Below are positions 1 through 64,000 of a stretch of DNA of 64,000 nt, one piece after another. Origin of the DNA: Candidatus Spechtbacteria bacterium. Lineage in GTDB: Bacteria > Patescibacteriota > Minisyncoccia > Spechtbacterales > JACPHP01. Both the position numbers and the translations under genes were made by a program. The stretch spans positions 18,833 to 82,832 of the forward strand of contig JACPHP010000015.1 of NCBI GenBank assembly GCA_016188605.1, written 5' to 3'. Below the pieces are notes generated by a model, which was given only the letters and a program-made list of their open reading frames with translations, had not been told where the DNA came from and ran no database searches. Within the stretch, counting starts at the first letter, position 1. Each line of letters opens with the position of its first letter.

Positions 1-627
1 GGGCGTGTAAGGAAAACCGCCATCGTTATTTTGCGCGCTCTTAAGATAAGTTAAGGCGCTTTGTATACGAGAATCAGAGTTTGGCGTGCCTGCTGAAAGA
101 AGCGCGAGTATTGCCGCGCTTGTCATATTCGTATCCGAATCAGATACTGTCGCAAACCCCCACCCGCCATCTGTATTCTGACGCGAGATTATGAAGTCTT
201 TGGAATCTGCGATTGCGGAATCACTTACTGAAACGCCTGCGGAAATTAACGCGAGAATACCAAAATAGTCATCATTCAACATCGCGACGTCGCCGATCTG
301 GCCGTTAATGTGATAGCTTTTCAGCCCAGCGACATAATCCGAGGAACCGAACGTGCGAGGATCTTTGCCCATTGCGGTAATAGCAAGAATAGGCGCCTCA
401 TAGCTAACAGCGCTTCCGCCGCTTACAGTGGTAAGCGATGGCGCGGAAGATGATGATGGCATTGAATCAAGGGCGACAAGCCCCATCACGCTCCACGGGC
501 TATCGCCATGCGCGGCTAGATATGTTTGCGCGCCGCTAGTGCTGTAAGATGCGCTAACGTAATTAAAAGGAATTACTATAGAAATAACCAGTAAAACTGC
601 GATGAACTTTGAAAAATTATTTTTCAT
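1..627 (-). CDS. Secreted prenyltransferase/squalene-oxidase (terpenoid-cyclase-like) repeat protein; N-terminal part only, the gene runs off the window start
   Basis: ATG at 625-627 on the minus strand, reading frame open to position 1. N-terminal signal peptide MKNNFSKFIAVLLVISIV. Repeated QNTDGGWGF / QNNDGGFPY motifs typical of prenyltransferase alpha-alpha toroid repeats. Absent from the ORF track because there is no in-window stop. Confidence 0.5.
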   Translation of the reverse strand, partial: MKNNFSKFIAVLLVISIVIPFNYVSASYSTSGAQTYLAAHGDSPWSVMGLVALDSMPSSSSAPSLTTVSGGSAVSYEAPILAITAMGKDPRTFGSSDYVAGLKSYHINGQIGDVAMLNDDYFGILALISAGVSVSDSAIADSKDFIISRQNTDGGWGFATVSDSDTNMTSAAILALLSAGTPNSDSRIQSALTYLKSAQNNDGGFPYTP

Positions 628-1006
628 ATATTACGTTTAATTATCAAACGAAAACCACGCTCCGAGTGGAAGCGTGGTTTTATAAATAAAGTAAAAACGC
701 GGCTTCCCTTTGGCTCGAAGAGAATGCAAATATTCTTAAGATAGCTAGTTAGCATTCTGACTACTTTGTCCGAGCGCTCGGACAAAGATTACAGTTGCGG
801 CACAGCGCCGGAATTTTCCATTCGCGTAATTGCGAAGTGGAAGCACCGGACTTCCCTAACCGACTCTCGTGCATGGCACAAGAGAACTATCAAACATGTT
901 GGTAAAGTAATTATAAGTTTATAACCTCATAATTTTTCTGTCAAATAGATGTATGCGTCCACAATAGAAAAGCCCCACGTTTGTGGGGCGATTAACAAAG
1001 AATACG

Positions 1007-1306
1007 CTATGCCTGTTTCTGTAGAGTAGCTTCATAGGCCGCTTTTCGGTCGGCGTGGATCTCGGCGCGCTGCTTCTTAATAGTCTCAACGATATCGGCG
1101 GTTTGGGCTGCATCTTTTCCGGCGCTAGCATACGCTTGCCTAATTGTCTTAGCCGCACCACCAAAAGTGGCATGGCTAGATATCATAATCTCCGGATCGT
1201 CTTCATACTTAACGACGACCCAAAAGAACAAATGCTTAGAAACTATATAAATCCCGTATCTATCGGATATATAGCGCAAAAAACGATCGTGACCCATTCC
1301 TCCCAC
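1007..1306 (-). CDS. Hypothetical small protein
   Basis: 99-aa ORF followed (minus sense) by the hairpin gccccacaaacgtggggc at 970-995. No recognisable domain. Confidence 0.25.
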   Translation of the reverse strand: MGGMGHDRFLRYISDRYGIYIVSKHLFFWVVVKYEDDPEIMISSHATFGGAAKTIRQAYASAGKDAAQTADIVETIKKQRAEIHADRKAAYEATLQKQA

Positions 1307-1467
1307 CTTTTCTTTACAATCGTCCTACGCGGCAAAAGCACTATTAAATTGATTCCTGAATTCTACGCCTACCCATACTTTTGTCAAGGGCAATGCCAGT
1401 AACCGCTATGATAGATGTCACTCGCCCGTCTAACTATGCTACAATGAAATTAATTAACAAATGAAAA

Positions 1468-2100
1468 ATGAAAAATACTATTGCTTTTATAGTTGTTGGC
1501 TTAGCTCTAATTGGCGCGCTGTTTGTTTTCTATTCCAAAGATGCAAGCGCGCCTACTGAAACTCCAAATAGCACTCCGCCACCAGCTCAAGAAGGTCTGC
1601 CTGGTATGCAAACGTCAGATGCACCATGGAAGGTAGAACTGGAACACTTGAGAGAACGTCTTGACGCAATTGGCCTGCCTGCTCTAGCCCAAGAAGGCAT
1701 GGCGCTTCACACTCATCAGCACCTTGATATATATATTAACGGTAATACTTCGATGATAATCCCCGCCGGAATTGGCATGCATCAACTGGAGAACTTCATA
1801 TCTCCTATTCACGCGCATGCACCAGACAATATTATTCATATTGAATCTCCCGAAATAAAAGATTTCACCTTGGGCCAATTCTTTGATATTTGGGGAGTGC
1901 GCTTTACTACTGATTGTATTGGCGGATATTGCGCGAGTGATGACAAGATTTTGCGAGTATTTGTAAATGGTTCTCAAATACAAGGAGATCCGAGGCAAAT
2001 AAAGCTCGAGGAGCTACAAGAAATCGTTATAACTTACGGCACCGAACAAGAAATGCCAAACCCGATACCGCAAAACTATCCATCTATTCCTGGCGAATAA
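1468..2100 (+). CDS. Hypothetical secreted/membrane-anchored protein with His-rich motifs
   Basis: N-terminal hydrophobic segment IAFIVVGLALIGALFVF. Motifs HTHQHLD and HAHAPDN. No family recognised. Confidence 0.5.
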   Translation: MKNTIAFIVVGLALIGALFVFYSKDASAPTETPNSTPPPAQEGLPGMQTSDAPWKVELEHLRERLDAIGLPALAQEGMALHTHQHLDIYINGNTSMIIPAGIGMHQLENFISPIHAHAPDNIIHIESPEIKDFTLGQFFDIWGVRFTTDCIGGYCASDDKILRVFVNGSQIQGDPRQIKLEELQEIVITYGTEQEMPNPIPQNYPSIPGE

Positions 2101-2357
2101 TTCTAACTAAAAAAGCCCCGTGTGAACTGTACCCTCTACAGTAGACACTGAAAAAAAAGCTACTAGGCAGTTTCTAAAAGATGATTCCTGTATTCTACGG
2201 GGGTCATCTTTTTTCTTTGAAGCTTTGTTGAAGCCAGGCTTCAACGCGCGCGTGGAAGCCTGGCTTCAACAAACTGGTATAGAACAGAAAAAAGTGGACA
2301 CTTTTAGTGTCCACTTTTGGGGGTACAGTTCATCGCGGGGCGTTTTTAGTTAGAATC

Positions 2358-3620
2358 TTACAAAAATGCAAAGAAACCAACGGCTACCGCTGTCATTAAT
2401 GTAATAATAAAAATACCTAATACATTTGAAGTAGCGGAATTGGTAAACCGCCCCATTATATTTTTATTATTGGAAATAAGTAAAATGAGGACTAATATAG
2501 GGGGAGCAATAATAGCATTTAACGCCGCGGAATAAATAAGCATGCGAAAGGGGCTAATTGGCAAGAAGTTTACAAGCAACCCTATAAGCATAGCGGCTAT
2601 TATAACTCCGTAGAATCCATGCGCCTGTTTAAAATTTCTATAAAGCCCTTCCTTCCAGCCCAAGCTTTCAGACAGCGCGTATGAAGCAGAGCCTGCAAGT
2701 ACAGGCACGGCAAGCAGGCCAGAACCAATAATGCCTATTGCAAATAGCAAGGATGCAAAATTTCCCGCAATCGGCTTAAGCGCCAAAGCTGCCTGCGCGG
2801 GTGTTTCAATGCTCGCGATACTAGATTGCCCCAAGGTGGAAGCTGCCGCTATCATAATAAAGAATACAATAATATTGGAAAAAATCATGCCGATCTTAGT
2901 ATCAGTATTCATAGCGTTAACATCTCCCATATTGATTTTAGGCGTTCCCCTGCCCATCATGCGCAATTTATTACTCGCGACCTCTTCTTCAACTTCCTCA
3001 TTTGCCTGCCAAAAAAATAAATAGGGCGACATATTTGTTCCCAAAATAGCAAGTAGTCCCAGTAGAAAAGATTTATTTAATTCGATGTTAGGAATAATCG
3101 TTGCGAAAAAAATTTGCGTCCAGTCTTGTTTAACAGCAAATGCCACGCCCGCGTAAGACAATAACAAGATCGCTGAATATTTTAAGAATTGCGCATAAAT
3201 TCGATAAGAAATAACAACTTCAAGAAATAGTATAAATGATGCTATGCCAAAGAGCAGAAAGGCAAAAGGGATTGGCACGAGCAACTGCATGGATGCCGCC
3301 ATCACTCCTAAATCAGCTCCGATATTAATGGTATTGGAAACTAAAAGTAGCACTACGATAACGTACAATAAACTCTTAGAGTAGGTTTGCTTGATAACAC
3401 CAGCTAGCCCCTTGCCAGTGACCAAACCGATACGGCCGCACATCTCCTGAATCGCCACCATAAATGGTAAGGTAAACAGCGCCGTCCACAACATACCATA
3501 GCCAAACTGCGCGCCGGACTGCATGTGCGCGGCTACGCCTGTAGGGTCGTCATCCGCGGCGCCGCTAATAAAGCCAGGACCCAATATATTAAATATGTTT
3601 TTCTTTTGTTTTTCCGGCAT
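2358..3620 (-). CDS. mntH: NRAMP-family divalent metal (Mn2+/Fe2+) transporter
   Basis: GPGFISGAADDDPTGVA... MVAIQEMCGRIG motif region and multi-TM architecture typical of Nramp/MntH. Confidence 0.75.
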   Translation of the reverse strand: MPEKQKKNIFNILGPGFISGAADDDPTGVAAHMQSGAQFGYGMLWTALFTLPFMVAIQEMCGRIGLVTGKGLAGVIKQTYSKSLLYVIVVLLLVSNTINIGADLGVMAASMQLLVPIPFAFLLFGIASFILFLEVVISYRIYAQFLKYSAILLLSYAGVAFAVKQDWTQIFFATIIPNIELNKSFLLGLLAILGTNMSPYLFFWQANEEVEEEVASNKLRMMGRGTPKINMGDVNAMNTDTKIGMIFSNIIVFFIMIAAASTLGQSSIASIETPAQAALALKPIAGNFASLLFAIGIIGSGLLAVPVLAGSASYALSESLGWKEGLYRNFKQAHGFYGVIIAAMLIGLLVNFLPISPFRMLIYSAALNAIIAPPILVLILLISNNKNIMGRFTNSATSNVLGIFIITLMTAVAVGFFAFL

Positions 3621-3628
3621 ATGGCATT

Positions 3629-4465
3629 TTATGAAGTCTTTTTAACCACAATCATAACTTTTTCTACTGAAAAAATGATTTCGTGGTTGCCGGTGGGATA
3701 ATCTTGAAGCGCGTTATATAACACATCTTCTGCGTAACGATATTTTTCGCCGCGTCTTGTTCCCGAGTCATTAGTGATAAATTCTTTAGTTGCCGAGTCG
3801 TACCCGCGAATAAGAATATTGTGCTGTATCGGACCGGGAGGCACATAAAAAGGATTGCGCAATTTCCTACCATTAACAGGCACAATTACCATGTTTCCCC
3901 TTTCAAGCTCCGCCTTAATATCCGTAGTAGTAATATTCTCCTTAAGTTCCACATTACTATAACCAAAATATCCTTTGAATATTCTATCAATAGTATCTTG
4001 CGCCTTCGTGTCGCGGTACTCACCGTACATTTTTTGCTCCCAATCAGAAATGGTGATAATCTGGCTCTCCGCGTCTAAAGGAGCAATTGATTTCTTGCCC
4101 CGTACCCACAACATCGCCATAAGGACAGAAGCTTCTTCGCATCCCGCTTCTTGCCGCTGGTCTGCCCAATTGCCTAACGGAGCTTGCGATATAAATGGCA
4201 CGCTAAGAGAGGTTGCGCTACTTGATATGGCCGTTGGCGTAGATGCTGTTGGTGTTGGAGTTACTGGCGCAGCTACGGGAAGTTTGACCGGAGTATTAAT
4301 TGGACGCAACGATTGTTTTATGGATGTTGTAGTAGTTGTTATCTGTTTATCAGTGTACATCCCAATAACTACGCCACCTAAAACCAAGGCAAGACAAATC
4401 AAAAATCCCCAAAGTATTATTGGGGCGTAACTGGATGATGATTGCGTTTTTTGCACTCCTTTCAT
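3629..4465 (-). CDS. Membrane-anchored protein with Thr/Pro-rich linker and C39-like cysteine-peptidase-like domain
   Basis: N-terminal TM, TTTTS...PVTPTPTASTPTA linker, and GNWADQRQEAGCEEASVLMAML resembling Peptidase_C39_2. Recognised by memory only. Confidence 0.4.
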   Translation of the reverse strand: MKGVQKTQSSSSYAPIILWGFLICLALVLGGVVIGMYTDKQITTTTTSIKQSLRPINTPVKLPVAAPVTPTPTASTPTAISSSATSLSVPFISQAPLGNWADQRQEAGCEEASVLMAMLWVRGKKSIAPLDAESQIITISDWEQKMYGEYRDTKAQDTIDRIFKGYFGYSNVELKENITTTDIKAELERGNMVIVPVNGRKLRNPFYVPPGPIQHNILIRGYDSATKEFITNDSGTRRGEKYRYAEDVLYNALQDYPTGNHEIIFSVEKVMIVVKKTS

Positions 4466-4553
4466 TATAAAATTATATTACAACAAAATAACCCTTAGGT
4501 CTAAAAATGGCGGGGCAGCAAGCCAGTATTCTGTATTCCGTATTCTTGATTCT

Positions 4554-4937
4554 ATGTTCGTTCTATGCTACTCTGAAAGGAGTTCTATGGGTCTTATACT
4601 CAAAATCATTATCACAATTGCAGCCAACAGTCTTGCGGTTTACATCGCCTCGCTTTACATTCCCGGCTTTACATTCACCGGAAATTGGCTTATGCTGGCC
4701 ACAACAGGATTCTTTCTTGCTGTGGGGCATTCTATCGTCCGGCCGATACTGAAAATTCTCACTTTCCCACTCATAATTATTACATTTGGCCTCTTTAACT
4801 TCGTAATCAATATCATTATTATCTGGGGTGTGCATATGCTCGTCCCGGAGCTTGGCATTCAAGGCATATTGCCTCTTATCGAAGCTACGCTACTATTTAG
4901 CGTTACTAATGCCATGCTACATTTATTTAGACTATGA
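4554..4937 (+). CDS. Small 4-TM membrane protein (phage-holin-4_2 / YvlD-like family)
   Basis: 127 aa, four hydrophobic helices. Sequence pattern of the PF04020-like family. Confidence 0.5.
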   Translation: MFVLCYSERSSMGLILKIIITIAANSLAVYIASLYIPGFTFTGNWLMLATTGFFLAVGHSIVRPILKILTFPLIIITFGLFNFVINIIIIWGVHMLVPELGIQGILPLIEATLLFSVTNAMLHLFRL

Positions 4938-5209
4938 CTCTTCCCAACATACCAGTTCCATCATTTACTCATTTGCCGTCGTTGCTTCCCTCTAGCGCGG
5001 GGTGGATCTCTATTGCGCAGATTGCCATTGCGATTCTTTTGGTTATCGCGATCCTTCTCCAACAGCGCGGCTCAGGCCTTTCAAGCGCTTTCGGCGGACA
5101 GGGTGGCGTATATTATCAAAAACGCGGTTTTGAAAAAGTTCTCTATTGGAGCACTATTGTTCTTGGCGCCCTATTTGCCGGAGCGGCGTTCCTGATGCTG
5201 CTAGTGTAA
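4934..5209 (+). CDS. secG: Preprotein translocase subunit SecG
   Basis: LLQQRGSGLSSAFGGQGG motif and two TM helices. True start may be internal. Confidence 0.5.
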   Translation: MTLPNIPVPSFTHLPSLLPSSAGWISIAQIAIAILLVIAILLQQRGSGLSSAFGGQGGVYYQKRGFEKVLYWSTIVLGALFAGAAFLMLLV

Positions 5210-5214
5210 TCAAC

Positions 5215-5310
5215 GAATAACGAATCCGACACGAATATACGAATACTCTTGGGCAGTAATTCGTTTATTCGTAAAAATTCGTTATTCATTGATTAACTTA
5301 CCGTTATTCG
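5215..5310. repeat. Word-palindrome (cgaataacgaat words), sister copy of 34495-34600
   Basis: See 34495-34600. Confidence 0.6.
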
Positions 5311-7035
5311 TTGATAATTTCCATGTTTCGCTTACGACAATTACTGACAAAATTTTCTATTTTATTAAATAACCTTTCATCAACCGAACGATACATAGTC
5401 GGCTTTTTATCTGTAGTAGTTCTAGCATCTCTTATTGCATTTGCGGTACAATACTATCTTAGCAATACAAAACTCGCGCCCTCCACGGGAGGAAATTATC
5501 GCGAAGCAATGATTGGCCTGCCGCGTTTTATCAATCCGGTGCTTGCGCCCGGCAGTGATATTGATCGTGACATCGCGCGGCTTATTTATCCTTCACTTCT
5601 TAAATATGATGCGGAGGGAACCCTTGTGCCCGACCTTGCGGAATCTTATCAAGTCCTCAATAATGGCAAACAATACCGCTTTATAATTAAGGATCGCGCG
5701 CAATGGGAAGATAATACGCCAATTACTGCTGCCGATGTTGTTTTTACCATTAGCCTAATTCAAGATCAAAAATACAGCAGCCCCCTACGACAAAATTGGA
5801 TAGGTGTCGCCGCGAGCCAAGAGGGAGATCGCGTAGTAATTTTCAACCTTGATTCTCCTTACCCGCCTTTTACGGAAAATACAACGGTCGGCATTCTCCC
5901 TAAGCATATCTGGGAGAACGTGGCGCCGAATAGTTTTTTGCTTGCAGACGCCAATCTAAAACCAATTGGCGGTGGCCCGTTTAAATTTAATAAATTTCAA
6001 AAAGATTCTACGGGATATATTTTTTCATATGATCTTGCGCGCAATGATAAATACTATGCGCAGAAGCCATACTTAGATGGTATTTCGTTTAGATTCTTTG
6101 ATAGTGAAGATGAAGCGATTAGAGCGTATAATAGAAGGGCAGTGGACGCCGTAAGCACAATTTCCGCTACAGCTCTCGACCAACTCCACTTAACTTCACA
6201 AACTACCGTATATTCATTTACCCTACCGCGCTATTTTGCTATTTTCTTTAATCAAAACCAAAACCCAGCCCTGCAAGACAGCTCGGTGCGCCAGGCGTTG
6301 CAATTTGCAACTGACAAGGACTCGCTCGTCTCCTCCGCGTTAAACGGAAGGGGAGAAAAAGTTTCCACTCCCATCCTGCCGTTCATGCCGGAATTTAACC
6401 AAGCGGCGGGAGCAATATATTCGTTTGATGCTGATAGGGCCCGCGCATTGTTGGATAAAGCCGGCTGGCAAATTAGTGAAAACGATGGCACGCGCGCTAA
6501 AAAAAGCGGCGCTATATCTATGGCGCTGGACATTACGCTTGCCACGGTAGCATGGCCAGAGCTTCAAGATATCGCCACGGAATTACAAAAGCAGTGGGCA
6601 GCGGTTGGAGTTCGCCTTAAAGTAGAAACATATCAACTGGGAGAACTTCAGCAAAATATAATGGCGCCACGGAATTACAGCATGCTTCTATTTGGGCAGG
6701 TGCTTAGCCTTGAGCCCGATCCATTTTCTTTTTGGCATTCATCGCAAAAGAAGGATCCGGGATTAAACTTATCGTTATACGGCAATAATAACGTGGACAA
6801 ACTTCTTGAAAATGCGCGGCAAGAACAAAATCCAGCAACGCGAAATTCCGACCTTCAGCAATTCCAACAAATCCTGATGAACGACAATCCCGCAATTTTT
6901 CTTTACAACCCTTCATATCTTTACCCCGCCAATAACACGATAAAAGGTATTGAAAACGGCACGGTCGCGGATCCGTCATGGCGATTTGCGAATATTACGA
7001 ATTGGTACGTTAATACGAGGAGAGAAAATAAATAA
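5311..7035 (+). CDS. ABC transporter substrate-binding protein, family 5 (peptide/nickel type)
   Basis: 574 aa, N-terminal anchor. LVPDLAESYQV...YRFIIKDRAQWEDNTPITAADVVFT pattern of SBP_bac_5. Confidence 0.6.
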   Translation: MIISMFRLRQLLTKFSILLNNLSSTERYIVGFLSVVVLASLIAFAVQYYLSNTKLAPSTGGNYREAMIGLPRFINPVLAPGSDIDRDIARLIYPSLLKYDAEGTLVPDLAESYQVLNNGKQYRFIIKDRAQWEDNTPITAADVVFTISLIQDQKYSSPLRQNWIGVAASQEGDRVVIFNLDSPYPPFTENTTVGILPKHIWENVAPNSFLLADANLKPIGGGPFKFNKFQKDSTGYIFSYDLARNDKYYAQKPYLDGISFRFFDSEDEAIRAYNRRAVDAVSTISATALDQLHLTSQTTVYSFTLPRYFAIFFNQNQNPALQDSSVRQALQFATDKDSLVSSALNGRGEKVSTPILPFMPEFNQAAGAIYSFDADRARALLDKAGWQISENDGTRAKKSGAISMALDITLATVAWPELQDIATELQKQWAAVGVRLKVETYQLGELQQNIMAPRNYSMLLFGQVLSLEPDPFSFWHSSQKKDPGLNLSLYGNNNVDKLLENARQEQNPATRNSDLQQFQQILMNDNPAIFLYNPSYLYPANNTIKGIENGTVADPSWRFANITNWYVNTRRENK

Positions 7036-7039
7036 CAAA

Positions 7040-7170
7040 CTAATTTTCAATTTTCAAATCCCAGTTTTCAATGAATTTACAATGAAACAATTTTCAATAC
7101 GCCGTGTTTTTGACATTGAAAATTAAGATATTCATTGTAAATTGAAAATTGATCATTGAAAATTTACTCT
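7040..7170. repeat. AT-rich word-palindrome (ttttcaat / attgaaaa words) at an operon boundary
   Basis: Inverted arrays of short words between the SBP gene and pgi-like gene. Confidence 0.5.
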
Positions 7171-7171
7171 T

Positions 7172-8182
7172 ATGGTCTCACAAGTAGACAAATCAAACAT
7201 GCGCCAAGTAATATTGGATTTTCCTACCCAGCTTGAGACGGGATTAAAATGCGCGCAGCGCGCTATTCCCATAATTAAAAACCCTGTAACTAAAATTGTC
7301 ATTGCTGGCATGGGCGGCTCGGCATTGCCGGGTGAGCTGTTGAAGCTTGTTGCGGGCAATGGCTCTATTCTTTCGCGTCCTGCTGAAATACACATCCATC
7401 GTAATTACGGACTGCCCTACTACGCGGATGATCAAACGCTTGTCATCTGTATTTCATATTCCGGAGGCACTGAAGAAGCAATCAGCGCATATGATGAAGC
7501 TCGCGTAAGAAAATTGCCCGTAGCTGTTATCGCCATGGGTGGAGCCCTGCTTGAAAAAGCTCTTCGCGACGGCGTGGCGGTGGCGCAAATTCCAACAACA
7601 CATATTCAGCCAAGATCGGCGATTGGATACCAATTTGCTGCTTTGATAAAAATTTTAAGCAACGCCGGAATTATTTCTTTACAAGACGATGCGCTTATCG
7701 CCGCCGCCAAATCACTATCGCCCGCTTCGTCAGAAAGACATGGGAAAACTATTGCTGTAAAGCTAGCAAGGCGCACACCGCTTTTCTACGCCTCACAGGC
7801 TAACAAGGCGCTTGCGTATATATTGAAAATAAAAATAAATGAAAACGCCAAAACAATGGCTTTCTACAATTATTTTCCTGAGCTTAACCATAATGAAATG
7901 GTCGGGTTTACCCAGCCGCAAAACAAATTTTCTATCCTTATGTTGACTGATAGGAGTGATAATCCTCATATTCAGCGCCGCATGGACCTCACCGCTGACA
8001 TCGCCAAAAAATACCACATTCCCGTACTTCCTATTGACATTACAAATGAGAGGATATATAATAAAGTATTCAATGCCCTATTGCTGGGCGACTGGATCTC
8101 TTATTATCTTGCAATTCTCTACAAAACCGACCCAACGCCGGTAAAAATTGTGGAGGAGTTAAAAAAACGATTGGCGAAATAG
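7172..8182 (+). CDS. Bifunctional phosphoglucose/phosphomannose isomerase (SIS-domain, archaeal-type PGI/PMI)
   Basis: IVIAGMGGSALPGELLK and ICISYSGGTEE SIS motifs. ~336 aa as for the bifunctional PGI/PMI family. Confidence 0.55.
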   Translation: MVSQVDKSNMRQVILDFPTQLETGLKCAQRAIPIIKNPVTKIVIAGMGGSALPGELLKLVAGNGSILSRPAEIHIHRNYGLPYYADDQTLVICISYSGGTEEAISAYDEARVRKLPVAVIAMGGALLEKALRDGVAVAQIPTTHIQPRSAIGYQFAALIKILSNAGIISLQDDALIAAAKSLSPASSERHGKTIAVKLARRTPLFYASQANKALAYILKIKINENAKTMAFYNYFPELNHNEMVGFTQPQNKFSILMLTDRSDNPHIQRRMDLTADIAKKYHIPVLPIDITNERIYNKVFNALLLGDWISYYLAILYKTDPTPVKIVEELKKRLAK

Positions 8183-8324
8183 ATTTACGATTTAAGAGAT
8201 AAGATTTAAGAATTATTGTTTTTAGTTTTGTAATTCTTGTTTTAATTTTCAATCAATTGACAATAACTAAATTTTCTCCGCCTGAGACGCCTGCCCGCCT
8301 CTGGCGGGGATCAGCCTTAGCGTA

Positions 8325-8415
8325 AAATTACATTTTGTTGTAATTTTTGTTAAACGTAGAAATACATTTTGTTGTATTTTTTGTTAAACGTAGAAATACA
8401 TTTTGTTGTATTTCT
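8325..8415. repeat. Tandem repeat, ~34 bp x ~2.9 (aacgtagaaatacattttgttgtattttttgtta)
   Basis: Direct reading of 8325-8415. No spacer/repeat alternation, so not CRISPR. Confidence 0.6.
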
Positions 8416-8532
8416 TGCTCTGGCTGAAAACATAGTCATTGAGAATTGTGACATTGTAAATTCATTGCGTAGAGCAACGTGGTTGCCACGCAACTCTACG
8501 TTGTAAATTGTAAATTGAAAATTCTTTAATCG

Positions 8533-8585
8533 CGGACGTGGTATCCTGCGCTAAAGCTTCGGAATACCCGATCCCTGTAAGAAAA
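8533..8585 (+). pseudogene. Degenerate partial copy of the tRNA-Leu 5' half
   Basis: gcggacgtgg matches the first 10 nt of the tRNA-Leu at 8634. The following tgcgctaaagcttcgg resembles its anticodon-arm region, with the D-arm deleted. Confidence 0.35.
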
Positions 8586-8633
8586 TTATTTTTAGATAAA
8601 CTGCTTGCAGTTCCGAAGTTTTAACGAAGGACT

Positions 8634-8719
8634 GCGGACGTGGCGAAACTGGCATACGCGCTAGCTTCAGGTGCTAGTAGCCGCAAGGCTGTGGAGGTTC
8701 AACTCCTCTCGTCCGCACC
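8634..8719 (+). tRNA. tRNA-Leu (anticodon CAG)
   Basis: GCGGACGTGGCGAAACTGGCATACGCGCTAGCTTCAGGTGCTAGTAGCCGCAAGGCTGTGGAGGTTCAACTCCTCTCGTCCGCACC. 7-bp acceptor stem, anticodon loop TTCAGGT, long variable arm, T-loop TTCAACT. Close match to E. coli tRNA-Leu(CAG). Confidence 0.8.
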
Positions 8720-8723
8720 TAGT

Positions 8724-8838
8724 AATCTCAAAACTCAAAACTAAAATCGCAAATCTGAATTTCAAATTTAAAATCTTCGCTCGTAGTTTTTAGATTTGAG
8801 CTGTAGTTTTGAGATTTGCCATTTGAGATTTGAGATAT
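8724..8838. repeat. 'atctcaaa' AT-rich word-palindrome element
   Basis: Left arm made of aatctcaaa/actcaaaac words, right arm of tttgagatt words. Family recurs at 10845, 14385, 18955, 27990, 44965 and 63560. Confidence 0.6.
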
Positions 8839-8905
8839 TATGCCTATTTTTACAAATCCAATAACATTTAACATTCTTATCAAATAACTAAAATTAAAAT
8901 AATTT

Positions 8906-10840
8906 ATGTCCCCAGTAGAACCAAAACAACCAACATCACCGCGGGTTCCTCATAGACCGCGACATCGAGGCCTTGATATATCGAGGCACAATCCTTCAGG
9001 GCGTGGCACATCGGGCCAAAAAAGGTCTAGATTCGGCAGCCATGACCGCCAGCGACGCATTCGTGTCGCCCAATCACCGCTCACCGGCGCGCAGCCGGCG
9101 GGTTTTAACGTAGCTCCACAGCTTTCAGCAACCCCAGATGACCATGTAAAGATTATTCCAATGGGCGGGCTTGAGGAAGTAGGCCGAAATATGACAATTA
9201 TTGAGTATCGCGATAAGGTGCTCATAATAGACATGGGCTTACAGTTTCCAGAAGAAGATATGCCGGGCATCGATTACATCATCCCGAATATCTCATATCT
9301 TACCGAACCAACGCCTAATGGCCCTGGCCTGAATAAGATTGAAGGCAAAAAGAAAGAAGTGGTGGGCGTGGTAATCACCCACGGCCACATGGATCATGTC
9401 GGAGCAATTCCTCTTATTATTCCCAAAATAGATAATCCAACAATTTATGCTTCCGCTCTTTCGCGCGGCATCATCTTGAAGCGCCAGCAAGATTACCCAA
9501 ATGCGGCTCCGCTAGATATCCGAGAAGTAACCAAAGACACCGTGCTTGAGCTTGGCGCATTCCATATAGAATTTTTCCATGTAAACCACAACATTCCGGG
9601 AAGCTTGGGCGTGGTTGTAAAAACACCTATGGGCACAATAATGCACACGGGCGATTTTAAATTTGACCATTCGCCCGTTGGCGACGAGCCAGCTGACTTT
9701 GCGCGCATCGTAGCGCTCGGTTCACAAGGGATTGATGTGCTAATGTCCGATTCAACAAATTCAGAAACTCCAGGCTATACAATTTCTGAAACACAAGTAC
9801 AAAAAAATCTTGAAGATATTGTAAAATCCGCGCCTGGCCGCATTGTGGCGGCAACATTCGGCTCGCTTGTAAGCCGCATCCAACAGCTCGTTATTATCGC
9901 GGAAAAATATAACCGCAAAGTAGCGCTTGATGGATATAGCATGAAGGCCGCGTTTGAAATTTCGCGCGAGCTTGGCTTTATCAAAGTTCAACGCGACACT
10001 ATGATTGATGTAAAAAATATCAACGACTACCCCGCTAACCGCGTTATGCTAATTTGCACGGGCGCGCAAGGCGAGGGCGAGGCGGTGCTGATGCGCATCG
10101 CAAACAAAGAGCACCGCTATTTTACTATTCAAAAAAATGACACGGTTATCTTTTCTTCGTCAGTCGTTCCCGGCAACGAGCGCACTGTTCAATCGTTGAA
10201 AGATATCTTAATGTATCAAGGCGCGCGAATGTACCATTCGCGATTGATGGATATTCACGCCTCCGGCCACGCCCAAGTGGAAGACCTGAAGCTGATGATT
10301 AACTTAGTTAAACCGCGCTATATTATCCCTATTCATGGAAACCACTATATGTTGCGCTTGCACGGTGATATTGCCGAAAGCATTGGCATGATCCCAAACC
10401 ATGTTCTTGTAGTAGGCAACGGCCATGTTGTTACGATGCGCAACCACGAGCTAACCGTCACCAAAGATCGAGTACAGACAAGCTATGTGATGGTTGACGG
10501 ACTTGGCATAGGAGACGTCGGCAATGTTGTGTTGCGCGACCGCCAGGCAATGGCGCAAGATGGCATGCTTGTGGTAATCGCAACAGTAGATAGCCAAACC
10601 GGTAAAGTTAAGGGTAATCCTGATATTATTTCCCGCGGGTTTATTTACCTGCGCGAATCAAAACCATTGCTCGCTGAAGTGCGCAAACGCACCAAAGAGA
10701 TCGTGGAGCACGCTTCAGCCCCCGACCGCGACAGCAACTGGGCGTATATAAAAACAGTTCTGCGCGACAAGCTTGGCGATTTCCTATTCCAGCAAACCAA
10801 ACGCCGCCCGATGGTGCTGCCAGTGGTGATTGAAGTATAA
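8906..10840 (+). CDS. rnj: Ribonuclease J
   Basis: HGHMDHVGAIP metallo-beta-lactamase motif and beta-CASP/RNase J architecture. Has an Arg-rich 85-aa N-terminal extension in a G+C-rich stretch. The true start could be the internal MGGLEEVGRNM. Confidence 0.85.
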   Translation: MSPVEPKQPTSPRVPHRPRHRGLDISRHNPSGRGTSGQKRSRFGSHDRQRRIRVAQSPLTGAQPAGFNVAPQLSATPDDHVKIIPMGGLEEVGRNMTIIEYRDKVLIIDMGLQFPEEDMPGIDYIIPNISYLTEPTPNGPGLNKIEGKKKEVVGVVITHGHMDHVGAIPLIIPKIDNPTIYASALSRGIILKRQQDYPNAAPLDIREVTKDTVLELGAFHIEFFHVNHNIPGSLGVVVKTPMGTIMHTGDFKFDHSPVGDEPADFARIVALGSQGIDVLMSDSTNSETPGYTISETQVQKNLEDIVKSAPGRIVAATFGSLVSRIQQLVIIAEKYNRKVALDGYSMKAAFEISRELGFIKVQRDTMIDVKNINDYPANRVMLICTGAQGEGEAVLMRIANKEHRYFTIQKNDTVIFSSSVVPGNERTVQSLKDILMYQGARMYHSRLMDIHASGHAQVEDLKLMINLVKPRYIIPIHGNHYMLRLHGDIAESIGMIPNHVLVVGNGHVVTMRNHELTVTKDRVQTSYVMVDGLGIGDVGNVVLRDRQAMAQDGMLVVIATVDSQTGKVKGNPDIISRGFIYLRESKPLLAEVRKRTKEIVEHASAPDRDSNWAYIKTVLRDKLGDFLFQQTKRRPMVLPVVIEV

Positions 10841-10844
10841 TAAT

Positions 10845-10970
10845 AAAATTATCTCAAATCTCAAATGGCAAATCTTAAATCTAAATCGCAAATCTAAAAT
10901 CTTATCCGTAGTTTTAAGATTTGAGTTATAGTTTTGCGATTTAAGATTTGAGTTTTGAGATATAATATTA
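10845..10970. repeat. 'atctcaaa' word-palindrome element
   Basis: tctcaaatctcaaatggcaaatct ... agatttgagttttgagat. Confidence 0.6.
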
Positions 10971-11032
10971 TTAGCACTTAAAAATTACAACATATTTTCT
11001 TAAATCGTAAATTTTATCTCTTAAATCTACTT

Positions 11033-12001
11033 ATGCGTATCTTAAGCGGCATCCAACCTACCGGCCAGCTCCATTTGGGAAACTATCTTGGAGCTTTGCA
11101 AAACTTTGTGGCATTGCAGGAAACTAACGACTGCTATTTCATGATAGCGGACTTGCACGCGCTAACAGTGGCGCACGAGCCAAAACAGCTCGCGCAAAAC
11201 ACGCGCGAGCTTATGCGCGCTTTTCTTGCCATTGGTCTTGATCCGAAACGTTCCGTGCTTTTTGTGCAATCGCATATTCCCGCGCACACCGAGCTTGCGT
11301 GGATCTTTAACACCATCACTCCGCTTGGCGAGCTTGAGCGCATGACACAATTTAAAGAAAAAACGGAACAGTCGTCATCTATAAATCTAGGGCTTCTTAG
11401 CTATCCCGTACTGATGGCGGCGGATATTTTACTGTATAAACCCCACGCAATACCCGTTGGCGAAGATCAGGTGCAACATCTTGAGATGACGCGCAGCATC
11501 GCTCGCAAATTCACCAATTTTTACGGAAAACTTTTTGTTGAGCCGGAAGCGATTTTAACAAAAAGCACCTCTCGTGTGATGTCGCTGCAAGACCCGACAA
11601 AAAAAATGTCCAAATCTCTTGGGCCGCAAAATTATGTTGGAATTTTTGAAGACGAAGAAATAATAAAGGATAAAATAAAAAAAGCCGTAACTGATTCAGG
11701 AAGCGAAGTAAAATATAATCCGAAAGCAAAGCCCGCCATTTCAAATCTTCTTGCAATTTACAGCATGATAAGCGGCATGACTATCCCGCAACTTGAAAAA
11801 AGATATGAGGGCCGAGGATACGCTGATTTTAAAAACGAACTTGCAGACGCCGTTATTAAACACCTTAAACCAATCAGAGAAAAATTCCAAAATATTTCAG
11901 ATGACGAAGCGGCTGAAATATTTGAAAAAGGCGGCCGCAAAGCAAGAACGGAAGCAGATGCGGTAATGAAGGTGGTGCGAAAACGAGTTGGACTGGTTTA
12001 G
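11033..12001 (+). CDS. trpS: Tryptophan--tRNA ligase
   Basis: GIQPTGQLHLGNYLG (HIGH-class motif) and KMSKS present. Length 322 aa. Confidence 0.9.
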   Translation: MRILSGIQPTGQLHLGNYLGALQNFVALQETNDCYFMIADLHALTVAHEPKQLAQNTRELMRAFLAIGLDPKRSVLFVQSHIPAHTELAWIFNTITPLGELERMTQFKEKTEQSSSINLGLLSYPVLMAADILLYKPHAIPVGEDQVQHLEMTRSIARKFTNFYGKLFVEPEAILTKSTSRVMSLQDPTKKMSKSLGPQNYVGIFEDEEIIKDKIKKAVTDSGSEVKYNPKAKPAISNLLAIYSMISGMTIPQLEKRYEGRGYADFKNELADAVIKHLKPIREKFQNISDDEAAEIFEKGGRKARTEADAVMKVVRKRVGLV

Positions 12002-12039
12002 TGAGTCGACTAAGATGTTGAATAGGAAAACGAAATAAC

Positions 12040-12165
12040 GAATCATCCTCATAATCCTCGGCAGACAGGTGAATACAGAATCATGAATAGTGAATAGTGA
12101 ATACTAGAATACCGTATATCTAAATACAGTATTCATGATTCGTGATTCACTATTCACGATTCTAA
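12040..12165. repeat. Word-palindrome (gaatcatgaatagtgaat words)
   Basis: Inverted arrays gaatcatgaatagtgaatagtgaata ... tattcatgattcgtgattcactattcacgattc. Related element at 35760-35850. Confidence 0.55.
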
Positions 12166-12167
12166 GG

Positions 12168-13694
12168 TCACACGTACCCCAACTTTCCTGTCAATGACGC
12201 CACATGCTCGCGATCAAGCTTGTCTTGAATTTCCGGAAATGTCTCTAAAATATCCGCGAAGATATTTTTCATCTCCAGCACCCTCTCATCCGTCAACGCT
12301 TCAAAGCGCGCGGTGAGATACGGCGAGGTGTTGGATGCGCGGATCAACCCCCATGACTGCGCGTCAAACATCACGCGCGCGCCGTCAATTGTAATGACGT
12401 TGTATTTTTGCGACAACTCCGCGGACACGCGGCTTACTACATCGTGCTTTACGCTATCCTCGCACGGCAATTTAATTTCCGGCGTGCGCACGCGATGCGG
12501 AATAATAGAGAACATAGATGAAAATGGCCCGTCGTGCTCCGATAGTAAGCGCAGCATTAACGCCGCGGCATAAAAAGCATCATCAATCTTGTAGTAATCC
12601 TCGCAAATATAGATATGGCCGGATTTTTCTCCACCGAGAATAATATCCGGATCATGGCGCAGTGTGTCCTTAATATTAGCGTGCCCCGTGCGGTGCATCA
12701 AAGGAATGCCACCCAACTGCGGAATCATTTCTACCAGCACCTGGCTGCACTTAACGTCAAAAAGAATCTTTTTGCCAGGATTTCGCGACAGCGCGTCTTT
12801 GGCAAGAAACAGAATAAAATCATCGGCGTTTACGAATGTGCCGTTTTCATCCACAAAACCCACACGATCGCCGTCCGCGTCAAAGCCAATGCCGATATCG
12901 GCGCCAAGCTCCTTTACTCTTTTTGAAAGCATCTGCATATTTTGCGGAGCTTCAGGGTCGGGAATATGATTTGGAAAATACGCGTTCGGCTCAAGATACA
13001 AACCTTCCATTACATTACAGCCAAGCTTTGTAAAATAATCCATCACATACAATCCGGGCGTACCGTTGCCGCAATCAATTACAATGTTTAATTTCTTTTT
13101 TAATTTAATTCGCTCCAGGGCGTAGTCGCGATATTGCTCGTATGCGTTATTAAGCATTTCAATATTGCCCCTACTTTCCGCAACGTCGTAATCGTCATCA
13201 AGAACCATCTGGCGCATTCTTTGAAGTTCCTCGCCGTATATCGGAGCAGTGCCTTTTTTCGTCGGCTTAAAACCATTAAAAAAATACACATTGTGGCTAC
13301 CGGTAATGTTCACCCCCCCGTCCAAACCCAAATAAGACACCAGAAAATAAATCATCGGCGTCATGGTTTTGCCCGCGTCAACAACGTCAATGCCAACGCT
13401 AAGAATGCCGCCTACAAAAGCTCCTTTCAATTCCTCGGCATACGGGCGAATCTCGTAGCCGATAATTACTTTCTTTCCGCCGCCACGCTTTATTATGGCG
13501 CCATAAGCCATGCCGATTGCTTTTGCGGTTTCTAAATTAATAGTGACGCCCGGAAACTTTCCGTACCATTTTTCATACTCAGCAATTGCTTCGGATGTAA
13601 ATTCCACCCCAGCGACACCACGTATGTCATACTCACGGAATATATAGGGATCGATGTTCATAAAAATATGAATTTTTAATTTTGAATTTATCAC
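12168..13694 (-). CDS. Phosphoglucomutase/phosphomannomutase family protein
   Basis: GITGSHNV active-site serine loop and GFDADGDRVGFVD metal-binding loop. Confidence 0.75.
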   Translation of the reverse strand: MINSKLKIHIFMNIDPYIFREYDIRGVAGVEFTSEAIAEYEKWYGKFPGVTINLETAKAIGMAYGAIIKRGGGKKVIIGYEIRPYAEELKGAFVGGILSVGIDVVDAGKTMTPMIYFLVSYLGLDGGVNITGSHNVYFFNGFKPTKKGTAPIYGEELQRMRQMVLDDDYDVAESRGNIEMLNNAYEQYRDYALERIKLKKKLNIVIDCGNGTPGLYVMDYFTKLGCNVMEGLYLEPNAYFPNHIPDPEAPQNMQMLSKRVKELGADIGIGFDADGDRVGFVDENGTFVNADDFILFLAKDALSRNPGKKILFDVKCSQVLVEMIPQLGGIPLMHRTGHANIKDTLRHDPDIILGGEKSGHIYICEDYYKIDDAFYAAALMLRLLSEHDGPFSSMFSIIPHRVRTPEIKLPCEDSVKHDVVSRVSAELSQKYNVITIDGARVMFDAQSWGLIRASNTSPYLTARFEALTDERVLEMKNIFADILETFPEIQDKLDREHVASLTGKLGYV

Positions 13695-13767
13695 TATTTA
13701 CTCAATCCCAGTATACTCGCCTACGGGCATCTTCACAAGCTCTAAATACTATGCTAGACTGCCAGAC

Positions 13768-14379
13768 ATGGAAACTAAAACTACACCACAATCAAAAGAG
13801 GTGCGGACGTACCAGCTGACTTACATTCTTCCTCCCACAATCACCGAGGAAGCTGTGGCGCAGCGAAGAAATGAAATAACACAACAACTCACTGAAAAAG
13901 GAGCAAACGTCACTGAGGGTCGCGATGCATCGAAAAAGAAGCTCGCTTATCCTATTGCCGGGCAAACATACGGCTTTATGGGGGAAATACAATTCTGGGC
14001 ATCTTCGGAGGCTCTCCCCGCAATACAACAAGCCATCAAGCATATTGACGATTTGACGCGTTTTATGATTACTTACGAAAAACCGCGCAAGACGCAACAG
14101 CGCGTACGCCCAAGCATCAATAAAACAGCGGGGGCAATAGCAGAAAACCAGGCGAAAACAACTTCGCATGAAATAAAAGAAGCGCCTGCCTTCGCTAAAA
14201 GCTACGACGAGGCTAGGGAAGCGCCAAAGCAACCAACCGAAATTACGGCGGAAAAAACGGAAGGATTTGCGCGGGTATTTGACCAGCAAGAACAGCCGAA
14301 GAAAGAAACACACTTCAAAGAAAAAATCAGCATTGAAGATATTGATAAGCGATTGGATGAGATAATGAAGAACATATAA
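13768..14379 (+). CDS. rpsF: 30S ribosomal protein S6 with long C-terminal extension
   Basis: N-terminal YQLTYILPP...EITQQLTEKGANV pattern. Sits in the conserved rpsF-ssb-rpsR arrangement. Confidence 0.6.
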   Translation: METKTTPQSKEVRTYQLTYILPPTITEEAVAQRRNEITQQLTEKGANVTEGRDASKKKLAYPIAGQTYGFMGEIQFWASSEALPAIQQAIKHIDDLTRFMITYEKPRKTQQRVRPSINKTAGAIAENQAKTTSHEIKEAPAFAKSYDEAREAPKQPTEITAEKTEGFARVFDQQEQPKKETHFKEKISIEDIDKRLDEIMKNI

Positions 14380-14384
14380 TTTAA

Positions 14385-14510
14385 TCTCAAAATTCAAATG
14401 TCAAATGTCAAAACTACGGTGTGAGTTTTCTTAAAGAAAACTCACTTATATAATCGCCATAGGCGATACCATAGTTTTGCGATTTGCGTTTTGAGATTTA
14501 AGATTAATTA
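14385..14510. repeat. 'atctcaaa' word-palindrome element
   Basis: tctcaaaattcaaatgtcaaatgtcaaaact ... gttttgcgatttgcgttttgagatt. Confidence 0.55.
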
Positions 14511-14516
14511 AATACT

Positions 14517-15014
14517 ATGAATCTCAACAAAGCATTTGTCCTGGGACGACTAACTCGCGATCCTGAATCGCGCTCTACTCCATCAGGCCAGCAAGTGTGC
14601 AACTTCAGTATCGCTACCTCACGCATCTGGTACGATCAAGCGCGTCAAAAACAGGAAAAAACAGAATTTCACAATATAGTCGCCTGGGGACGGCTGGCGG
14701 AAATAGCGGGGCAATACCTCACGAAAGGCGCGTTGGTACTTGTTGAGGGACGTATTGAAACGCGGAGCTGGGAAGATCAGACGGGAGTAAAAAAATATCG
14801 CACGGAAATAATTGCCGAGAACATGCAAATGGGTCCACGAGCGCAAAACGCGGGTGGTGGAGCGCTGACGCAGAGCCAAGGCGCGTCGTCTTCACCAATG
14901 AATAATACCGCGCCAGTTCAATCAGCTCCATCACAAGACATTCCAACAATTGAGTCTGATACTCCCTATTCAAACGCAGATGATGAGATTGACGTAAAAG
15001 ATATACCTTTTTAG
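14517..15014 (+). CDS. ssb: Single-stranded DNA-binding protein
   Basis: OB-fold N-terminus (FHNIVAWGRLAE, LVEGRIETRSWED). Gly/Gln-rich tail ending in the acidic DDEIDVKDIPF. Confidence 0.85.
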   Translation: MNLNKAFVLGRLTRDPESRSTPSGQQVCNFSIATSRIWYDQARQKQEKTEFHNIVAWGRLAEIAGQYLTKGALVLVEGRIETRSWEDQTGVKKYRTEIIAENMQMGPRAQNAGGGALTQSQGASSSPMNNTAPVQSAPSQDIPTIESDTPYSNADDEIDVKDIPF

Positions 15015-15129
15015 TCTCATTAGCGGCGTCACCGCTAATGAGACTCGCAGAATAACGCAGACTAAACGCAGAAAGACGCAGAAGACCTAAAAATAATTTT
15101 TCACTTTCAATTTTTATTTTAGTAAAAAT

Positions 15130-15339
15130 ATGATAAAACAATGCTATTATTGCACGCACGCGCAAAAGCCAGTTGACTGGAAAGATATCCAGACACTGCG
15201 CAAGTTCACCTCCACGCAAGGTAGAATCCTTGCTCCACGAGTTACAGGCGCGTGCAGCAAGCATCAAAGGAAAATCGCCCGCGCAATAAAGCGCGCTCGC
15301 GTCATGAGCTTGATGCCATTCACAATCCAGGCAGTATAA
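15130..15339 (+). CDS. rpsR: 30S ribosomal protein S18
   Basis: YCTHAQKPVDWKDIQTLRKFTSTQGRILAPRVTGACSKHQRKIARAIKRAR. Confidence 0.8.
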   Translation: MIKQCYYCTHAQKPVDWKDIQTLRKFTSTQGRILAPRVTGACSKHQRKIARAIKRARVMSLMPFTIQAV

Positions 15340-15467
15340 TCAAAAACACCACTGCAATTGCAGTGGTGTTTTTGATTTAGACAAAATAGAAGGCTACTTG
15401 GTGAAATGGAAAAGGACGGCATACGCTGTCCTTTTCCATTTTTTGTACTACCCATCTTACATATGTC

Positions 15468-16256
15468 TTACTTACTGTTAGAAATATTGTTCATTTTTTT
15501 ATCTATTTCCTCGTAAAGCTCTAACCCTGCTTGCTCAAAAACCTTCAATAAATCTTCATAGGTATCACTACCGCCAAGAAAATCCCAGAACTCAACACCT
15601 ACTAATACCTCATTTTGTAGATCAAAAAGCCCTTGCAGCGTCCAGCGTTCATATGGCCTTGGTTCGTAGGGATTATATGGAATAGCAACAATTGTTTTTA
15701 CTTTCGCTTTCGGATTTTCGCTTCCACGCATTGCGATCCAATCGAGCATTTGTTTCTTGATTCCGGTAAATTCATTAATATTTGGTTTTGCGCTTTTTAC
15801 TTCAAAATAATATTCTGTTTCATCTTCCATCTCCACGAAAAGATCGACGCGCTTTTTTAGTTTCTTTCCCATTTCACCTTTACCGGAGACAGACAGCACC
15901 TCTTTTGTTTCATTTTCTTTATCCGGTGATCGCGAAGTAGAGCGCAACTCGCGCATTATGCTATCAATTTTCAAAACTGCTTCACTGCTTATATATCCCT
16001 CAAACTCTTTATATTGTCCGATTGCGCGTTTGGCTCGTGGTTCGGCAATTATTTTTCCAACCTGTTCAAAAATCGATGTCCCAAGTATTGTATTTACCGA
16101 TTGAATAAAGGAAAACAGCGCCATTCTATCTTTGCCAAGCAAACGAAAATGAAATGGCATTGAATTTGTCTCGGGATTATACGTTACTAATTTTTGACGA
16201 ATTCTTCCAACCAAATACTCCTTAATTTGTTTCCTTTGTTGTATTGTAAGTGCCAT
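15468..16256 (-). CDS. Putative type II restriction endonuclease (PD-(D/E)xK-like), cognate of the adjacent methyltransferase
   Basis: Sits immediately downstream of and co-oriented with the MTase. EMEDETEYYFEVKSAK resembles a D...E-x-K nuclease core. Family assignment is from memory only and uncertain. Confidence 0.4.
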   Translation of the reverse strand: MALTIQQRKQIKEYLVGRIRQKLVTYNPETNSMPFHFRLLGKDRMALFSFIQSVNTILGTSIFEQVGKIIAEPRAKRAIGQYKEFEGYISSEAVLKIDSIMRELRSTSRSPDKENETKEVLSVSGKGEMGKKLKKRVDLFVEMEDETEYYFEVKSAKPNINEFTGIKKQMLDWIAMRGSENPKAKVKTIVAIPYNPYEPRPYERWTLQGLFDLQNEVLVGVEFWDFLGGSDTYEDLLKVFEQAGLELYEEIDKKMNNISNSK

Positions 16257-16262
16257 ATTAAA

Positions 16263-17864
16263 TTAATTTCCGTTTTTAAAATGAAAAATTATTTCTGAAT
16301 ATGGATTTCTATCTCGTTCTGTACGATTCAATACGGGGCGCTTAAACTGATTCACGATCTTCATTCCTGATTTTTCAGCAATTGCAGGATAGAGATTATA
16401 TTTATCATTCGCAACAAGAAATGCATCAAAATCGTCAGTTAAAAATTTTCTACAATTAAGCAAAACTTTTGAGATTCCATCGACATACGATGCGCGTGCT
16501 TCTGCGCCCTGTCCTTTATAAAGAGGTCCTATTTCTAAACCATCATTACGCTCAAAGCCAAATAGATCGTATGCATAGGCATGCTGTTCGTGATAATCTA
16601 TCTGACCTACATACGGTGGTGAAGTAAAGATACCTTGTATTTTTTGTTTTTGTAAAACTTCATAACACTGCTTATTTCGTTTCCTAACCTCTTTAAAAAT
16701 ATCAACTGTCCGCGAATCGGCAGGAATAACCGAGTAATGAGCGCCAGTTTTCAATCCGGAAAATATTTTTAGTCGATAAACTGTATCAGTCGCATAATAA
16801 TCAAACCATGACTTGATAGAAAAAAGAGGCTTACATATTTTCTTATGCTTCCAGCAATAATAAGTAGTCAGTTGTGGTTCTTTGAGTGTCGCTAGGTCTG
16901 AATGAGTAGTGGCGCGACACGATCTAATAGTACGGCTTAAAATTACTGCTAAAGCTTTTTTGTTTTTGATATCCTTAATCTTTTTTACTTGCTCAAAGGC
17001 GAAGTCGATTTCTTTTCTAACATTTTTTATATACCACTTATCCAAGAAAGTCTTATCTTCCAATTGTTTTAATTCAATTCCATATTTTTTTACAAGATTC
17101 TTATAAATGCTTAAAAACTCCATTTCTTTTTCTGTGGCATATTTCTTTTCGTCATTGATTTGCCCACGCTGAACTTTATATTTAAAGTCTGGGCTTGGAA
17201 AATAAGAGTTATTAAACTCCGCCATAGATTCTAACAGCTCATTTTCAAATGCAATCATCTTACCATCTACCTCGTAACCCGTCATGGCTTGCTTAATTTT
17301 TTTTACCTCATTTTCAAGAGAGGTAATATCATAATCAAGTAACTTTACATCCGTCATCATGCAGTTGAAATGAGAAATATCGATGCCAATTGAATGCATG
17401 CCCATTTCAGTTGCTTGTACAAGTGTTGTGCCAGAGCCGGAAAACGGGTCCAAAATAATATCACCTGACTTGAAATACGCGCTTGTTTTAAAATCGTCGG
17501 TGTGGCTATCAATAAAATACTCTACTAATTGCGGAATAAACTTGCCCTTGTAGGGATGAAGCCTGTGGATATGTTTGGTCGTATCTTTCTCACGTAAATT
17601 GTCAAAAGATAATGCCCAATTTAAATCATTGCCAAGCTGCTTTTTCCAATTTATCTCTCTCTGCCCTTGATACGAGCCATAGTAATTTTTAAGATCACTA
17701 ACATCAACAAAAATAGAGTTACCGCCATTGTGCTTTTTCACTTTCCCGTACTGCACCAAATACGAGATATTCGATTCACTAACATCACGCTTGAGAAAAT
17801 CACTGGCCCACTGGCTAGCTTCTTTAATGGTTAGTAAATTTTTAGTTTGTTGTAAGATATTCAT
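16263..17864 (-). CDS. DNA amino-methyltransferase (N4-cytosine or N6-adenine), alpha-like motif order
   Basis: HPYKGKF...DPFSGSGTT (motifs X and I) near aa 100-150, and TSPPY (motif IV) near aa 415. SPPY favours m4C. Confidence 0.75.
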   Translation of the reverse strand: MNILQQTKNLLTIKEASQWASDFLKRDVSESNISYLVQYGKVKKHNGGNSIFVDVSDLKNYYGSYQGQREINWKKQLGNDLNWALSFDNLREKDTTKHIHRLHPYKGKFIPQLVEYFIDSHTDDFKTSAYFKSGDIILDPFSGSGTTLVQATEMGMHSIGIDISHFNCMMTDVKLLDYDITSLENEVKKIKQAMTGYEVDGKMIAFENELLESMAEFNNSYFPSPDFKYKVQRGQINDEKKYATEKEMEFLSIYKNLVKKYGIELKQLEDKTFLDKWYIKNVRKEIDFAFEQVKKIKDIKNKKALAVILSRTIRSCRATTHSDLATLKEPQLTTYYCWKHKKICKPLFSIKSWFDYYATDTVYRLKIFSGLKTGAHYSVIPADSRTVDIFKEVRKRNKQCYEVLQKQKIQGIFTSPPYVGQIDYHEQHAYAYDLFGFERNDGLEIGPLYKGQGAEARASYVDGISKVLLNCRKFLTDDFDAFLVANDKYNLYPAIAEKSGMKIVNQFKRPVLNRTERDRNPYSEIIFHFKNGN

Positions 17865-17865
17865 C

Positions 17866-18936
17866 TTACGCTTCGTGAATGCTCACTTTAATCTTCTTCT
17901 CAATTTCCTTGAGCACTGCTGAATTCTCTATCAAAAACTTTCGCGCGCCTTCCATGCCCTGGCCTAATTTGGTATCACCGTAGGCAAACCACGAACCCGC
18001 GCGCTCAACCACGTTATACTTTAATCCCACGTTAATTACATCAGCTATATAGGAAATACCTTCGTTGTACAAAATATCAAACTCCGCCGTACGGAAAGGC
18101 GCTGCCACTTTATTCTTTACTACTTTGGCATGTACTCTATTACCGATAATTTCTTCGCCTTGCTTAATTTGCGCGGCGCGGCGTACTTCTAGGCGCACTG
18201 ACGAGTAAAATTTCAGCGCGTTTCCGCCAGTGGTTGTTTCAGGATTCCCATATACAACGCCGATCTTCATGCGGATTTGATTGATGAAAATTACTGTAGT
18301 GTTTGTTTTGCTGGTAATTGCCGTGAGCTTGCGCAAAGCCTGCGACATTAGTCGCGCCTGAAGACCCATGTGCGAATCGCCCATCTCGCCCTCAATTTCC
18401 GCGCGTGGCGTCAGCGCCGCCACAGAGTCAACGATGATTACATCAACACTACCGGAACGCACGAGCGCTTCCACAATCTCAAGCGCCTGCTCGCCCGTAT
18501 CTGGCTGCGAAATAAGAAGAGTTTTAATATCTACCCCGATGCGCTTTGCGTATTCCGGATCAAGCGCGTGCTCCGCGTCAACAAATGCCGCGACTCCGCC
18601 GAGCTTCTGCGCCTGTGCCGCTATATGTAGCGTGAGTGTGGTTTTGCCTGAACTTTCCGGGCCGTAAATTTCAATGACACGGCCTCGTGGGATCCCTCCC
18701 ACGCCAAGCGCGATATCCAACGACAAAGAACCGGTAGGAATAATCTCTATGTTTTTGGCCGGCGCATCACCCATTTGCATAATCGCGCCCTCTCCAAAAC
18801 GCTTGCGAATATCGTTGATTGCCGCGTTCAGCTCTAGGGACTTGCCCTCCTTGCCCTGAGCATTGCCGAAGGGTTTGGCCTGGGATTTTGCTGAAGCCAA
18901 TTCATCTTTTTCTTCTTTCTGTGGTTTCTTGGACAT
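17866..18936 (-). CDS. recA: Recombinase RecA
   Basis: [10 protein letters not shown] Walker A. Full-length RecA pattern. Confidence 0.95.
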
Positions 18937-18954
18937 AAAATTTTTATTAATTAT

Positions 18955-19070
18955 ACTTATCTCAAATCTTAAATCGCAAAACTCAAAACTGAATCTAAAA
19001 TCTCAAAACTTTTTCTGTAGATTTAAGGTTTGAATTGTAATTTTGCGATTTGCAATTTGAGTTTTGAGAT
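18955..19070. repeat. 'atctcaaa' word-palindrome element
   Basis: ttatctcaaatcttaaatcgcaaaactcaaaact ... ttgcgatttgcaatttgagttttgagatt. Confidence 0.55.
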
Positions 19071-19792
19071 TACTCACTCACTCTAATTATTTTTCTCATA
19101 ACCTCCACCGATTGTCCATTATAACCAGATCCTTTAATGTATATTGTGTTTACGCCGTCGTTCAAAGATATGTCTATGCTGAAATTTCCGTCGCGACCGA
19201 TATTTGCATTTTTACCTGCGATCGTTAAACGCGCGGCGTACTGCGCGTGACCCGTAATTGTAATCTGCTGATCATGGACTATAATTTCCATCGCCTGCGG
19301 AGAAAAGATGTCAATACGAGGCTGTTTAGCCAATATAAAATACTGATAACCAAAAAAAGCTGTAATAATCAATGCGGCGACACCTCCCAAAAAATAAAAG
19401 ATGGGGCGAGATGTGATAACAAATGAACTTGCGGGCATACCAAGCCTTTTTTCACCTTGCCGCGCGCGCAAAAAGAATTCGTTTATGCGATCAAATTGAT
19501 CTAGCAACTCCGGTTTGTCCGCATTGCAAGCTTCCGCCCAATGCTTAACAAACCCCCGCACGTACACGGGCGGGGGAAGCGCGTCAAATTCTTCTGCTTC
19601 AAGACGCTCCAAATATTTTCTTTGAATTTTTGTTCTTACTGCAAGTTGTTCTACGGAAAAACCAGCGTCCTCGCGTGCTTTCTTCAGCCGCTCACCAAAA
19701 GACAATATATTTTGTGTTTTATTCGCTTGGATCATAACTTTGAAAACTCTGGAATACCTCTCTAGGCTTAGCGCCCTCACCCGGCCCAACAA
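19070..19792 (-). CDS. RodZ-like protein (XRE-type HTH, single TM, C-terminal domain)
   Basis: ILSFGERLKKAREDAGFSVEQLAVRTKIQRKYLERLE HTH, then TM PIFYFLGGVAALIITAFFGY. Start is probably the internal M (~19735) because of overlap with the ftsK 3' end. Confidence 0.45.
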   Translation of the reverse strand: MLGRVRALSLERYSRVFKVMIQANKTQNILSFGERLKKAREDAGFSVEQLAVRTKIQRKYLERLEAEEFDALPPPVYVRGFVKHWAEACNADKPELLDQFDRINEFFLRARQGEKRLGMPASSFVITSRPIFYFLGGVAALIITAFFGYQYFILAKQPRIDIFSPQAMEIIVHDQQITITGHAQYAARLTIAGKNANIGRDGNFSIDISLNDGVNTIYIKGSGYNGQSVEVMRKIIRVSE

Positions 19793-21902
19793 CTCCTCTA
19801 TCCTCCATCATATCTATCAAGCGGGCGGCACGCGCATAGCCGACGCGCAGGCGGCGTTGAAGTAGTGACGCTGAAGCGCGCTGGGCCTCAATCACCACAC
19901 GCCGCGCTTCTTCATACATTGGGTCATCACCATCTTCCCCCATTTCATCAACTGCGTCAAAGTTTACTTCCTTTTTATGACTATCTACTATATCATCGAT
20001 ACTTTCCTGAGCCACATCCTGGCCAAGGCGCAGACTTTCTTCACGCAAAAAGTCTGCGACACGCTTTACTTCTTTGTCAGAAACAAACGCGCCTTGCACG
20101 CGACGAGGCTTGGAATTTTCCGGCGCAAGATACAGCATGTCTCCTGCACCGAGCAATTTTTCCGCGCCAGCCATATCAAGCACTGTACGCGAATCGATCT
20201 GCGATGCTACCTGAAACGCCATGCGCGCGGTAATGTTAGCTTTAATAAGTCCAGTGATAACCTCAACCGAAGGCCGCTGTGTTGCAAGCACTAAATGTAT
20301 ACCCACCGCTCGAGACATCTGCGCTAAACGCACAATAAGCGCTTCCGCTTCTTTGCCGCGCGATGTCATAATATCGGCGAGCTCATCGATGACAAGTACG
20401 ATGTACGGCAATGGCCCGTTTTCCTCCACTACTTTTTTGTTGCTGTTATAGCTTTGAATATCGCGCGCGTGTGCTTTAGACAAAACCTCAAAACGATGTT
20501 CCATTTCACCCACTGCCCAGCGCATCGCATTCACCGCTTTTTGATTGTCAACCACAACTGGCGCGAGCAGATGAGGAATGTCGGAATATACCGGAAACTC
20601 CACGCGCTTCGGATCAATTAAAATAAGACGCAAAAGTTCAGGCGGATTTTGATAAAGCAAGCTTACAATAAGAGTATTGAGGGCAATGGTTTTACCCGAC
20701 CCGGTACTGCCTGCGATAAGCAAGTGTGGCATTTTGGCAAGATTAGCATACACCGGCGCGCCTGTAACATCTCGTCCAAGTGCAAGAGTGAGATGGCCGA
20801 TATGATTACGGAAATCTTCTTGCTCTACAATATTACGCAAACGTACCGTCGTAATACCCTTATTGGGAACCTCAATGCCTATAAGGGCGCGCCCCGGAAT
20901 AGGAGCTTCAATACGCAGAGGGTGCGCGGCGAGAGCAAGAGAAAGATCGTTGTGCAGTGCCGTAATTCGCGCCAGTTTTATACCCTCTGCCGGTTTTAAT
21001 GTAAATTGTGTTACGGTTGGGCCAATGTTTACCTCACCCATTTCTACATCAATACCAAAATTCTGCAACGTGCGCTTAATGATATTCGCGCTTGAAACTA
21101 TATCGCCGCTATGCGGCTTGCCTGTATCCACTTCTAGCAACTCTGGCGGCGGCAAGCGAAAATCAGATGCCAATGCCTTTGGCGGAATTAATTCAAAATC
21201 ATCTTTTTGCTTCTTTTCCGTTTTCTTTTCTTCTTTTAGTTTTTCTACGGAAGCTAATGTTGCTTTCGCTAACGCGGGATTAAGCTGCTCTATTTTGCTT
21301 TGTTCTCCAAACGTTTTTACCTCCACAGATTCTTCTTTCTTAACCACCTCACCATCTTCGCCCAGCAACTCTTCTTTTTTACGTTTAAACCACTTGCCTA
21401 CCGGCACATTGAAACTAATAAGAATTGATGAAATAAAAGCCGTAACGAGAATAAGCGCCGCTCCCCATACACTAAAAAGCCGCGCGAGTGGCCAATCAAT
21501 AATGAAACCCCACATACCACCGCGCGCGCCGTCATCGGTTGTAAGCGACAGAGCGCCTAGAATACTAGATAAAAAAAGCACGACGCCAAGAAAAGTTGCG
21601 CCATATACAGTCCGCCTCCATGAAGTAAAAAATATGACCGCCATTGCCACGAGCACCAAAGGCAAAATGTACCTTCCTATTCCCAGTAGCCAGTCAGAGA
21701 ACTCCACAAGCATGCTTCCAGCGATACCGCCCATACCAAAAAAACTCATGGAGAGAAAAATAGAAGAGGCAATAAAAAATATACCCCAAACTCCTTTAAG
21801 CACATCGGGGTCAAGGTCAAAAAGCGGCTTTTTTTCCTTCTCGCCGTCTCGTAGTCTTTTAAAATCCTTATCGTTATTCTTACCGTTCTTTTTCTTTGCC
21901 AT
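19719..21902 (-). CDS. ftsK: DNA translocase FtsK/SpoIIIE
   Basis: N-terminal TM region, GSTGSGKT Walker A, C-terminal winged-helix (gamma) region. Confidence 0.9.
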   Translation of the reverse strand: MAKKKNGKNNDKDFKRLRDGEKEKKPLFDLDPDVLKGVWGIFFIASSIFLSMSFFGMGGIAGSMLVEFSDWLLGIGRYILPLVLVAMAVIFFTSWRRTVYGATFLGVVLFLSSILGALSLTTDDGARGGMWGFIIDWPLARLFSVWGAALILVTAFISSILISFNVPVGKWFKRKKEELLGEDGEVVKKEESVEVKTFGEQSKIEQLNPALAKATLASVEKLKEEKKTEKKQKDDFELIPPKALASDFRLPPPELLEVDTGKPHSGDIVSSANIIKRTLQNFGIDVEMGEVNIGPTVTQFTLKPAEGIKLARITALHNDLSLALAAHPLRIEAPIPGRALIGIEVPNKGITTVRLRNIVEQEDFRNHIGHLTLALGRDVTGAPVYANLAKMPHLLIAGSTGSGKTIALNTLIVSLLYQNPPELLRLILIDPKRVEFPVYSDIPHLLAPVVVDNQKAVNAMRWAVGEMEHRFEVLSKAHARDIQSYNSNKKVVEENGPLPYIVLVIDELADIMTSRGKEAEALIVRLAQMSRAVGIHLVLATQRPSVEVITGLIKANITARMAFQVASQIDSRTVLDMAGAEKLLGAGDMLYLAPENSKPRRVQGAFVSDKEVKRVADFLREESLRLGQDVAQESIDDIVDSHKKEVNFDAVDEMGEDGDDPMYEEARRVVIEAQRASASLLQRRLRVGYARAARLIDMMEDRGVVGPGEGAKPREVFQSFQSYDPSE

Positions 21903-21974
21903 ACATAAACATTATATACTAATTCTTCCAAATTTCCAAAATATATCTGGCCTTATGCACAGTAAACCGCTGAC

Positions 21975-22100
21975 CCCGCTCAACGTCGCGCCCTTCGGCT
22001 TGTGCGGAGGGGTGTAGGAGAGGTTTTTGTCACCAAGGGTAATTTCTTTTTGCATTTCTGGGCAGATCTTATTTAGCTTCGTTCTGCGCCCGTTCTACCA
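21975..22100. repeat. ~115-bp direct repeat, copy a (includes the last codons and downstream region of the 22069-23154 gene)
   Basis: tcgcgcccttcggcttgtgcggagg...cttatttagcttcgttctgcgcccgttcta shared with 23215-23340 at ~80% identity. Confidence 0.6.
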
Positions 22101-23154
22101 TGAATTTCACGCCATCCTCCATATTCTCTACTTCAAGCTTAATTTGAGGATGACTATGATGAAATACTCGGAAAACTTCGTCAGCAAATGCTTGCCCAAC
22201 CGTGGGAACTTTATCAAAATCAAAAACGATTGTCTTAAATTTTTCCAGTCCAGCCAATACTCTGCGTGCCTGCGAACGAGAAATATGTACGCCACCAATC
22301 GTGTAAAGTTTTACACGTATCTCTGTTTTATCGAAACCATAGTCATTGCCACCGCCTGCCAAGTTAGTATACTTCTTGAAAACCTCATCCAAATGCCTTT
22401 CTGATGTTGCGGATATCTTGAAAGTCACTTGCGTCCCCCTCTTTATTTTATTCACGGTTTTGACAAAAATATCTGGCAAGTCGTTATTTACAATAAGCTG
22501 AAACCCGAAACTATCAAGAGTAAAATTATCTCCTACTTTTGAAGTAAAGAATATGCCTTCGCCCGAGTGCGACTTGGGCATAGTAGTTGTCTTGCCTTTC
22601 AATATATCTTGGATTGCTTCAAGCTCTGAATTAAGACCTCTCTGCTTCATTACGTTGCGAAAAACACCAATACCTGAATCTTTAACTACGAAAGAAAGCA
22701 TCTTTTTTTGTACAGATACTTCTATGCCGATACGAATAGACTTGGAATGCTCAATTGCGTTATTAAGCATCTCTGAAAAAGCATACGTAAAGATACTACG
22801 CACGTTTTCAGGAAGATTTTTTAGCGTCGGAAAAGTCTGCTCAATTTGGTCCAGTACTATATGCTCTTCAAGACCTTTGTTCTTAAATGATTTAGCATAG
22901 ATTAATGGAAATATTTCTTGGTGGGCTTTAGCGTATTCGTTGGTTACATAAAATGCCTTTTTTGTAGAACCAAGCTTAATAAGCTTGTTTTCCATAACAA
23001 GCTTGGATACTAAAAGGATTATATACTGCCGAGAAACTTTAAACTGCTCCACCAGATCCCTGGAATACAGCCTGCCTCGTTCCTCGGCCATTTGTAGTAT
23101 TTGTTCTTCTGTTATCATAGATTGTAAAGTAATTGTAAACCAATCTATATTCAA
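22069..23154 (-). CDS. Putative regulator: N-terminal winged-HTH plus histidine-kinase-like ATPase (HATPase) domain
   Basis: N-terminal wHTH-like segment. FSEMLNNAIEHSK N-box and DSGIGVF G1-like motif of the GHKL ATPase fold. Confidence 0.45.
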   Translation of the reverse strand: MNIDWFTITLQSMITEEQILQMAEERGRLYSRDLVEQFKVSRQYIILLVSKLVMENKLIKLGSTKKAFYVTNEYAKAHQEIFPLIYAKSFKNKGLEEHIVLDQIEQTFPTLKNLPENVRSIFTYAFSEMLNNAIEHSKSIRIGIEVSVQKKMLSFVVKDSGIGVFRNVMKQRGLNSELEAIQDILKGKTTTMPKSHSGEGIFFTSKVGDNFTLDSFGFQLIVNNDLPDIFVKTVNKIKRGTQVTFKISATSERHLDEVFKKYTNLAGGGNDYGFDKTEIRVKLYTIGGVHISRSQARRVLAGLEKFKTIVFDFDKVPTVGQAFADEVFRVFHHSHPQIKLEVENMEDGVKFMVERAQNEAK

Positions 23155-23214
23155 TTGTCAAGCAATTGACAAGTAACCCCAAAACACCGCCGCAGACCTG
23201 TCCAAATGAACCGA

Positions 23215-23340
23215 AATTCTCATCCGTCGCGCCCTTCGGCTTGTGCGGAGGGTGTAAGTAATAGTATTATCGCTAAGAGTGATTTCCTTTCGCATGTCCG
23301 AACAGATTCTTATTTAGCTTCGTTCTGCGCCCGTTCTATT
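23215..23340. repeat. ~115-bp direct repeat, copy b (carries a duplicated ...ERAQNEAK-stop gene tail)
   Basis: See copy a. Lies between hicA and the 22069-23154 gene. Confidence 0.6.
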
Positions 23341-23386
23341 TATTGAAGTTAAGCTTCAATGAGCTCGTTTAAGCTTAACTTCAATA
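23341..23386. terminator. Perfect 16-bp-arm palindrome (tattgaagttaagctt ... aagcttaacttcaata) downstream of hicA
   Basis: Direct reading. Likely a bidirectional terminator. Confidence 0.5.
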
Positions 23387-23419
23387 AATAAATTTATCCT
23401 CTTCTATAAAGTCTATCGG

Positions 23420-23686
23420 CTACAATTCTTTTTGAATATCCTCCCAGGTCACACCGCTAATATTTTCTATTTCTTTAAGCACATAATATAACGTGGACTT
23501 CTTTAGGTCGTACGGCAGGGTGACAGATTTTTGATTCTTTGGCCATGTAATTTTATAATGGCTGCCATTTCCACCCTTTTCGTCTAAAACAAAACCAAGG
23601 CGCGCTAAAGCCTTGGCTAGTTTGTTCCTCTTAATTTCTCCTGGAAGTTGGCTAAGCGAGGGCATAATCCTTTTGCTCTGCTCCAA
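23420..23686 (-). CDS. hicA: HicA-like mRNA-interferase toxin
   Basis: 88 aa. KLAKALARLGFVLDEKGGNGSHYKI pattern (YcfA/HicA dsRBD-like). Overlaps the upstream HicB-like gene by 35 nt. Confidence 0.5.
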   Translation of the reverse strand: MEQSKRIMPSLSQLPGEIKRNKLAKALARLGFVLDEKGGNGSHYKITWPKNQKSVTLPYDLKKSTLYYVLKEIENISGVTWEDIQKEL

Positions 23687-23987
23687 CTTTTACAATATTA
23701 GCTTCTTTAGCGTAAGAAGAAGGAATCTCAAATGCAGTCAGAATCGCATCTTTAATATTCTTATCCAGTTCTGCTAAATTTTTGCCGCTGGTAATAATGG
23801 AACCGAAACGAAAATTATTAGACACGGCGGTGATAGTTCCATCTTCATTATTATGAAAGTCGAAAGAGATTGGCCGGTAATGCATCATATACTGGCTCAA
23901 CTCAAAAAGCCCTTTTGGACGAAGATCGCTAGGGGTAAAAACTTTTTTTATAATATAATCATTTATAACTTTGAAAACTCTTGCCAT
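23652..23987 (-). CDS. hicB: HicB-like antitoxin (RNase H-like fold, UPF0150-like)
   Basis: 111 aa. FDFHNNEDGTITAVSNNF...GKNLAELDKNIKDAILTAFE pattern. Partnered with hicA. Confidence 0.5.
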   Translation of the reverse strand: MARVFKVINDYIIKKVFTPSDLRPKGLFELSQYMMHYRPISFDFHNNEDGTITAVSNNFRFGSIITSGKNLAELDKNIKDAILTAFEIPSSYAKEANIVKVGAEQKDYALA

Positions 23988-24035
23988 ATGCTGTACATTT
24001 ATTCCTATGATAAATAAATAGTAACTATTGCTAAT

Positions 24036-24092
24036 ATGAATGTCTACAGTTTATACCGAATAGTAGACATTGTCAAGAAAAATGTCTACTGT
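24036..24092 (-). promoter_or_regulatory. Candidate hicBA promoter with triple operator half-sites (aatgtctac / gtagacat)
   Basis: Minus-strand TTGACA, 17 nt, then TAAACT, with three copies of the (a)tgtctac palindromic word overlapping the -35 and -10. Confidence 0.35.
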
Positions 24093-24277
24093 TTTATTAT
24101 AGCCCAAAAGCAGTAATTTATCCTAACATGCAATATGCATTTTTTACACATTGCTTTTTGTAGATTTGTTGAAGCGATGGGACTGTTGTACTTTTTGCAA
24201 CAGTCCCATCCCGCCTAGATGGAGTGGTTATGAGGGAGTGTTATTCATGATTCACAATTCTGCATTCATGATTCAAC

Positions 24278-24320
24278 TCAACAACAAAACAGCCCTTTTT
24301 TTGGGCTGTTTTGTTGTTGA
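24278..24320. terminator. Long perfect hairpin (caacaacaaaacagccc-ttttttt-gggctgttttgttgttg) downstream of rpoC
   Basis: Stem of ~17 bp with a T/A run. Bidirectional rho-independent terminator geometry. Confidence 0.7.
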
Positions 24321-24326
24321 GTTCTC

Positions 24327-27300
24327 TTACTGCTTCCCGTATCCTGTCCCTGCTGGGATTAATTTGCCTATGATGACGTTCTCTTTTAGTCCTCTTAGGC
24401 GGTCTACTCGGCCTTCTATGGAGGCCTCTATTAGGACTCTGGCTGTTTCCTGGAAGGAGGCGGACGAGAGGAAGCTGGTGGTTGTGAGCGCTACTTTGGT
24501 AATACCTAGCAAGAGAAGCGAGACTTTGGCTTCTTTTTTGCCGGCTTGCTTTAGTATGCGGTTTGCTGATAGCGCCTCTGAACGCTCCACCACTTCGCCC
24601 GGGCTGAATGTGGAATCTCCTGAATCCTCAATCTGCACGCGAGAGAACATTTGGCGGATAATTACTTCGATGTGCTTGTCGTGAATGGAAGCGCCTTGTG
24701 AGGTGTAAATCTTCTGCACTTCATTTACGATGTAGCGCACGGTTGGCTCCATGCCGACGTGCTCAAACAATTCTTTCAAGTCCATATGACCTTCGGAAAG
24801 CTGAACGCCAGGGGCGATTAAATCGCCTTTTTCAACAAGAATACCAACGTTTGGCGGAAGCACGTATTCACGAGTATTTTCCTCAACCGTGGTTGCTGAT
24901 TTTTTCTTTCGCTTTGGCGCGGCTAAAGTTTTTGCGCTCTGCGTGCCGAGTGCAACGCGAATAATACGCTCATTCTCTTTGTAGATAACTTCTTCCACCA
25001 CACCATCAACATCAGCGACTGTCGCGCGGCCTTTCGGCGCGCGCGCTTCAAAGATTTCCTCAACACGAGGAAGACCTTGCGTGATGTCCGCGCCACCTGC
25101 TACCCCTCCCGTATGGAACGTACGCATTGTTAGCTGTGTGCCTGGCTCTCCAATTGCCTGTGCGGCAACCACACCGACTGTCGCGCCAATTTTCACTGGC
25201 TTGTTCTGGCCAAGATCCCAGCCATAGCATCTAATACAAACACCGCGCTCTGCTTTACATGTTAGCGGTGAATACACGGCGACTTCAAGAATTGATTCAT
25301 CACCATCGATGCGACGTGCGATTTGCGCGTCTATCATATCGCCTGCTTTGACAACTACATCTTTACCAATCTTGATGTCGTCTACCACATTGCGGCCGAC
25401 AATTTTTTCCTCAAGCGGAAGTCCGACTTCGGCTGCCTCACTACGGCGAATGATAAATCCTTCTTTATCTGAGCATTTAGCGTCACCTACAACTACGTCC
25501 TGCGAAACGTCTACCAAGCGGCGTGTGAGGTAACCTGCGGTTGCTGTACGAAGAGCCGTGTCCGCGGTTCCCTTTCGAGCGCCGTGCGTGGAAATAAAGT
25601 ACTCAAGTGCGGTAAAACCTTCCTTGAAACTTGATTCCACTGGCAATTCCATGGTTTGCCCAGCCGGGTTAATAACCAAGCCCTTCATGCCCATCATTTG
25701 ATTTGGCTGTGACCATGAACCACGGGCGCCGGAGCTAATAATCATCGCGACAGAGCCGTGTGGGTCCAAATATTTTGGCACAAGTGCCGTTACTTCGTTC
25801 TTTGCTCCGTGCCACACGTCAATAATCATGTTGCGGCGTTCCTGAACGCTCAACAGACCTTCGGCGAATTGCTCTTTTATTTTATCAACACTTGCGTGCG
25901 CGCGATTGATAATTTCTGCTTTTTCTTTTGGCACTTCCAAGTCGCCCATCGCCCAGCTCACGCCGGAAATAGTGGAATAATTAAATCCAATGTCTTTGAT
26001 GCGATCAAGCACCGCGGCGGCTTCGTCTCTGGTATAACGTTCAATAATGTCGGTCGTGATATTTTTTAGCATTTTGGCGCTGAACTCTTCGTTCACAAAA
26101 CCAAAATCATCTGGCAAAACGCGGTTGAATATCACGCGGCCGGCGCATGTTTCAATATATTTTTCATCGGCATTGGCGCGAGCACCAACTGGCGCTTCTT
26201 TATACCAAGTGCCTTTTGCAATTTTAATTTTTGCTTTAATACCCACAATATCGCAATCGTTTGCAAGCACTGCGTCATCCCCCGTTGCAAACACCATGCC
26301 CTCGCCTTTTGCACCTGGCAAAATCTTGCTCATCCAGAAAGCGCCGAGAACAATATCTTTTGTCGGAGTTACAATTGGGGAACCGGTCGCAGGCTTAATA
26401 AGGTTGTGCGAAGAAAGCATAAGCTCTCCTGCCTCTTCCTGTGCCTCCACTGCAAGTGGCAAGTGCACGGCCATTTGGTCACCATCAAAATCCGCGTTAA
26501 ACGCAGTACAAACGAGAGGATGTACTTTAATAGCTTCACCTTCAACAAGAATCGGCTGGAACGCCTGAATACCGAGTCGGTGAAGAGTTGGCGCGCGGTT
26601 AAGCAGAACATACTTGCCCTTAATCACCTCTTCCAAAATATCCCATACCTCTGGCGGCGCGGCCTCTATTATTTTACCCGCGGCGCGCACGTTATACGCA
26701 AGTTCGCGCTCAATAATTTTTTGTATAACAAATGGGCGAAACAGCTCAAGCGCCATTTTCTTTGGCAAACCGCACTGGTGGAGCTTTAAACTCGGACCAA
26801 CCACGATAACAGAGCGGCCTGAATAGTCCACGCGCTTACCAAGCAAGTTCTGGCGGAAACGCCCTTGCTTTCCTTTCAACATGTCAGCGAGGGATTTGAG
26901 CAAACGCTTGCCGCCGGTTGTGGCGGTAACGGTCTGGCCCTTGCGCGCGGAATTGTCGATAAGCGCGTCGACTGCTTCCTGCAGCATACGCTTTTCGTTG
27001 CGGCAGATAATTTCCGGCGCGTTAATTTCCTGTAATTTCTTTAAACGATTGTTCCTATTTATAACGCGGCGATAAAGATCGTTAAGATCTGATGTCGCGT
27101 AACGGCCGCCGTCCAACTGCACCATTGGGCGCAAGTCTGGCGGAAGAATCGGCAACATTGTCACAAACATCCACTCTGGACGGATTTTTGCTTCCGACAT
27201 GCGGCGAATCAGGCTCAGGCGGCGCTGCGCTTTCTTCTGCGCGAGTCCGATGGTGGTTGAGATTTCTTCTATCAATTCTTTGCGGATTTCTTCCAAGTCC

Positions 27301-27989
27301 ATTTTTTCCATTATTTTACGCACGGCTTCAGAACCGGTTGCCGCGGCAAATACCTCGCCATATTTCAAGCTTGTGGTGTGGTACTCGATTTCCGAAAGTA
27401 TGACTGACGGGCGCAATGCGCACAGACGATCTACTTCTTGATCGCGAGATGCTTTCAAGTTTGCCTGATCTTCTTTGTCTTTGAATTCTTTTATCTTCCG
27501 CTTATACTCATCATCAATTTGCTTTAATGCCGTGTCGCGCTTTACTTCATCAACCCAATGCACAATATATGAAGCGTAGTAAACAACCTTTTCAAGCTGC
27601 TGGACTGGCACGTCAAGCGCCATTCCCATTCGGGAAGGAATACCGCGCAAAAACCAAATGTGCGCTACAGGCACTGCCAGTTTTATATGCCCCATACGCT
27701 CACGGCGCACAGCGGCGCGGGTTACTTCAACTCCGCACTTATCGCAGATAATCCCTTTGTAACGAATGCGGCGATATTTACCGCAGTAACATTCGTAATC
27801 TTTTTCCGGACCGAAAATGCGCTCGCAAAACAGACCGTCTTTTTCCGGTTTTTGCGTGCGGTAGTTAATGGTCTCTGGCTTTGTAACCTCACCGTGAGAT
27901 TCCGCGAGGATTACTTCCGGGCTTGCGAGACGCAGGCGAATGGCGGAAAAATCAGATATTTTTGGCATAGGATGCAATGATAATGTCAA
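24327..27989 (-). CDS. rpoC: DNA-directed RNA polymerase subunit beta'
   Basis: 1220 aa. NADFDGDQMAVH catalytic motif. N-terminal zinc-binding cysteines. Confidence 0.97.
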   Translation of the reverse strand: MTLSLHPMPKISDFSAIRLRLASPEVILAESHGEVTKPETINYRTQKPEKDGLFCERIFGPEKDYECYCGKYRRIRYKGIICDKCGVEVTRAAVRRERMGHIKLAVPVAHIWFLRGIPSRMGMALDVPVQQLEKVVYYASYIVHWVDEVKRDTALKQIDDEYKRKIKEFKDKEDQANLKASRDQEVDRLCALRPSVILSEIEYHTTSLKYGEVFAAATGSEAVRKIMEKMDLEEIRKELIEEISTTIGLAQKKAQRRLSLIRRMSEAKIRPEWMFVTMLPILPPDLRPMVQLDGGRYATSDLNDLYRRVINRNNRLKKLQEINAPEIICRNEKRMLQEAVDALIDNSARKGQTVTATTGGKRLLKSLADMLKGKQGRFRQNLLGKRVDYSGRSVIVVGPSLKLHQCGLPKKMALELFRPFVIQKIIERELAYNVRAAGKIIEAAPPEVWDILEEVIKGKYVLLNRAPTLHRLGIQAFQPILVEGEAIKVHPLVCTAFNADFDGDQMAVHLPLAVEAQEEAGELMLSSHNLIKPATGSPIVTPTKDIVLGAFWMSKILPGAKGEGMVFATGDDAVLANDCDIVGIKAKIKIAKGTWYKEAPVGARANADEKYIETCAGRVIFNRVLPDDFGFVNEEFSAKMLKNITTDIIERYTRDEAAAVLDRIKDIGFNYSTISGVSWAMGDLEVPKEKAEIINRAHASVDKIKEQFAEGLLSVQERRNMIIDVWHGAKNEVTALVPKYLDPHGSVAMIISSGARGSWSQPNQMMGMKGLVINPAGQTMELPVESSFKEGFTALEYFISTHGARKGTADTALRTATAGYLTRRLVDVSQDVVVGDAKCSDKEGFIIRRSEAAEVGLPLEEKIVGRNVVDDIKIGKDVVVKAGDMIDAQIARRIDGDESILEVAVYSPLTCKAERGVCIRCYGWDLGQNKPVKIGATVGVVAAQAIGEPGTQLTMRTFHTGGVAGGADITQGLPRVEEIFEARAPKGRATVADVDGVVEEVIYKENERIIRVALGTQSAKTLAAPKRKKKSATTVEENTREYVLPPNVGILVEKGDLIAPGVQLSEGHMDLKELFEHVGMEPTVRYIVNEVQKIYTSQGASIHDKHIEVIIRQMFSRVQIEDSGDSTFSPGEVVERSEALSANRILKQAGKKEAKVSLLLLGITKVALTTTSFLSSASFQETARVLIEASIEGRVDRLRGLKENVIIGKLIPAGTGYGKQ

Positions 27990-28105
27990 AGCTCAAATTA
28001 CAAATGTCAAATCAAATCCAAATGACTAAATGTCAAAAGTTTTGGATTTTAGATTTTGACATTGATTTGTAATTTGACATTTGGATTTTGACATTAAGTA
28101 ATAAA
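27990..28105. repeat. Word-palindrome element (caaat/gtcaaa words) between rpoC and rpoB
   Basis: gtcaaagctcaaattacaaatgtcaaatcaaatccaaatg ... gattttgacattgatttgtaatttgacatttggattttgac. Confidence 0.55.
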
Positions 28106-28120
28106 TTAAATACTTTATAT

Positions 28121-31100
28121 TTATTTCTCCTCCAGTCCCTGATCTGATTTTTTCGTCTCGACTTCGACCTGCAAGCCAAGAGATTTAAGCTCTGACACAA
28201 GAACGTTGAATGATTCCAAAAAATTCGGTCTCTTTAATGCCTCATTTTTGATGATAGATTCGTATGCCGCGGCGCGTCCCATCACGTCATCAGATTTAAT
28301 AGTGAGCATTTCCTGAAGGGTGTATGCGGATCCATATCCTTCAAGAGCCCACACCTCCATTTCTCCGAAGCGCTGACCGCCAAATTGCGCCTTTCCACCA
28401 AGCGGCTGTTGCGTAATTAGCGAGTACGGGCCGATTGATCGCATGTGAATCTTGTCCTCCACCATATGGATAAGCTTCAATATATACATATAGCCGACAG
28501 TAACTTTTTGTTCAAAAGGAAGACCCGTGCGACCATCGTAAAGCGTGATGCGTCCATCTTTCGGCAAACCGGCTTTTTCAAGCTCGTTACTGATGTCCTC
28601 TTCAATTGCACCAGAAAATACCGGCGTTATTGCTCGGTAATCAAGTTCGTGTGCCGCCCAGCCAAGGTGTGTTTCCAAAATTTGCCCAATATTCATACGT
28701 GAAGGCACGCCAAGCGGGTTTAAGATAATATCAACCGGAGTACCGTCTGGAAGGAATGGCATATCCTCTACCGGCAAAACGCGGGAGATAACACCTTTGT
28801 TGCCGTGGCGTCCCGCAACTTTGTCGCCCGCGCCAATGTTGCGAAGTTCCGCAATTTCAATTTGAATTGATTTAATAACACCGGCTGAAAGACGATCGCC
28901 GTTATCACGCGAGAATATCTTTACGCCGACAACGCGACCGCGCTTGCCGTGCGGCATAGTGAGGGATGTATCTTTTACGTCGCGTGCCTTTTCTCCGAAG
29001 ATTGCGCGCAACAGCCGTTCCTCTGCCGTGAGATCTGCCTCACCTTTAGGAGAAATTTTTCCTACCAAAATATCGCCGGGCCCAACTTCCGCGCCGATAC
29101 GCACAATGCCCTCTTCGTCCAGGTCTTTGAGTTTATCTTCGCCGACATTAGGAATGTCGCATGTTGTAACCTCGGGACCAAGTTTTGTTTCACGCACATC
29201 AATCATAAAGTCTTCAATATGGATTGAAGAAAAAGTATCGTTACGAACTAGCCGTTCACTGATAAGCACCGCGTCTTCAAAGTTTCCGCCGCGCCAAGGA
29301 ATGAACGCGACCAGAATATTTTTGCCGAGCGAAAGAACGCCGTCTTTCACGGATGAGGCATCTGCCAAAACCTGACCACTTTTTACTTTATCACCTGGTT
29401 TTACAAGCGCTCTCTGATGGATAACCGTGTACTGATTAGAGCGCATGAAAGTATTTAATATATAGGTAAATGTTTTGCCTTTGGACAGGCTGGATGCTGA
29501 AGTTTTAAGAACAATCCTTCTGCCATCTGCTTCTTCAATTTCGCCATCGTCATCGGCAAGCACAACAAGACCAGAATCTTGCGCGACACGATCCTCCATA
29601 CCAGTACCGACTAGCGGCGCTTCTGGCCGAACACACGGCACCGCTTGGCGCTGCATATTCGAACCCATGAGCGCGCGGTTTGCATCATCGTGTTCCAAAA
29701 ATGGAATAAGTGACGTGGCAACGGAAATTGACTGTGTCGGCGAAACGTCGATGTACTGCACGCTCTTTTTATCAATAGCTACAGGCGTGCCTTTCACGCG
29801 CGCGGAAACTTGCGCATCAAAAATTTTGCCATCTTCGCCTACGCGGGTTGCGGAAGACGCGATTGCCGCGCGCTCCTCCTGCAAAGCATTAAGATATTCC
29901 ATTTCATTTGTAACTCGCCCGTTTTCTACTTTGTAGTACGGCGTTTCAATAAATCCATATTCGTTAAGCCGCGCGTATGAGGCAAGATGGCCTACCAAAC
30001 CGATATTCGGACCTTCCGGTGTTTGAATAGGACAAATGCGGCCGTAGTGTGACGGCTGAACGTCACGTACATCAAATCCCGCTCGTTCTCTCGTAAGTCC
30101 GCCGGGGCCTGTGGCTGACAAACGGCGCTTGTGCTCAAGCTCCGCAAGAGGATTTGGATTATCCATAAACTGCGACAGCTGACCGGTAGTGAAAAATTCT
30201 TTTACGATCGCCATGAACGGACGAGGGTTAATAAGCTGCGCTGGGGTCAATGTGTACACATCGAGTGTGGACATGCGGTCGCGGATAATACGCTCCATGC
30301 GTGTTAAACCAATGCGCAAACGATTTTGCAAAAGCTCACCTGCCGCGCGAACACGGCGGTTGCCCAGGTGGTCAATGTCGTCTGGATGCGCCTCTGGATC
30401 GTTGTTCATGCGAATAATTTCCGCGATAACGCCAATAACATCTTCCATTAACAAAACGCGCTGTTCTTTTGTATATTCTTGTGTTTTTGGCGGTGTAATG
30501 CCAAGCATTTCATACGCTCCGGCCAAACGCTGGTCTAGCTTCCAGCGGCCAACGCGTGAAAGGTCGTAGCGATCAAAGTTGAAGAACATGTTTTCAAACA
30601 AATTCTTGGCATTATCAATCGTTGCTAGATCCCCGGGGCGCACTCGCTTATAAATTTCAATGATTGCTTCGTCCGCAGTTTTGGCGGTGTCGTGCGCCAA
30701 CGTCTCTTCTATATATTTTGCAGATGGATTGATATCTACTTTGGCAAACGCGGCGCGAATTTGGTCATCCGTTTCCATTGGCAAAAACGCCTGCTTTTTA
30801 GCGCCGTTTTCCTTTCCTTTTTCCTTCTTGCCCGTTTCTCGCGATAAGACTCCGCTCATTGCGCGCAAAAGCATACTGACAGGAACTTTTCGACGCCGAT
30901 CAATTTTTACCGCCAAGAATCCCGCGGGATCAGTTTCAAACTCAAGCCACGCGCCACGATTTGGAATAATTTTAGAACCAAATAGTTGTATCCCGTGCCA
31001 ATTTTGCGACGTGAAAAAGGCGCCCGGCGAACGAATAAGCTGAGAAACTATAACACGCTCAACACCATTAACCATGAATGTTCCGCGTGTTGTCATTAGG

Positions 31101-31429
31101 GGAAATTCACCCAAATACACCTCCTGCTCTTTTATTTCACCTGTTCGCTTGTTGTGAAGTTTCAAACGAACTCGTAGTGGCGCCTCGTATGAAGCATTGT
31201 GCTCACGAGCAGTCAGCTCCGTATATTTAAAATCATCTAAATGGTACTCACCAAACCACAATTCCAAATCTTTTTCGCCATAATCACGGATAGGAGAAAT
31301 CTCATCAAATAGCTCCTGCAAACCCTCTTTCCAAAACCAATCGTATGACTGGCGCTGAATCTCCAGCAAGTTTGGCAGAGGCATTTCGCGATAAGTATGG
31401 TGAGAGAAACTTTTCACACGTGTTGCCAT
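28121..31429 (-). CDS. rpoB: DNA-directed RNA polymerase subunit beta
   Basis: 1102 aa. Conserved rif-cluster and catalytic regions (e.g. GDKVAGRHGNKGV). Confidence 0.97.
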   Translation of the reverse strand: MATRVKSFSHHTYREMPLPNLLEIQRQSYDWFWKEGLQELFDEISPIRDYGEKDLELWFGEYHLDDFKYTELTAREHNASYEAPLRVRLKLHNKRTGEIKEQEVYLGEFPLMTTRGTFMVNGVERVIVSQLIRSPGAFFTSQNWHGIQLFGSKIIPNRGAWLEFETDPAGFLAVKIDRRRKVPVSMLLRAMSGVLSRETGKKEKGKENGAKKQAFLPMETDDQIRAAFAKVDINPSAKYIEETLAHDTAKTADEAIIEIYKRVRPGDLATIDNAKNLFENMFFNFDRYDLSRVGRWKLDQRLAGAYEMLGITPPKTQEYTKEQRVLLMEDVIGVIAEIIRMNNDPEAHPDDIDHLGNRRVRAAGELLQNRLRIGLTRMERIIRDRMSTLDVYTLTPAQLINPRPFMAIVKEFFTTGQLSQFMDNPNPLAELEHKRRLSATGPGGLTRERAGFDVRDVQPSHYGRICPIQTPEGPNIGLVGHLASYARLNEYGFIETPYYKVENGRVTNEMEYLNALQEERAAIASSATRVGEDGKIFDAQVSARVKGTPVAIDKKSVQYIDVSPTQSISVATSLIPFLEHDDANRALMGSNMQRQAVPCVRPEAPLVGTGMEDRVAQDSGLVVLADDDGEIEEADGRRIVLKTSASSLSKGKTFTYILNTFMRSNQYTVIHQRALVKPGDKVKSGQVLADASSVKDGVLSLGKNILVAFIPWRGGNFEDAVLISERLVRNDTFSSIHIEDFMIDVRETKLGPEVTTCDIPNVGEDKLKDLDEEGIVRIGAEVGPGDILVGKISPKGEADLTAEERLLRAIFGEKARDVKDTSLTMPHGKRGRVVGVKIFSRDNGDRLSAGVIKSIQIEIAELRNIGAGDKVAGRHGNKGVISRVLPVEDMPFLPDGTPVDIILNPLGVPSRMNIGQILETHLGWAAHELDYRAITPVFSGAIEEDISNELEKAGLPKDGRITLYDGRTGLPFEQKVTVGYMYILKLIHMVEDKIHMRSIGPYSLITQQPLGGKAQFGGQRFGEMEVWALEGYGSAYTLQEMLTIKSDDVMGRAAAYESIIKNEALKRPNFLESFNVLVSELKSLGLQVEVETKKSDQGLEEK

Positions 31430-31996
31430 AGAAATAATTTAATAATTATTTACAGATATAGAACAATGAAATATCGTGGCTTCATTGTCTCATTGCTTCA
31501 TTGTTTCATTGTTGGCTTCATTGATAGAAAATAGAAATACAAAAAAGACACCAAAACCCGGCCCTCGTTGGTCGGGTTATTAAATATTCAATTTAAGACT
31601 GATACTGGTTCACGTGTAGATAAAAATGTGAACGTTTATTATTCTCGTATCTTACATGAGCTAGAAAAATATGTCAAGACTTCTGATTGTTACTGCGCAC
31701 ACCCTCTCATAACTGGCTTTACGTTGAGGTTAAACCTTACCAGATTACATTGTTCCATTGCTCTATCGTTACATTGTTACATTGTTGCATGGTTTCATGG
31801 TTACATAAACAATGAAACAATGGAGCAATGAAGGGGAAATGTAACGGTCGGCAATAACTGCTCATGCGTCTTCAAAAATGGTTTATGTAAGCCAAATCAT
31901 TATCCGGGGGTGTGAGCAGTTGCTTCGGGCTATGCTTACCGCCTATGTGCTATCGCCGCGCGGGCAGTTGTCGGTAGTCGGCTAGCAAGCAACACA

Positions 31997-34489
31997 TTAA
32001 AGCCCCGAAGGGGACTTGCTATCCTCCTGCGAAACAGGCTCTTCGATGCGCTGATCAAGTGGCGGTGTTATCCCGTCTAGGGCTCCTCTGCCCTGTTGCA
32101 AGTTATCTACAATTTTTTTGACCTCGCTATTATCCGGGTTAAGTTCTGCCACTTTTTGAAATTGTTCCAGCGCCTTTTGCCCCATGTCCTGTTTATCATA
32201 TATAACACCAAGAAAATAACGCGCGTTGGAATAGTTGGGTGATAATGTTATCGCCTTTTTAAACTGCTGTTGTGCTTTCGCGATCTGATCGTCAAAATAG
32301 TACAGCACGCCTAATTGATATATTACACCAATATCTTGAGGATTTATTTCCTGCGCCTTAATTGTCTTTTCAATAGCAAGCGAACGATTGCCCTGCCTGT
32401 CATATATTTGCGCGGCGAGAAAATGCGCGGGCGCGTAATCACTCTTCTTTTCAATGGCTTTATTCACGTAATCAATCGCATTGTTAAGATAGTCTGATTT
32501 TTGCTGACGCGCCTTAGCAACATCATCTTGCGAACCCTGTTGCGCTGAAAGCCGTTTTATCACCATTTCAATCTTATCCGCGCTGTTTACATAGGTTTGC
32601 GCGACCAATAAATCAGCGGCAGGATTTTTGGGATCAAGCTGTTCTGCCTTTATATAGTTATCAATTGCCAATGATTCCGCGCCTCCAACCGCAAAAAGAA
32701 CACTGTCGTAGATGGCGCCAAGCTGTTGTAAATTAAGCGAATCGATCGGATTTGCCTGAATAGCAAGCTGCGCGAATTGCGTTGCGGGAGTAAACTTCTG
32801 CTCAAAACTCTTCTGAAGATTATTAGAATCGCCGCCAGAATTTTTCTTGAGAACATCAATTGCCTGCAGAGCATATAGCTGAGCCAATGTTCGTAAAAAA
32901 TTATCGTTAGACGAGTCCAAATTAACTGCCAGTTGAACGCGAGATGTGGCTTTGTTCAAATCCTGATTGCTGTTATATATCTTTACACCAGAAGTATGAA
33001 TGGCGGCGGCCACATATTTTTGAACATGCCAATATGCAGTCATGATAATGAAAGTTAGGAGCACGATGGTAACAAGCGAAACTCCAAAAATACGCTGCGG
33101 CAAGCGCGCAAAATAGAAACTGTACTCGGTAATCGCGTTACCCGCCCGAAGGCTTGCGATAACAAGTCCGGCAAACAAAAAAGTAAATAATAGTGTTGTA
33201 AGGTCTGCCGTATAAAAGAATAGTGAGAATGTCAGGAAAACAAATCCCGCGAACGCAACAATAGCCGACTTTTCAAAGGGAGAAGCTTCCTTGTTAAGTG
33301 TCGTAATTCCACGCATGCTGACTGCAAGAATATAAGCCAATGTGCCGATAAATAACACTGTTCCGACCACACCTAACGAAACCAAAATTGTTGTAATGTA
33401 AGAAAACCCTTGCATAAATCGCAAGCCGAAAAATGCGGTCTGGTTAATTGTGAGTGGACGATATGCCAGATATTGGTACGTGAATGTAGCTGGTCCTGAA
33501 CCAAGTATTGCTTTTTTCCAACTTGAAGCGAAAGATTCTTTGGCAATTTGTATAGAGGAATTTAAGCTTGGGCTCACCCTTGCCGGCAAGGGTTGTATAA
33601 GATTTGCCATCGGAGGCCTCACGAAAAAAAGAACCGCGGAAATAATCATCAAGACAAGAAATACGCTATAACTCGGAAGCGCGTGCTCTTTTTGCTGCGC
33701 GGAAACAGGTTGCTTTAAGCTCTGCATAATCTGCCATGAGGCAACTATGGCAAACGCAACCATAAGACCCAGCCAAACAAATGGCGTGTTTATAAGCAGA
33801 AGCGTAGCCATTAAAACAAGCGCGAAACATCCAAATAAAATACGCAAATTCAACGAAAGGCGCAAGCTTGCCAAGATTCCAGAGACAACGACTAATCCTA
33901 ATCCAAGAAAAACTCCAAGATTTGGTATGGAGCCGATAAGATTGAAGGCGTTGCTTCGTGCAAAATCAAGAGGAATAATATATATGCCAAAAAATTGCAA
34001 CAAAGAATAAACCGCCACAACAACCGCGGACCCGCTGAACGCAAACAGCAAAGTTATTATATTTGCCAAATCCCTCACCCAAATAGGCACAAAGAATAAA
34101 GCGCCTAATATAAGGAGTGTGCCTAATAACGTGTCGGGCTGGCTATTATTACCCCAGATACTTACCACGGACGAAGTCGAAAAAATAGTTGAAATGCCAA
34201 CGAACGCGAAAAATCCCAACGCCGCAAACCAAAGCGATGTCTTGGGAACATCAATACGGCCGACAGCCAGTACCTTAGCCAGCCAAGCCCCTGCCATACA
34301 TAATATTGCCAAACCCACAAACAATTCTTTTGCGTCTTCAATTGGCTGAGCGGTGAATGGCAGAAACCAAATAGGTATCAGCCCGAAAAGAATATAGGCG
34401 CACGCAAGGCCCACCCTATCCCAAATCATACCTTTTATAACTGTGTTCTCAACGACATCCACTTTTGGTTCTATTGTAGTGTTTTTCAT
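31997..34489 (-). CDS. Large polytopic membrane protein with O-antigen-ligase-like core and C-terminal TPR repeats
   Basis: Many TM helices over aa 20-470, then TPR-like repeats (AxxYxxLG... patterns) over aa 520-800. Confidence 0.5.
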   Translation of the reverse strand: MKNTTIEPKVDVVENTVIKGMIWDRVGLACAYILFGLIPIWFLPFTAQPIEDAKELFVGLAILCMAGAWLAKVLAVGRIDVPKTSLWFAALGFFAFVGISTIFSTSSVVSIWGNNSQPDTLLGTLLILGALFFVPIWVRDLANIITLLFAFSGSAVVVAVYSLLQFFGIYIIPLDFARSNAFNLIGSIPNLGVFLGLGLVVVSGILASLRLSLNLRILFGCFALVLMATLLLINTPFVWLGLMVAFAIVASWQIMQSLKQPVSAQQKEHALPSYSVFLVLMIISAVLFFVRPPMANLIQPLPARVSPSLNSSIQIAKESFASSWKKAILGSGPATFTYQYLAYRPLTINQTAFFGLRFMQGFSYITTILVSLGVVGTVLFIGTLAYILAVSMRGITTLNKEASPFEKSAIVAFAGFVFLTFSLFFYTADLTTLLFTFLFAGLVIASLRAGNAITEYSFYFARLPQRIFGVSLVTIVLLTFIIMTAYWHVQKYVAAAIHTSGVKIYNSNQDLNKATSRVQLAVNLDSSNDNFLRTLAQLYALQAIDVLKKNSGGDSNNLQKSFEQKFTPATQFAQLAIQANPIDSLNLQQLGAIYDSVLFAVGGAESLAIDNYIKAEQLDPKNPAADLLVAQTYVNSADKIEMVIKRLSAQQGSQDDVAKARQQKSDYLNNAIDYVNKAIEKKSDYAPAHFLAAQIYDRQGNRSLAIEKTIKAQEINPQDIGVIYQLGVLYYFDDQIAKAQQQFKKAITLSPNYSNARYFLGVIYDKQDMGQKALEQFQKVAELNPDNSEVKKIVDNLQQGRGALDGITPPLDQRIEEPVSQEDSKSPSGL

Positions 34490-34494
34490 ATAAA

Positions 34495-34600
34495 TATAAT
34501 CAACGAATAACGAATCCTACACGAATATACGAATACTGCTTAGCCGATTCGTTTATTCGTAACAAATTCGTTATTCGTTGATGATCTGCTTGATGATATT
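34495..34600. repeat. Word-palindrome (cgaataacgaat words), near-identical to 5215-5310
   Basis: caacgaataacgaatcctacacgaatatacgaatact ... cgtttattcgtaacaaattcgttattcgttg, vs 5215: caacgaataacgaatccgacacgaatatacgaatact... Confidence 0.6.
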
Positions 34601-34656
34601 AATAATAATCATAAAATCTTTAAGTCACTATTCTACAGTATAGCACAAACCCTCCC

Positions 34657-35772
34657 CTACTCTGCAATAGTCGCGTAAGAGAAAAAACTGTGCGATCTCA
34701 TAAAAATGCTTTGTAAGAAACCTAACGCTATAAAAGAGCTGACGATACTGCTTCCCCCGTAGCTTACAAATGGCAAGGGAATTCCAGTTATTGGCATAAC
34801 GCCTACATTCATTCCAATATTTACAAAAGATTGAGAAAACAGCATCATGGCAAAACCCATAGAGGTGAGGCGCGCAAAATTATTCGGAGAATTTTTGGCA
34901 AGCTGTATAATCCGCCATATTAGCAAGGCGAAAAGGAAAAGCACAAGGCCGGCACCGATTACGCCAAACTCCTCCGAGATGGCAGCGAAAATAAAATCCG
35001 TGTGCATTTCTGGCAAGAATCCGAATTGAGTTTGCGTACCGTGGCCTGCGCCCTGGCCTAGCCACCCGCCGGAGCCAACAGCCGTGATTGACTGGATTGC
35101 GTTGTAACCATTACCATGCGGATCTTTAGTTGGGTCGAGGAATGTCAATACGCGCGCCCTCTGATAGTCGTGCAAGCCAAAGCTCCACGCTAAAGAAATA
35201 AGCACTATCGCGCTAATAATAAGAATTACGATCTGCTTATAATTTATGCCAGCCACAAGCATGACGCCAATCCAAATGCTAACAATAATAATAAATGAGC
35301 CGAGCTCTGGCTGTAATATCACAAGGAAAGATGGGACTGCCGCATACAATCCGGAAACAATAATATGGCGAAAGCGATATATCTCTATATGGCGCATGGC
35401 AAAATATTTCGCCAGCAAAAGAACCAATGTAAGCTTTACAAACTCTATCGGAGTAATAACAAGGGGACCAATAACAAGCCAACTTTGCGCGCCTCTGATT
35501 GCAGACCCCACAATTAAAACAGTAGTAAGAAGAATGGCTCCAAGGATGTAAATGACTAAAACAGGCAATGAGTAATGACGAAAAATACGATAATCAATCG
35601 CGCTTATCGCGACAAATAGCACGATACCAAGCATTATCCATAAAAATTGATGTTCAAAAAAATTATAATCCCCGCGCGCGATATTAAACTGCGAAATTAA
35701 ACCGAGCGCCGCGAGTGAGATTGCGGCACCGACCATATACCAGTCGTAGCGCTTGAGTAATGATAGAATCAT
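34657..35772 (-). CDS. ftsW: SEDS-family peptidoglycan glycosyltransferase (FtsW/RodA)
   Basis: 10-TM architecture and conserved C-terminal loop (GGSSIVSSFIALG) typical of FtsW/RodA/SpoVE. Confidence 0.8.
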   Translation of the reverse strand: MILSLLKRYDWYMVGAAISLAALGLISQFNIARGDYNFFEHQFLWIMLGIVLFVAISAIDYRIFRHYSLPVLVIYILGAILLTTVLIVGSAIRGAQSWLVIGPLVITPIEFVKLTLVLLLAKYFAMRHIEIYRFRHIIVSGLYAAVPSFLVILQPELGSFIIIVSIWIGVMLVAGINYKQIVILIISAIVLISLAWSFGLHDYQRARVLTFLDPTKDPHGNGYNAIQSITAVGSGGWLGQGAGHGTQTQFGFLPEMHTDFIFAAISEEFGVIGAGLVLFLFALLIWRIIQLAKNSPNNFARLTSMGFAMMLFSQSFVNIGMNVGVMPITGIPLPFVSYGGSSIVSSFIALGFLQSIFMRSHSFFSYATIAE

Positions 35773-35854
35773 GAATGGTGAATCATGAATTGTGAATCAT
35801 GAATGGTGGGCCTAGTATTCATTATTCACTATTCATGATTCGCTATTCTAATTG

Positions 35855-36673
35855 TCAGCCTTTAATTAAATTATCCGCCAAAAAAAGATTAGAATTGACA
35901 TATATATCATATCGCTGAGCTTGCGCGGAAAATGGCGCCGACCAAAAAACCGTAAACGCTCTTTTCTGGCCGCTTGGAAGTGTCTGCATGTCAGAATGGT
36001 TTACGGCTATAGGATTATTTAAAGCATCAAAAACAACCATATCAACATCGATAAAGCGCAGACCATATGGTGAATTATTTGATACCACGCCAGATATTTT
36101 TGCAAATATATTAGAATCGCCTAGGGGCATTTCCAGCTTCTTTTGTTCAACAGAAAAACCGGGGTCAGTATATCCATCAATTTTCTTCCAGTCTACGTTA
36201 GTAATTTCGAAAGAAACACTGGCTGGATCTTGTGGAATCGCAATAGCCTGCCGCACGACGTATCTTGCGCCGTGAGGGAGTATATATGTTGTTCCTGTTA
36301 TGGCGCTAATCTCTTTGCCAGAATTATCAAGAATATGAAAAGCATAATCTATCTCCTGCCCGCCGTAAGTGTAGTTGAGATTTTCAATTGAGCTTGCAAG
36401 ATCATAAATTCCTTGCTTTTGACGAAAGATTTTTGCCCATTTAACATCAATTTTCTGCAAAAGCGTTTCTTCGGGTGTAAGGCAAGCAGAGCAAGCGCCG
36501 CCGCAATCCACGCCCGTTTCGTTTTGGTTTTGGATTTTGTCAAAACATGTACCTACATAAACTTGTTTTGGCCAAAAGACAAAAGCTAGCGCGCCCACGG
36601 CGAGGAAAAAAATTATATACGTGGCGCCTATAACAATTCTTTTTTCTATGCGGTTTAACATTTGTAATTTCAA
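35855..36673 (-). CDS. Hypothetical membrane-anchored Cys-rich protein
   Basis: N-terminal TM, GVDCGGACSAC cluster. No family recognised. Confidence 0.35.
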   Translation of the reverse strand: MKLQMLNRIEKRIVIGATYIIFFLAVGALAFVFWPKQVYVGTCFDKIQNQNETGVDCGGACSACLTPEETLLQKIDVKWAKIFRQKQGIYDLASSIENLNYTYGGQEIDYAFHILDNSGKEISAITGTTYILPHGARYVVRQAIAIPQDPASVSFEITNVDWKKIDGYTDPGFSVEQKKLEMPLGDSNIFAKISGVVSNNSPYGLRFIDVDMVVFDALNNPIAVNHSDMQTLPSGQKRAFTVFWSAPFSAQAQRYDIYVNSNLFLADNLIKG

Positions 36674-36848
36674 AATTATTGAAGTTCAAAATTATTGAAG
36701 TTAAACTTCAACTAGCTAGTTGAAGTAGTTGAAGTTTAACTTCAATAATTCTTCCTTGCGCATTGTAATTGTATTTTACATTTACTATAGGAATTTGGAT
36801 AGATTGACCGTGTTAGAAATTAATGACAAATTTCTAAAATTAAAAATA

Positions 36849-36923
36849 GGGGGCTCGCTTTGTGCGAGCCCCCTATAAAGTATTGCGATTAAAAAACAAA
36901 AGGCGAGAGTAGAAACTCTCGCC
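36849..36923 (-). terminator. Two tandem hairpin terminators (gggggctcgc...gcgagccccc and ggcgagag...ctctcgcc, each followed by a T-run on the minus strand)
   Basis: Direct reading, downstream (minus sense) of the G+C-rich ORF. Confidence 0.55.
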
Positions 36924-36979
36924 TTTTAGTCTCCCGATCGGGAGACCTTGATCACCTCCTTTCTCTAGGCAGAGACGGA

Positions 36980-37810
36980 CTACCACGTCCCTGCCAAATC
37001 CCTATCCTCCCACGTCGCCGCCTCAACCCCAGAGGCGTCGGTGGCGACGTGATAGTAGTGGGACTTTGGCCCACCGTACAGCCGCCCGCTGTACGTGGTG
37101 CGGAACACCGCGCCGGCGGACATGAGCACGGCGAACTGTTCGCCGCTACCCATATTGCCGGCATCGCCCTGGGCGATCCGGCCGCGGGCCAATATCTGGC
37201 CCGGGAACGGCAGGAACGTGGGATTCGCCGGGGTGCTGGGCAACACTCCGGCGTCGGGGTGGGCATACGTCGAGGGCCCACCCCATATAGCCCCCTTAGT
37301 GGAGGTCACCAAAGTGACATCCACACCGCAGGCCGCGCAGTCCGCGGCCTCGTCCTCCGTGTAATACCCGTCGGCATCCTTGTGCCGCCGGGTGCCGTAG
37401 TTATTGGCAACCTGCCCTCGGCTAGGGCAGGAAACCTCACCGCGATCGCCTGTGTGGCTATTGCCGCCCCGGTACCCAATCGGGGTCGGCAGAACCACGA
37501 TGACCGCGTCCTCGCTCAGCGAGGCGCGGTCATCGACCGCGATCAGCTTCGGCGCGCCATTGCGCGTCGTGCCGATCCTCGCGGCCATGAGCCGCGAGGC
37601 CAGCACAGTCCCGCGATCGGCGGAGTGCGCCACGCGCGTGCCACCATCCGCCCGAGCGGAGGTGACAAACGCTTCCCCACACCGCGGGCACGTGCCCAAC
37701 GGCGTGGGGATTGCGGTGATACTGCCCCGGTCTGGGCAGGGCCGCATCGGGACGTTCTCCACGGCCAGAAGGCCGAGAGTGCGCCCCCGACCCGCTTCGC
37801 CAACGGCCAC
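36980..37810 (-). CDS. Foreign-looking high-G+C ORF (hypothetical; CPRCG zinc-ribbon-like motif), possibly frameshifted
   Basis: 276-aa ORF in a ~1-kb block of ~65-70% G+C. A second overlapping frame (37968-37543) reads like an N-terminus (MYRIFTAAGGKVVAGG...), suggesting a frameshift or pseudogene. The opposite-strand ORF is Arg-rich antisense noise. Confidence 0.35.
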   Translation of the reverse strand: MAVGEAGRGRTLGLLAVENVPMRPCPDRGSITAIPTPLGTCPRCGEAFVTSARADGGTRVAHSADRGTVLASRLMAARIGTTRNGAPKLIAVDDRASLSEDAVIVVLPTPIGYRGGNSHTGDRGEVSCPSRGQVANNYGTRRHKDADGYYTEDEAADCAACGVDVTLVTSTKGAIWGGPSTYAHPDAGVLPSTPANPTFLPFPGQILARGRIAQGDAGNMGSGEQFAVLMSAGAVFRTTYSGRLYGGPKSHYYHVATDASGVEAATWEDRDLAGTW

Positions 37811-38348
37811 GACTGGGGGATAGTCGTGCCATTGGCAAGCCGGTGCGCCGTGATGGCGCCGCCGGCCACGACCTTACCGCCCGCGGCGGTAAAAATACGA
37901 TACATGACTTGCCCCTTTCCTGCGAAGCCCAGCGCTTCTGCCGGCTCCGCCTCCCCCTCGCGTCCCATGACGCTAGTGAAATTTAAATTTAAAAATATAT
38001 GAATCTAAAAGCCCGACACACCAAGTGTCGGGCTTTGTCTGCATTATCCCGCAAGACAGGGGCTAGGCGTTTATTCAACCCACCGATGACTAAGCCCGTC
38101 TGTGGAAAAATACAGTTCTTTACAATCTCGTGAAGCCCACGAGCTATTGTAGCTACTCTGGTAATAGCCAATTTATGCCACAGTCCAGAATGAACCGTTG
38201 TCGAGGGGAAATCTATGATCATCCTAGTGGCCATAGAGTTTAACCACTACCACCCTATGGGCATAGTGAGAGAACCCGACTGTTCGTTCTAGATCACACC
38301 AACTGTCTGCCTGCGCTGTATGGGTGAGGCCTTAATCCGACTGAAAAA

Positions 38349-38398
38349 GTCAATAGCAAAAATCCTGCCAGTTAACTGGCAGGATTTTTGCTATTGAC
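38349..38398. terminator. 22-bp-stem perfect hairpin (tcaatagcaaaaatcctgccag-ttaa-ctggcaggatttttgctattga) downstream of the 5S rRNA
   Basis: Direct reading. rRNA-locus terminator geometry. Confidence 0.65.
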
Positions 38399-38417
38399 CC
38401 TATTCTAATCATTCAAC

Positions 38418-38522
38418 GGCGGCTACCTACTTTCCCGGGACGAACCAAGTATCATCGGCCTTGGAGCATTTCACTTCTGTGTTCGGAATGGGAACAGGTG
38501 GGACAACTCCAGTATCGCCGCC
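38418..38522 (-). rRNA. rrf: 5S ribosomal RNA
   Basis: Reverse complement reads GGCGGCGATACTGGAGTTGTCCCACCTGTTCCCATTCCGAACACAGAAGTGAAATGCTCCAAGGCCGATGATACTTGGTTCGTCCCGGGAAAGTAGGTAGCCGCC. Helix I ends pair. Confidence 0.8.
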
Positions 38523-38844
38523 ATTGAATGACTACAATAAAATATTCTTTGACGAAATAAACAATTAAGATTCTTTTATTGAAAAGAGCCTTGTAATTCT
38601 GCGGTTGCGCATCATACAAATAAAGTCGGATATACTTAGTACTGCTCGGCTTAATCCCTCTCGGGGCTTACACCTGCAGCCTATCAACCTGATAATCTTT
38701 CAGGAATCCTGAGTTCTAATCTTGGGGCGAGTTTCACGCTTATATGCTTTCAGCGTTTATCTCTTACGAACGTAGCTACCCAGCAATGCTCTTGGCAGAA
38801 CAACTGGTAGACCAGAGGTTCGCTCTCTCCGGTCCTCTCGTCAC

Positions 38845-39720
38845 TTTTCCCCCTATTTCTAGGAGCGCAGACTATATCTTCATCCTCTCTAATTTTAATT
38901 AGAGTAGGAGTTGGCGTATTACCCATATGTCAGCGTATTCTTCCTTGTCAGCCTCTGCATGAATTACAAATAAATGTAATTCAACGCTTAGGCTGAGTGG
39001 AATACTTGCAGAACATATAAGTCGTTATGTTCGATTAATCTCAAACATAATCAGTCGTTACGGGGTTAAATCTAGAATTTTATACAATTCGCTTTTTGTT
39101 TTCTTCCTCTTAGTAACGTAATTTTCTCTTTGGATTACTAAGATAAAGTCAACAAGTTCTGCTAATTGCTTTTTTGTTAGCTGATTAAATTTTGTAGAGG
39201 CTAGAATTTCGCATGCTTTAAGTAATGCGGAAGCTTGAAGTTCCTTGAAACGAATATAAGGCAATAAATTTTTAAGAATATCTCTTATTTGCTTATAACC
39301 ATTTATCCGAAGCTCGGTCATCCCATCATTTCTTTTGGAAATATAACCGATTCTTAGAATTTCTTGTATCCAATACAAAGTTTTTTCATGTCTGGTGTCT
39401 TGATAAAAACAAATGACTGGCATAAATCGAATTCCGATTGCGCCATCCTTACGCTTTTTTATTTGAAGCATAAGACTTCCGTCTCCATCAAGGAAACCAG
39501 ATATGTACGCTAACTCAATTTTAGATCGACTTCCCACGGTATTATCTTATCACATTCTGGTCCTCAAGCAAATTCCGACATATCTAAGGACCGTGTGATA
39601 TGTTTTCTCATTCGAACCAAAATAATAATTAAGATTTCACCGTTATTAGCCAAATTGTCATCGCAAATTACTTCGCGAAGTAGCAGGGCCTTAAAGGCCT
39701 ACTAGGAGAGACCCCCCTCA
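38845..39720 (-). mobile_element. Group I intron (I1) in the 23S sarcin-ricin-loop region, carrying a LAGLIDADG ORF
   Basis: Exon breaks after ...CTCCTAGTA and resumes ...TGACGAGAGGACC. Conserved group I S-element GATGAAGATATAGTC at 38880-38866. Boundaries approximate. Confidence 0.6.
39058..39537 (-). CDS. LAGLIDADG homing endonuclease (single-motif)
   Basis: YISGFLDGDGSL motif. 159 aa, inside intron I1. Confidence 0.8.
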   Translation of the reverse strand: MGSRSKIELAYISGFLDGDGSLMLQIKKRKDGAIGIRFMPVICFYQDTRHEKTLYWIQEILRIGYISKRNDGMTELRINGYKQIRDILKNLLPYIRFKELQASALLKACEILASTKFNQLTKKQLAELVDFILVIQRENYVTKRKKTKSELYKILDLTP

Positions 39721-39861
39721 AAACTCGACGCCTGCAACAGATAGAGACCAACCTGTCTCACGACGGTTTGAACCCAGCTCGCGTACCGCTTTAATTGGCG
39801 AACAGCCAAACCCTTGGGAGCTTCTCCACCCCCAGGATGCGACGAGCCGACATCGCTGTCG

Positions 39862-40285
39862 AATTTTTTTGTGATCCATACTTTCATATGGCTTAGACTA
39901 TATCTTCATCTCGTCTCGGATACCAGTGTTAAATAACACATCATATCTCAATTTTTTTGACGAGAGTCGGCGTGTTGCCTTGCACTAAATGGCAAAGCCT
40001 CCCCTTTCGGGTCAGTCGTTACGGGGTTACAACCGGTGCCAATGCACCGGAAATCCCAAATCCCAATTTTCAATTTCCAATCAAATCCCAATTACTTAAA
40101 TCCCAAAACGTTTTGGTCATTAAATCATTTAGTCATTGATTGGTCATTGGAGTTTGGTCATTGGTCATTCCAGCACTTTGTGCTGGTCGAACTTCCCACG
40201 GTGTTGCCGGGCGACATGTCTCTATCATGTCACTGACGGGTTCTCCGTTATAAGCCGAATTTGTTGGTAGAGCATTGCTGCTCTA
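39862..40285 (-). mobile_element. ORF-less group I intron (I2) at the ~L2500 site of 23S
   Basis: Exon GTTTGGCACCT | intron | CGATGTCGGCTC. S-element GATGAAGATATAGTC at 39907-39893. Interior contains tcccaaa/ggtcattg simple repeats. Confidence 0.55.
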
Positions 40286-40419
40286 GCACCCCGATGTTTC
40301 AAGGTGCCAAACCGGGCCGTCGATATGGACTCGCGGGCCCGATTAGCCTGTTATCCCCAGGGTAACTTTTGTCTGATGATCTTCTCCTTTTCTATGAAAA
40401 AGAGTCGGTTCACTAAGTT

Positions 40420-40545
40420 CTGCTTTCGCAACTTGCCAATGCTCCGCATTGGCACACTGATATACACAGATACGAACACGGATATACACCGATTTTATCT
40501 GTGTTAATCCGTTTTCTTATCCACGTTAATCCGTGTGTCAGTGCG
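40420..40545 (-). repeat. IVS-like insertion, family A copy 1 (in 23S, near E. coli ~2375)
   Basis: ccaatgctccgcattggcacactgatatacacagatacgaacacggatatacaccgattttatctgtgttaatccgttttcttatccacgttaatccgtgtgtcagtgcgaagcactgacatc. Identical to 44207-44332. Confidence 0.7.
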
Positions 40546-40693
40546 AAGCACTGACATCTTATACTCCCGCTTGATTTTACTCTCGAGGTTTCTAAGAGCG
40601 CGGCTTACTTGCCTTGCAGTAAAGCCAGTTTGTGCCTTTACGCGACCACTCCGATTTCCATCCGGAGTTAACTGACCTTAATAAACGCCTCCG

Positions 40694-41344
40694 CTACAAT
40701 TTAGGCAATGTGTTCCCTAGCATTCCTAGCTTATACCGCATTGATGGCAAAATATATGGATCTATCAATTCTACAAATTTTTCAACCGTAGAACTGTTTA
40801 TATACAATTGCCAAAGGTTTCTCTGCGGCCGCAAATGTGTTTGAACACCAAATTTATTTTCCAATATCTTAATTAGTATAAGATTTTCTGCTTTGGAAAA
40901 ACTTTGCGTATTCAATATCAGCGCGCGATGATGCTTTGATTTTATTGAGCCATCATCCATAAACCAAACTGCTAATACTAATGGCGTGAGCCAACGTTCG
41001 ATCTGTCTCGGTAAAACTTTATGCTTATCTTTATAAAATTGTTGGGCATAAAATCTAAACGCTCCATGACTGATCGTTGAAAACCAATGTTCACGATATA
41101 TCCTATCAAATACAACATGTTGTTTTTCTTGAGGCGGGGTTAATACCCATTCTTTGAATTTTTCATATAACCAAAGAGTGTATTTTTCCTGCCAATATGC
41201 ATGTTCAATCTTCAAACGATAGGTACGTTCGTGATTTTGGGTTTCAAGATGTCCATCACCAAGTAGTACACCAATGAGAATCTCTTTCTGCCCCTCCGAT
41301 AACCGAAGCGTTTGTTTATACGCCTCAATCTTCTTTGATCTCAT
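40694..41344 (-). CDS. LAGLIDADG homing endonuclease (two-motif)
   Basis: LIGVLLGDGHL and LAVWFMDDGS motifs. 216 aa. Confidence 0.8.
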   Translation of the reverse strand: MRSKKIEAYKQTLRLSEGQKEILIGVLLGDGHLETQNHERTYRLKIEHAYWQEKYTLWLYEKFKEWVLTPPQEKQHVVFDRIYREHWFSTISHGAFRFYAQQFYKDKHKVLPRQIERWLTPLVLAVWFMDDGSIKSKHHRALILNTQSFSKAENLILIKILENKFGVQTHLRPQRNLWQLYINSSTVEKFVELIDPYILPSMRYKLGMLGNTLPKL

Positions 41345-41626
41345 AAATGTAGGTGATCCTTACGGATCCTTATGGTCGCCCATAAGTTCAGACTATATCA
41401 CCCTCATTACTCCATAAAGTAATGAGTTTCAGCGTGTAGTCGTTGAGGGGAATGCAATCTTCAAAAATTATGCATTCTTCCCTGCTGATAAGCCGCATTA
41501 CGTGATTTTCACCCTTTCGACTAGGTACACGTACATACTGCATCCATTTAAGGAACGGTTTTCCCAGCATATAGCTGATTTTGCAATGCAATCTTACGAC
41601 TGCATGGCCCCTGTGGCTGTAGCAAG
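40706..41626 (-). mobile_element. Group I intron (I3) near 23S ~L2240, carrying a double-motif LAGLIDADG ORF in its 3' part
   Basis: Exon ...GGGGCGCTAGCCTCAAGAGT | intron | AGCGGAGG.... S-element GTGATATAGTCTGAAC at 41410-41396. The ORF stop TAG overlaps the 3' junction. Confidence 0.55.
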
Positions 41627-41949
41627 CCACTCTTGAGGCTAGCGCCCCACTAAAACTGCCTACCATCCACTGTTCCCTGTGTTTCGCGCAAGGTTAGTTT
41701 TTACATTTTAAAAGATGGGTGTTGCATTGACGGCTCCATCTCGCCCGAAAGCGAAACTTCAAAGCCTACCCACTACGCTACGCAGTCAAAATATAAAAAC
41801 AATGGAAAGCTGCAGTAAAGCTCCTGGGGTCTTTTCGTCTTGTTGCAGGACAACGGCATCTTTACCGTTACTGCATTTTCACCTAGCTCTTCGTTGAGAC
41901 AGTTGCCCAGTCATTACACCTTTCGTGCGGGACAGAAGTTACCTGCCAC

Positions 41950-42994
41950 AATTATGTTACTACCCCAAATACAAATTGAGGACGGAAAGAGCGCTTCGGC
42001 TCCTTCTCTCTATGTCGCCATAGAGTTCAGACTATATCACATTCTCTGGACGAAATCGTACAGAGAGCTTTGGCATGTAGTCGTTGAGGGTTCGTTGCAA
42101 TTTATCTAATTTTTTTCTTTGCGTTATATGTCGTAAAGGATACTGATGAAGAAATATATTTGCAAAAGCTATAATCGTACTTTTTGCATTTGTTTCCCAA
42201 TGACGCAATCCATCCTTTCGCTTTCTCGTATTCCCAAAACCCGTAAAAGCTTTGAGAAGAGAGATAATCTTTTCATCTTTCATTGCGACTGCTATATAAG
42301 GCTCAAGACGATCGTTGCTTCTTTTCCAGCCGAATGATCCTTCGCCATCAATCACTCCAGCTAAAAAATATCCTACCGCATCACGAGAACTTTCCAATAA
42401 AGAAAAACTCTTTTTAATGCGTCCTTCTTCCTTTACTCTCCTTAACGCTTTTCTATATACGCCCATCACTATTGTCTTGCGGCGATGCTCTGCATGACCT
42501 TTATGTTGGTCAAGATATGAAACCGCAGCGCGCATAATTCTAATTCGTTCATTTCCCAAATCGCCACAAATTAGTGGGTACGTGGCAAGAAATGATAAAA
42601 TTATCTTTACTTTTCTTTTACCTCGAAAAGAAAGATTTAGAGCTCCTTTTACTTTAGAAATAACTCCATCATCCTCTCCAACAATTCTATTTATATCTTC
42701 AAGTAATACTCTATCAGAATTAGTTACGGTAATATCTGGCATATAGTAATGCCCAACAGGATGCTTGTTCCGAAACTTAATTACAGAACAAGACATTTCT
42801 GCAGCAAAAAATCCAGAATAATAGTGATGCGAAACTTGCAACGTTTCCTGCTGATTGTCTGACGGCCAAAAATTGACCACACCCGCAGCATTTTTACTCA
42901 TTATATATATTATACACTGAGTAGCTTAGGTTCTCCAGATGTTCCAGCATATAGCCAAATTTTCCAATAAGAGTCACCTCTTATGGTCCCCTGA
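41950..42994 (-). mobile_element. Group I intron (I4) at 23S ~L1931 (after GCGAAATTCC), carrying a LAGLIDADG ORF
   Basis: Exon ...GGTCCTAAGGTAGCGAAATTCC | intron | TTGTGGCAGGTAACTTCTGTCCCGCACGAA. S-element GTGATATAGTCTGAAC at 42044-42031. Confidence 0.6.
42032..42901 (-). CDS. LAGLIDADG homing endonuclease (289 aa, degenerate first motif)
   Basis: YFLAGVIDGEGSF motif, and an upstream YYSGFFAAEMSCS degenerate copy. Confidence 0.75.
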   Translation of the reverse strand: MSKNAAGVVNFWPSDNQQETLQVSHHYYSGFFAAEMSCSVIKFRNKHPVGHYYMPDITVTNSDRVLLEDINRIVGEDDGVISKVKGALNLSFRGKRKVKIILSFLATYPLICGDLGNERIRIMRAAVSYLDQHKGHAEHRRKTIVMGVYRKALRRVKEEGRIKKSFSLLESSRDAVGYFLAGVIDGEGSFGWKRSNDRLEPYIAVAMKDEKIISLLKAFTGFGNTRKRKDGLRHWETNAKSTIIAFANIFLHQYPLRHITQRKKLDKLQRTLNDYMPKLSVRFRPENVI

Positions 42995-43037
42995 CAGAGG
43001 AATTTCGCTACCTTAGGACCGTTCTTTAGTGTTAACT

Positions 43038-43397
43038 CATAGTCGCCTATGAGATCGGACTATATCATACCCATTGCAAGCTCTTCGGCATTCATTGAGC
43101 TTACGGGTTCTTGCGTATAGTCTCTGAGGATTCCCCACCAGAGTGGGGTCTTTCCTGCTGATTGTCCGCGTCACCGAATGGATTATTACTCAAAGAGTAC
43201 CATCGGATTCATGCGGAGTTTCCAGTCCCGCAAGCCTTCCACCATTCATAATTTACGAACGACGTGACTTACGGTTTCCCGATATTGTTTTTGATCGCCA
43301 CAGCAATACTGCGGGATCTAGATTTGTAGCTACTAGCTATTATCACAGACAAATCGGGAACATATAGCAAGATTTTTTAGCGTAACTACAACGGTCA
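43038..43397 (-). mobile_element. Compact ORF-less group I intron (I5) at 23S ~L1900-1917
   Basis: Exon ...GGCCGTAACTATAA | intron | (C)GGTCCTAAGG. S-element GATATAGTCCGATC at 43063-43045. Confidence 0.5.
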
Positions 43398-43439
43398 ATT
43401 TATAGTTACGGCCGACATTCACCGGCGCTTACAGCACGA

Positions 43440-43545
43440 GCCATCCTTCGCTCCTCACTTCGTGCGGAGCTACGGAGTGGCAAGCTGCTTTTACTGAAAG
43501 CATGCATCGCTCCGAAGCTCTTTGCGGAGCAAAGAGCGAAGGACG
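43440..43545 (-). repeat. Structured insertion, family B copy 1 (23S helix ~1850-1880 expansion)
   Basis: ccttcgctc...cttcg...ggagctacggagtggcaagc...gctctttgcggagcaaagagcgaaggacg with a perfect internal hairpin gctctttgc-gga-gcaaagagc. Related copies at 45405-45530 and 59285-59400. Confidence 0.6.
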
Positions 43546-44206
43546 ACAAGCGCTGTTTGACGTTCCGGCATTGGTCAGGTGTCACCCCCTATACATCCTC
43601 TTACGAGTTAGCAGGGAGCTGTGTTTTTGTTAAACAGTTGCCAGGCAAAATTTAACTGCGCCCATCTTGCGATGGGAAGGCATATTCCGAAGTTACGCCT
43701 AGCTTTTTTGCCGAGTTCCTTAACGAAGACTCGCTAGTTCACCTTGGGCTACTCGCCCTGCCTACCTGTTTCGGTTTGTGGTACGGGCCCAACTCATCTG
43801 ATCGTAGAGAATTTTCTTGGAAGACTGCTCTCTTAAATCGGTCTTGACGTGTCAAAACCTGTTTCCTACTTCATCGGTTTATACCATGCGGATTTACCTA
43901 CATGGCGACCTCAAAATAGAAACGTAAATCCAATAATACGCTTAAGATACAAATCTCCGTCATCCCATAGAAATGAGTTGAGGGGCTGGAATATTAACCA
44001 GCTGTCCATCCCCCAGAGCCTTTCGGCTGAGAGGTTAGGGCCGCCTAACCCTTGGATGATTGCCATTGCCAAGGAAACCTTAGGCTTTCGGTGGGCCGAT
44101 CTCGCATCGGCCATGCGGTTACTCATGCCAACATTCTCACTTCTCTACGCTCCACCGCCCCTCACGAGACGACTTCACAGCATAGAGAATGCTCTCCTAC
44201 CACGCC

Positions 44207-44332
44207 AATGCTCCGCATTGGCACACTGATATACACAGATACGAACACGGATATACACCGATTTTATCTGTGTTAATCCGTTTTCTTATCCACGTTAATC
44301 CGTGTGTCAGTGCGAAGCACTGACATCCACGT
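44207..44332 (-). repeat. IVS-like insertion, family A copy 2, at the classical 23S helix-45 (~1170) IVS site
   Basis: Identical to 40420-40545. Flanking exon TACCGAAGACGTG | A | GCGTGGTAGGAGAGCATTCTC aligns with E. coli 23S ~1160-1180. Confidence 0.7.
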
Positions 44333-44964
44333 CTTCGGTAATATATTTGAGCCCCGGTACATTTTCGGCGCAAGAACTCTCGACTAGTAAGCTGTTACGC
44401 ACTTTTTAAAGGATGGCTGCTTCTAAGCCAACCTCCTAGCTGTCTGAGAATTCTCACCTCCTTTTCCACTTAATATATATTTAGGGACCTTAGACTGTGA
44501 TCTGGACTGTTTTCCTCACGAGCGCGGAGCTTAGCCCCCGCGTTCTAACTCCCTTCTTATCAATTCAGGAATTTGGAGTTTGATTGATTCGCCTAGGCGA
44601 AAGCCACGACAAATCATCCAGTGCTCTACCTCCTAAATGAAACAGAAGAGGCCAGCCCTAGAGCTGTTTCGGAGAGAACCAGCTATTACCAGGCTCGATT
44701 AGTTTTTCGCTACTCCCCACAGTTCATCACATAGTTTTGCAAGGCTAACGTGTACGGGCCTCCCTCCAGTTTTATCCGGAGTTCACCCTGACCATGGGTA
44801 GCTCGCCTGGCTTCGGGTCTTATGTGTGCCGCCAAGTACGCCCTATTAAGACTTGGTTTCCCTACGCCTTCGTTCCCATCGGAACTTAGACAAGCGACAC
44901 AGATAAACTCGTTGGCTCATTCTTCAATAGGCACAGCGTCACTCCTCGCTACCGCTCGGAGCTC

Positions 44965-45095
44965 CGAAATCAAATCTCAAAAATCAAATCTCAAAATTGT
45001 GGTATCGCCTTGCGGCGATTATATAGTCTCGCAAAGCGAGACACCTTAGTTTTGAGATTTGAGATTTTAATTTTGAGATTAGAAGCTCGGAGCGA
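44965..45095. repeat. 'atctcaaa' word-palindrome element inserted inside the 23S gene
   Basis: ...gctcggagc|tccgaaatcaaatctcaaaaatcaaatctcaaaattg...ttttgagatttgagattttaattttgagattagaa|gctcggagc.... 9-bp direct repeat gctcggagc at both borders. Confidence 0.55.
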
Positions 45096-45162
45096 TAGCG
45101 ATAAAGCTCCGCTTCTCTGTAGGCATATGGTTTCAGGTACTATTTCACTGCCCTCACCGGGC

Positions 45163-45201
<39 letters not shown>

Positions 45202-45404
45202 ATCATCAAAAGTATTTAGCCTTAGCTAATAGTATAGCTAGATTCGCTCGAGGCTTTCGTTCCTCGAGTTACTCAAGAATAGCAACAGGAGATGTGAATT
45301 TTTCGTCTACGGGACCATTACCCTCTTTGGTCGCCCTTTCCAGGGACATTCGACTAAATTGCACATTTTGTGACTCCTTTGGATTGCTCCAATGCTGCCA
45401 TCTT

Positions 45405-45530
45405 ACAACCCCCATCCTTCGCTCTTTACTTCGTAAAGAGCTTCGGAATGGCAAGCCACTATATAAATTTCTGGCATGCTGTTCCGTAGCTCCTTGCGGA
45501 GCAAAGAGCGAAGGACGGGTTTGGGCTTTT
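45405..45530 (-). repeat. Structured insertion, family B copy 2 (23S 5' domain)
   Basis: ccttcgctctttacttcgtaaagagcttcggaatggcaagcc...ctccttgcggagcaaagagcgaaggacg. Confidence 0.55.
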
Positions 45531-45829
45531 CCCTGTTCGCTCGCCGCTACTGAGGGAATCATAGTTATTTTCTTTTCCTCCGCTTACTGAGATGTTTCAC
45601 TTCAGCGGGTGTGGGTTCCAGCTTGCGCTGGAAGAATGCGGTTTTGCCGCACTGAGTTTCCTCATTCGGAAATCCCCGGATCATAGGTTGCTAGGCACCT
45701 CCCCGAAGCTTATCGCAGCCATGCTACGTCCTTCATCCCCTTTTGATGTCAAGGCATCCACCATACGCCCTTAAAAATGTTTGCATGATGCAGTTAAATG
45801 CTCCTCGCTATGCTCGCTCGTCGCAGACG

Positions 45830-45930
45830 CGGATTAATGCTGATACTACCGATAAATGCTGATATATAAATATCTGCATAAATCAGCTAAATCCGTATAG
45901 ATCAGCGTTGTTCCGAGCGCAGTGAGGAAC
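45830..45930 (-). repeat. Family-A-related insertion in the 23S 5' leader
   Basis: ggattaatgctgatactaccgataaatgctgatatataaatatctgcataaatcagctaaatccgtatagatcagcgttgttccgagcgcagtgaggaac. Shares the ccga(a/g)cgcagtgaggaac end with 58797-58940. Confidence 0.45.
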
Positions 45931-46427
45931 TATAAGAACCGCAGAATTACAAGACTCTATTCAAATCGCCAATGCGAAGCACTGACGATAAAAGACCTTA
46001 TTGTTTATTTTATGAAATTGACAATGTTCAGTCGTTTCTGAAAAATGTCATCGCTATCGGAGAAAAAATGCCTAACTCGTATTGCGCATCTTTTCTCTAA
46101 CAACGATGGATGAATGGTGTCCCGCCTTCGTCCGCCCTGGGTGGACTTCGGCGTGGCGAAGCAAAATAAAAACCGCTCTAGGCGGCTACGCAAACCAGCA
46201 AGAAAATTCGGTTTAAGCGCCGCTCTTTTTTTGGTTAACAATTGCTTCTTTTTGCATATAAAACAATGGGTGCTTAAAAGGTATAAACCTACTTTTTTTA
46301 ATTAAAGGTATGATAGCAGAATGCAATAATTACTGTCAAGCGGCATCTTGTACAATACAAGATGAGCTCCAAACTACAACGAAAAACGCTCCGCAAGCCG
46401 GAGCGTTTTTTAAATTACAGTAAGAAT

Positions 46428-47111
46428 CTATCCGTTAATATCTTTTTTAATCCCTTCCAAAATTTCGCGGGCTACTCCCTGGCCACCGAGGCCGAAGGCT
46501 AATCCGCTCGCCAAGGCAAGCATGGCAACAATGCCCATAAACAACGTGTTGACCATGGCTGTTGCAACGCCAAGCTGGTTTAATGCGGCTAGAATACCAA
46601 ATGCCCACACAGCCCAACGCGTCACCAAGCCCACAAAACGAGATGAGCCACCAAGTTCAGTTGCCTGTAATGCTGTGCGTGTAGCTTTCTCTAAGAAATC
46701 ACCGAGAATTGCCGCCACCACAATTACGAGAGCCGCGACTACTATATTAGGAATATAGAGCACTATTTGCTGCAAAAATGTTGCGACAGCAGTTAACCCC
46801 ATAATCTCTACCGCGGCCATAAAGAACGCGATGACGAAAAACCATTTCACCAGCATGCCGAGTAAAGAACTTATTTCAATCGTCATGCCTGCGCGATGAA
46901 GCATTTGCGTTACAGAAAGCTGGCTCATAAATTTATCCAGCTGCGCCATTTGCAAAAGGCGCGTTACAACCATACCAAAAGCGACCGCAATAATCCAACC
47001 TACAATAAATACAATGATTGCCCCGAGAAAACTCGGAACGAATTGCATAAAACCTTGCCAAATTTGCTGCAAGGATACAACTACTACTTCACTCCATTGT
47101 TGTACTAACAT
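46428..47111 (-). CDS. Membrane protein with repeated conserved TM helices (MscS-N-terminal-like 'TM helix' repeats)
   Basis: 227 aa, four-plus TM segments with repeated AxxLG-rich pattern. Family assignment tentative. Confidence 0.4.
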   Translation of the reverse strand: MLVQQWSEVVVVSLQQIWQGFMQFVPSFLGAIIVFIVGWIIAVAFGMVVTRLLQMAQLDKFMSQLSVTQMLHRAGMTIEISSLLGMLVKWFFVIAFFMAAVEIMGLTAVATFLQQIVLYIPNIVVAALVIVVAAILGDFLEKATRTALQATELGGSSRFVGLVTRWAVWAFGILAALNQLGVATAMVNTLFMGIVAMLALASGLAFGLGGQGVAREILEGIKKDING

Positions 47112-47251
47112 AATGTATATTTTAAAGAGAATAAATCTCAGTTAATTTTATTAATTATTTGAATATCGACGTTAGGTAAAAAGTACAAGACCTTTCTAAT
47201 AACATTATAGCAGTAATTCAGCAGAATTTAATATAGCTCTGTGGATAACTA

Positions 47252-47292
47252 TGGCAGAGGAGTTGCCGCGCTAGCGCGGCAACTCCTCTGCC
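47252..47292. terminator. Perfect 17-bp-stem hairpin ggcagaggagttgccgcg-cta-gcgcggcaactcctctgcc
   Basis: Direct reading, between the two minus-strand membrane-protein genes. Confidence 0.55.
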
Positions 47293-47301
47293 ATCAATTA
47301 T

Positions 47302-47808
47302 TTACGATAATCGTTTAACTGATGTATACTCGAGAACTGATTGCACTAACCACGCAAACGTAATCGCAATTACAATGCTACCGATAATATCAACCCCGTG
47401 GTGCACGCCAACGTAAATTCGTGAAAAACCTACTATAATTGTCAACGCCCATAGCGCAATGCTAACTTTTTTATTAAACGGCCAAAGGGCAGCTGCAATC
47501 GCAGCGCTAATCAGTGTGTGATCGGAGGGAAAACCATTATCCGCCACATGCGCAATAAGCGGAGTGAAGCCATCAGTTACGAACGGCCGCGGGTAATAAA
47601 AGAAAAATCCCAAGATTTTTGCCGCGAGATAGGTCAACGGCAAAGCCAGCACAGCAAAAACAATCATCCGCTTTTGCACGTCACGCTTTTGCAACATAAG
47701 ATATGCTAACGCGATACCAATAATGGCAATAAAAAGATACTTAGCAGATAAAATAAAGAATAGAGAAGCTATGTCCATAATATTGAAGTTCACGACCCAT
47801 ATTAGCAC
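47302..47808 (-). CDS. PAP2-family phosphatase (undecaprenyl-diphosphatase-like)
   Basis: YPRPF ... FPSDH ... SRIYVGVHHGVD signature triad of PAP2 acid phosphatases. Confidence 0.7.
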   Translation of the reverse strand: MLIWVVNFNIMDIASLFFILSAKYLFIAIIGIALAYLMLQKRDVQKRMIVFAVLALPLTYLAAKILGFFFYYPRPFVTDGFTPLIAHVADNGFPSDHTLISAAIAAALWPFNKKVSIALWALTIIVGFSRIYVGVHHGVDIIGSIVIAITFAWLVQSVLEYTSVKRLS

Positions 47809-48008
47809 GCGTTGAAGAAAGAAAAAAGGCCACCTACAAATAGAAAAACTCGCCTATGGCGAGTTTTTCTATTTGTCTGGTCAAGTCTAATACTCAAAAA
47901 ATTAACTACGCGAGGGAGTATGAAAAATGGTCGTTAAAATAGACAATATTTCGAATACTGCAAGAATCGGACTCCTCTCGCGATAATAAGCGTTAGCATT
48001 TATAGCTT

Positions 48009-48048
48009 TGGTGGACCATGGGAGAATCGAACTCCCATCTCCCGGATG
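48009..48048 (-). pseudogene. Partial duplicate of tRNA-Ala (3' 40 nt, anticodon loop through CCA) plus 12 nt of 3' flank
   Basis: tggtggaccatgggagaatcgaactcccatctcccggatg identical to 48127-48166. Shared flank atttatagcttt. Confidence 0.7.
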
Positions 48049-48126
48049 TCCCAGAAAAACAAGGAGCTTTGCGACTATGTTTTTCGCGATACCGGCAAAA
48101 TAATGAGCGTTAAGTATTTATAGCTT

Positions 48127-48200
48127 TGGTGGACCATGGGAGAATCGAACTCCCATCTCCCGGATGCAAACCGGGTGCTCTGCCACTAAGCTAATGGCCC
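48127..48200 (-). tRNA. tRNA-Ala (anticodon TGC), CCA encoded
   Basis: GGGCCATTAGCTTAGTGGCAGAGCACCCGGTTTGCATCCGGGAGATGGGAGTTCGATTCTCCCATGGTCCACCA. G3:U70 Ala identity pair present. Confidence 0.85.
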
Positions 48201-48278
48201 AAATTTTGAATATTTTGTTAAATATCCTCACTCCGCTGCGCTGCGCTCGGTGTAATCAAAAGAGGTGCACTGGAAAGT

Positions 48279-48313
48279 TTTCAGCCTGAGGCTGATCCGC
48301 CTCTGGCGGAAAA
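48279..48313. repeat. Twin-hairpin G+C-rich repeat (cagcc-tgag-gctg / ccgcc-tct-ggcgg), copy at the tRNA side of the foreign cassette
   Basis: ttcagcctgaggctgatccgcctctggcggaaaa. Inverted near-identical copy at 56162-56196. Related copies at 8281-8315, 56010-56030 and 56390-56415. Confidence 0.65.
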
Positions 48314-48377
48314 CCGCCTCGCTAAAGCGAGAGGCCAAACCTAAACTTTCCGACGAAAGCCAAGCAGTTGGCTTTCG

Positions 48378-48403
48378 TCCTCTGCCACTAAGCTAATGGC
48401 CCA
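48378..48403 (-). pseudogene. Partial duplicate of tRNA-Ala (5' 23 nt)
   Basis: ctctgccactaagctaatggcccaa identical to 48178-48203. Confidence 0.65.
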
Positions 48404-48519
48404 ATGCGCGCAAATTACAAAGCACAGAACACAAAAGCCAAACAAACCACAAAAGCACAAAATTACAAACACGAAACGTTTGGGATTTGTAATTTGTGTT
48501 TTGGAATTTACAAACCTAG

Positions 48520-48591
48520 TGGGCGCGGAAGGAGTCGAACCTTCCGCCTCTTTCTTATCAGGAAAGCGTTCTACCGCTGAACTACGCGCCC
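48520..48591 (-). tRNA. tRNA-Ile (anticodon GAT)
   Basis: GGGCGCGTAGTTCAGCGGTAGAACGCTTTCCTGATAAGAAAGAGGCGGAAGGTTCGACTCCTTCCGCGCCCA. Anticodon loop CTGATAA. Confidence 0.85.
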
Positions 48592-48711
48592 GCAATAAAG
48601 AATACAGAATCTAGAATACCGAATACAGGGACGGAATAAACTGCGATACTATCTTTTTTACAACAATAACCAATATGGCACAAGTACCACATATTTGTCA
48701 GGGTTCTGATA

Positions 48712-48739
48712 TTGACTTATAGTTTAATCGTTTTATAAT
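48712..48739 (+). promoter_or_regulatory. Near-consensus sigma70 promoter (TTGACT, 16 nt, TATAAT) for the 48822 gene
   Basis: Direct reading, followed by a leader with AAAGGAGGT SD 5 nt before GTG. Confidence 0.6.
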
Positions 48740-48821
48740 CACGACACTCTCTTGAACTGCACAGAAATGCAAACGAGAAGCTGTATTTTCACAAATTATA
48801 ACAATCGAAAGGAGGTATCTG

Positions 48822-50645
48822 GTGCTAACATCATTAGTTCCAGTCGAGTCATTACTCGACCCCGTTCTTGCTGCCGCAGTATGGCCTGAAAGTATTACAA
48901 GCAATGAAGTTTTCAAACAACAGCTTGAACGGCGCAGGGAGCTGATAAAACGCCTCGAAGACGTCATTTGCTCTCTGCCCCGGCCAGATATGCCTATCGG
49001 GACAGCTATTGATCTGGGGTATATCACCGAGGAACAAGTTGCGGCACTCTATGAATCTCTAAGCGATTTGCTGCAAGACCCGTACTACAAGCGCATTGTC
49101 TTCTATCTTCCATTTGAATTCTTGCCCAACAGAACGTGGGACCATTTCGGGGAAAAACTCCGACAGGTCGCTAGACTATTTAGGCAGGTATACATGGATG
49201 CTTGGTGGCATCTGCTTCTAGTGCAAGACGTACGCGCCAATTTCGTAGATGGCGACGTGCTTGAAGTAGGGCAGAGAGTCGGCGACTTGCCGCGAGTAGT
49301 GAAGGCGGCTCATCTCATACCCAAGCTCGTTGAAAACGGCTTGCTAGAGATTGAGGACGTCATATCTCTCATGGAAAAAGCCAACGATCAGGTGCTGAAA
49401 GATAGCATTGCCGATGCGCTCCCCGTTCTAGCAGATATGGGATTTATTCCAGATACAGAAGCTGACACAGAATCAGCTGAAGCAACACCAAAGCCGATTA
49501 CGCTTACATATGTTCGCAAAAAATTGGATAAAGCGTTCTCTAGAATAGATACTGAAGATTTCGGCAGTATCACGAAGGGTCGAAAAAATTGGCTTGTACA
49601 AAAAAAGAGGCAAGAAGCCATCGATGCCGCTGGAGAAGATATATGCACAGCAATCGTTCGAGGAGAGCTCTCTAATGAAATAACGGCGAGCTTTCTCGCT
49701 TACGGAGATTCTGCTATGCAGCGAGTGCTTGTCGAAGGAATTAGAGCGGCCATTGAGTCCGTCGCGCTAACTAACGTTAGCAGGGCGCACGCACTGTACG
49801 CTCAGTATAAAGAAACTTTGCTAGCACTTTGGGAGAGCGACGATCCTGATATCGGGGAAGCGCTATCCAAAACTTTCCGCCGGCTCCATTACCTCGGTAT
49901 TGTTGATGACCAACGGCTGTCGGAGTTAGGAATAGTCATTCCACGTCTCGCAGGACCTTTCTCTAAAAATCTTAGGTCAATGGGAAAGGACTTGCGCGAT
50001 ATAGAAACGATGGCCGCGTCTATCAAATGCAACAGCGAGCTGTCGCGGCTCATATACCCGGGGGTTCTCATGTACGGCTCGCGCATCAAGGGATACGGCG
50101 CGCAAAATTCTGATATTGACCTTGCCGTATTTGTGAGGCCGGGAACGCCTTTTGCTGGCAGGTCGGAGCTACAAAAACTACTTGGACAAACTTTCGCGCA
50201 TAATGCGATTCGCGGCCAAGTTGTTGAATTCTGGCTGGAAGAAAAGGGCGAGATACTTCGAATTCGTGACTTCAATAGTTCTGATGTATATCTGGGAGAA
50301 AGCTATTGGACACATGTCCTGTTTGGCGCCGTATGGATGGGCGGCGATGATACAATACGTGAGTTGTATGAAAAACTGCTGACTCCATATATGCGCGATG
50401 ACGGTAATATAATTTTTGGCCGCGGCGCAATAAGCATCTACTTGGAGGAAACAGAACGAGACACTCTACAGTACAGGTTGATGCATAAAGGATATGAACG
50501 ATTCTTCCCGCCATGCGGCGGCATACACACACCCCATTCAGATAGAATTAATGATAGTAGCATGTTCTGGGATTCGGGATACAGGCAACTTGCAACAATG
50601 CTGTTTGTAAGCAGAGTTTTTCTGCCGAATATCCCAGTTGTATAA
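48822..50645 (+). CDS. Large protein with C-terminal pol-beta-type nucleotidyltransferase domain (GS...DID minimal NTase core)
   Basis: 607 aa. LMYGSRIKGYGAQNSDIDLAVFV fits hG[GS]x9-13Dh[DE]h. ~400-aa helical N-terminal region of unknown type. Strong SD, GTG start. Confidence 0.5.
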   Translation: MLTSLVPVESLLDPVLAAAVWPESITSNEVFKQQLERRRELIKRLEDVICSLPRPDMPIGTAIDLGYITEEQVAALYESLSDLLQDPYYKRIVFYLPFEFLPNRTWDHFGEKLRQVARLFRQVYMDAWWHLLLVQDVRANFVDGDVLEVGQRVGDLPRVVKAAHLIPKLVENGLLEIEDVISLMEKANDQVLKDSIADALPVLADMGFIPDTEADTESAEATPKPITLTYVRKKLDKAFSRIDTEDFGSITKGRKNWLVQKKRQEAIDAAGEDICTAIVRGELSNEITASFLAYGDSAMQRVLVEGIRAAIESVALTNVSRAHALYAQYKETLLALWESDDPDIGEALSKTFRRLHYLGIVDDQRLSELGIVIPRLAGPFSKNLRSMGKDLRDIETMAASIKCNSELSRLIYPGVLMYGSRIKGYGAQNSDIDLAVFVRPGTPFAGRSELQKLLGQTFAHNAIRGQVVEFWLEEKGEILRIRDFNSSDVYLGESYWTHVLFGAVWMGGDDTIRELYEKLLTPYMRDDGNIIFGRGAISIYLEETERDTLQYRLMHKGYERFFPPCGGIHTPHSDRINDSSMFWDSGYRQLATMLFVSRVFLPNIPVV

Positions 50646-50648
50646 AAT

Positions 50649-50677
50649 AAAGCCGTTGGTTTCACCAACGGCTTTTG
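50649..50677 (+). terminator. Hairpin aaagccgttggt-ttca-ccaacggcttt followed by tg/taatt
   Basis: Immediately after the 48822-50645 stop, between convergent genes. Confidence 0.55.
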
Positions 50678-50746
50678 TAATTGAAGAAGACCACCCCGCA
50701 ACTGCAAGGTGGCCTCAATTTTATAGATTAAAGAACAAAAAACGAA

Positions 50747-51892
50747 TTAGTTACCGCTACGGCGGTGTTCAGTGCCAATACCGGTAAGCCGTTTACTTGC
50801 AGACGCGCTGGCGCTGAGCTGGTCCCAGGGAATCTGGGAGCCAAGCATGTACAGCGCGCCAAAGTACTGCAATTCTTCATTGCCGGCTGGCTGATCCTTG
50901 ACCCGCATGACCGCCAACACGAATCGAGTCAGGTTGGTCTCCAGCCGCGGATACGTGGCAGAAACCGCTACACCGAGCTGTCGAATCATCTGGTCACGGT
51001 TAGCGGCACCGATCAACGCTGGCAGACGGGTATTTTCCAGGGTTTCTTTGATCTTGGATGCGTCATAAGCGAGCGCAGCCGCGATCTGAACTCCCGTTCC
51101 CGCAAAAACCTTGTTTACAGAATCGGCCATTGCATCTGCTGCGTCACGCAGCCCGCCTGTATCCGGCGGCTGCATCATGCCCGAAGGCATAGCGCCACCA
51201 CCGCCGACCATCGCCATCATGGCATTCATCATAAGAGCAGGATTTGCTGCGCCCTGCACCCACGCATCCTGCCAGGATTTAAGCTGTCCATAGAAAGTCG
51301 TAATCGCTGGCCAAAGATGCTCATCAATGCGCTGAAAAAGCTGCTTCTTTCGCGCTTCAGTCACATACGAACCATCCAAACCGTCGATCGCCGCAAAGAT
51401 CTCAGCATAGCTGCGTCGCGTCATTTCCTTTCGAAGCTTAAAAAACTCCGGATCAACCTGCTCTTCGTTCGTATCCGCAAATCTCTCCATCAAGCCAGCG
51501 AGCACATCCGGGATACTGAAGAGGCCTGCCCGGTATGCCAGTGCCGCCCGAACTGCCGAAATAACAGTGGATTGATCAACCTTGAGGATTCCACCAGTTC
51601 GAAGCGCTTCCAGCCAAGAAGCATCGGTGGGCACTGCGGGAAGCACAGCATCAAAAGAAATGGCTCCCATTGTACTTACTGCGGGCGGCTCAGCCACTGG
51701 CTTAGCCGGTGCAAGCGCTTTGAGCAAATTCCTTGCCGGCAATACTTTCATGCCGACTCCGACGAGGTCTTGCTCTGTCAAACCAGCCAGATCTTCCACG
51801 GTCGTAGCACCAAGATCAGAAATAATCTTCTCAATCACTTCAGATGCAACGCCCATAGACTCAAGTTTGGCAGTTACTTCAGTGACTTCCAT
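50747..51892 (-). CDS. Hypothetical protein with N-terminal tandem helix-hairpin-helix-like segment
   Basis: GVASEVIEKIISDLGATTVEDLAGLTEQDLVGVGMKVLPARNLLKAL. SD AAAGGGG 8 nt upstream of ATG. Confidence 0.4.
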   Translation of the reverse strand: MEVTEVTAKLESMGVASEVIEKIISDLGATTVEDLAGLTEQDLVGVGMKVLPARNLLKALAPAKPVAEPPAVSTMGAISFDAVLPAVPTDASWLEALRTGGILKVDQSTVISAVRAALAYRAGLFSIPDVLAGLMERFADTNEEQVDPEFFKLRKEMTRRSYAEIFAAIDGLDGSYVTEARKKQLFQRIDEHLWPAITTFYGQLKSWQDAWVQGAANPALMMNAMMAMVGGGGAMPSGMMQPPDTGGLRDAADAMADSVNKVFAGTGVQIAAALAYDASKIKETLENTRLPALIGAANRDQMIRQLGVAVSATYPRLETNLTRFVLAVMRVKDQPAGNEELQYFGALYMLGSQIPWDQLSASASASKRLTGIGTEHRRSGN

Positions 51893-51914
51893 TTTCTTTA
51901 CCCCTTTCGCGGTT

Positions 51915-53300
51915 CTACCTGCACATCTTATCCCGCTCGGTACTTCCCAGCGAGATCATTCTAACTTGCACTCCCAGCTTTTCTCCAATTATACTGGCAC
52001 AAAACGAGTAAAGCTCGCTTGGTGTGGCGGGCGATGGAACTTTCAGGGTCGTAATTTCCGGCTTGCAGCGCGAAAGCTGTTTGCCGAGCGATTCCTGATA
52101 TTCCAACTGATTGTTATCCGTTCCCACACGGACTTTGATTGCGCCCGTGGGCGTAAAATATGTAGGATCGTCCGCGCCGAGATAACGGTCGCATATACGC
52201 CACTCTCCGTTAGCCACAATTTGATCGAACCATGTGACGGCCAGGCCATTGAATGCATTTGGGCCGCCGCAAACTTCTATAGCGTAACGAAGTAAAACGA
52301 GATCCAGCGCCCCTACGCGCACTTCTCCCTGATAGCGGTTGCTTTCTTTGTGACTGCCTGGAAGCAATCTTTCTGCCATCTCGGGATTGGCAGTAGGCAT
52401 CGGACCCGCACCGTGGCGAATTGCGTATGCTCGGAACACTCCGAAATTCACAATCTCTCCGTCGTAGCCAGCATCTATAAGCATCGCTTGCGTAAAGCAC
52501 GGCAATGTTCGAATGGCGCTTACGTGCGGATAGAAACCGTGAAAGTGATCGGTGATAACTCCGTGCGAGCTTTCAACTACAACCACACCGTCCCGAGCAA
52601 GGACTTCTCGCTCAAGATATTCATGGCCGACAATCTTAGCTCGCCGCGATACTTCTTCAAACCGTTCGGCAATATAGTCGAGGAAGCCGTCATCATAAAG
52701 AAGAGCAACTTCCTTTTGCATCGCCTCACGGTCGCTAGGCAAGAACTCGCCGCCAATAGTCTCGTTGAGATCGCTGCGTATTTGCTCTCGCACGCAAACA
52801 AGCAAATCTTTCAGATCGGGCCGCGACAAATCGCAGGCTCGAATCGTAAGATCCGGATACTGTTGCAAATAGCGATACGCTTCACCAACGCCTGTGCCAA
52901 TCGTGCCGCGAGGATTATTACCACGTGACATTTCTTTCAGGCGCGACGCAATTCCGTGATAAGGCGTGGCGCACAATGCCATTTCATCTACCGTCAGCAG
53001 ACCAAACGGATTGTGTATGCCGTGCTGATATCGAAGTGCGTCAGACTCATTAAGTAAACCTTCTGGAGAAACGATAAACCGAGCGGAGATATGCGTGTTA
53101 ATGCCTTCGAATGTGCCGCATCCCCACTGGCTGAAAGCAAAGCTCTCGCCACGCGAAGTGCGGACACCGTGGCTTCCCTGCGCGCCTCCGACTTTCACGA
53201 CGGTGTGGGCACGCATCATTGTTGCGATTTTGTGCACCACACCGCCCTTGCCGCCGTCACCAGGACCGAGGTCGGTGACGGTGTAGACTTTCTTGGTCAT
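51915..53300 (-). CDS. Divergent adenylosuccinate-synthetase (PurA)-like enzyme
   Basis: P-loop GPGDGGKGGVVHK (PurA GDEGKGK); VKVGGAQGSHGV (PurA GGHNAGHT); NPRGTIGTGVGEAY (PurA TTGRGIGPAY); ESSHGVITDHFHGFYPHVSA (PurA [21 protein letters not shown]); HGAGPMPT (PurA RVGAGPFPT). The aspartate-binding TTGRRRRTGW loop is replaced by SNRYQGEVRVG. ATG at 53300 with GAGGAAGGTGG SD. Confidence 0.6.
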   Translation of the reverse strand: MTKKVYTVTDLGPGDGGKGGVVHKIATMMRAHTVVKVGGAQGSHGVRTSRGESFAFSQWGCGTFEGINTHISARFIVSPEGLLNESDALRYQHGIHNPFGLLTVDEMALCATPYHGIASRLKEMSRGNNPRGTIGTGVGEAYRYLQQYPDLTIRACDLSRPDLKDLLVCVREQIRSDLNETIGGEFLPSDREAMQKEVALLYDDGFLDYIAERFEEVSRRAKIVGHEYLEREVLARDGVVVVESSHGVITDHFHGFYPHVSAIRTLPCFTQAMLIDAGYDGEIVNFGVFRAYAIRHGAGPMPTANPEMAERLLPGSHKESNRYQGEVRVGALDLVLLRYAIEVCGGPNAFNGLAVTWFDQIVANGEWRICDRYLGADDPTYFTPTGAIKVRVGTDNNQLEYQESLGKQLSRCKPEITTLKVPSPATPSELYSFCASIIGEKLGVQVRMISLGSTERDKMCR

Positions 53301-53310
53301 CGTCGCCACC

Positions 53311-53350
53311 TTCCTCGGTACGCCGAAGTCTCGCTTGGCGAGACTTCGGC
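53311..53350. promoter_or_regulatory. Perfect 17-bp-stem palindrome ggtacgccgaagtctcgc-ttgg-cgagacttcggcgtacc inside the cassette operon, abutting the PurA-like SD
   Basis: Direct reading. No T-run, so more likely a processing/stability or attenuator element than a terminator. Confidence 0.4.
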
Positions 53351-53379
53351 GTACCTTTCAATCTTGATTTGGTAACTGG

Positions 53380-54537
53380 CTAGAGCCAGTTGGGTCCGTC
53401 GTCGGAGTCCTCGTCTTCGGAATCTCCAGAAGTAGCCGAATCAATTTCACTAGGATCGACCGGCCAGAGGTCGGTCTTTTCCCTGAAAAGATCGCCGGCC
53501 TTCGGAAGCTTATCGAAGTTCGGAGAAAGCATCTGAGCTCCGAGAGGAATATGCGCAACTGCGTGAATAATCTGACGCGCACTGAATTCTGAAACATTAT
53601 GCTCCGTAAGAAATTCCAAAGCAGACCCCAGGCTCAGCACGCCCTCCATGAGACCGATGATTATTGCCTTTACACAGTGCAGGTTGTTCGTACCTTCAGG
53701 AAGCATAACGAAATGACCAGCTCCATACAAATCGCTCCACTGATCTGCAACATCCCGACGATTTCCAACCTGCAAAAAGAAGGCATGCGCCTTGGTCTGT
53801 AGATCCCTGACTACTTGCGCGGTGTTAGGCAGTTTTCCATTACTGAAGTCATAACCATTTTCTTTGGCATGCTCCAGTACGTCATCTCCGTAAATCTTCT
53901 TCAGCCAACGCGGATCGATAGTTTCAACGATCGGCTCGTCAGAGATCGTGAAGTGATAGTACTTCAAGCCCCATCGGTTAATCGCTGCATTAGTCAAGTA
54001 CACAGCGCCGAAAAGACCGAACTGTGGATCTTCCTTGCCGTTACCTTGACCCCTACGGCCAGGCACTAAATGAGTCATCTGGGAAGCAATTTTCTCGTCC
54101 ATCTCAAATTGAGTACGACATAGCACAGGCACGTCTTCTCCATCTTCAACGTCGTTGAATATGGCAGTTGCAATCTGAACGTCATATCGACCTAAAATAG
54201 GACGACTGCCGCTGGTCAGCATCTCGTAAGAACTAGGCAAGACATCAAATGCTGTATCTACGTTGCCCCCCATAGAACCGGTTGTATCTAGCAAATCTTC
54301 TTCAGCCATAGGAATACCGCAAGTCAGGACCCATAAGTTACCGCGCTTCTCAAAACGCGGCAGAGATCGACGAATGGGCCCGAGATGAGCAGGTCCTTTC
54401 GGATCCACCAGCGGATCTAGACCTTGTCCTTGGTGCATTCGCTCTTCAGCACCGCTGGTAGCTTTCTTGGTTCCATTAGACGTAGCGCTATAACGAACTC
54501 CGGTATAACCAGACCTTGAAAATGTATTCTTCCCCAT
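53380..54537 (-). CDS. Hypothetical protein with vWA-like (MIDAS DxTxS) segment and acidic C-terminal tail
   Basis: LLDTTGSMGG MIDAS-like motif. C-terminal SGDSEDEDSDDGPNWL. SD AAAGGGG upstream. Confidence 0.4.
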   Translation of the reverse strand: MGKNTFSRSGYTGVRYSATSNGTKKATSGAEERMHQGQGLDPLVDPKGPAHLGPIRRSLPRFEKRGNLWVLTCGIPMAEEDLLDTTGSMGGNVDTAFDVLPSSYEMLTSGSRPILGRYDVQIATAIFNDVEDGEDVPVLCRTQFEMDEKIASQMTHLVPGRRGQGNGKEDPQFGLFGAVYLTNAAINRWGLKYYHFTISDEPIVETIDPRWLKKIYGDDVLEHAKENGYDFSNGKLPNTAQVVRDLQTKAHAFFLQVGNRRDVADQWSDLYGAGHFVMLPEGTNNLHCVKAIIIGLMEGVLSLGSALEFLTEHNVSEFSARQIIHAVAHIPLGAQMLSPNFDKLPKAGDLFREKTDLWPVDPSEIDSATSGDSEDEDSDDGPNWL

Positions 54538-54567
54538 ATTATTCGCCCCTTTCTTTGCTATACACGC

Positions 54568-55380
54568 CTACAATGATTCCGTAGTGAAAGGATGATACTT
54601 GCGCTCCCAGAGCAAATCGATTAGTTCATAGAACGCCAAGTGCGCTCTTTCCGCGTTGCTCTCGCTACCGCGGGCTAGACGCCAAAGATAGTCTGTGTAC
54701 CTACGAAAAGCCTCGTCGCCGTCATTTGGGATTGTACCCGTTTTTAGGTCGCCTCCCAGCGCAACAACAACCGATTGCGCCGCTTGAGAAATCTCTTGGC
54801 GCCTAACCTCTACGGGAACTGTGTCGGTATGTATCTGCGCGAATGACCATTCAAAAATCACCACATAGTGTTCCTTCGGCTCAATCACTATATTCTTCCC
54901 GCTCAACAAGTTAACCGAGATTCCTTCGTTGTGCAAGAACGCAAGCAACTTGAGAAGTTTGCCCATAATCCATGCGCTAGTGCGCAAATCAACCCGCAGG
55001 CGGTCTTTTGCCGTGATGTTAATCAGCGGCACCATATCGCCTACATTCTCTACATTCCTAAACGCAAAAACATTAACTTGACGCCCGCCCTGCTCAGTAC
55101 AGATGAAGCTATCCATAAGCTCGGGGAAACCAAGCTGGTAGTTAAGAGGTTCATCGGGACGAGCGTACTCCACTTCGAGCTCTTCAGCACGGCGCTGCAG
55201 TTCTTTAAGAATATAGGCGGCACGCTGAAGCGCGCCGTTGTCCTTAGTTTCGTTAGCAATCTGCAAAATATATTCGCGCTTTACTCCTTCCTGCGTACAT
55301 AGGTAAAGCCGATATTTGCCGGCTTCTGCTACCTTTTTGCCGACTTGATAAACGTGATGACCATTGCGTATAGTGATCAC
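54568..55380 (-). CDS. Protein-kinase-like fold protein with degenerate catalytic motifs (atypical kinase or pseudokinase)
   Basis: LHNEGISVNLLSGKNIVIEP resembles the HRDLKPENI catalytic loop with D->N. DFG replaced by IFEWSF. Likely GTG start at 55380, preceded by SD GAAAGGAGGG. The track ORF extends to 55536 through the leader. Confidence 0.4.
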   Translation of the reverse strand: MITIRNGHHVYQVGKKVAEAGKYRLYLCTQEGVKREYILQIANETKDNGALQRAAYILKELQRRAEELEVEYARPDEPLNYQLGFPELMDSFICTEQGGRQVNVFAFRNVENVGDMVPLINITAKDRLRVDLRTSAWIMGKLLKLLAFLHNEGISVNLLSGKNIVIEPKEHYVVIFEWSFAQIHTDTVPVEVRRQEISQAAQSVVVALGGDLKTGTIPNDGDEAFRRYTDYLWRLARGSESNAERAHLAFYELIDLLWERKYHPFTTESL

Positions 55381-55391
55381 CGAATTTCCCT

Positions 55392-55668
55392 CCTTTCGTA
55401 CTTGTATTGTAAAGGGACACAATAAACTAGTGCTGATAGTATTGTGTATAACCTGTCTTGTCAAGAGCGGCGTAAGTAACCCCTCACACCCCTCGTGAGT
55501 CATTGCGAGCCCCAAGGGGGCGTGGCCCGCCAGCAACGCCTTAAGCGTAGCTTTGGCGGGCTGGCAATCCCGCTCGTATGTGGTAACGAGATTGCTTCAC
55601 GCTACGCTCGCAATGACGTATAATAAGATTTTGATATAGGGGGTGTGGGGGGTTACCATAGCGACGCA
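55392..55668 (-). promoter_or_regulatory. Structured ~280-nt 5' leader of the cassette operon (candidate cis-regulatory RNA)
   Basis: 12-nt perfect inverted repeat GTCATTGCGAGC ... GCTCGCAATGAC enclosing ~100 nt of nested G+C-rich stems (agcgtagc/gctacgct, cccgcc/ggcggg). No match to a riboswitch class I can name. Confidence 0.35.
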
Positions 55669-55678
55669 TTATATGGCA

Positions 55679-55706
55679 TGATTCCTAATGCTCAATATAT
55701 TTTAAA
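55679..55706 (-). promoter_or_regulatory. sigma70-like promoter (TTGAGC, 16 nt, TATAAT) reading into the cassette operon
   Basis: Direct reading on the minus strand. Confidence 0.5.
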
Positions 55707-55796
55707 AGAACTTTATTTAAGATTAGCAAATGGTGATAATAGTGTCAATAGTACACTATTAACAGGTTAAAATTTTATGAATTATTTATGCGGTTT

Positions 55797-55838
55797 TGAA
55801 TTTCACTTATCATACACGGCCGTGTATGATAAGTGAAA
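55797..55838. terminator. Perfect 20-bp-arm palindrome atttcacttatcatacacgg-ccgtgtatgataagtgaaat
   Basis: One of a run of hairpins (also 55920-55945 and 55960-56000) downstream of the 16S 3' end. Confidence 0.5.
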
Positions 55839-56161
55839 TTCAAAATGTTAACAAAATAATCCACCTATGATAAAGCAGAGGCAATAAGTATCACAAACAA
55901 AACAAACTAGTTCTTCGGGGACGGCAGAAATGCCGTCCCTTTTTCATACAATGCAAAACCCTCTGCCTTAGGCAGAGGGTTTTGCATAACTGACAGAATC
56001 ATTGCGTAAAGAAAATTTCTTATCCGCCTCAGGCGGAACATTGAACATCTAAGAGTTGCTCCAAATTGGTAACTCTTTTCTTGCGAAAAGAGATTTTAGT
56101 CTCAGACATTTGAAGGCTTTGAGACTAACGCCTTGCCTACCTTTAGCTAATCATACAGAAG

Positions 56162-56196
56162 CTTTTCCGCCAAAGGCGGATCAGCCTCCGGCTGAA
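56162..56196. repeat. Twin-hairpin G+C-rich repeat, inverted copy at the 16S side of the foreign cassette
   Basis: Reverse complement reads ttcagccggaggctgatccgcctttggcggaaaagc. 33/35 match to 48279-48313. Confidence 0.65.
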
Positions 56197-56344
56197 GCGA
56201 AGGCGGGCAGATATTAAAGCACGAATTCGATGCTTCAATATCGTCGACTCCCGATATTGTATCAAGCAAAAGCTTAATAAAAAATCAAGAAAAAATGATC
56301 CATCCACAGCTTCCGCTACGGATGCCTTGTTCATGTTTACCTGT

Positions 56345-56790
56345 ACTTTTCAATACAGCACGGACTATATCTTCATCCTTTTGTTTTGTAACAATCCGCC
56401 TGAGGCGGACAAAAAGGAGCCAACGTGTAGTCTCTACGGGGTTAATGTGTGCTAAATGATGGGGGCGAGAGAACGCGCTCTCTCGCCTTGATGAAAGAAA
56501 TAAAATGCATTCGTGCTCTTTGTGCGGGCGATTTTTCGGCTTGGGTATGCATCCCCGCGCCGATATAACGTGCGCGGCCACGCTCACTAGCACTTTGCGC
56601 ACAAGTTACACAGAACTACTTCATTCTCCCATCATTCAGCACACATAACTTCCCTCGGTATTGCCTTCATTCCTTTATTATACAACGAATGTCACATAAT
56701 AAAGAGGAGGGTTTCACCGATACAGTTAGATTTTGCAATTGCCTTGCGGCAAAAGGTCGCAACGACCAGAATGGTCTGACGACTTCGTCC
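56345..56790 (-). mobile_element. ORF-less group I intron at the 16S ~S1506 site (between GAAGTCGT and AACAAGG)
   Basis: Exon comparison with E. coli 16S. S-element GATGAAGATATAGTCCGTG at 56384-56365. Confidence 0.55.
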
Positions 56791-56869
56791 TTGTCACTGA
56801 TCTTACCGTGGGCCCACTTACGTGAGACTTCGGGTACTACCAGCTTCACTGACGTGACGGGCGGTATCG

Positions 56870-57893
56870 GGATCAATGAGCATATCATCGTCCCACGCCA
56901 CCGGACGAACGGTTTTACCGTATCCTGGCGGCTTCCATCGAATGCTTCTTGCCAAGAAAACGCATCTGTTCACGCAATCGCACCATTTCGCTGAAACCCT
57001 TATCTGTAAGGTGTTCTTTATTGCGATACATAGTGACAATTCTCTTAAACAGTATGTATGTTTTTGCTTTCTTTGCTTGAAGATGATTTGCATCTAAAAA
57101 TGGAAAAAGATACGCTACCAAATCTTTTGAACTGGTAATTTTATACTTCGCGTGGGGGTACCATCCGTACCTCTCATACGAGCAATCATATATTTTCCCA
57201 CAACCAATTGTCACAAGAATTCGTTCGAGGATTTCACGATCATCTGCGCGGAGTTCGATTTCAAACTCGGCACGTATTTCGACAGAGCGAGGATGTTTAT
57301 AATCTCGTTCTTTTCGTTTTCCAACGCTTACCGCAAACGATCCTTCACCATCAATGAATCCTGCGACATATTGAGGAGGCAATTTTTTTCGATGAATTCG
57401 CTCCTTTCCAATCGGACCCTTCAAAGATAAATTTCTTTGGAAAGGTTTACGACTGGTACTACGAGCTCTGCTGACTTCTTGCATGGAATAAATAAAAATT
57501 ACTTTCTATCCTTCTATAATCCCAAGGTTATTTTACCGTGGAAATTAATACCAAACAAGATCTCCCCCGGTCATCTATAAAACAATTTGAAAACATCTCG
57601 ATCACCCTATACGTAGCAATAAATATACACAAAGTGACTTCCCCATGTACTCGAAGGGTGGTCTTATTACTACGCCTCAACAGTGATTCAAGCTATCTTC
57701 TGCTACCCTCGATTGTAGTTGTAACTATAATCGAGACCAAGTTTAACTTGATTTCGCCCTTCATCCTGGGGGTCACCCCTCGCAGGACTGCGATTTTGCT
57801 TCAAAGCGCTTTGTTCGCTTCGGTTGGACTTCTCACCAACAATAAAGTGGAAAGTCACCAACTCGTTCCATAAACTGCAGGGCACCCGAGTAC
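56870..57893 (-). mobile_element. Intron in 16S at ~S1391-1396 (after CTTGTAC) carrying a LAGLIDADG ORF
   Basis: Exon discontinuity CTTGTAC | ~1 kb | ACCGCCCGTCAC. No canonical S-element seen, so intron subclass is uncertain. Confidence 0.5.
56915..57484 (-). CDS. LAGLIDADG homing endonuclease (single-motif)
   Basis: YVAGFIDGEGSF motif. 189 aa. Confidence 0.8.
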   Translation of the reverse strand: MQEVSRARSTSRKPFQRNLSLKGPIGKERIHRKKLPPQYVAGFIDGEGSFAVSVGKRKERDYKHPRSVEIRAEFEIELRADDREILERILVTIGCGKIYDCSYERYGWYPHAKYKITSSKDLVAYLFPFLDANHLQAKKAKTYILFKRIVTMYRNKEHLTDKGFSEMVRLREQMRFLGKKHSMEAARIR

Positions 57894-58357
57894 AAGACTC
57901 GGGAACGTATTCACCGCGCCATAGCTGATGCGCGATTACTAGCGATTCCGGCTTCATGAGGTCGAGTTGCAGACCTCAATCCGAACTGGGGCTAATTTTG
58001 ATGGGATTTGCTCCGCCTTACGGCTTGGCGTCCCTCTGTAATTAGCCATTGTATCATGCGTGTTGCCCAGGGCATCAAAGGGTCATGCTGATTTGGCGTC
58101 ATCCCCACCTTCCTCCCCGTTATGCGGGGCAGTATCGTGTGACACATATAACACACAATAGGGGTTGCGTTTGTTACCGGACTTAACCGAGCGCCTCACG
58201 GCACAAACTGACGACAACCATGCAACACCTGCCCAATTGTCCTTGTGAGACATTCTCCCTTTCGGGAGAACTTCAACTGGGTGTCAAGCCCTGGTGAGGT
58301 TCCTCGTTTGTCATCGAATTGAACCGCATGATCCACCGCTTGTGCGAGTCCCCGTCT

Positions 58358-58389
<32 letters not shown>

Positions 58390-58796
58390 ACCCAGGCGGA
58401 ATACTTAACGCGTTAGCTTCGCCACGTGTAGGGTCGACACTACACACAGCTAGTATTCATCGTTTACAGCGTGGAATACTGGGGTATCTAATCCCATTCT
58501 CTCCCCACGCTTTCGTCCCTCAGCGTCAGAGTCATGCCAGCTGATTGCCTTCGCCTTTGGTGTTCCCCATGATATCAACGGATTTCACTCCTACACCATG
58601 AGTTCCATCAGCCTCTCATGCTCTCTAGTTTTGACGTTTCCTGCGCAGATTCAAGGTTAAGCCCTGAAATTTAACACTGGACTATCAAAACCGCCTACGG
58701 ACGCTTTACGCCCAATAATTCCGGATAACGCTCGGGGCCCTCGTATTACCGCCGCTGCTGGCACGAGGTTAGCGGCCCCTTATTCCTGAAGTACAA

Positions 58797-58940
58797 TCAA
58801 ACCGCTCCTCGCTACGCTCGGAGCACACCGATAAACGCAGATACGAACACGGATATACGCGGATATAATAATCCGTGTAAATCCATTTTCTTATCCGTGT
58901 GAATCCGTGTACGTTCCGAACGCAGTGAGGAACGGTCTTT
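58797..58940 (-). repeat. IVS-like insertion (family-A-related) in the 16S ~450-480 variable loop
   Basis: ~140 nt absent from E. coli 16S between ...CTGAAGTAC and GAAAAGCAGTTTACAACCCGAAGG. Shares cgaacacggatatac / ccgtgt words and a ccgaacgcagtgaggaac end with the 23S copies. Confidence 0.6.
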
Positions 58941-59284
58941 TTCCTTCAGAAAAGCAGTTTACAACCCGAAGGCCTTCATCCTGCACGCGGCGTCGCTCGG
59001 TCAGGCTTTCGCCCATTGCCGAAGATTCTCGACTGCAGCCTCCCGTAGGAGTAGGGCCCGTGTCTCAGTGCCCTTGTTGGGGGTCGTGCTCTCACACCCC
59101 CTACCCGTCATAGCCTTGGTGGGCCATTACCTCACCAACTAGCTGATAGGCCACAGGCCATTCCAGTACCACCTGAGTTTTACTTGCTCTTGCGAGCAAG
59201 ACCATCAAGTATTAGCTCCGATTTCTCGGAGTTATTCTTGAGTACTGGGTATGTTCCTATGTATTACTAACCCGTTCGCCACTA

Positions 59285-59400
59285 TCCTACGCTCCGCGCT
59301 ACGCGCGGAGCTACGGAATAGCAAGCTCTCCCATATTTTGAGCGCCTGCGATTCCGAAGCTCCTCACGCAGTGAGGAGCGAAGGATCGTTCGACTTGCAT
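59285..59400 (-). repeat. Structured insertion, family-B-related, in the 16S 5' domain (V1 region)
   Basis: cgctccgcgctacgcgcggagctacggaatagcaagctc...gcgattccgaagctcctcacgcagtgaggagcgaaggatcg. Confidence 0.5.
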
Positions 59401-59408
59401 GCCTTATC

Positions 59409-59440
<32 letters not shown>

Positions 59441-59940
59441 GAACTCTTAAAATAAACGAAGTTTATTTTAAGCCCATCCGAAGTTCCGACGAAGTCGGAA
59501 CGCAGGAGGGCCATACAAAACTTCGTTAAATACCAATTTGAAACAACTCTTGAATGTTCAACGTAAAGTTGCAGAGCAACCACGTTGCAAGCAACATAAA
59601 GGGCTCTACGCCCCACGTTGCAAGCAATAATTGTTTTTGTTTCTCGCACATTTGTATATTTGAGGGTGTTGCTCCTCGCCTATACGTTGCCCCCTTCGGG
59701 GGACTTGGCTCTAAAATGTTACGTAGAAATATAAATAAATATACTTCTACGTTTAATAATAATTACAACGTAAAGTTGCGTGGCAACTCCGTAAAGAGGG
59801 CGTGGCCCTCCACGGAGGGTTTTACGCCCCACGTTGCTTTACGCAAGAAAATGTAATTATTATTAAAGCTGATTCTGTTCAGTTGTTAATGTTCATCCGA
59901 AATATTTTCTATTAAATACAATACTTTCGGATACGTAGAC

Positions 59941-59969
59941 ATATTACACATTCGCTAATATCTTGTCAA
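59941..59969 (-). promoter_or_regulatory. Near-consensus sigma70 promoter (TTGACA, 17 nt, TAATAT) reading toward the 16S
   Basis: Direct reading on the minus strand. Followed by a ~480-nt leader with caacgtaaagttgc / cgccccacgttgc repeat words. Confidence 0.55.
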
Positions 59970-60132
59970 CAAAAGAATAAAAAAGGCGCGTGCCGAGTGG
60001 CAAGCGCCTTTGGTAATGCTTTGGAATTATTGAAGTTCGAGCGGGCTATCTGCCCAAAGATGCTTTATATCCTCTCGAAGCCCAAGATACTTTATTTGTC
60101 CAAGCGTAAGGGATGTAGCGTATATATAGTTG

Positions 60133-60360
60133 CTAGAAAAAAACACATTCGCTATAATGTCCGCTTCGGCAACGATCGCTTTCCTCGACTCGTAATTTCC
60201 TACGAGATCCCCCGACACCTCTATCATGCATGGTTAGGCCTAGTATAATCGTATTATCATTGACTTCTGGAAACTCTTCCCGCAAACAAGATTCGCATCT
60301 TCTTAACAGCCTATATGGCGTTGATCCTGACAAGCACACTTTGCATTGATAATTAGACAT
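60133..60360 (-). CDS. Hypothetical small Cys-rich (zinc-ribbon-like) protein
   Basis: CKVCLSG...RRCESC. Overlaps the upstream small ORF by 8 nt. Confidence 0.3.
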   Translation of the reverse strand: MSNYQCKVCLSGSTPYRLLRRCESCLREEFPEVNDNTIILGLTMHDRGVGGSRRKLRVEESDRCRSGHYSECVFF

Positions 60361-60613
60361 TCAGTACCTCCTTTAGAAAACAGTCCTCCGACAATCCAAT
60401 CTCTCTTGCTAGAATACGGCCAACTTCTTGGCGACGCTGTTCAGGCCATTTTGGCGTTGCGTCAAAGGAAAGTTGCGCGGCCATTTTTGCCAATGCCACG
60501 TGCTCCGGATTAGCGCAGACAGTAAAATTGCTTTCGACCGTAGAATCTTCACCGCAATAACGACATGCCAGATACATGCTCATTGCACATCCTCCTTTTT
60601 CTTCCTTCTTCAA
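60353..60613 (-). CDS. Hypothetical small protein (CRYCGED motif)
   Basis: 86-aa ORF, translationally coupled to 60133-60360. Confidence 0.3.
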   Translation of the reverse strand: MKKEEKGGCAMSMYLACRYCGEDSTVESNFTVCANPEHVALAKMAAQLSFDATPKWPEQRRQEVGRILAREIGLSEDCFLKEVLNV

Positions 60614-60627
60614 CCTGTCCCTACATT

Positions 60628-61647
60628 TTAGAATAGAAGATATGGCCGCACAATATCCATATTATTCTGTGCCCACCACACTCCTCCACCGACACACAGC
60701 GCGACAAGAAGACCAATGAATGCATACCCGATTGCGCTATCAACCGGGATTTCAAATGGCTTCTCGATAAGATATAGCACGAAGAATGTACCACCAATCC
60801 CGAGCAGCTGCGGCACTCCGAATACAGAACCAACCGCTATCGCCGCAAAGCCCAATAAAATAGTCGTCACCTGCATAATGGGATACGTCCTTGCGTTACC
60901 ATACCACCTGCTTGAAGCAATCAGAAGCCCCAAGTATCCAACAAAGCTACCCATCCAAAGTGCTCCCTGTTCAAAAACTTGCATGTAAGGAATAGTCGTC
61001 CTTAGCACATGGAGCCCCACGAATACGCCTAGCACCATGAATGCGGCAGTAGTCGCCTTTGCAACAGCATCCTCATCTTCAAAGCCAAGTGCATACATGC
61101 CCGGCGCTATTAAAACAGAGAAGCCGAGCATTCCCATAAAAGCCGCGACGGCAATAAAGCCTACCACCTCGTTCTGATAATACAGCGCAACTGCGCTCCA
61201 TACAAGAAAAAGGATTCCGAAAAACCGATCTGGCTTGTTGAATTGCACCGGATGAAGAGCCGCCGTTATGGTAAGCGCCACTCCGAAAAGAAGAGAACCG
61301 CCCAAGACCGGCCAGAGCTGATTTATTGCAGAGACCCAGTGTCCAGAGACAACGAGTCCAATGCTTGCGATGTAGAGCAGAACCTCGTATACCTCTTCGG
61401 GCACGTGCAAAAATATCTCAATAAGCCATCTGAACCATCGCGAGATCAAGTATCCAAAACAAATAACGGCGAGGGCAATTGCGAAAACCTGAAGGATATT
61501 CATCCATGTAACAAATCCCGCTGCTATCTGAAGCCCCGTGAGCTCTACGCAATCAGTACTTGGACCGCCTGCCAATACAGCCGTTGCGGGATAGAATGCT
61601 GATAGCCCCACCGCGCTAAGCAAAGTAAGAAGCAAAGAACGAAGCAC
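60628..61647 (-). CDS. Hypothetical polytopic membrane protein (~10 TM)
   Basis: Hydrophobic helices throughout. No motif recognised. Confidence 0.5.
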   Translation of the reverse strand: MLRSLLLTLLSAVGLSAFYPATAVLAGGPSTDCVELTGLQIAAGFVTWMNILQVFAIALAVICFGYLISRWFRWLIEIFLHVPEEVYEVLLYIASIGLVVSGHWVSAINQLWPVLGGSLLFGVALTITAALHPVQFNKPDRFFGILFLVWSAVALYYQNEVVGFIAVAAFMGMLGFSVLIAPGMYALGFEDEDAVAKATTAAFMVLGVFVGLHVLRTTIPYMQVFEQGALWMGSFVGYLGLLIASSRWYGNARTYPIMQVTTILLGFAAIAVGSVFGVPQLLGIGGTFFVLYLIEKPFEIPVDSAIGYAFIGLLVALCVGGGVWWAQNNMDIVRPYLLF

Positions 61648-61786
61648 GACTGCCCTCCTTATTGTTAAATACCAACGCCTACCTTAAGGCGTCTAGTGAA
61701 CAAAATATACCGTTTACACTAGCTAGTCAAATCAACTGAAATACCTAATAATAATGCGGACGAATTATCGTCCGCATTTTGTGACT

Positions 61787-62104
61787 TTACGCAAACATCA
61801 CTCCGCCCATTCCCCAGAAAACTCCTTTTGAGATTTCTTCTTCTCGGACAAGAACCCAGTCTGCTAAAAGCATTTCGTCTGAAATATCTGGCACATCTCT
61901 ATAAGCCTCAAGGATGATTTTACGTTCATCTTCAGACATGCCCATCAAAGTGAGAGCTTCCTCTGAAAGATGACCCATAGCATTATAGGCATCGCGCTCG
62001 TCTTCAAGAAGAAAACCTCTGGCCTCTTCTTCAGAATCAGCAAAAATTATTTTGCAATCTCCTTGCCGATATTGGCCACGTGTTTCGAACAGATATATTT
62101 TCAC
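61787..62104 (-). CDS. Hypothetical small acidic protein
   Basis: 105 aa, Glu/Asp-rich. Confidence 0.35.
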   Translation of the reverse strand: MKIYLFETRGQYRQGDCKIIFADSEEEARGFLLEDERDAYNAMGHLSEEALTLMGMSEDERKIILEAYRDVPDISDEMLLADWVLVREEEISKGVFWGMGGVMFA

Positions 62105-62180
62105 AGCCCACCTCCTGAATAAACATATATCACCTTTTACAGACAGTGTAAATAAAAAGCGCTCGCCGAAACGAGCGCTT

Positions 62181-62576
62181 TTATATTCTTTCTTCCGCGA
62201 AGAATGGAGTTTTGGAAATTGTGTACACCACGCGCTTTATGCCAACGATCTTCAACAACTCCATACAATCTTCGCAGGGCTTGGCTAGGGCAGGCGTGCC
62301 GTTTTTGAATTCGCGCCACACCCAAACCGTAGCTCCCTTCATTACGCTCAAATCAGCCTGCTTTATCGCATGCACCTCCGCGTGACGATACCAAACCGAC
62401 TTACGCCTTCCAGGAACTGAAATCGTTGAGGTCCCCATGCGATTGCAAGCAATACTCAATACGCTATTACCTTTTGTAATGACAGCTCCGACGCGAATAC
62501 GCCGCGGAAATGAATCCGCATTTCGAGCTTCTGCCCGAGCTAGCTGAAGCGGATAAGCCTGAAGCGAAATCTGCAA
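62181..62576 (-). CDS. dCMP/cytidine-type zinc-dependent deaminase (ComEB-like)
   Basis: RVGAVITKGNSVLSIACN ... HAEVHAI ... PCEDCMELLKIVGIKRVVY (H-A-E and PCxxC zinc ligands). Confidence 0.6.
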   Translation of the reverse strand: MQISLQAYPLQLARAEARNADSFPRRIRVGAVITKGNSVLSIACNRMGTSTISVPGRRKSVWYRHAEVHAIKQADLSVMKGATVWVWREFKNGTPALAKPCEDCMELLKIVGIKRVVYTISKTPFFAEERI

Positions 62577-62588
62577 AGAGCACCTCCT

Positions 62589-62813
62589 TCAGCATAGCGA
62601 GCTGGCATGTTCACGAAAACTCTTCCACTCATCTTCCAGCGTGCCTACGCGATACTCCAACCCGCCAATTCGGCCGTCCACACCATCAAGACGATTATCC
62701 ACACCATCAAAGCGCTCGTTCACTTTTTCAAAATCTTTCTGTATTGAACGCGCAAGAGGTTCCATTGCCTCCAACACGGCATCTTTTATATCTTGTTTAT
62801 TTAGCTCAGCCAT
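62589..62813 (-). CDS. Hypothetical small coiled-coil protein
   Basis: 74 aa with DGVDNRLDGVDGRIGGLEYRVGTLE repeats. Confidence 0.3.
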   Translation of the reverse strand: MAELNKQDIKDAVLEAMEPLARSIQKDFEKVNERFDGVDNRLDGVDGRIGGLEYRVGTLEDEWKSFREHASSLC

Positions 62814-62853
62814 AGATGCACTATATCACATTACTGGTAAAAAACATACAAGA

Positions 62854-63561
62854 TTACGAGCTTCGCCGGCGCGCTTCGCGCCAGGCGGCAATTTTTTTAT
62901 GGTCGCCGGACAAAAGCACTTTCGGTACGCGGTATTTTTTACCTTTGTATTCTAAAATTTCCGGACGAGTATAGTGAGGATATTCAAGCAATTCTTCCTG
63001 CTTCGCGTCTTTTTCTTTTTTTAATAAATTATTCCAGTGCGATTCTTCTTCCAGCGATTCCAAACGAATAACTCCAGGGACCAAGCGTGCAACTGCCGAA
63101 ACGATTGTCATAATAGCCACGTCGCCATCAGTAAGCACATACGGACCAATTGAAACCTCCTCGGCGCGCAATACTTTTTTCACGCGCTCGTCAATCCCCT
63201 CGTAGCGGCCGCTGACAAAAACTATGCGGTCGTATTTTTTAGCCCAGCTATATGCCGTTTTCTGGTTGAATGGTTTGCCTTTGGCAGACAGCACCACTAC
63301 TTTTGTTTTTTTACTCCGCGCGTCACCTACAATACTATCAAATGCCTTTAGTATCGGGTCTGCCAACATCACCATACCAGCGCCTCCGCCGTACGGCTTG
63401 TCGTCGGCAGTGCGATGTTTATCCACCGCAAAATCGCGTACGTTATACGTCGCTATTTCTATAATTCCTTTTTCCTGAGCGCGCTTCAAAATAGAAGCGT
63501 TGAAATAGCCTCCGAAGATTTCGGGAAATAGGGTTAGGATGTCGAAATGAAGGTGGGGCAT
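62854..63561 (-). CDS. trmD: tRNA (guanine37-N1)-methyltransferase
   Basis: DILTLFPEIF...ATYNVRDFAVDKHRTADDKPYGGGAGMVM pattern of TrmD (SPOUT). Confidence 0.85.
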   Translation of the reverse strand: MPHLHFDILTLFPEIFGGYFNASILKRAQEKGIIEIATYNVRDFAVDKHRTADDKPYGGGAGMVMLADPILKAFDSIVGDARSKKTKVVVLSAKGKPFNQKTAYSWAKKYDRIVFVSGRYEGIDERVKKVLRAEEVSIGPYVLTDGDVAIMTIVSAVARLVPGVIRLESLEEESHWNNLLKKEKDAKQEELLEYPHYTRPEILEYKGKKYRVPKVLLSGDHKKIAAWREARRRSS

Positions 63562-63685
63562 GATTACAAAATCTCAAAACTCAAATCGCAAAACTAAAAT
63601 CTAAATCGTAAATCTCAAATCTTCGCCGTAGTTTTAAGATTTGAGATTCAGTTTTGCGTTTTGCGATTTGATTTTTGAGATAATA
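63560..63685. repeat. 'atctcaaa' word-palindrome element
   Basis: caaaatctcaaaactcaaatcgcaaaactaaaatct ... gttttgcgttttgcgatttgatttttgagat. Confidence 0.55.
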
Positions 63686-63773
63686 ATCTTTATAACACAA
63701 ACGGCACTACAATTGTAGCACCGTTTGTGTTGATTCCGAAAGCCTTCAATTCGATTCAGGCCGAAGAATCTGA

Positions 63774-63992
63774 TTATATATTGAGATCTCCCATCGCATC
63801 ATCAACATTCGGTGCTGATTCGCGACGGCGAGCCGCTACGTGGGTTGAGCCTTCTGGCTCTTCAATCTTCAAGTTCACACGTGCATTGTTCTTGATGCCG
63901 ACAATTCGCAAAAGATTGCGGATTGAGCGGGCCGTCGAACCCTGCTGGCCAATCACTTGACCCATATCTTGAGGATGTACGTGGAGTGTCAA
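63774..63992 (-). CDS. KH-domain RNA-binding protein (KhpA/YlqC-like)
   Basis: MGQVIGQQGSTARSIRNLLRIVGI KH GxxG-like core. 72 aa. Confidence 0.5.
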   Translation of the reverse strand: MTLHVHPQDMGQVIGQQGSTARSIRNLLRIVGIKNNARVNLKIEEPEGSTHVAARRRESAPNVDDAMGDLNI

Positions 63993-64000
63993 AAGAACAC

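Follow-up and report, generated by a model that had tools for sequence, protein, structure and literature searches.

Shine-Dalgarno-led gene blocks flank a 16S rRNA gene without an anti-Shine-Dalgarno sequence in Candidatus Spechtbacteria

Introduction

[quoted passage not shown] In these reduced or symbiotic genomes, mostly those of insect endosymbionts and Tenericutes, CCUCC loss is accompanied by SD-independent translation (Lim 2012; Amin 2018; Nikolaeva 2020, PMC7782861). It is also already known from a subgroup of Parcubacteria: in the main text of Tsurumaki et al. 2022 (RNA 28:1041, PMC9297842), the motif is detected in only 48% of Parcubacteria, the lineages without it overlap the group lacking uL1, CCUCCU is gone while the rest of the 16S 3' domain is conserved, and the rRNA genes carry insertions. 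That main text reports which genomes have the motif and which do not; it does not name Spechtbacteria, and it is not known to describe a replacement tail, upstream SD use or SD-led islands. A related state is outlined for Bacteroidia (PMC13000457), where the anti-SD is present but sequestered, start choice depends on other mRNA features, and core genes lack SDs and have A/U-rich upstream regions. Finally, leaderless translation (Actinobacteria, Deinococcus, archaea) goes with strict ATG starts and a -10 box close to the start.

Here we describe a 64-kb stretch of a Candidatus Spechtbacteria genome, hereafter the window. It resembles the Parcubacteria of Tsurumaki et al. in its missing motif, conserved 3' domain and rRNA insertions, and the reduced genomes in its CCUCC loss; unlike most of the latter, it comes from a free-standing groundwater CPR bacterium with active gene acquisition. 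What is new is only the contrast between host genes without SDs and islands of genes that carry them.

Results

The 16S rRNA ends in a U-rich tail

The RecA and MscS-like proteins of the window place it in the Parcubacteria: both are identical to proteins of a Candidatus Spechtbacteria MAG (RecA 100%), and their nearest further homologues are from Spechtbacteria or Parcubacteria. Around the MscS-like gene, synteny was not kept in relatives, or their contigs were too short to reach the 16S ends. The gene upstream of rpoB encodes a TPR protein, and the rplK-rplA region lies outside the window. The 16S gene is on the minus strand and is interrupted twice:

59969-59941, minus strand: 16S promoter, TTGACA-17-TAATAT
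59531..59564, minus strand: leader arm of the pre-16S stem, pairing with the trailer arm at 56038-56071
57888..59454, minus strand: 16S rRNA exon 1 (Rfam SSU_rRNA_bacteria, RF00177, 1301 bits)
56866..57887, minus strand: intervening sequence of 1,022 nt, separating the equivalents of positions 1397 and 1398
56779..56865, minus strand: 16S exon 2, helix 44 region, about E. coli 1398-1498, ACCGCCCGTCACG...GAAGTCGT
56332..56778, minus strand: candidate group I intron, inserted after U1498
56288..56331, minus strand: 16S rRNA 3' exon, E. coli 1499-1534 including helix 45, then UUUUUUCU
56038..56071, minus strand: trailer arm of the pre-16S stem (inverted repeat I2, 34 nt, 85% complementary to the leader arm)

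Once the insertions are removed the gene looks functional, with an intact decoding centre and intact helices 44 and 45. The 1,022-nt insertion encodes a LAGLIDADG endonuclease ORF (56915-57484; Pfam PF00961, E = 7.5e-18) and its ends are not group-I-like; the splice join GTACTC/ACCGCCCGTCA agrees with a Falkowbacteria locus (L026). The second insertion scores 35.1 bits against Rfam RF00028 (E = 2e-6), short of the gathering score, which is 50. Its boundaries, with U at the 5' exon end and G at the intron end, follow the U/G rule, its removal creates the join GAAGTCGT/AACAAGG found in relatives, and a metagenome locus (L148) has an insertion at the same 16S site, ending in ..AATG.

Read directly, the minus strand from 56331 to 56288 is AACAAGGCATCCGTAGCGGAAGCTGTGGATGGATCATTTTTTCT. 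Helix 45 is intact at 56324-56301 and keeps its GGAA loop, and positions 56295-56288 read UUUUUUCU, where the same eight positions in E. coli read CCUCCUUA. In the spliced 16S, with the two intervening sequences out, helix 45 is followed by GAUCAUUUUUUCU instead of GAUCACCUCCUUA. The tail, UUUUUUCUUG, has no CCUCC in the roughly 10 nt after GGAUCA and so classes this 16S as anti-SD-less, and CCTCC is absent from the rRNA strand across the ITS, from 56295 down to 55400. An earlier note on this DNA had described both the intact helix 45 and the missing CCUCC, and its reading of the sequence was correct; the second, CCUCC-bearing 16S that it named as a refutation does not occur within the 64-kb window, which has a single copy of helix 45 and, by Rfam, one SSU gene. 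These observations support a host ribosome unable to form the canonical SD-antiSD helix. An independent Logan contig (L164) matches 57960-56302 at 100%; it ends at 56302, within helix 45, and there is no independent assembly of the tail itself.

Comparison with related 16S 3' ends, also suggested in the earlier note, showed that the 39 nt that end in GGATCATTT match other CPR 16S ends exactly, identity running up to GGATCA. Seven metagenome loci sharing the same helix 45 likewise have U-rich tails without CCUCC; three types of sequence are represented among them, and the five loci whose 16S is long enough for comparison share 76-81% identity with the window 16S. The replacement tails of other anti-SD-less lineages differ in sequence (UUUAAUUUAUU, UUUCACUACU, UUUCUAUUUUUG). 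A helix 45 pattern scan of GTDB returned 16S genes at most 80% identical, all with CCUCC or UCUCC among the matches listed. CCUCC is kept in the 16S ends of Falkow-, Uhr- and Magasanikbacteria (same scan, among the matches listed), and thus SD-using carriers plausibly exist.

The surroundings of the tail look native. Cofolding predicts a long leader-trailer stem enclosing the 16S gene, and about 50 nt past the 16S end the ITS carries a GTCGA motif that also occurs in both anti-SD-bearing and anti-SD-less CPR. Since the trailer arm lies upstream of the five-gene cassette described below, the U-rich tail is inside the native precursor.

Host genes lack SD motifs

The earlier note named rpoB, rpoC, recA, trpS, rnj, ssb, rpsF, ftsW, trmD, pgm and mntH as lacking an SD, and all of them do. 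Across 26 host genes, the mean duplex dG with the anti-SD ACCUCCUUU was -0.38 kcal/mol, as against -2.34 for random 22-mers of the window; the lone exception is a holin-like gene at 4587 (dG -8.5). Host upstream regions are AT-rich and G-poor (A 37, C 12, G 11, T 40%) and every host start codon is ATG (26/26). Host leaders showed no compensatory pairing with the actual tail when dG was computed for them. About ten host genes have -10-like boxes, consensus matches only, that end 4-13 nt before the ATG, which suggests that the mRNAs of these genes are leaderless or have very short leaders. The short distance from -10 box to start is also found in anti-SD-less relatives, unlike in the islands. 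In strict ATG use and a -10 box near the start the host genes are like those of leaderless systems, a likeness that rests here on consensus matches for about ten genes.

SD use in the lineage does not have a simple history, because a relative (L170, RecA 84% identical) carries SD-like motifs on ftsK and several small genes. The split between core genes without SDs and accessory genes with them is repeated in L170 and in a cassette-bearing contig, L171.

Three blocks carry strong SD motifs

Two blocks flanking the 16S gene contain 10 genes with GGAGG-type motifs 4-8 nt from the start. The five-gene cassette (island 1) lies between the 16S gene and tRNA-Ile, with gene 5 on the opposite strand to genes 1-4:

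55464-55436, minus strand: promoter of cassette gene 1, TTGACA-17-TACTAT
55385-55397, minus strand: SD of cassette gene 1, GAAAGGAGGGAAA
54568..55380, minus strand: cassette gene 1, kinase-like, 270 aa, GTG start (phrog_3043 kinase, 1.5e-11)
54546-54556, minus strand: SD of cassette gene 2, AAAGAAAGGGG
53380..54537, minus strand: cassette gene 2, vWA/integrin-beta-I-like fold, 385 aa (predicted structure, pLDDT 84)
53309-53316, minus strand: SD of cassette gene 3, GAGGAAGG
51915..53300, minus strand: cassette gene 3, divergent adenylosuccinate-synthetase family, 461 aa (Pfam PF00709, 8.5e-37; PDB AdSS matches)
51901-51908, minus strand: SD of cassette gene 4, GAAAGGGG
50747..51892, minus strand: cassette gene 4, 381 aa, without a family match in Pfam
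48712-48739, plus strand: promoter of cassette gene 5, TTGACT-16-TATAAT
48807-48815, plus strand: SD of cassette gene 5, GAAAGGAGG
48822..50645, plus strand: cassette gene 5, nucleotidyltransferase (NTase)-like, 607 aa, GTG start (weak Polbeta/NTP_transf_2 matches, below Pfam cut-offs)

All five cassette genes have GAAAGGAGG, GAAAGGGG or GAGGAAGG 4-8 nt before the start; the five SDs that the earlier note placed at 48803, 51900, 53310, 54545 and 55389 are there, with dG of -7.3 to -13.2. Foldseek aligns the gene 2 product with domains of integrin beta and with vWF A domains (E about 1e-6 to 1e-7); the DxTGS MIDAS-like motif of this protein is conserved. The sigma70-like promoters are strong matches and precede the gene starts by 55 and 82 nt, which points to long 5' UTRs. 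The leaderless initiation that the earlier note offered for the cassette fits poorly with these distances; leaderless or short leaders suit the host genes instead. Its other suggestion, translation through the "fragment-prone ends" of the ribosome, found no support.

The second block sits between trmD and the 16S promoter, and the third beyond the 5S gene; the block at 60133-62576 and the ORF at 36980-37905 are additional to the cassette of the earlier note:

60133..62576, minus strand: second SD-led block, five genes, (A)AGGAGG 5-6 nt before each start
62181-62576, minus strand: deaminase, TTG start
61787-62104, minus strand: hyp105, GTG start, motif AGGAGG
60628-61647, minus strand: hyp339, GTG start
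60353-60583, minus strand: hyp76
60133-60360, minus strand: hyp75
37912-37921, minus strand: SD of the GC-rich ORF, AGGAAAGGGG
36965..37975, minus strand: third SD-led block, 67% GC, one ORF from ATG 37905 to stop 36980, split over two frames
36948..36962, minus strand: orphan perfect SD, AAAGGAGGTGATCAA, downstream of the GC-rich ORF in its 3' UTR and not followed by a start codon

An independent Logan contig (L154, k=31 assembly) joins the second block to trmD, the KH-domain gene and rpsP. The GC-rich ORF has a GGAGG-type motif whose spacer is likewise within 4-8 nt, and no match in Pfam or PHROG. Read on the plus strand, 36950-36964 is GATCACCTCCTTTCT, that is, a canonical 16S 3' end over 15 nt exactly; downstream of the orphan SD are a hairpin and a terminator.

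The ten genes of the two flanking blocks reach dG values of -7.3 to -13.4 with ACCUCCUUU, so that values of -7 or below are found in 10/10 island genes versus 1/26 host genes (Fisher p = 4e-8). Non-ATG starts (GTG/TTG) show the same contrast (5/10 versus 0/26, p = 7e-4). Thus, the islands carry the initiation grammar of SD-using bacteria: a GGAGG-type motif, ideal spacing and GTG/TTG starts. Predicted pairing to the actual tail, GAUCAUUUUUUCU(UG), is -2.4 to -7.4 kcal/mol for island leaders, against a host mean of -2.1 and a background of -2.7 (Mann-Whitney p = 1e-4). As far as the sequence indicates, the island motifs would not be read canonically by their own ribosome: the visible 16S has no complement to them and offers weak wobble pairing only. 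GC content is 0.48-0.54 in the cassette, 0.42-0.49 in the second block and 0.67 in the GC-rich ORF, versus 0.35-0.50 in host genes; the second block is host-like, and composition is therefore no foreign mark for it.

The cassette is a conserved, mobile module

The same five-gene module is present in three other CPR contigs, L162 (a Moranbacteria MAG), L163 and L171, where gene order and SD motifs are the same and GC exceeds that of the flanks. Its neighbours are unrelated in each; island 1 is a block that occurs in distant genomes and in different contexts. One module-bearing contig is an 842-kb JGI contig. L171 carries a cassette homologue that is also present in a Falkowbacteria record. Homologues of the vWA-fold protein, 50-72% identical, come from Moran-, Davies-, Falkow- and Uhrbacteria records. 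For the NTase of gene 5, the homologue in L171 has an SD and those in L162 and L163 have none.

SD motifs in the window are as strong as, or stronger than, those in the homologous modules. Long neutral decay would not give motifs of this strength, including a perfect NTase SD that is missing in L162 and L163; SD strength here fits either recent arrival or continued selection. The earlier note held that the cassette was acquired recently from an SD-using donor. Its foreign look stands, given the module in unrelated CPR contexts, and "recently" goes further than the data: identity to the nearest vWA-fold homologue is only 72%, and the strain was not seen in a form that lacks the cassette.

Cassette contigs are 100% identical in at least six samples. 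The Logan cassette contigs stop at tRNA-Ile (48547) on one side and at a dispersed palindromic repeat (55551) on the other, no independent contig was found across the 16S ITS-cassette junction (55551-56302), and a contig from another sample (L161) has a different junction upstream of cassette gene 1, diverging beyond 55576. Searches with Pfam, PHROG, PADLOC and repeat analysis revealed no integrase, transposase or clear target-site duplication bounding the cassette or the second block; the repeats of the window are hairpin modules and partial tRNA-Ala copies, none of which brackets the islands. No convincing defence system came out of the PADLOC search. A phage or plasmid origin was considered and rejected, since viral, plasmid and phage-record searches returned no close relatives: viral contigs held no close homologue of three island proteins, one per block (including a search with a 25-sequence profile), a plasmid search with the vWA-fold protein gave nothing, and its only match in phage records was a weak one of 25% coverage in Rhizobium jumbo phages.

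Discussion

What explains strong SDs beside a ribosome that lacks their partner? Horizontal gene transfer best explains the contrast between SD-less host genes and SD-led islands. We propose, with a probability of about 0.68, that the SD-led blocks are horizontally circulating accessory DNA that keeps SDs which the host ribosome cannot read canonically. On this account the Spechtbacteria 16S has lost its anti-SD, leaving GAUCAUUUUUUCU after helix 45, and the lineage initiates translation without SD pairing, from core genes that are AT-led and start with ATG only. The island signals probably evolved in anti-SD-bearing genomes and were imported unchanged. In the Spechtbacteria host they would form no canonical helix, and translation of the island genes would therefore take an SD-independent route. 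Candidate routes are loading on unstructured purine- or A-rich leaders, or re-initiation by 70S ribosomes inside the operon, and weak A-U and G-U pairs with the U-rich tail could at most assist. Several findings weigh against the account: the host-like GC of the second block, borders free of integrase, transposase and clear target-site duplication, viral contigs without close homologues of the island proteins searched, SD motifs too strong for long neutral decay, the SD-like motifs of L170, and the stretch 55551-56302, which independent contigs do not span.

A different possibility is that the purine tracts do work in this host, through A-U/G-U pairing to the U-rich tail or through a protein, so that two initiation modes coexist and the motifs are under selection. 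Island leaders are indeed predicted to pair with the tail more strongly than the host average, the motifs are undegraded, the NTase SD is present here and missing in two homologues, all island ORFs are intact with conserved lengths, and the core/accessory split recurs in L170 and L171. However, the predicted pairing is weak and wobble-rich, host leaders show no enrichment for it, and from one anti-SD-less lineage to another the U-rich tail changes in sequence. Moreover, the same motifs accompany the module in other CPR contigs, and inheritance explains them with no new mechanism; we regard a working role of this kind as unlikely. We give still less credence to a full two-tier initiation system, in which the core is leaderless or AT-led and accessory SD-like leaders are functional on anti-SD-less ribosomes, by A-U/G-U pairing to the tail or by an anti-SD-independent reader. 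An assembly artefact, with one or more SD-led blocks of another organism joined through rRNA/tRNA sequence or repeats, is about as improbable. The blocks adjoin 16S, tRNA-Ile and 5S, which are classic mis-join sites, the Logan cassette contigs stop at tRNA-Ile and the palindromic repeat, with L161 departing beyond 55576, and the 67% GC ORF carries a frameshift and stands far outside the norm for a genome of 45% GC. But host sequence lies on both sides of each block in one gap-free contig, so that double mis-joins would be needed, and an independent assembly ties the second block to trmD, the KH-domain gene and rpsP. The Logan break points are repeats found within the same contig, the cassette contigs are identical (100%) across samples, and the module sits within ordinary CPR chromosomal contexts elsewhere.

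Two further readings would restore an anti-SD to the cell. CPR genomes usually have a single rRNA operon, which counts against another 16S copy, or another anti-SD source, outside the window, from which a minority of canonical ribosomes would read the SD-led genes. The visible part of the genome is 64 kb only, and it contains the exact 15-nt canonical 16S end GATCACCTCCTTTCT at 36950-36964 on the plus strand; yet the window shows a single SSU gene and a single helix 45, and next to the 15-mer, which lies downstream of a plus-strand terminator, there is neither a helix 45 nor any other 16S sequence. On the minus strand it reads instead as an SD, placed in the 3' UTR of an ORF whose own terminator, on that strand, is the better one. 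The idea of a trans-acting or second anti-SD at this site was accordingly rejected, and a hidden canonical 16S is very improbable. The remaining reading has the cassette inserted between position 1534 and CCUCC, with ACCTCCTTTCG at 48812-48802 (minus strand) as the original, displaced tail; in close relatives that lack the cassette, CCTCCTTTCGATTG would then come straight after GGATCA. The minus strand at 48815-48802 is ATACCTCCTTTCGA, close to ATCACCTCCTTTCT, the motif ACCTCCTTTCG is about 210 nt before tRNA-Ile, a typical distance, and the NTase genes of L162 and L163 are without an SD. Against this, the U-rich tail is followed by native ITS, with the GTCGA motif and a trailer arm that pairs with the 16S leader, and this native pre-rRNA context argues that the cassette did not split the tail from an anti-SD. 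Similar tails also occur in unrelated anti-SD-less lineages without the cassette. The supposed displaced tail matches CGAAAGGAGG, the SD of cassette gene 1, and belongs to a 5' UTR that a strong plus-strand promoter precedes; the L171 NTase homologue has an SD. Displacement is effectively refuted by the native ITS motif and leader-trailer stem and by the similar tails of cassette-free lineages.

If the blocks are circulating accessory DNA, as we favour, how do they compare with known islands? Like other genomic islands they are discrete, have their own promoters, are rRNA/tRNA-adjacent and patchy across phyla, and two of the three deviate in GC. Unlike islands marked by composition, their clearest mark is the initiation grammar (SD plus GTG/TTG starts), and no mobility genes were found. 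In a comparison with Bacteroidia, as that system is outlined in PMC13000457, core genes without SDs and A/U-rich upstream regions are common to both, but Bacteroidia keep the anti-SD and here it is deleted or replaced, so that conditional use is not possible. L171 resembles the Bacteroidia state so outlined, with SD-poor core genes, and Falkowbacteria 16S ends keep CCUCC (among the matches listed).

The locus is a natural experiment, in which intact SDs and GTG/TTG starts stand beside an only visible 16S that is unable to pair with them. Were the two-tier system real, SD-like motifs would be selected even without a canonical partner. SD grammar also provides a practical marker: it picked out three blocks in the window, one of them with host-like GC, and in SD-less CPR genomes it is a sharper pointer to accessory or imported genes than GC is.

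Leaders of host and island genes

We compared the 22 nt before each start codon with ACCUCCUUU, the anti-Shine-Dalgarno (anti-SD) target, for 26 host genes of the window, including all those named in the earlier note, and for the genes of two islands: the five-gene cassette between the 16S gene and tRNA-Ile (island 1) and a second block directly after trmD (island 2).

Pairing of leaders with the anti-SD, and start codons
Host, 26 genes: mean dG -0.38 kcal/mol; non-ATG starts 0/26
Cassette (island 1), 5 genes: mean dG -10.0 kcal/mol; non-ATG starts 2/5
Second block (island 2), 5 genes: mean dG -12.3 kcal/mol; non-ATG starts 3/5
Random 22-mers of the window: mean dG -2.34 kcal/mol

A dG of -7 or lower was found for 10/10 island leaders versus 1/26 host leaders (Fisher p = 4e-8), and non-ATG starts for 5/10 island genes versus 0/26 host genes (p = 7e-4). 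The purine tracts of the islands have their 3' end 4-8 nt before the start. In the upstream regions of host genes A+T makes up 77% and G just 11%, and T occupies -1 in 70%. When host leaders were paired with the actual U-rich 16S tail, no excess pairing was detected. The earlier note had reported a 16S tail lacking the anti-SD, host genes lacking SDs and cassette genes led by them; this observation is correct and statistically solid. The contrast is real and extends beyond the cassette: the note's SD-led set rightly included the cassette but missed island 2 (60133-62576) and an SD-led ORF of 67% GC.

The sole host exception is a holin-family gene at 4587 (dG -8.5). Its region (4554-4937) encodes a Phage_holin_4_2 family membrane protein, with the SD-like tract ctgAAAGGAGttctATG at 4587 and an alternative upstream ATG at 4554 that has no SD. 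A TdeIII-type restriction-modification pair directly after recA (15468-17864, GC 0.35-0.38) has no SD and is missing from the syntenic region of L170, a related Spechtbacteria-like contig; it looks acquired despite having no SD.

For many host genes, among them recA, ftsK-like, rpoC, rpsF, hyp278 and hyp268, the -10 box of the best sigma70-like promoter ends 4-13 nt before the ATG. The -10 boxes lie likewise near the ATG in metagenome loci L152 and L148 (anti-SD-less tails) and L140 (tail TCTCC). These predicted promoters point to host mRNAs that may be leaderless or have very short leaders.

The 16S rRNA gene and its tail

The rRNA genes all lie on the minus strand, in the order 16S, tRNA-Ile, tRNA-Ala, 23S, 5S.

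Features of the rRNA locus
59454 down to about 56288, minus: 16S gene, split near its 3' end
end at 57888, minus: 16S exon 1
57887-56866, minus: 16S insertion 1, 1,022 nt, encoding a LAGLIDADG endonuclease ORF
56865-56779, minus: 16S exon 2, ACCGCCCGTCACG...GAAGTCGT
56778-56332, minus: group-I-like intron, 447 nt (Rfam 35 bits, E = 2e-6, below the gathering score)
start 56331, minus: 16S 3' exon, AACAAGGCATCCGTAGCGGAAGCTGTGGATGGATCA TTTTTTCT
48591-48519, minus: tRNA-Ile
48200-48127, minus: tRNA-Ala
45770-39731, minus: 23S gene, interrupted
38525-38414, minus: 5S gene

Both exon joins, GTACTC|ACCGCCCGTCA and GAAGTCGT|AACAAGGCATCC, agree with intron-free 16S genes of the candidate phyla radiation (CPR). 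The group-I-like intron has U at the 5' exon end and G at its own end. The 1,022-nt insertion shows neither a group I signature nor the U/G boundary rule. It runs from CGGG.. to ..CCCG, ends that are able to pair, and relatives L108 and L152 have 16S insertions a few nt from its site.

Helix 45 with its GGAA loop is intact and is followed by UUUUUUCU in place of the E. coli CCUCCUUA; the 64-kb window holds no second helix 45 or second SSU gene. Could the anti-SD have been displaced? A CCUCC at 48812-48802 was considered as an anti-SD split from GGAUCA by insertion of the cassette. A GTCGA motif lies about 50 nt 3' of the 16S end, as it does in both anti-SD-bearing and anti-SD-less CPR, and a long stem enclosing pre-16S is formed by a 34-nt trailer arm at 56071-56038 and its partner, the leader arm at 59564-59531. 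Both elements are upstream of the cassette. The displacement was therefore rejected, and the U-rich tail sits in its native place. That CCUCC is the SD of the cassette's + strand gene read from the other strand, and it lies in a 5' UTR downstream of the promoter TTGACT-16-TATAAT. Helix 45 plus GAUCAUUUUUU (56288-56324) scored as terminator-like in a consensus scan, and the U-rich replacement tail might also serve a stand-alone 16S transcription unit as a weak terminator.

In the 23S region (39058-45770) Rfam recognises at least two separate pieces of the gene, which also contains a group I intron at 39875-40311 and three internal ORFs (39058-39537, 40694-41344 and 42032-42901), at least the first two of which have LAGLIDADG-like motifs in translation. 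Between tRNA-Ala and 23S (46428-47808) lie genes for an MscS-like protein (227 aa) and a PAP2 phosphatase (158-168 aa, by start chosen); in relatives L131-L133 the MscS-like gene does not adjoin rRNA genes. The 5' 28 nt of tRNA-Ala are repeated at 48404-48377 (96%) and its 3' 49 nt, including 9 nt of flank, at 48048-48000 (100%); these partial duplicates look like putative att-type duplications from insertions.

16S tails in other lineages

GTDB, with one genome per species, holds at least about 118 16S ends with the window's helix 45. Among the matches listed, all GTDB ends carry CCTCC bar one TCTCC, and the closest 16S shares only about 80% identity with the window's. In JGI metagenomes, 19 loci combine this helix 45 with a base other than C at position 1535 (TCTCCTTT in 12/19). 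Seven of the 19 are likewise U-rich without any CCUCC, with three types of tail: TTTAATTTATT, TTTCACTACT and TTTCTATTTTTG. The locus with the last type has an insertion ending ..AATG at the site of the window's 16S intron. In the five of these seven with enough sequence to compare, the 16S is 76-81% identical to the window's, and the trait is therefore common to several deep lineages. Tsurumaki et al. (2022, PMC9297842) detected the CCTCCT motif in only 48% of Parcubacteria, and the lineages without anti-SD overlapped the uL1-lacking group. Repeated anti-SD loss is described in reduced genomes (PMC7782861). The window's own host is a Candidatus Spechtbacteria MAG: RecA and further proteins match, at 100% identity, NCBI records tagged HYV65_ from an 83,630-bp contig.

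The SD-led blocks

Genes of the cassette
Kinase-like, 270 aa, phrog_3043
vWA/integrin-beta-I-like, 385 aa, conserved DxTGS motif, AlphaFold model (pLDDT 84) with Foldseek matches
Divergent adenylosuccinate-synthetase family, 461 aa
381 aa, no family assigned
Nucleotidyltransferase (NTase)-like, 607 aa, opposite strand, weak Pfam matches below cut-offs

Other SD-led blocks
60133-62576: island 2, directly after trmD, a dCMP-deaminase-like gene and four small ORFs
36965-37975: third block, between 5S rRNA and a host gene, 67% GC against 45% for the genome

Homologues of the vWA-fold protein, at 50-72% identity, occur in records labelled Moran-, Davies-, Falkow-, Uhrbacteria and others. The five-gene order recurs in a Moranbacteria MAG (L162), an 842-kb JGI contig (L163) and a groundwater contig (L171), the last holding a homologue also found in a Falkowbacteria record. 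The neighbours are unrelated in each; most module genes have higher GC than the flanks, SD motifs precede codirectional module genes, and many flanking genes are AT-led without SD. In the window, the cassette promoter TTGACA-17-TACTAT ends 55 nt upstream of the gene 1 start. Searches of viral contigs found no relatives of three island proteins, one per block; for the vWA-fold protein, the plasmid search was empty and the phage-record search gave weak partial matches only.

Logan contigs of the cassette end at tRNA-Ile (48547) and at 55551. In L161 (Logan, SRR12113390), a 59-nt junction (L161 1-59) beyond 55576, upstream of gene 1, is unlike the window, which suggests a second genomic context of the cassette or a strain variant. 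A dispersed palindromic repeat (55476-55658, 59590-59625 and 59790-59840) has core GGGCGTGGCCC and arms CATTGCGAG...CTCGCAATG, and k=31 Logan contigs break at its copies (55551, and 59817 in the 16S leader, the end of L154). The spacer between 16S and cassette also holds a perfect 26+26-nt loopless palindrome, TTTTGAATTTCACTTATCATACACGG|CCGTGTATGATAAGTGAAATTCAAAA (55794-55845), with spurious miRNA matches only in Rfam. A two-hairpin module, CAGCC-N4-GGCTG plus TCCGCC-N4-GGCGGA, flanks the cassette in inverted orientation (48280-48313 and 56163-56196, 94% complementary). Hairpins of similar form, CCGCC-N4-GGCGG, lie at 56017-56037 and, within the group I intron, at 56395-56415.

In an independent Logan assembly (L154, 100% identity) island 2 is linked to trmD, a KH-domain gene and rpsP, and it is therefore not a chimera. 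In the third block, an ORF from ATG 37905 to stop 36980 runs through two reading frames with AGGAAAGGGG 6 nt before its ATG, and has no match in Pfam or PHROG; the segment may represent foreign DNA that arrived very recently, a pseudogene or a fault of the assembly. In the region 36903-36964, + strand GATCACCTCCTTTCT matches the canonical 16S 3' end exactly over 15 nt; its minus strand forms a perfect extended SD, AAAGGAGGTGATC, that no start codon follows. This element lies next to a hairpin at 36930-36947 and to a bidirectional terminator at 36903-36924, and probably represents an orphan SD bordering the GC-rich block.

L170 (84% RecA identity) and L171 show the same core/accessory split: rpoC, recA, rpsR, ssb, rpsF, serS and adk lack an SD, and AGGAG-type motifs precede small genes of hypothetical or accessory function. 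In L170, however, ftsK too is led by an SD-like tract, so whole genomes are needed to trace how SD use has evolved in Spechtbacteria.

Origin of the contrast

Why do SD-led genes persist beside an anti-SD-less 16S? The contrast is best explained by horizontal acquisition. In the simplest scenario, the Spechtbacteria lineage makes no use of SD pairing and has lost the anti-SD, a known state for part of Parcubacteria. Accessory DNA would circulate among CPR, many of which keep CCUCC among the GTDB matches listed, and would bring along its promoters and long leaders together with SD motifs and GTG/TTG starts. The earlier note had also called the acquisition of the cassette recent. The NTase gene has a perfect SD in the window that is absent from two homologues, and the island motifs are undegraded; this fits recent arrival and continued selection alike.

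A less favoured possibility is that the purine tracts continue to aid initiation through A-U/G-U pairing with the U-rich tail. Island leaders form predicted duplexes of -2.4 to -7.4 kcal/mol with this tail, and host leaders average -2.1; however, other anti-SD-less lineages show no conservation of their tails. The anti-SD-less 16S and SD-less genes are a further case of an already published kind. The contrast between SD-led islands and their host provides a useful marker and a natural experiment but, on present evidence, no new mechanism.

What the first reader, a model, noticed from the sequence alone, without database searches (positions are those of the whole stretch)
56290..57900. 16S rRNA with two introns near its 3' end (S1391-1396 with a LAGLIDADG ORF; S1506 ORF-less)
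The 16S is continuous up to CTTGTAC, resumes at ACCGCCCGTCACG after ~1 kb containing a LAGLIDADG ORF, breaks again after GAAGTCGT and resumes at AACAAGGCATCCGTAG. The second intron has the group I S element; the first does not, so its class is uncertain. Such 3'-terminal intron clustering makes mature 16S production splice-dependent.
Basis: partly seen in the sequence, partly recalled or inferred. Interest (0 to 1): 0.5.

Follow-up and report, generated by a model that had tools for sequence, protein, structure and literature searches.

The report
Two introns flanking 16S helix 44
The 16S rRNA gene of this candidate-phyla-radiation bacterium (Ca. Spechtbacteria) is interrupted near its 3' end by a group II intron carrying a LAGLIDADG homing endonuclease and by an ORF-less group I intron; this is real but is a pattern already described for these bacteria.

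Summary
It lies on the minus strand. The 16S gene runs 59454->~56287 and is broken twice.

Comparison with 119 intron-less relatives fixes the junctions to the nucleotide:
- Intron 1: 57887-56866, 1022 nt, between E. coli positions 1397 and 1398.
- Exon 2: 56865-56779, 87 nt, essentially helix 44.
- Intron 2: 56778-56332, 447 nt, between positions 1498 and 1499, not 1506.

Its features:
- Domain V has an invariant CGC triad, with 14 of 14 pairs kept in 24 homologues and 7 pairs compensatory.
- Domain VI has a bulged A.
- A GAGUAC loop is complementary to the last six exon bases.
- The J2/3-DIII match to Rfam is above threshold in 13 of 15 homologues.
- An intact 189-aa single-motif LAGLIDADG gene fills domain IV.

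Intron 2 is a group I intron:
- P1 has a U.G pair and there is a P10.
- The R and S elements and a terminal G are present.
- P9 covaries.

Both belong to families already reported in CPR 16S genes (Tsurumaki 2024; rns-1396 of Salman 2012 and Liu 2026). Splicing itself is inferred, not shown. It is a new member of a known kind, and interest is low.

The parts
56287..59454 (-). Whole 16S rRNA gene, including both introns. The 3' end is approximate.
   Evidence: Rfam RF00177 scores 1301 bits, starting at 59454. The 3' tail is GGATCATTTTTTCT, read directly and aligned to relatives.
57888..59454 (-). Exon 1, E. coli positions 1-1397. It ends with GUACUC (IBS1).
   Evidence: 100 of 119 intron-less CPR alleles read GTAC-TCA-CCGCCC. 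Alignment to L047, L109, L093 and L059 is colinear.
56866..57887 (-). Intron 1: a group II (IIC-like) intron of 1022 nt, running 5' GGGUG ... GAU 3'.
   Evidence: Rfam D1-D4 matches are.
57565..57882 (-). Domain I. The closing helix pairs CCCUG (57882-57878) with CGGGG (57569-57565). Two window-specific insertions lie at about 57863-57835 and 57751-57707.
   Evidence: RNAalifold on 22 homologues. The closing helix shows compensatory changes (AU, GC, CG and UA at columns 19/350). RF02003 gives a weak match at 57737-57842.
57647..57652 (-). EBS1 candidate GAGUAC, in the terminal loop of a domain I hairpin. It is complementary to the last six exon-1 bases, GUACUC.
   Evidence: The block CGAGTAC is invariant in all 22 aligned introns. 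The flanking stem covaries (columns 255-257 with 269-271).
57477..57560 (-). Domain II. The endonuclease start codon at 57484 lies in its 3' strand.
   Evidence: RNAalifold helix, columns 357-363 with 465-471, plus inner hairpins.
57416..57513 (-). Inner domain II hairpin, then the J2/3 linker AGAAGUCAGCAGAG, then domain III.
   Evidence: Rfam RF01998 scores 33.6 bits here (threshold 35, E 4e-4). The same element scores 35-53 bits, above threshold, in 13 of 15 homologous loci.
56915..57484 (-). LAGLIDADG homing endonuclease gene, 189 aa, with a single motif (GFIDGEGSF). It occupies domain IV and overlaps domains II-III at its start and the domain V loop at its stop codon.
   Evidence: Pfam PF00961, E 7.5e-18. 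It is 100% identical to an NCBI protein from a Ca. Spechtbacteria MAG, and 647 relatives were found. The nearest solved structures are I-SmaMI and I-OnuI.
56897..56932 (-). Domain V: GCCGCC-A-GGAU-ACGG-UAAAA-CCGU-UC-GUCC-GGUGGC. It has a CGC catalytic triad with a G.U pair, a 2-nt 3' bulge, and an extra bulged A.
   Evidence: All 14 pairs are paired in 24 distinct sequences, and 7 pairs show compensatory changes. Slid controls give 36-43% paired. The MFE fold agrees.
56868..56895 (-). Domain VI hairpin with a single bulged A at 56873, seven bases before the 3' splice site.
   Evidence: MFE fold of domains V-VI: -33.4 kcal/mol, z = -3.9. The basal helix covaries within the closest subfamily but is only 62% paired across the whole family.
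56779..56865 (-). Exon 2, 87 nt, E. coli positions 1398-1498, essentially helix 44.
   Evidence: The same 85-91-nt exon length is seen in relatives.
56332..56778 (-). Intron 2: an ORF-less group I intron of 447 nt, ending in G.
   Evidence: Rfam RF00028 scores 35.1 bits, E 1.7e-6 (threshold 50). Same-site homologues score 51.6-75.1 bits.
56756..56763 (-). Internal guide sequence GUUGCGAC. GCGAC pairs with the exon bases GUCGU (P1, with a U.G pair at the splice site). GUU pairs with the 3' exon bases AAC (P10).
   Evidence: Read directly. TTGCGAC is conserved in the same-site introns.
56455..56650 (-). Long structured extension of P6, about 190 nt, closed by a 19-bp helix.
   Evidence: The Rfam alignment shows a 183-nt insertion in P6. 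There is no other copy in the window and no similarity to the endonuclease genes of same-site introns.
56341..56437 (-). 3' catalytic core of intron 2. It contains the R element GUAGAGACUACACG (56437-56424), P8, the S element GGAUGAAGAUAUAGUCC (56378-56362) and the P9 hairpin (56358-56341).
   Evidence: In P9, 6 of 7 pairs are compensatory and 98.6% are paired across 10 introns.
56287..56331 (-). Exon 3, E. coli positions 1499 to the 3' end. It covers helix 45 and a tail that lacks the CCUCC anti-Shine-Dalgarno sequence.

Best explanation
The single 16S rRNA gene of this Ca. Spechtbacteria genome carries two self-splicing-type introns at the two ends of helix 44.

Intron 1 (between positions 1397 and 1398) is a group II ribozyme of the IIC type. 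Its reverse-transcriptase gene has been replaced by a single-motif LAGLIDADG homing endonuclease in domain IV. The inferred mechanism has three steps:
- The ribozyme recognises the 5' exon through the pairing of GAGUAC (EBS1) with GUACUC (IBS1).
- It uses domain V (CGC triad) for catalysis.
- It releases the intron either by branching at the bulged A of domain VI or by hydrolysis.

The endonuclease, acting as a homodimer, would cut intron-less 16S alleles at CTTGTACTC|ACCGCCCGT. The intron would then spread by DNA-level homing rather than retrohoming.

Intron 2 (between positions 1498 and 1499) is an ORF-less group I intron:
- Its guide sequence GUUGCGAC pairs with both exons (P1 and P10).
- It has a G-binding P7 and a terminal G.
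- It would splice by the usual two guanosine-dependent transesterifications.

Both introns must be removed and the exons ligated to form the decoding-centre region of a working 30S subunit.

Shown here: the exact junctions, the ribozyme secondary-structure elements with covariation, homology to above-threshold family members, and an intact endonuclease ORF.

Inferred, not shown: actual splicing, the branching-versus-hydrolysis pathway, endonuclease activity, and homing.
For: Junctions:
- 100 of 119 intron-less CPR alleles read GTAC-TCA-CCGCCC. This allows only one split of the window sequence.
- The spliced sequence is colinear with L047, L109, L093 and L059 at both sites.

Intron 1:
- 26 homologous introns sit at the same site in other Patescibacteria genomes.
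- Domain V: 14 of 14 pairs are 100% paired in 24 distinct sequences, 7 pairs are compensatory, and the CGC triad with its G.U pair is invariant.
- Domains V and VI in the window fold at z = -3.9, with a bulged A seven nt from the 3' end, and the intron ends in AU.
- Domains I and II: 74 of 98 predicted pairs show compensatory changes, and the invariant CGAGUAC loop is complementary to the exon end.
- RF01998 (J2/3-DIII) scores 33.6 bits in the window and 35-53 bits in 13 of 15 homologues. RF02001 scores 43 bits in L008.
- The LAGLIDADG_1 ORF is intact.

Intron 2:
- RF00028 scores 35.1 bits, E 1.7e-6.
- The same-site introns L031, L028, L020 and L023 score 75.1, 74.5, 62.5 and 51.6 bits.
- The guide sequence, the R and S elements and the terminal G are conserved.
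- P9 covaries.

Literature:
- Group II-like insertions with LAGLIDADG_1 at about position 1400, and group I introns at a 3'-terminal site, are reported across CPR 16S genes and are described as removed from transcripts (PMC11270868).
- A IIC intron with a single-motif endonuclease in domain IV at rns-1396 is described in PMC13190283.
Against: - There are no transcript data for this organism, so splicing and exon ligation are not shown.
- In the window itself both introns score below Rfam's gathering thresholds (33.6 vs 35, and 35.1 vs 50).
- The Rfam domain V/VI model RF00029 matches neither the window (E up to 10) nor 15 homologous loci.
- The 5' end is GGGUG rather than GUGYG.
- Domain V has an extra bulged A and an AAA-type loop.
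- Domain VI is only 62% paired across the family.
- Domain I of the window intron has two extra insertions, and P6 of intron 2 carries a 190-nt extension. Either could impair self-splicing or make it depend on a protein.
Confidence: 0.88

Rival explanations
1. The insertions are excised but the exons are not ligated. This is how RNase III-processed intervening sequences behave. The small subunit would then contain a fragmented 16S, with helix 44 as a separate 87-nt piece.
For: Fragmenting intervening sequences exist in bacterial rRNA and probably in CPR 23S genes (PMC11270868). Splicing was not observed here. Both introns score below Rfam thresholds in the window.
Against: Both insertions keep the elements needed specifically for exon ligation. 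Intron 2 has a P10 pairing and a terminal G. Intron 1 has EBS1/IBS1, a 3' AU and domain VI. The catalytic helices are conserved and covary. Neither insertion is a simple long hairpin of the RNase III type.
Confidence: 0.05
2. The ribozymes are decaying remnants, and this 16S copy is non-functional or relies entirely on host factors.
For: Rfam scores are below threshold. There are extra insertions in domain I and in P6. Intron 2 has no endonuclease gene, while five of the same-site introns examined carry one.
Against: The exons are well conserved (1301 bits). All catalytic motifs that are invariant in the families are intact in the window. The endonuclease ORF is full length. Only one 16S gene is seen in 64 kb, and CPR genomes usually have one copy (PMC11270868). 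The sequence is identical in six assemblies.
Confidence: 0.05
3. Intron 1 is a group I intron, the usual host of LAGLIDADG genes, that is too divergent to be recognised.
For: LAGLIDADG genes are typical of group I introns. There is no RF00029 match.
Against: There is no RF00028 match at E up to 10 in a dedicated search of the intron. The intron ends in U, not G. There is no U.G pair at the 5' splice site. Group II-specific J2/3-DIII, domain V and domain VI elements are present and covary.
Confidence: 0.01

Closest known systems
CPR 16S rRNA insertion site 16IS9 ('position 1400'): group II-like insertions encoding LAGLIDADG_1 (Tsurumaki et al. 2024, PMC11270868)
   Same: The host group is the same (Patescibacteria/CPR). 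The site is the same within the precision of that paper. The protein family is the same (single-domain LAGLIDADG_1). There is no reverse transcriptase. Classification rests on the same Rfam D1-D4 models.
   Different: That survey located sites only by comparison with E. coli and gave no ribozyme structure. Here the junction is fixed at 1397/1398, and domains I, II, V and VI and EBS1 are mapped. I could not confirm that this MAG was in their data set.
Bacterial rns-1396 group IIC-LHE intron family of Thiomargarita/Thiotrichaceae (Salman et al. 2012; Liu et al. 2026, PMC13190283)
   Same: Both are 16S insertions at 1396-1398. Both have an IIC-type backbone, a 34-nt domain V and a single-motif endonuclease in domain IV. 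The 5' end is non-canonical or extended in both. The endonuclease clusters with fungal mitochondrial ones, and here the nearest solved structures are I-SmaMI and I-OnuI.
   Different: The host phylum differs: Gammaproteobacteria versus CPR. Liu et al. list the family as restricted to Thiotrichaceae. Direct sequence homology to those introns was not tested here, because no sequence was available. Self-splicing of the Thiomargarita introns is reported as experimentally characterised (PMC11270868), and nothing has been tested for this one.
CPR 16S insertion site 16IS10: group I introns near the 3' end (Tsurumaki et al. 2024)
   Same: It is a group I intron in the 3'-terminal part of a CPR 16S gene. 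Same-site relatives often carry LAGLIDADG-type ORFs of 190-220 aa.
   Different: The exact coordinate of 16IS10 could not be read from the held text, so identity of site is presumed. The window copy is ORF-less and has a unique 190-nt P6 extension.
Fungal mitochondrial rns/rnl group II introns with LAGLIDADG ORFs (Toor and Zimmerly 2002; Mullineux et al. 2010, as cited in PMC13190283)
   Same: They show the same combination of a group II ribozyme with a LAGLIDADG gene in an rRNA gene, mobility by DNA homing, and related endonucleases.
   Different: Those introns have IIB1 backbones, are organellar, mostly carry double-motif endonucleases, and sit at other insertion sites (788, 952).
Oceanobacillus iheyensis group IIC intron (crystal-structure archetype)
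   Same: Several blocks are near-identical in a pairwise alignment: the 5' end GUGUGCCCGGCA versus GGGUGCCCUGCA, the motif GGUGAGAGUCC, the J2/3-DIII stretch CAGAAGUCAGCAGA..UAGUACC, and the base of domain V, CCGCC...GGUGG.
   Different: That intron has no ORF in the crystallised form, and its domain V has no bulged A.

Membership tests
Group II intron | Domain V hairpin of about 34 nt, with a catalytic triad near its base and a 2-nt bulge on the 3' strand | tested here: met
   Located at 56932-56897. All 14 pairs are 100% paired in 24 sequences and 7 are compensatory. The triad CGC with its G.U pair is invariant, and the bulge is UC or UU. Deviations: one extra bulged A on the 5' strand, and a U/GAAAA loop.
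Group II intron | Domain VI with a bulged adenosine 7-8 nt from the 3' splice site, and a 3' end of AY | tested here: met
   In the window the MFE fold gives a single bulged A at 56873, seven nt before the end, and the intron ends in AU. Across the family the basal helix is only 62% paired, so this is less clear for the distant members.
Group II intron | 5' terminal GUGYG | tested here: inconclusive
   The intron starts with GGGUG (GGGUCG in most homologues), directly before the covarying closing helix of domain I. This is a one-base variant or a short 5' linker, as reported for the rns-1396 family (PMC13190283).
Group II intron | EBS1-IBS1 pairing between a domain I loop and the end of the 5' exon | tested here: met
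   GAGUAC (57652-57647) lies in a hairpin loop, is invariant in 22 introns, and is complementary to GUACUC, the last six exon bases. No covariation is possible because the exon is invariant.
Group II intron | Multi-branched domain I, then domains II-IV, with a conserved J2/3 | tested here: met
   RNAalifold: 74 of 98 pairs have compensatory changes. RF01998 scores 33.6 bits in the window (just below the 35 threshold) and is above threshold in 13 of 15 homologues.
Group II intron | Match to the Rfam domain V/VI model RF00029 | tested here: not met
   There is no match at E up to 10 in the intron, and none at the gathering threshold in 15 homologous loci. This is probably caused by the extra bulged A and the loop variant. 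The covariation test above supports the helix independently.
Group II intron | Self-splicing or lariat formation | not testable with these tools
   This needs in vitro transcription or RNA-seq.
Group IIC subclass / rns-1396 family | CGC rather than AGC triad; small ribozyme of about 400 nt; no EBS2; no stem IC2 | tested here: inconclusive
   The CGC triad is met. The ribozyme part is about 330-400 nt 5' of the ORF plus 70 nt, which is consistent. Absence of EBS2 and IC2 was not examined. EBS1 is 6 nt, longer than is typical for IIC.
Group IIC subclass / rns-1396 family | Insertion at 16S position 1396-1398, with a single-motif LAGLIDADG gene in domain IV | tested here: met
   The junction is at 1397/1398. 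The ORF lies between domains III and V.
Group IIC subclass / rns-1396 family | Sequence homology to the Thiotrichaceae introns | not tested
   No Thiomargarita sequence was available. The Salman 2012 paper is not held.
Group I intron | P1 with a U.G pair at the 5' splice site, formed with an internal guide sequence; P10 with the 3' exon | tested here: met
   The exon bases GUCGU pair with GCGAC, and U1498 pairs with G. GUU pairs with AAC of exon 3. The guide sequence is conserved in 12 same-site introns.
Group I intron | Terminal guanosine (omega-G) | tested here: met
   The intron ends ...ACAUG at 56332, and all 13 same-site introns end in G.
Group I intron | Conserved P3-P8 core (R and S elements, P7 G-binding helix), scored by RF00028 | tested here: inconclusive
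   The window scores 35.1 bits, E 1.7e-6, below the threshold of 50. The R element (GUAGAGACUACACG) and S element (GAUGAAGAUAUAGUCC) are present. Four homologous same-site introns score 51.6-75.1 bits. P9 covaries.
LAGLIDADG homing endonuclease | LAGLIDADG_1 domain with the acidic residue of the motif | tested here: met
   PF00961 scores 65.7 bits against a cut-off of 23.1. The motif is VAGFIDGEGSF, with the E in place. Each half of I-SmaMI and I-OnuI aligns at E about 1e-28.
LAGLIDADG homing endonuclease | Site-specific cleavage of the intron-less allele | not testable with these tools
   A related CPR enzyme, I-ShaI, was shown to cleave its site (PMC11270868). This one is untested.

The most novel reading that the evidence does not exclude
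The two introns and the 87-nt helix-44 mini-exon between them may behave as one composite mobile cassette. The ORF-less group I intron at 1498/1499 would then persist and spread by hitch-hiking. The vehicle would be co-conversion of flanking exon DNA when the LAGLIDADG endonuclease of the group II intron, 87 bp away, drives homing. This would explain why the two insertions co-occur more often than expected: 8 of 29 genes with the group II intron, against 5 of 115 without it. A secondary point concerns domain V. The CPR group II family carries a variant with an extra bulged A, which the standard Rfam D5/D6 model does not recognise. This may mark a distinct structural subclass.
Probability: 0.15. 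Interest if true: 0.4.

Novelty: new member of a known kind. Interest (0 to 1): 0.22.

Why it matters
- Practical consequences. 16S genes like this one are about 3.2 kb long. The conserved sites for the 1392R/1406R and 1492R primers are each split by an intron. These organisms are therefore missed or mis-annotated by amplicon surveys and by rRNA callers. Here Rfam squeezed the whole 3' domain of the model into exon 1.
- Biological consequences. Ribosome production in a reduced-genome bacterium with a single rRNA operon depends on two different ribozyme classes acting at the decoding centre.
- Novelty. None of this is new in kind. Insertions of both classes are documented across CPR 16S genes, and the group II plus LAGLIDADG combination at this site is known from giant sulfur bacteria.
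- What this analysis adds. It gives nucleotide-exact junctions, a covariation-supported map of the ribozyme elements, and corrected site numbers.

Tried and rejected
- Missing anti-Shine-Dalgarno tail. I looked for a displaced 3' exon, because the 16S ends GGATCATTTTTT. The only minus-strand CCTCCTT nearby (48809-48817) is the reverse complement of the ribosome-binding site of a plus-strand gene. Most Parcubacteria relatives also lack the motif, and this loss is published (PMC9297842). A third intron is therefore rejected.
- Endonuclease remnant in intron 2. tblastn of eight same-site intron ORFs against intron 2 gave nothing better than E 0.005 over 10 residues. There are no Pfam matches for ORFs overlapping the region.
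- Repeated mobile element in P6. The 190-nt P6 extension has no second copy in the window or in the fetched loci.
- Alignment of the unspliced gene. A MAFFT alignment to E. coli misplaced the introns. It was replaced by landmark positions and by alignment of the spliced sequence.
- The E. coli copy fetched as a ruler. It is atypical: 1519 nt, with a 23-nt offset. It was used only through the 1392 and 1492 landmarks.
- Literature that could not be read. Salman et al. 2012 is not held. The supplement of Tsurumaki 2024 contains neither the site table nor 'Spechtbacteria'.
- '(A/G)UGCG' as the GUGYG motif. This motif lies 9 nt into the intron. RNAalifold shows that it is the 5' strand of the covarying closing helix of domain I, so this reading is rejected.
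Full report
**What is there.** Rfam finds one bacterial small-subunit rRNA in the window, on the minus strand (RF00177, 1301 bits). It also finds a split 23S, a 5S and two tRNAs downstream. On the minus strand the 16S sequence is normal up to ...GAATACGTTCCCGAGTCTTGTAC. It is then interrupted for about 1 kb, resumes at ACCGCCCGTCACG, stops after GAAGTCGT, and resumes at AACAAGGCATCCGTAG.

The first insertion contains a 189-aa ORF (56915-57484, minus strand) that matches Pfam LAGLIDADG_1 (65.7 bits against a cut-off of 23.1). This protein is 100% identical to an NCBI entry from a Candidatus Spechtbacteria metagenome-assembled genome. The host is thus a member of the Candidate Phyla Radiation (Patescibacteria). 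Six independent assemblies from different sequencing runs reproduce 1.3-1.7 kb of this region without a single difference, so the arrangement is not an assembly artefact.

**Exact junctions.** I scanned metagenome contigs for CPR-type 16S genes that are uninterrupted at the first site. Of 119 alleles, 100 read GTAC-TCA-CCGCCC and 19 read GTAC-ACA-CCGCCC. The window reads GTAC-TC-GGGTG...CCCGAT-A-CCGCCC. Only one split reproduces the uninterrupted sequence:
- Exon 1 ends at 57888 (GUACUC).
- The intron runs 57887-56866 (1022 nt, GGGUG...GAU).
- Exon 2 starts at 56865.

At the second site the flanking bases differ from the intron ends, so the junction is unambiguous:
- Exon 2 ends at 56779 (GAAGUCGU).
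- The intron runs 56778-56332 (447 nt).
- Exon 3 starts at 56331.

The in-silico spliced sequence aligns to four intron-less relatives without a gap at either junction. In E. coli numbering the sites are 1397/1398 and 1498/1499. GTACACACCGCCCGT starts at 1392 and AAGTCGTAACAAGG at 1492, as the names of the standard primers say. This was checked on an E. coli rrs copy with a constant 23-nt offset. Exon 2 is 87 nt and corresponds to helix 44, so the two introns sit at the two feet of the decoding-centre helix.

**Intron 1 is a group II intron.** A dedicated Rfam search of the intron gave no group I match at E up to 10. It gave two group II matches: RF01998 at 57416-57513 (33.6 bits, threshold 35, E 4e-4) and RF02003 at 57737-57842 (20 bits).

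A protein-guided scan of one genome per species returned 31 loci encoding a relative of the endonuclease. In 26 of them I could locate both flanks, and the gene sits in an insertion at exactly the same 16S site, with the same boundary sequences GTAC|TCGGGT... and ...(A/G)ATA|CCGCCC. In 13 of 15 of these loci RF01998 scores above its gathering threshold (35-53 bits), and in one locus RF02001 does too.

The structural evidence is as follows:
- **Domain V.** Alignment of the 3' ends shows a 34-nt hairpin just upstream of a second hairpin and the splice site. All 14 pairs are formed in all 24 distinct sequences, and seven pairs show compensatory changes. Sliding the partners drops pairing to 36-43%. 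The hairpin has an invariant C-G-C at positions 2-4 of the stem, with the G in a G.U pair. This is the triad variant typical of class IIC rather than the AGC of IIA and IIB (established knowledge). It also has a 2-nt bulge on the 3' strand. It deviates from the textbook domain V by one invariant bulged A on the 5' strand and a (G/U)AAAA loop. This probably explains why the Rfam D5/D6 model RF00029 matches neither the window nor the relatives.
- **Domain VI.** In the window the following hairpin folds with a single bulged A at 56873, seven bases before the 3' end, and the intron ends in AU (z = -3.9).
- **Domains I and II.** For the 5' 350-430 nt, RNAalifold on 22 introns gives a multi-branched domain closed by a covarying helix. 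A second domain follows. Of 98 predicted pairs, 74 show compensatory changes.
- **EBS1.** One hairpin loop in the first domain carries the invariant sequence CGAGUAC. GAGUAC is the exact complement of GUACUC, the last six bases of exon 1. This fits an EBS1-IBS1 pairing and independently supports the junction.
- **5' end.** The motif (A/G)UGCG, which looks like the canonical 5' GUGYG, is in fact the 5' strand of the closing helix (compensatory CG, UA and AU pairs). The real 5' end is GGGUG (GGGUCG in most relatives), a one-base variant.
- **The endonuclease gene.** It starts in the 3' strand of domain II, runs through J2/3 and domain III, fills domain IV, and has its stop codon in the loop of domain V.

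A pairwise alignment with the Oceanobacillus iheyensis IIC intron shows near-identical blocks at the 5' end, in J2/3-DIII and at the base of domain V.

**Intron 2 is a group I intron.**
- Rfam RF00028 matches 56341-56771 with 35.1 bits (E 1.7e-6, threshold 50). The alignment shows a 183-nt insertion in P6 and a long P5.
- The exon bases GUCGU pair with GCGAC of the intron (P1, with U1498 opposite G). The adjacent GUU pairs with AAC of exon 3 (P10). The intron ends in G.
- Thirteen further 16S genes among the fetched loci are interrupted at the same site. The twelve introns I extracted share the guide sequence and end in G. The R element (GUAGAGACUACACG) and the S element (GAUGAAGAUAUAGUCC) are conserved in most of them.
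- Four of the same-site introns score 51.6-75.1 bits, above threshold.
- The P9 hairpin has compensatory changes in six of seven pairs.
- Seven of the same-site introns carry ORFs of 186-221 aa, and three are short and ORF-less.
- The window copy has no such gene. tblastn with eight of those ORFs found nothing. The mechanical ORFs overlapping the region match no Pfam family.
- The extra 190 nt fold into a long extension closed by a 19-bp helix and occur nowhere else in the window.

**How it most likely works.**
- The primary transcript must lose both introns and have its exons joined to form the 1400/1500 region of the decoding centre.
- Intron 1 would dock its 5' exon on GAGUAC and use domain V for catalysis. 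It would leave either as a lariat branched at A56873 or, as IIC introns often do in vitro, by hydrolysis.
- Intron 2 would follow the guanosine-initiated pathway.
- The single-motif endonuclease would act as a homodimer on intron-less alleles and spread intron 1 by DNA homing. Its nearest solved relatives are the two halves of I-SmaMI and I-OnuI, at E about 1e-28. No reverse transcriptase is present.
- These steps are inferred. Nothing here shows RNA processing in this organism.
- The literature states that CPR rRNA insertions are removed from transcripts and that one CPR LAGLIDADG enzyme, I-ShaI, cleaves its own insertion site (PMC11270868).

**Comparison with what is known.** Tsurumaki et al. 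2024 (PMC11270868) surveyed 380 CPR 16S genes. They found insertions in 48% of them and 53 group II-like insertions. All of those were at 'position 1400' (site 16IS9), 39 encoded LAGLIDADG proteins, and none encoded a reverse transcriptase. They also found group I introns at several sites, including a 3'-terminal one (16IS10).

Liu et al. 2026 (PMC13190283) describe a bacterial 'rns-1396' family in Thiotrichaceae, first reported by Salman et al. 2012. Its features are a IIC backbone, a 34-nt domain V, a single-motif endonuclease in domain IV, a 5' linker, no EBS2, and endonucleases related to fungal mitochondrial ones.

The window's intron 1 fits both descriptions, and intron 2 fits the first. 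I could not test direct sequence homology to the Thiomargarita introns, and I could not read the exact coordinate of 16IS10. The finding is a further member of known kinds, not a new kind.

**Other observations.**
- The pairing of the two introns is recurrent. Eight of 29 genes with the 1397 intron also have an insertion at 1498, against 5 of 115 genes without it (odds ratio 8.4, Fisher p = 7e-4). The two samples come from different collections and the test ignores phylogeny, so this is only suggestive.
- The 16S tail lacks the anti-Shine-Dalgarno CCUCC, as do most Parcubacteria relatives. This loss is published (PMC9297842).
- The 23S gene of the same operon carries five group I-like insertions, three of them with LAGLIDADG genes.

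**Verdict.**
- The feature is ordinary for this bacterial group, and interest is low.

Noticed in passing
window 56287-56300 (minus strand): The 16S 3' tail reads GGAUCAUUUUUUCU, with no CCUCC anti-Shine-Dalgarno sequence. Most Parcubacteria relatives also lack it (GGAUUAUUUCAA), while L007, L036, L047, L093 and L059 keep CACCUCCUU. Only 5 of 60 ORFs of at least 120 aa in the window have a Shine-Dalgarno-like motif upstream. The loss is published for a Parcubacteria subgroup (PMC9297842).
   Followed up: partly
window 48600-56290: The 16S gene is separated from tRNA-Ile, tRNA-Ala and the 23S by about 7.7 kb holding five ORFs. These are a 607-aa protein with a weak nucleotidyltransferase match, an adenylosuccinate-synthetase-like protein of 464 aa, and three ORFs with no Pfam match. 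At least two of the five (starts at 48822 and near 55380) have strong AAGGAGG-type ribosome-binding sites, although the 16S has no anti-SD. This could be foreign or recently acquired DNA.
   Followed up: partly
window 38600-45770 (minus strand): The 23S rRNA gene is split by up to five group I-like insertions. The Rfam RF00028 matches are at 43036-43285, 42008-42159, 41369-41630, 39875-40311 and 38849-39052. Three of them carry LAGLIDADG ORFs: 42032-42901, 40694-41344 and 39058-39537.
   Followed up: partly
window 56897-56932 and loci L007-L037: Domain V of this whole CPR intron family has an invariant extra bulged A on the 5' strand and a (G/U)AAAA loop. Neither the window intron nor any of the 15 homologous loci scanned is detected by the Rfam D5/D6 model RF00029, although the helix is perfectly supported by covariation.
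   Followed up: yes
window 56915-56932 and 57416-57484: The endonuclease ORF overlaps ribozyme elements at both ends. The start codon lies in the 3' strand of domain II. The first 20 or so codons are J2/3 and domain III. The last six codons are the 5' strand of domain V, and the stop codon UAA is in the domain V loop.
   Followed up: yes
loci L007-L037 versus L038-L157: Insertions at 1397 and 1498 co-occur: 8 of 29 against 5 of 115, odds ratio 8.4. The mini-exon between them is always 85-91 nt. The test is not corrected for phylogeny or for the different sampling of the two sets.
   Followed up: partly
window 48379-48401 and 48178-48200 (minus strand): The first 23 bases of tRNA-Ala (GGGCCATTAGCTTAGTGGCAGAG) occur twice, about 200 nt apart. 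The upstream copy is followed by unrelated hairpin-rich sequence rather than the rest of a tRNA.
   Followed up: no
window about 59294-59375 and 58805-58929 (minus strand): There are two further insertions in exon 1 relative to the bacterial SSU model: 82 nt near model position 80 and 125 nt near position 455. They have no intron signature and are probably expansion segments or intervening sequences.
   Followed up: no
window 56391-56407, 56020-56040, 56168-56185, 48290-48312: Small GC-rich hairpins of the form CCGCC-NNN(N)-GGCGG recur. They appear in P8 of the group I intron, in the spacer after the 16S, and between the tRNAs.
   Followed up: no
locus L158 (E. coli strain SMBL, NZ_CP061914.1, 1294952-1296470): This annotated E. 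coli 16S copy is only 1519 nt long. Its V3 region does not look like E. coli, and downstream positions are shifted by 23 nt.
   Followed up: no
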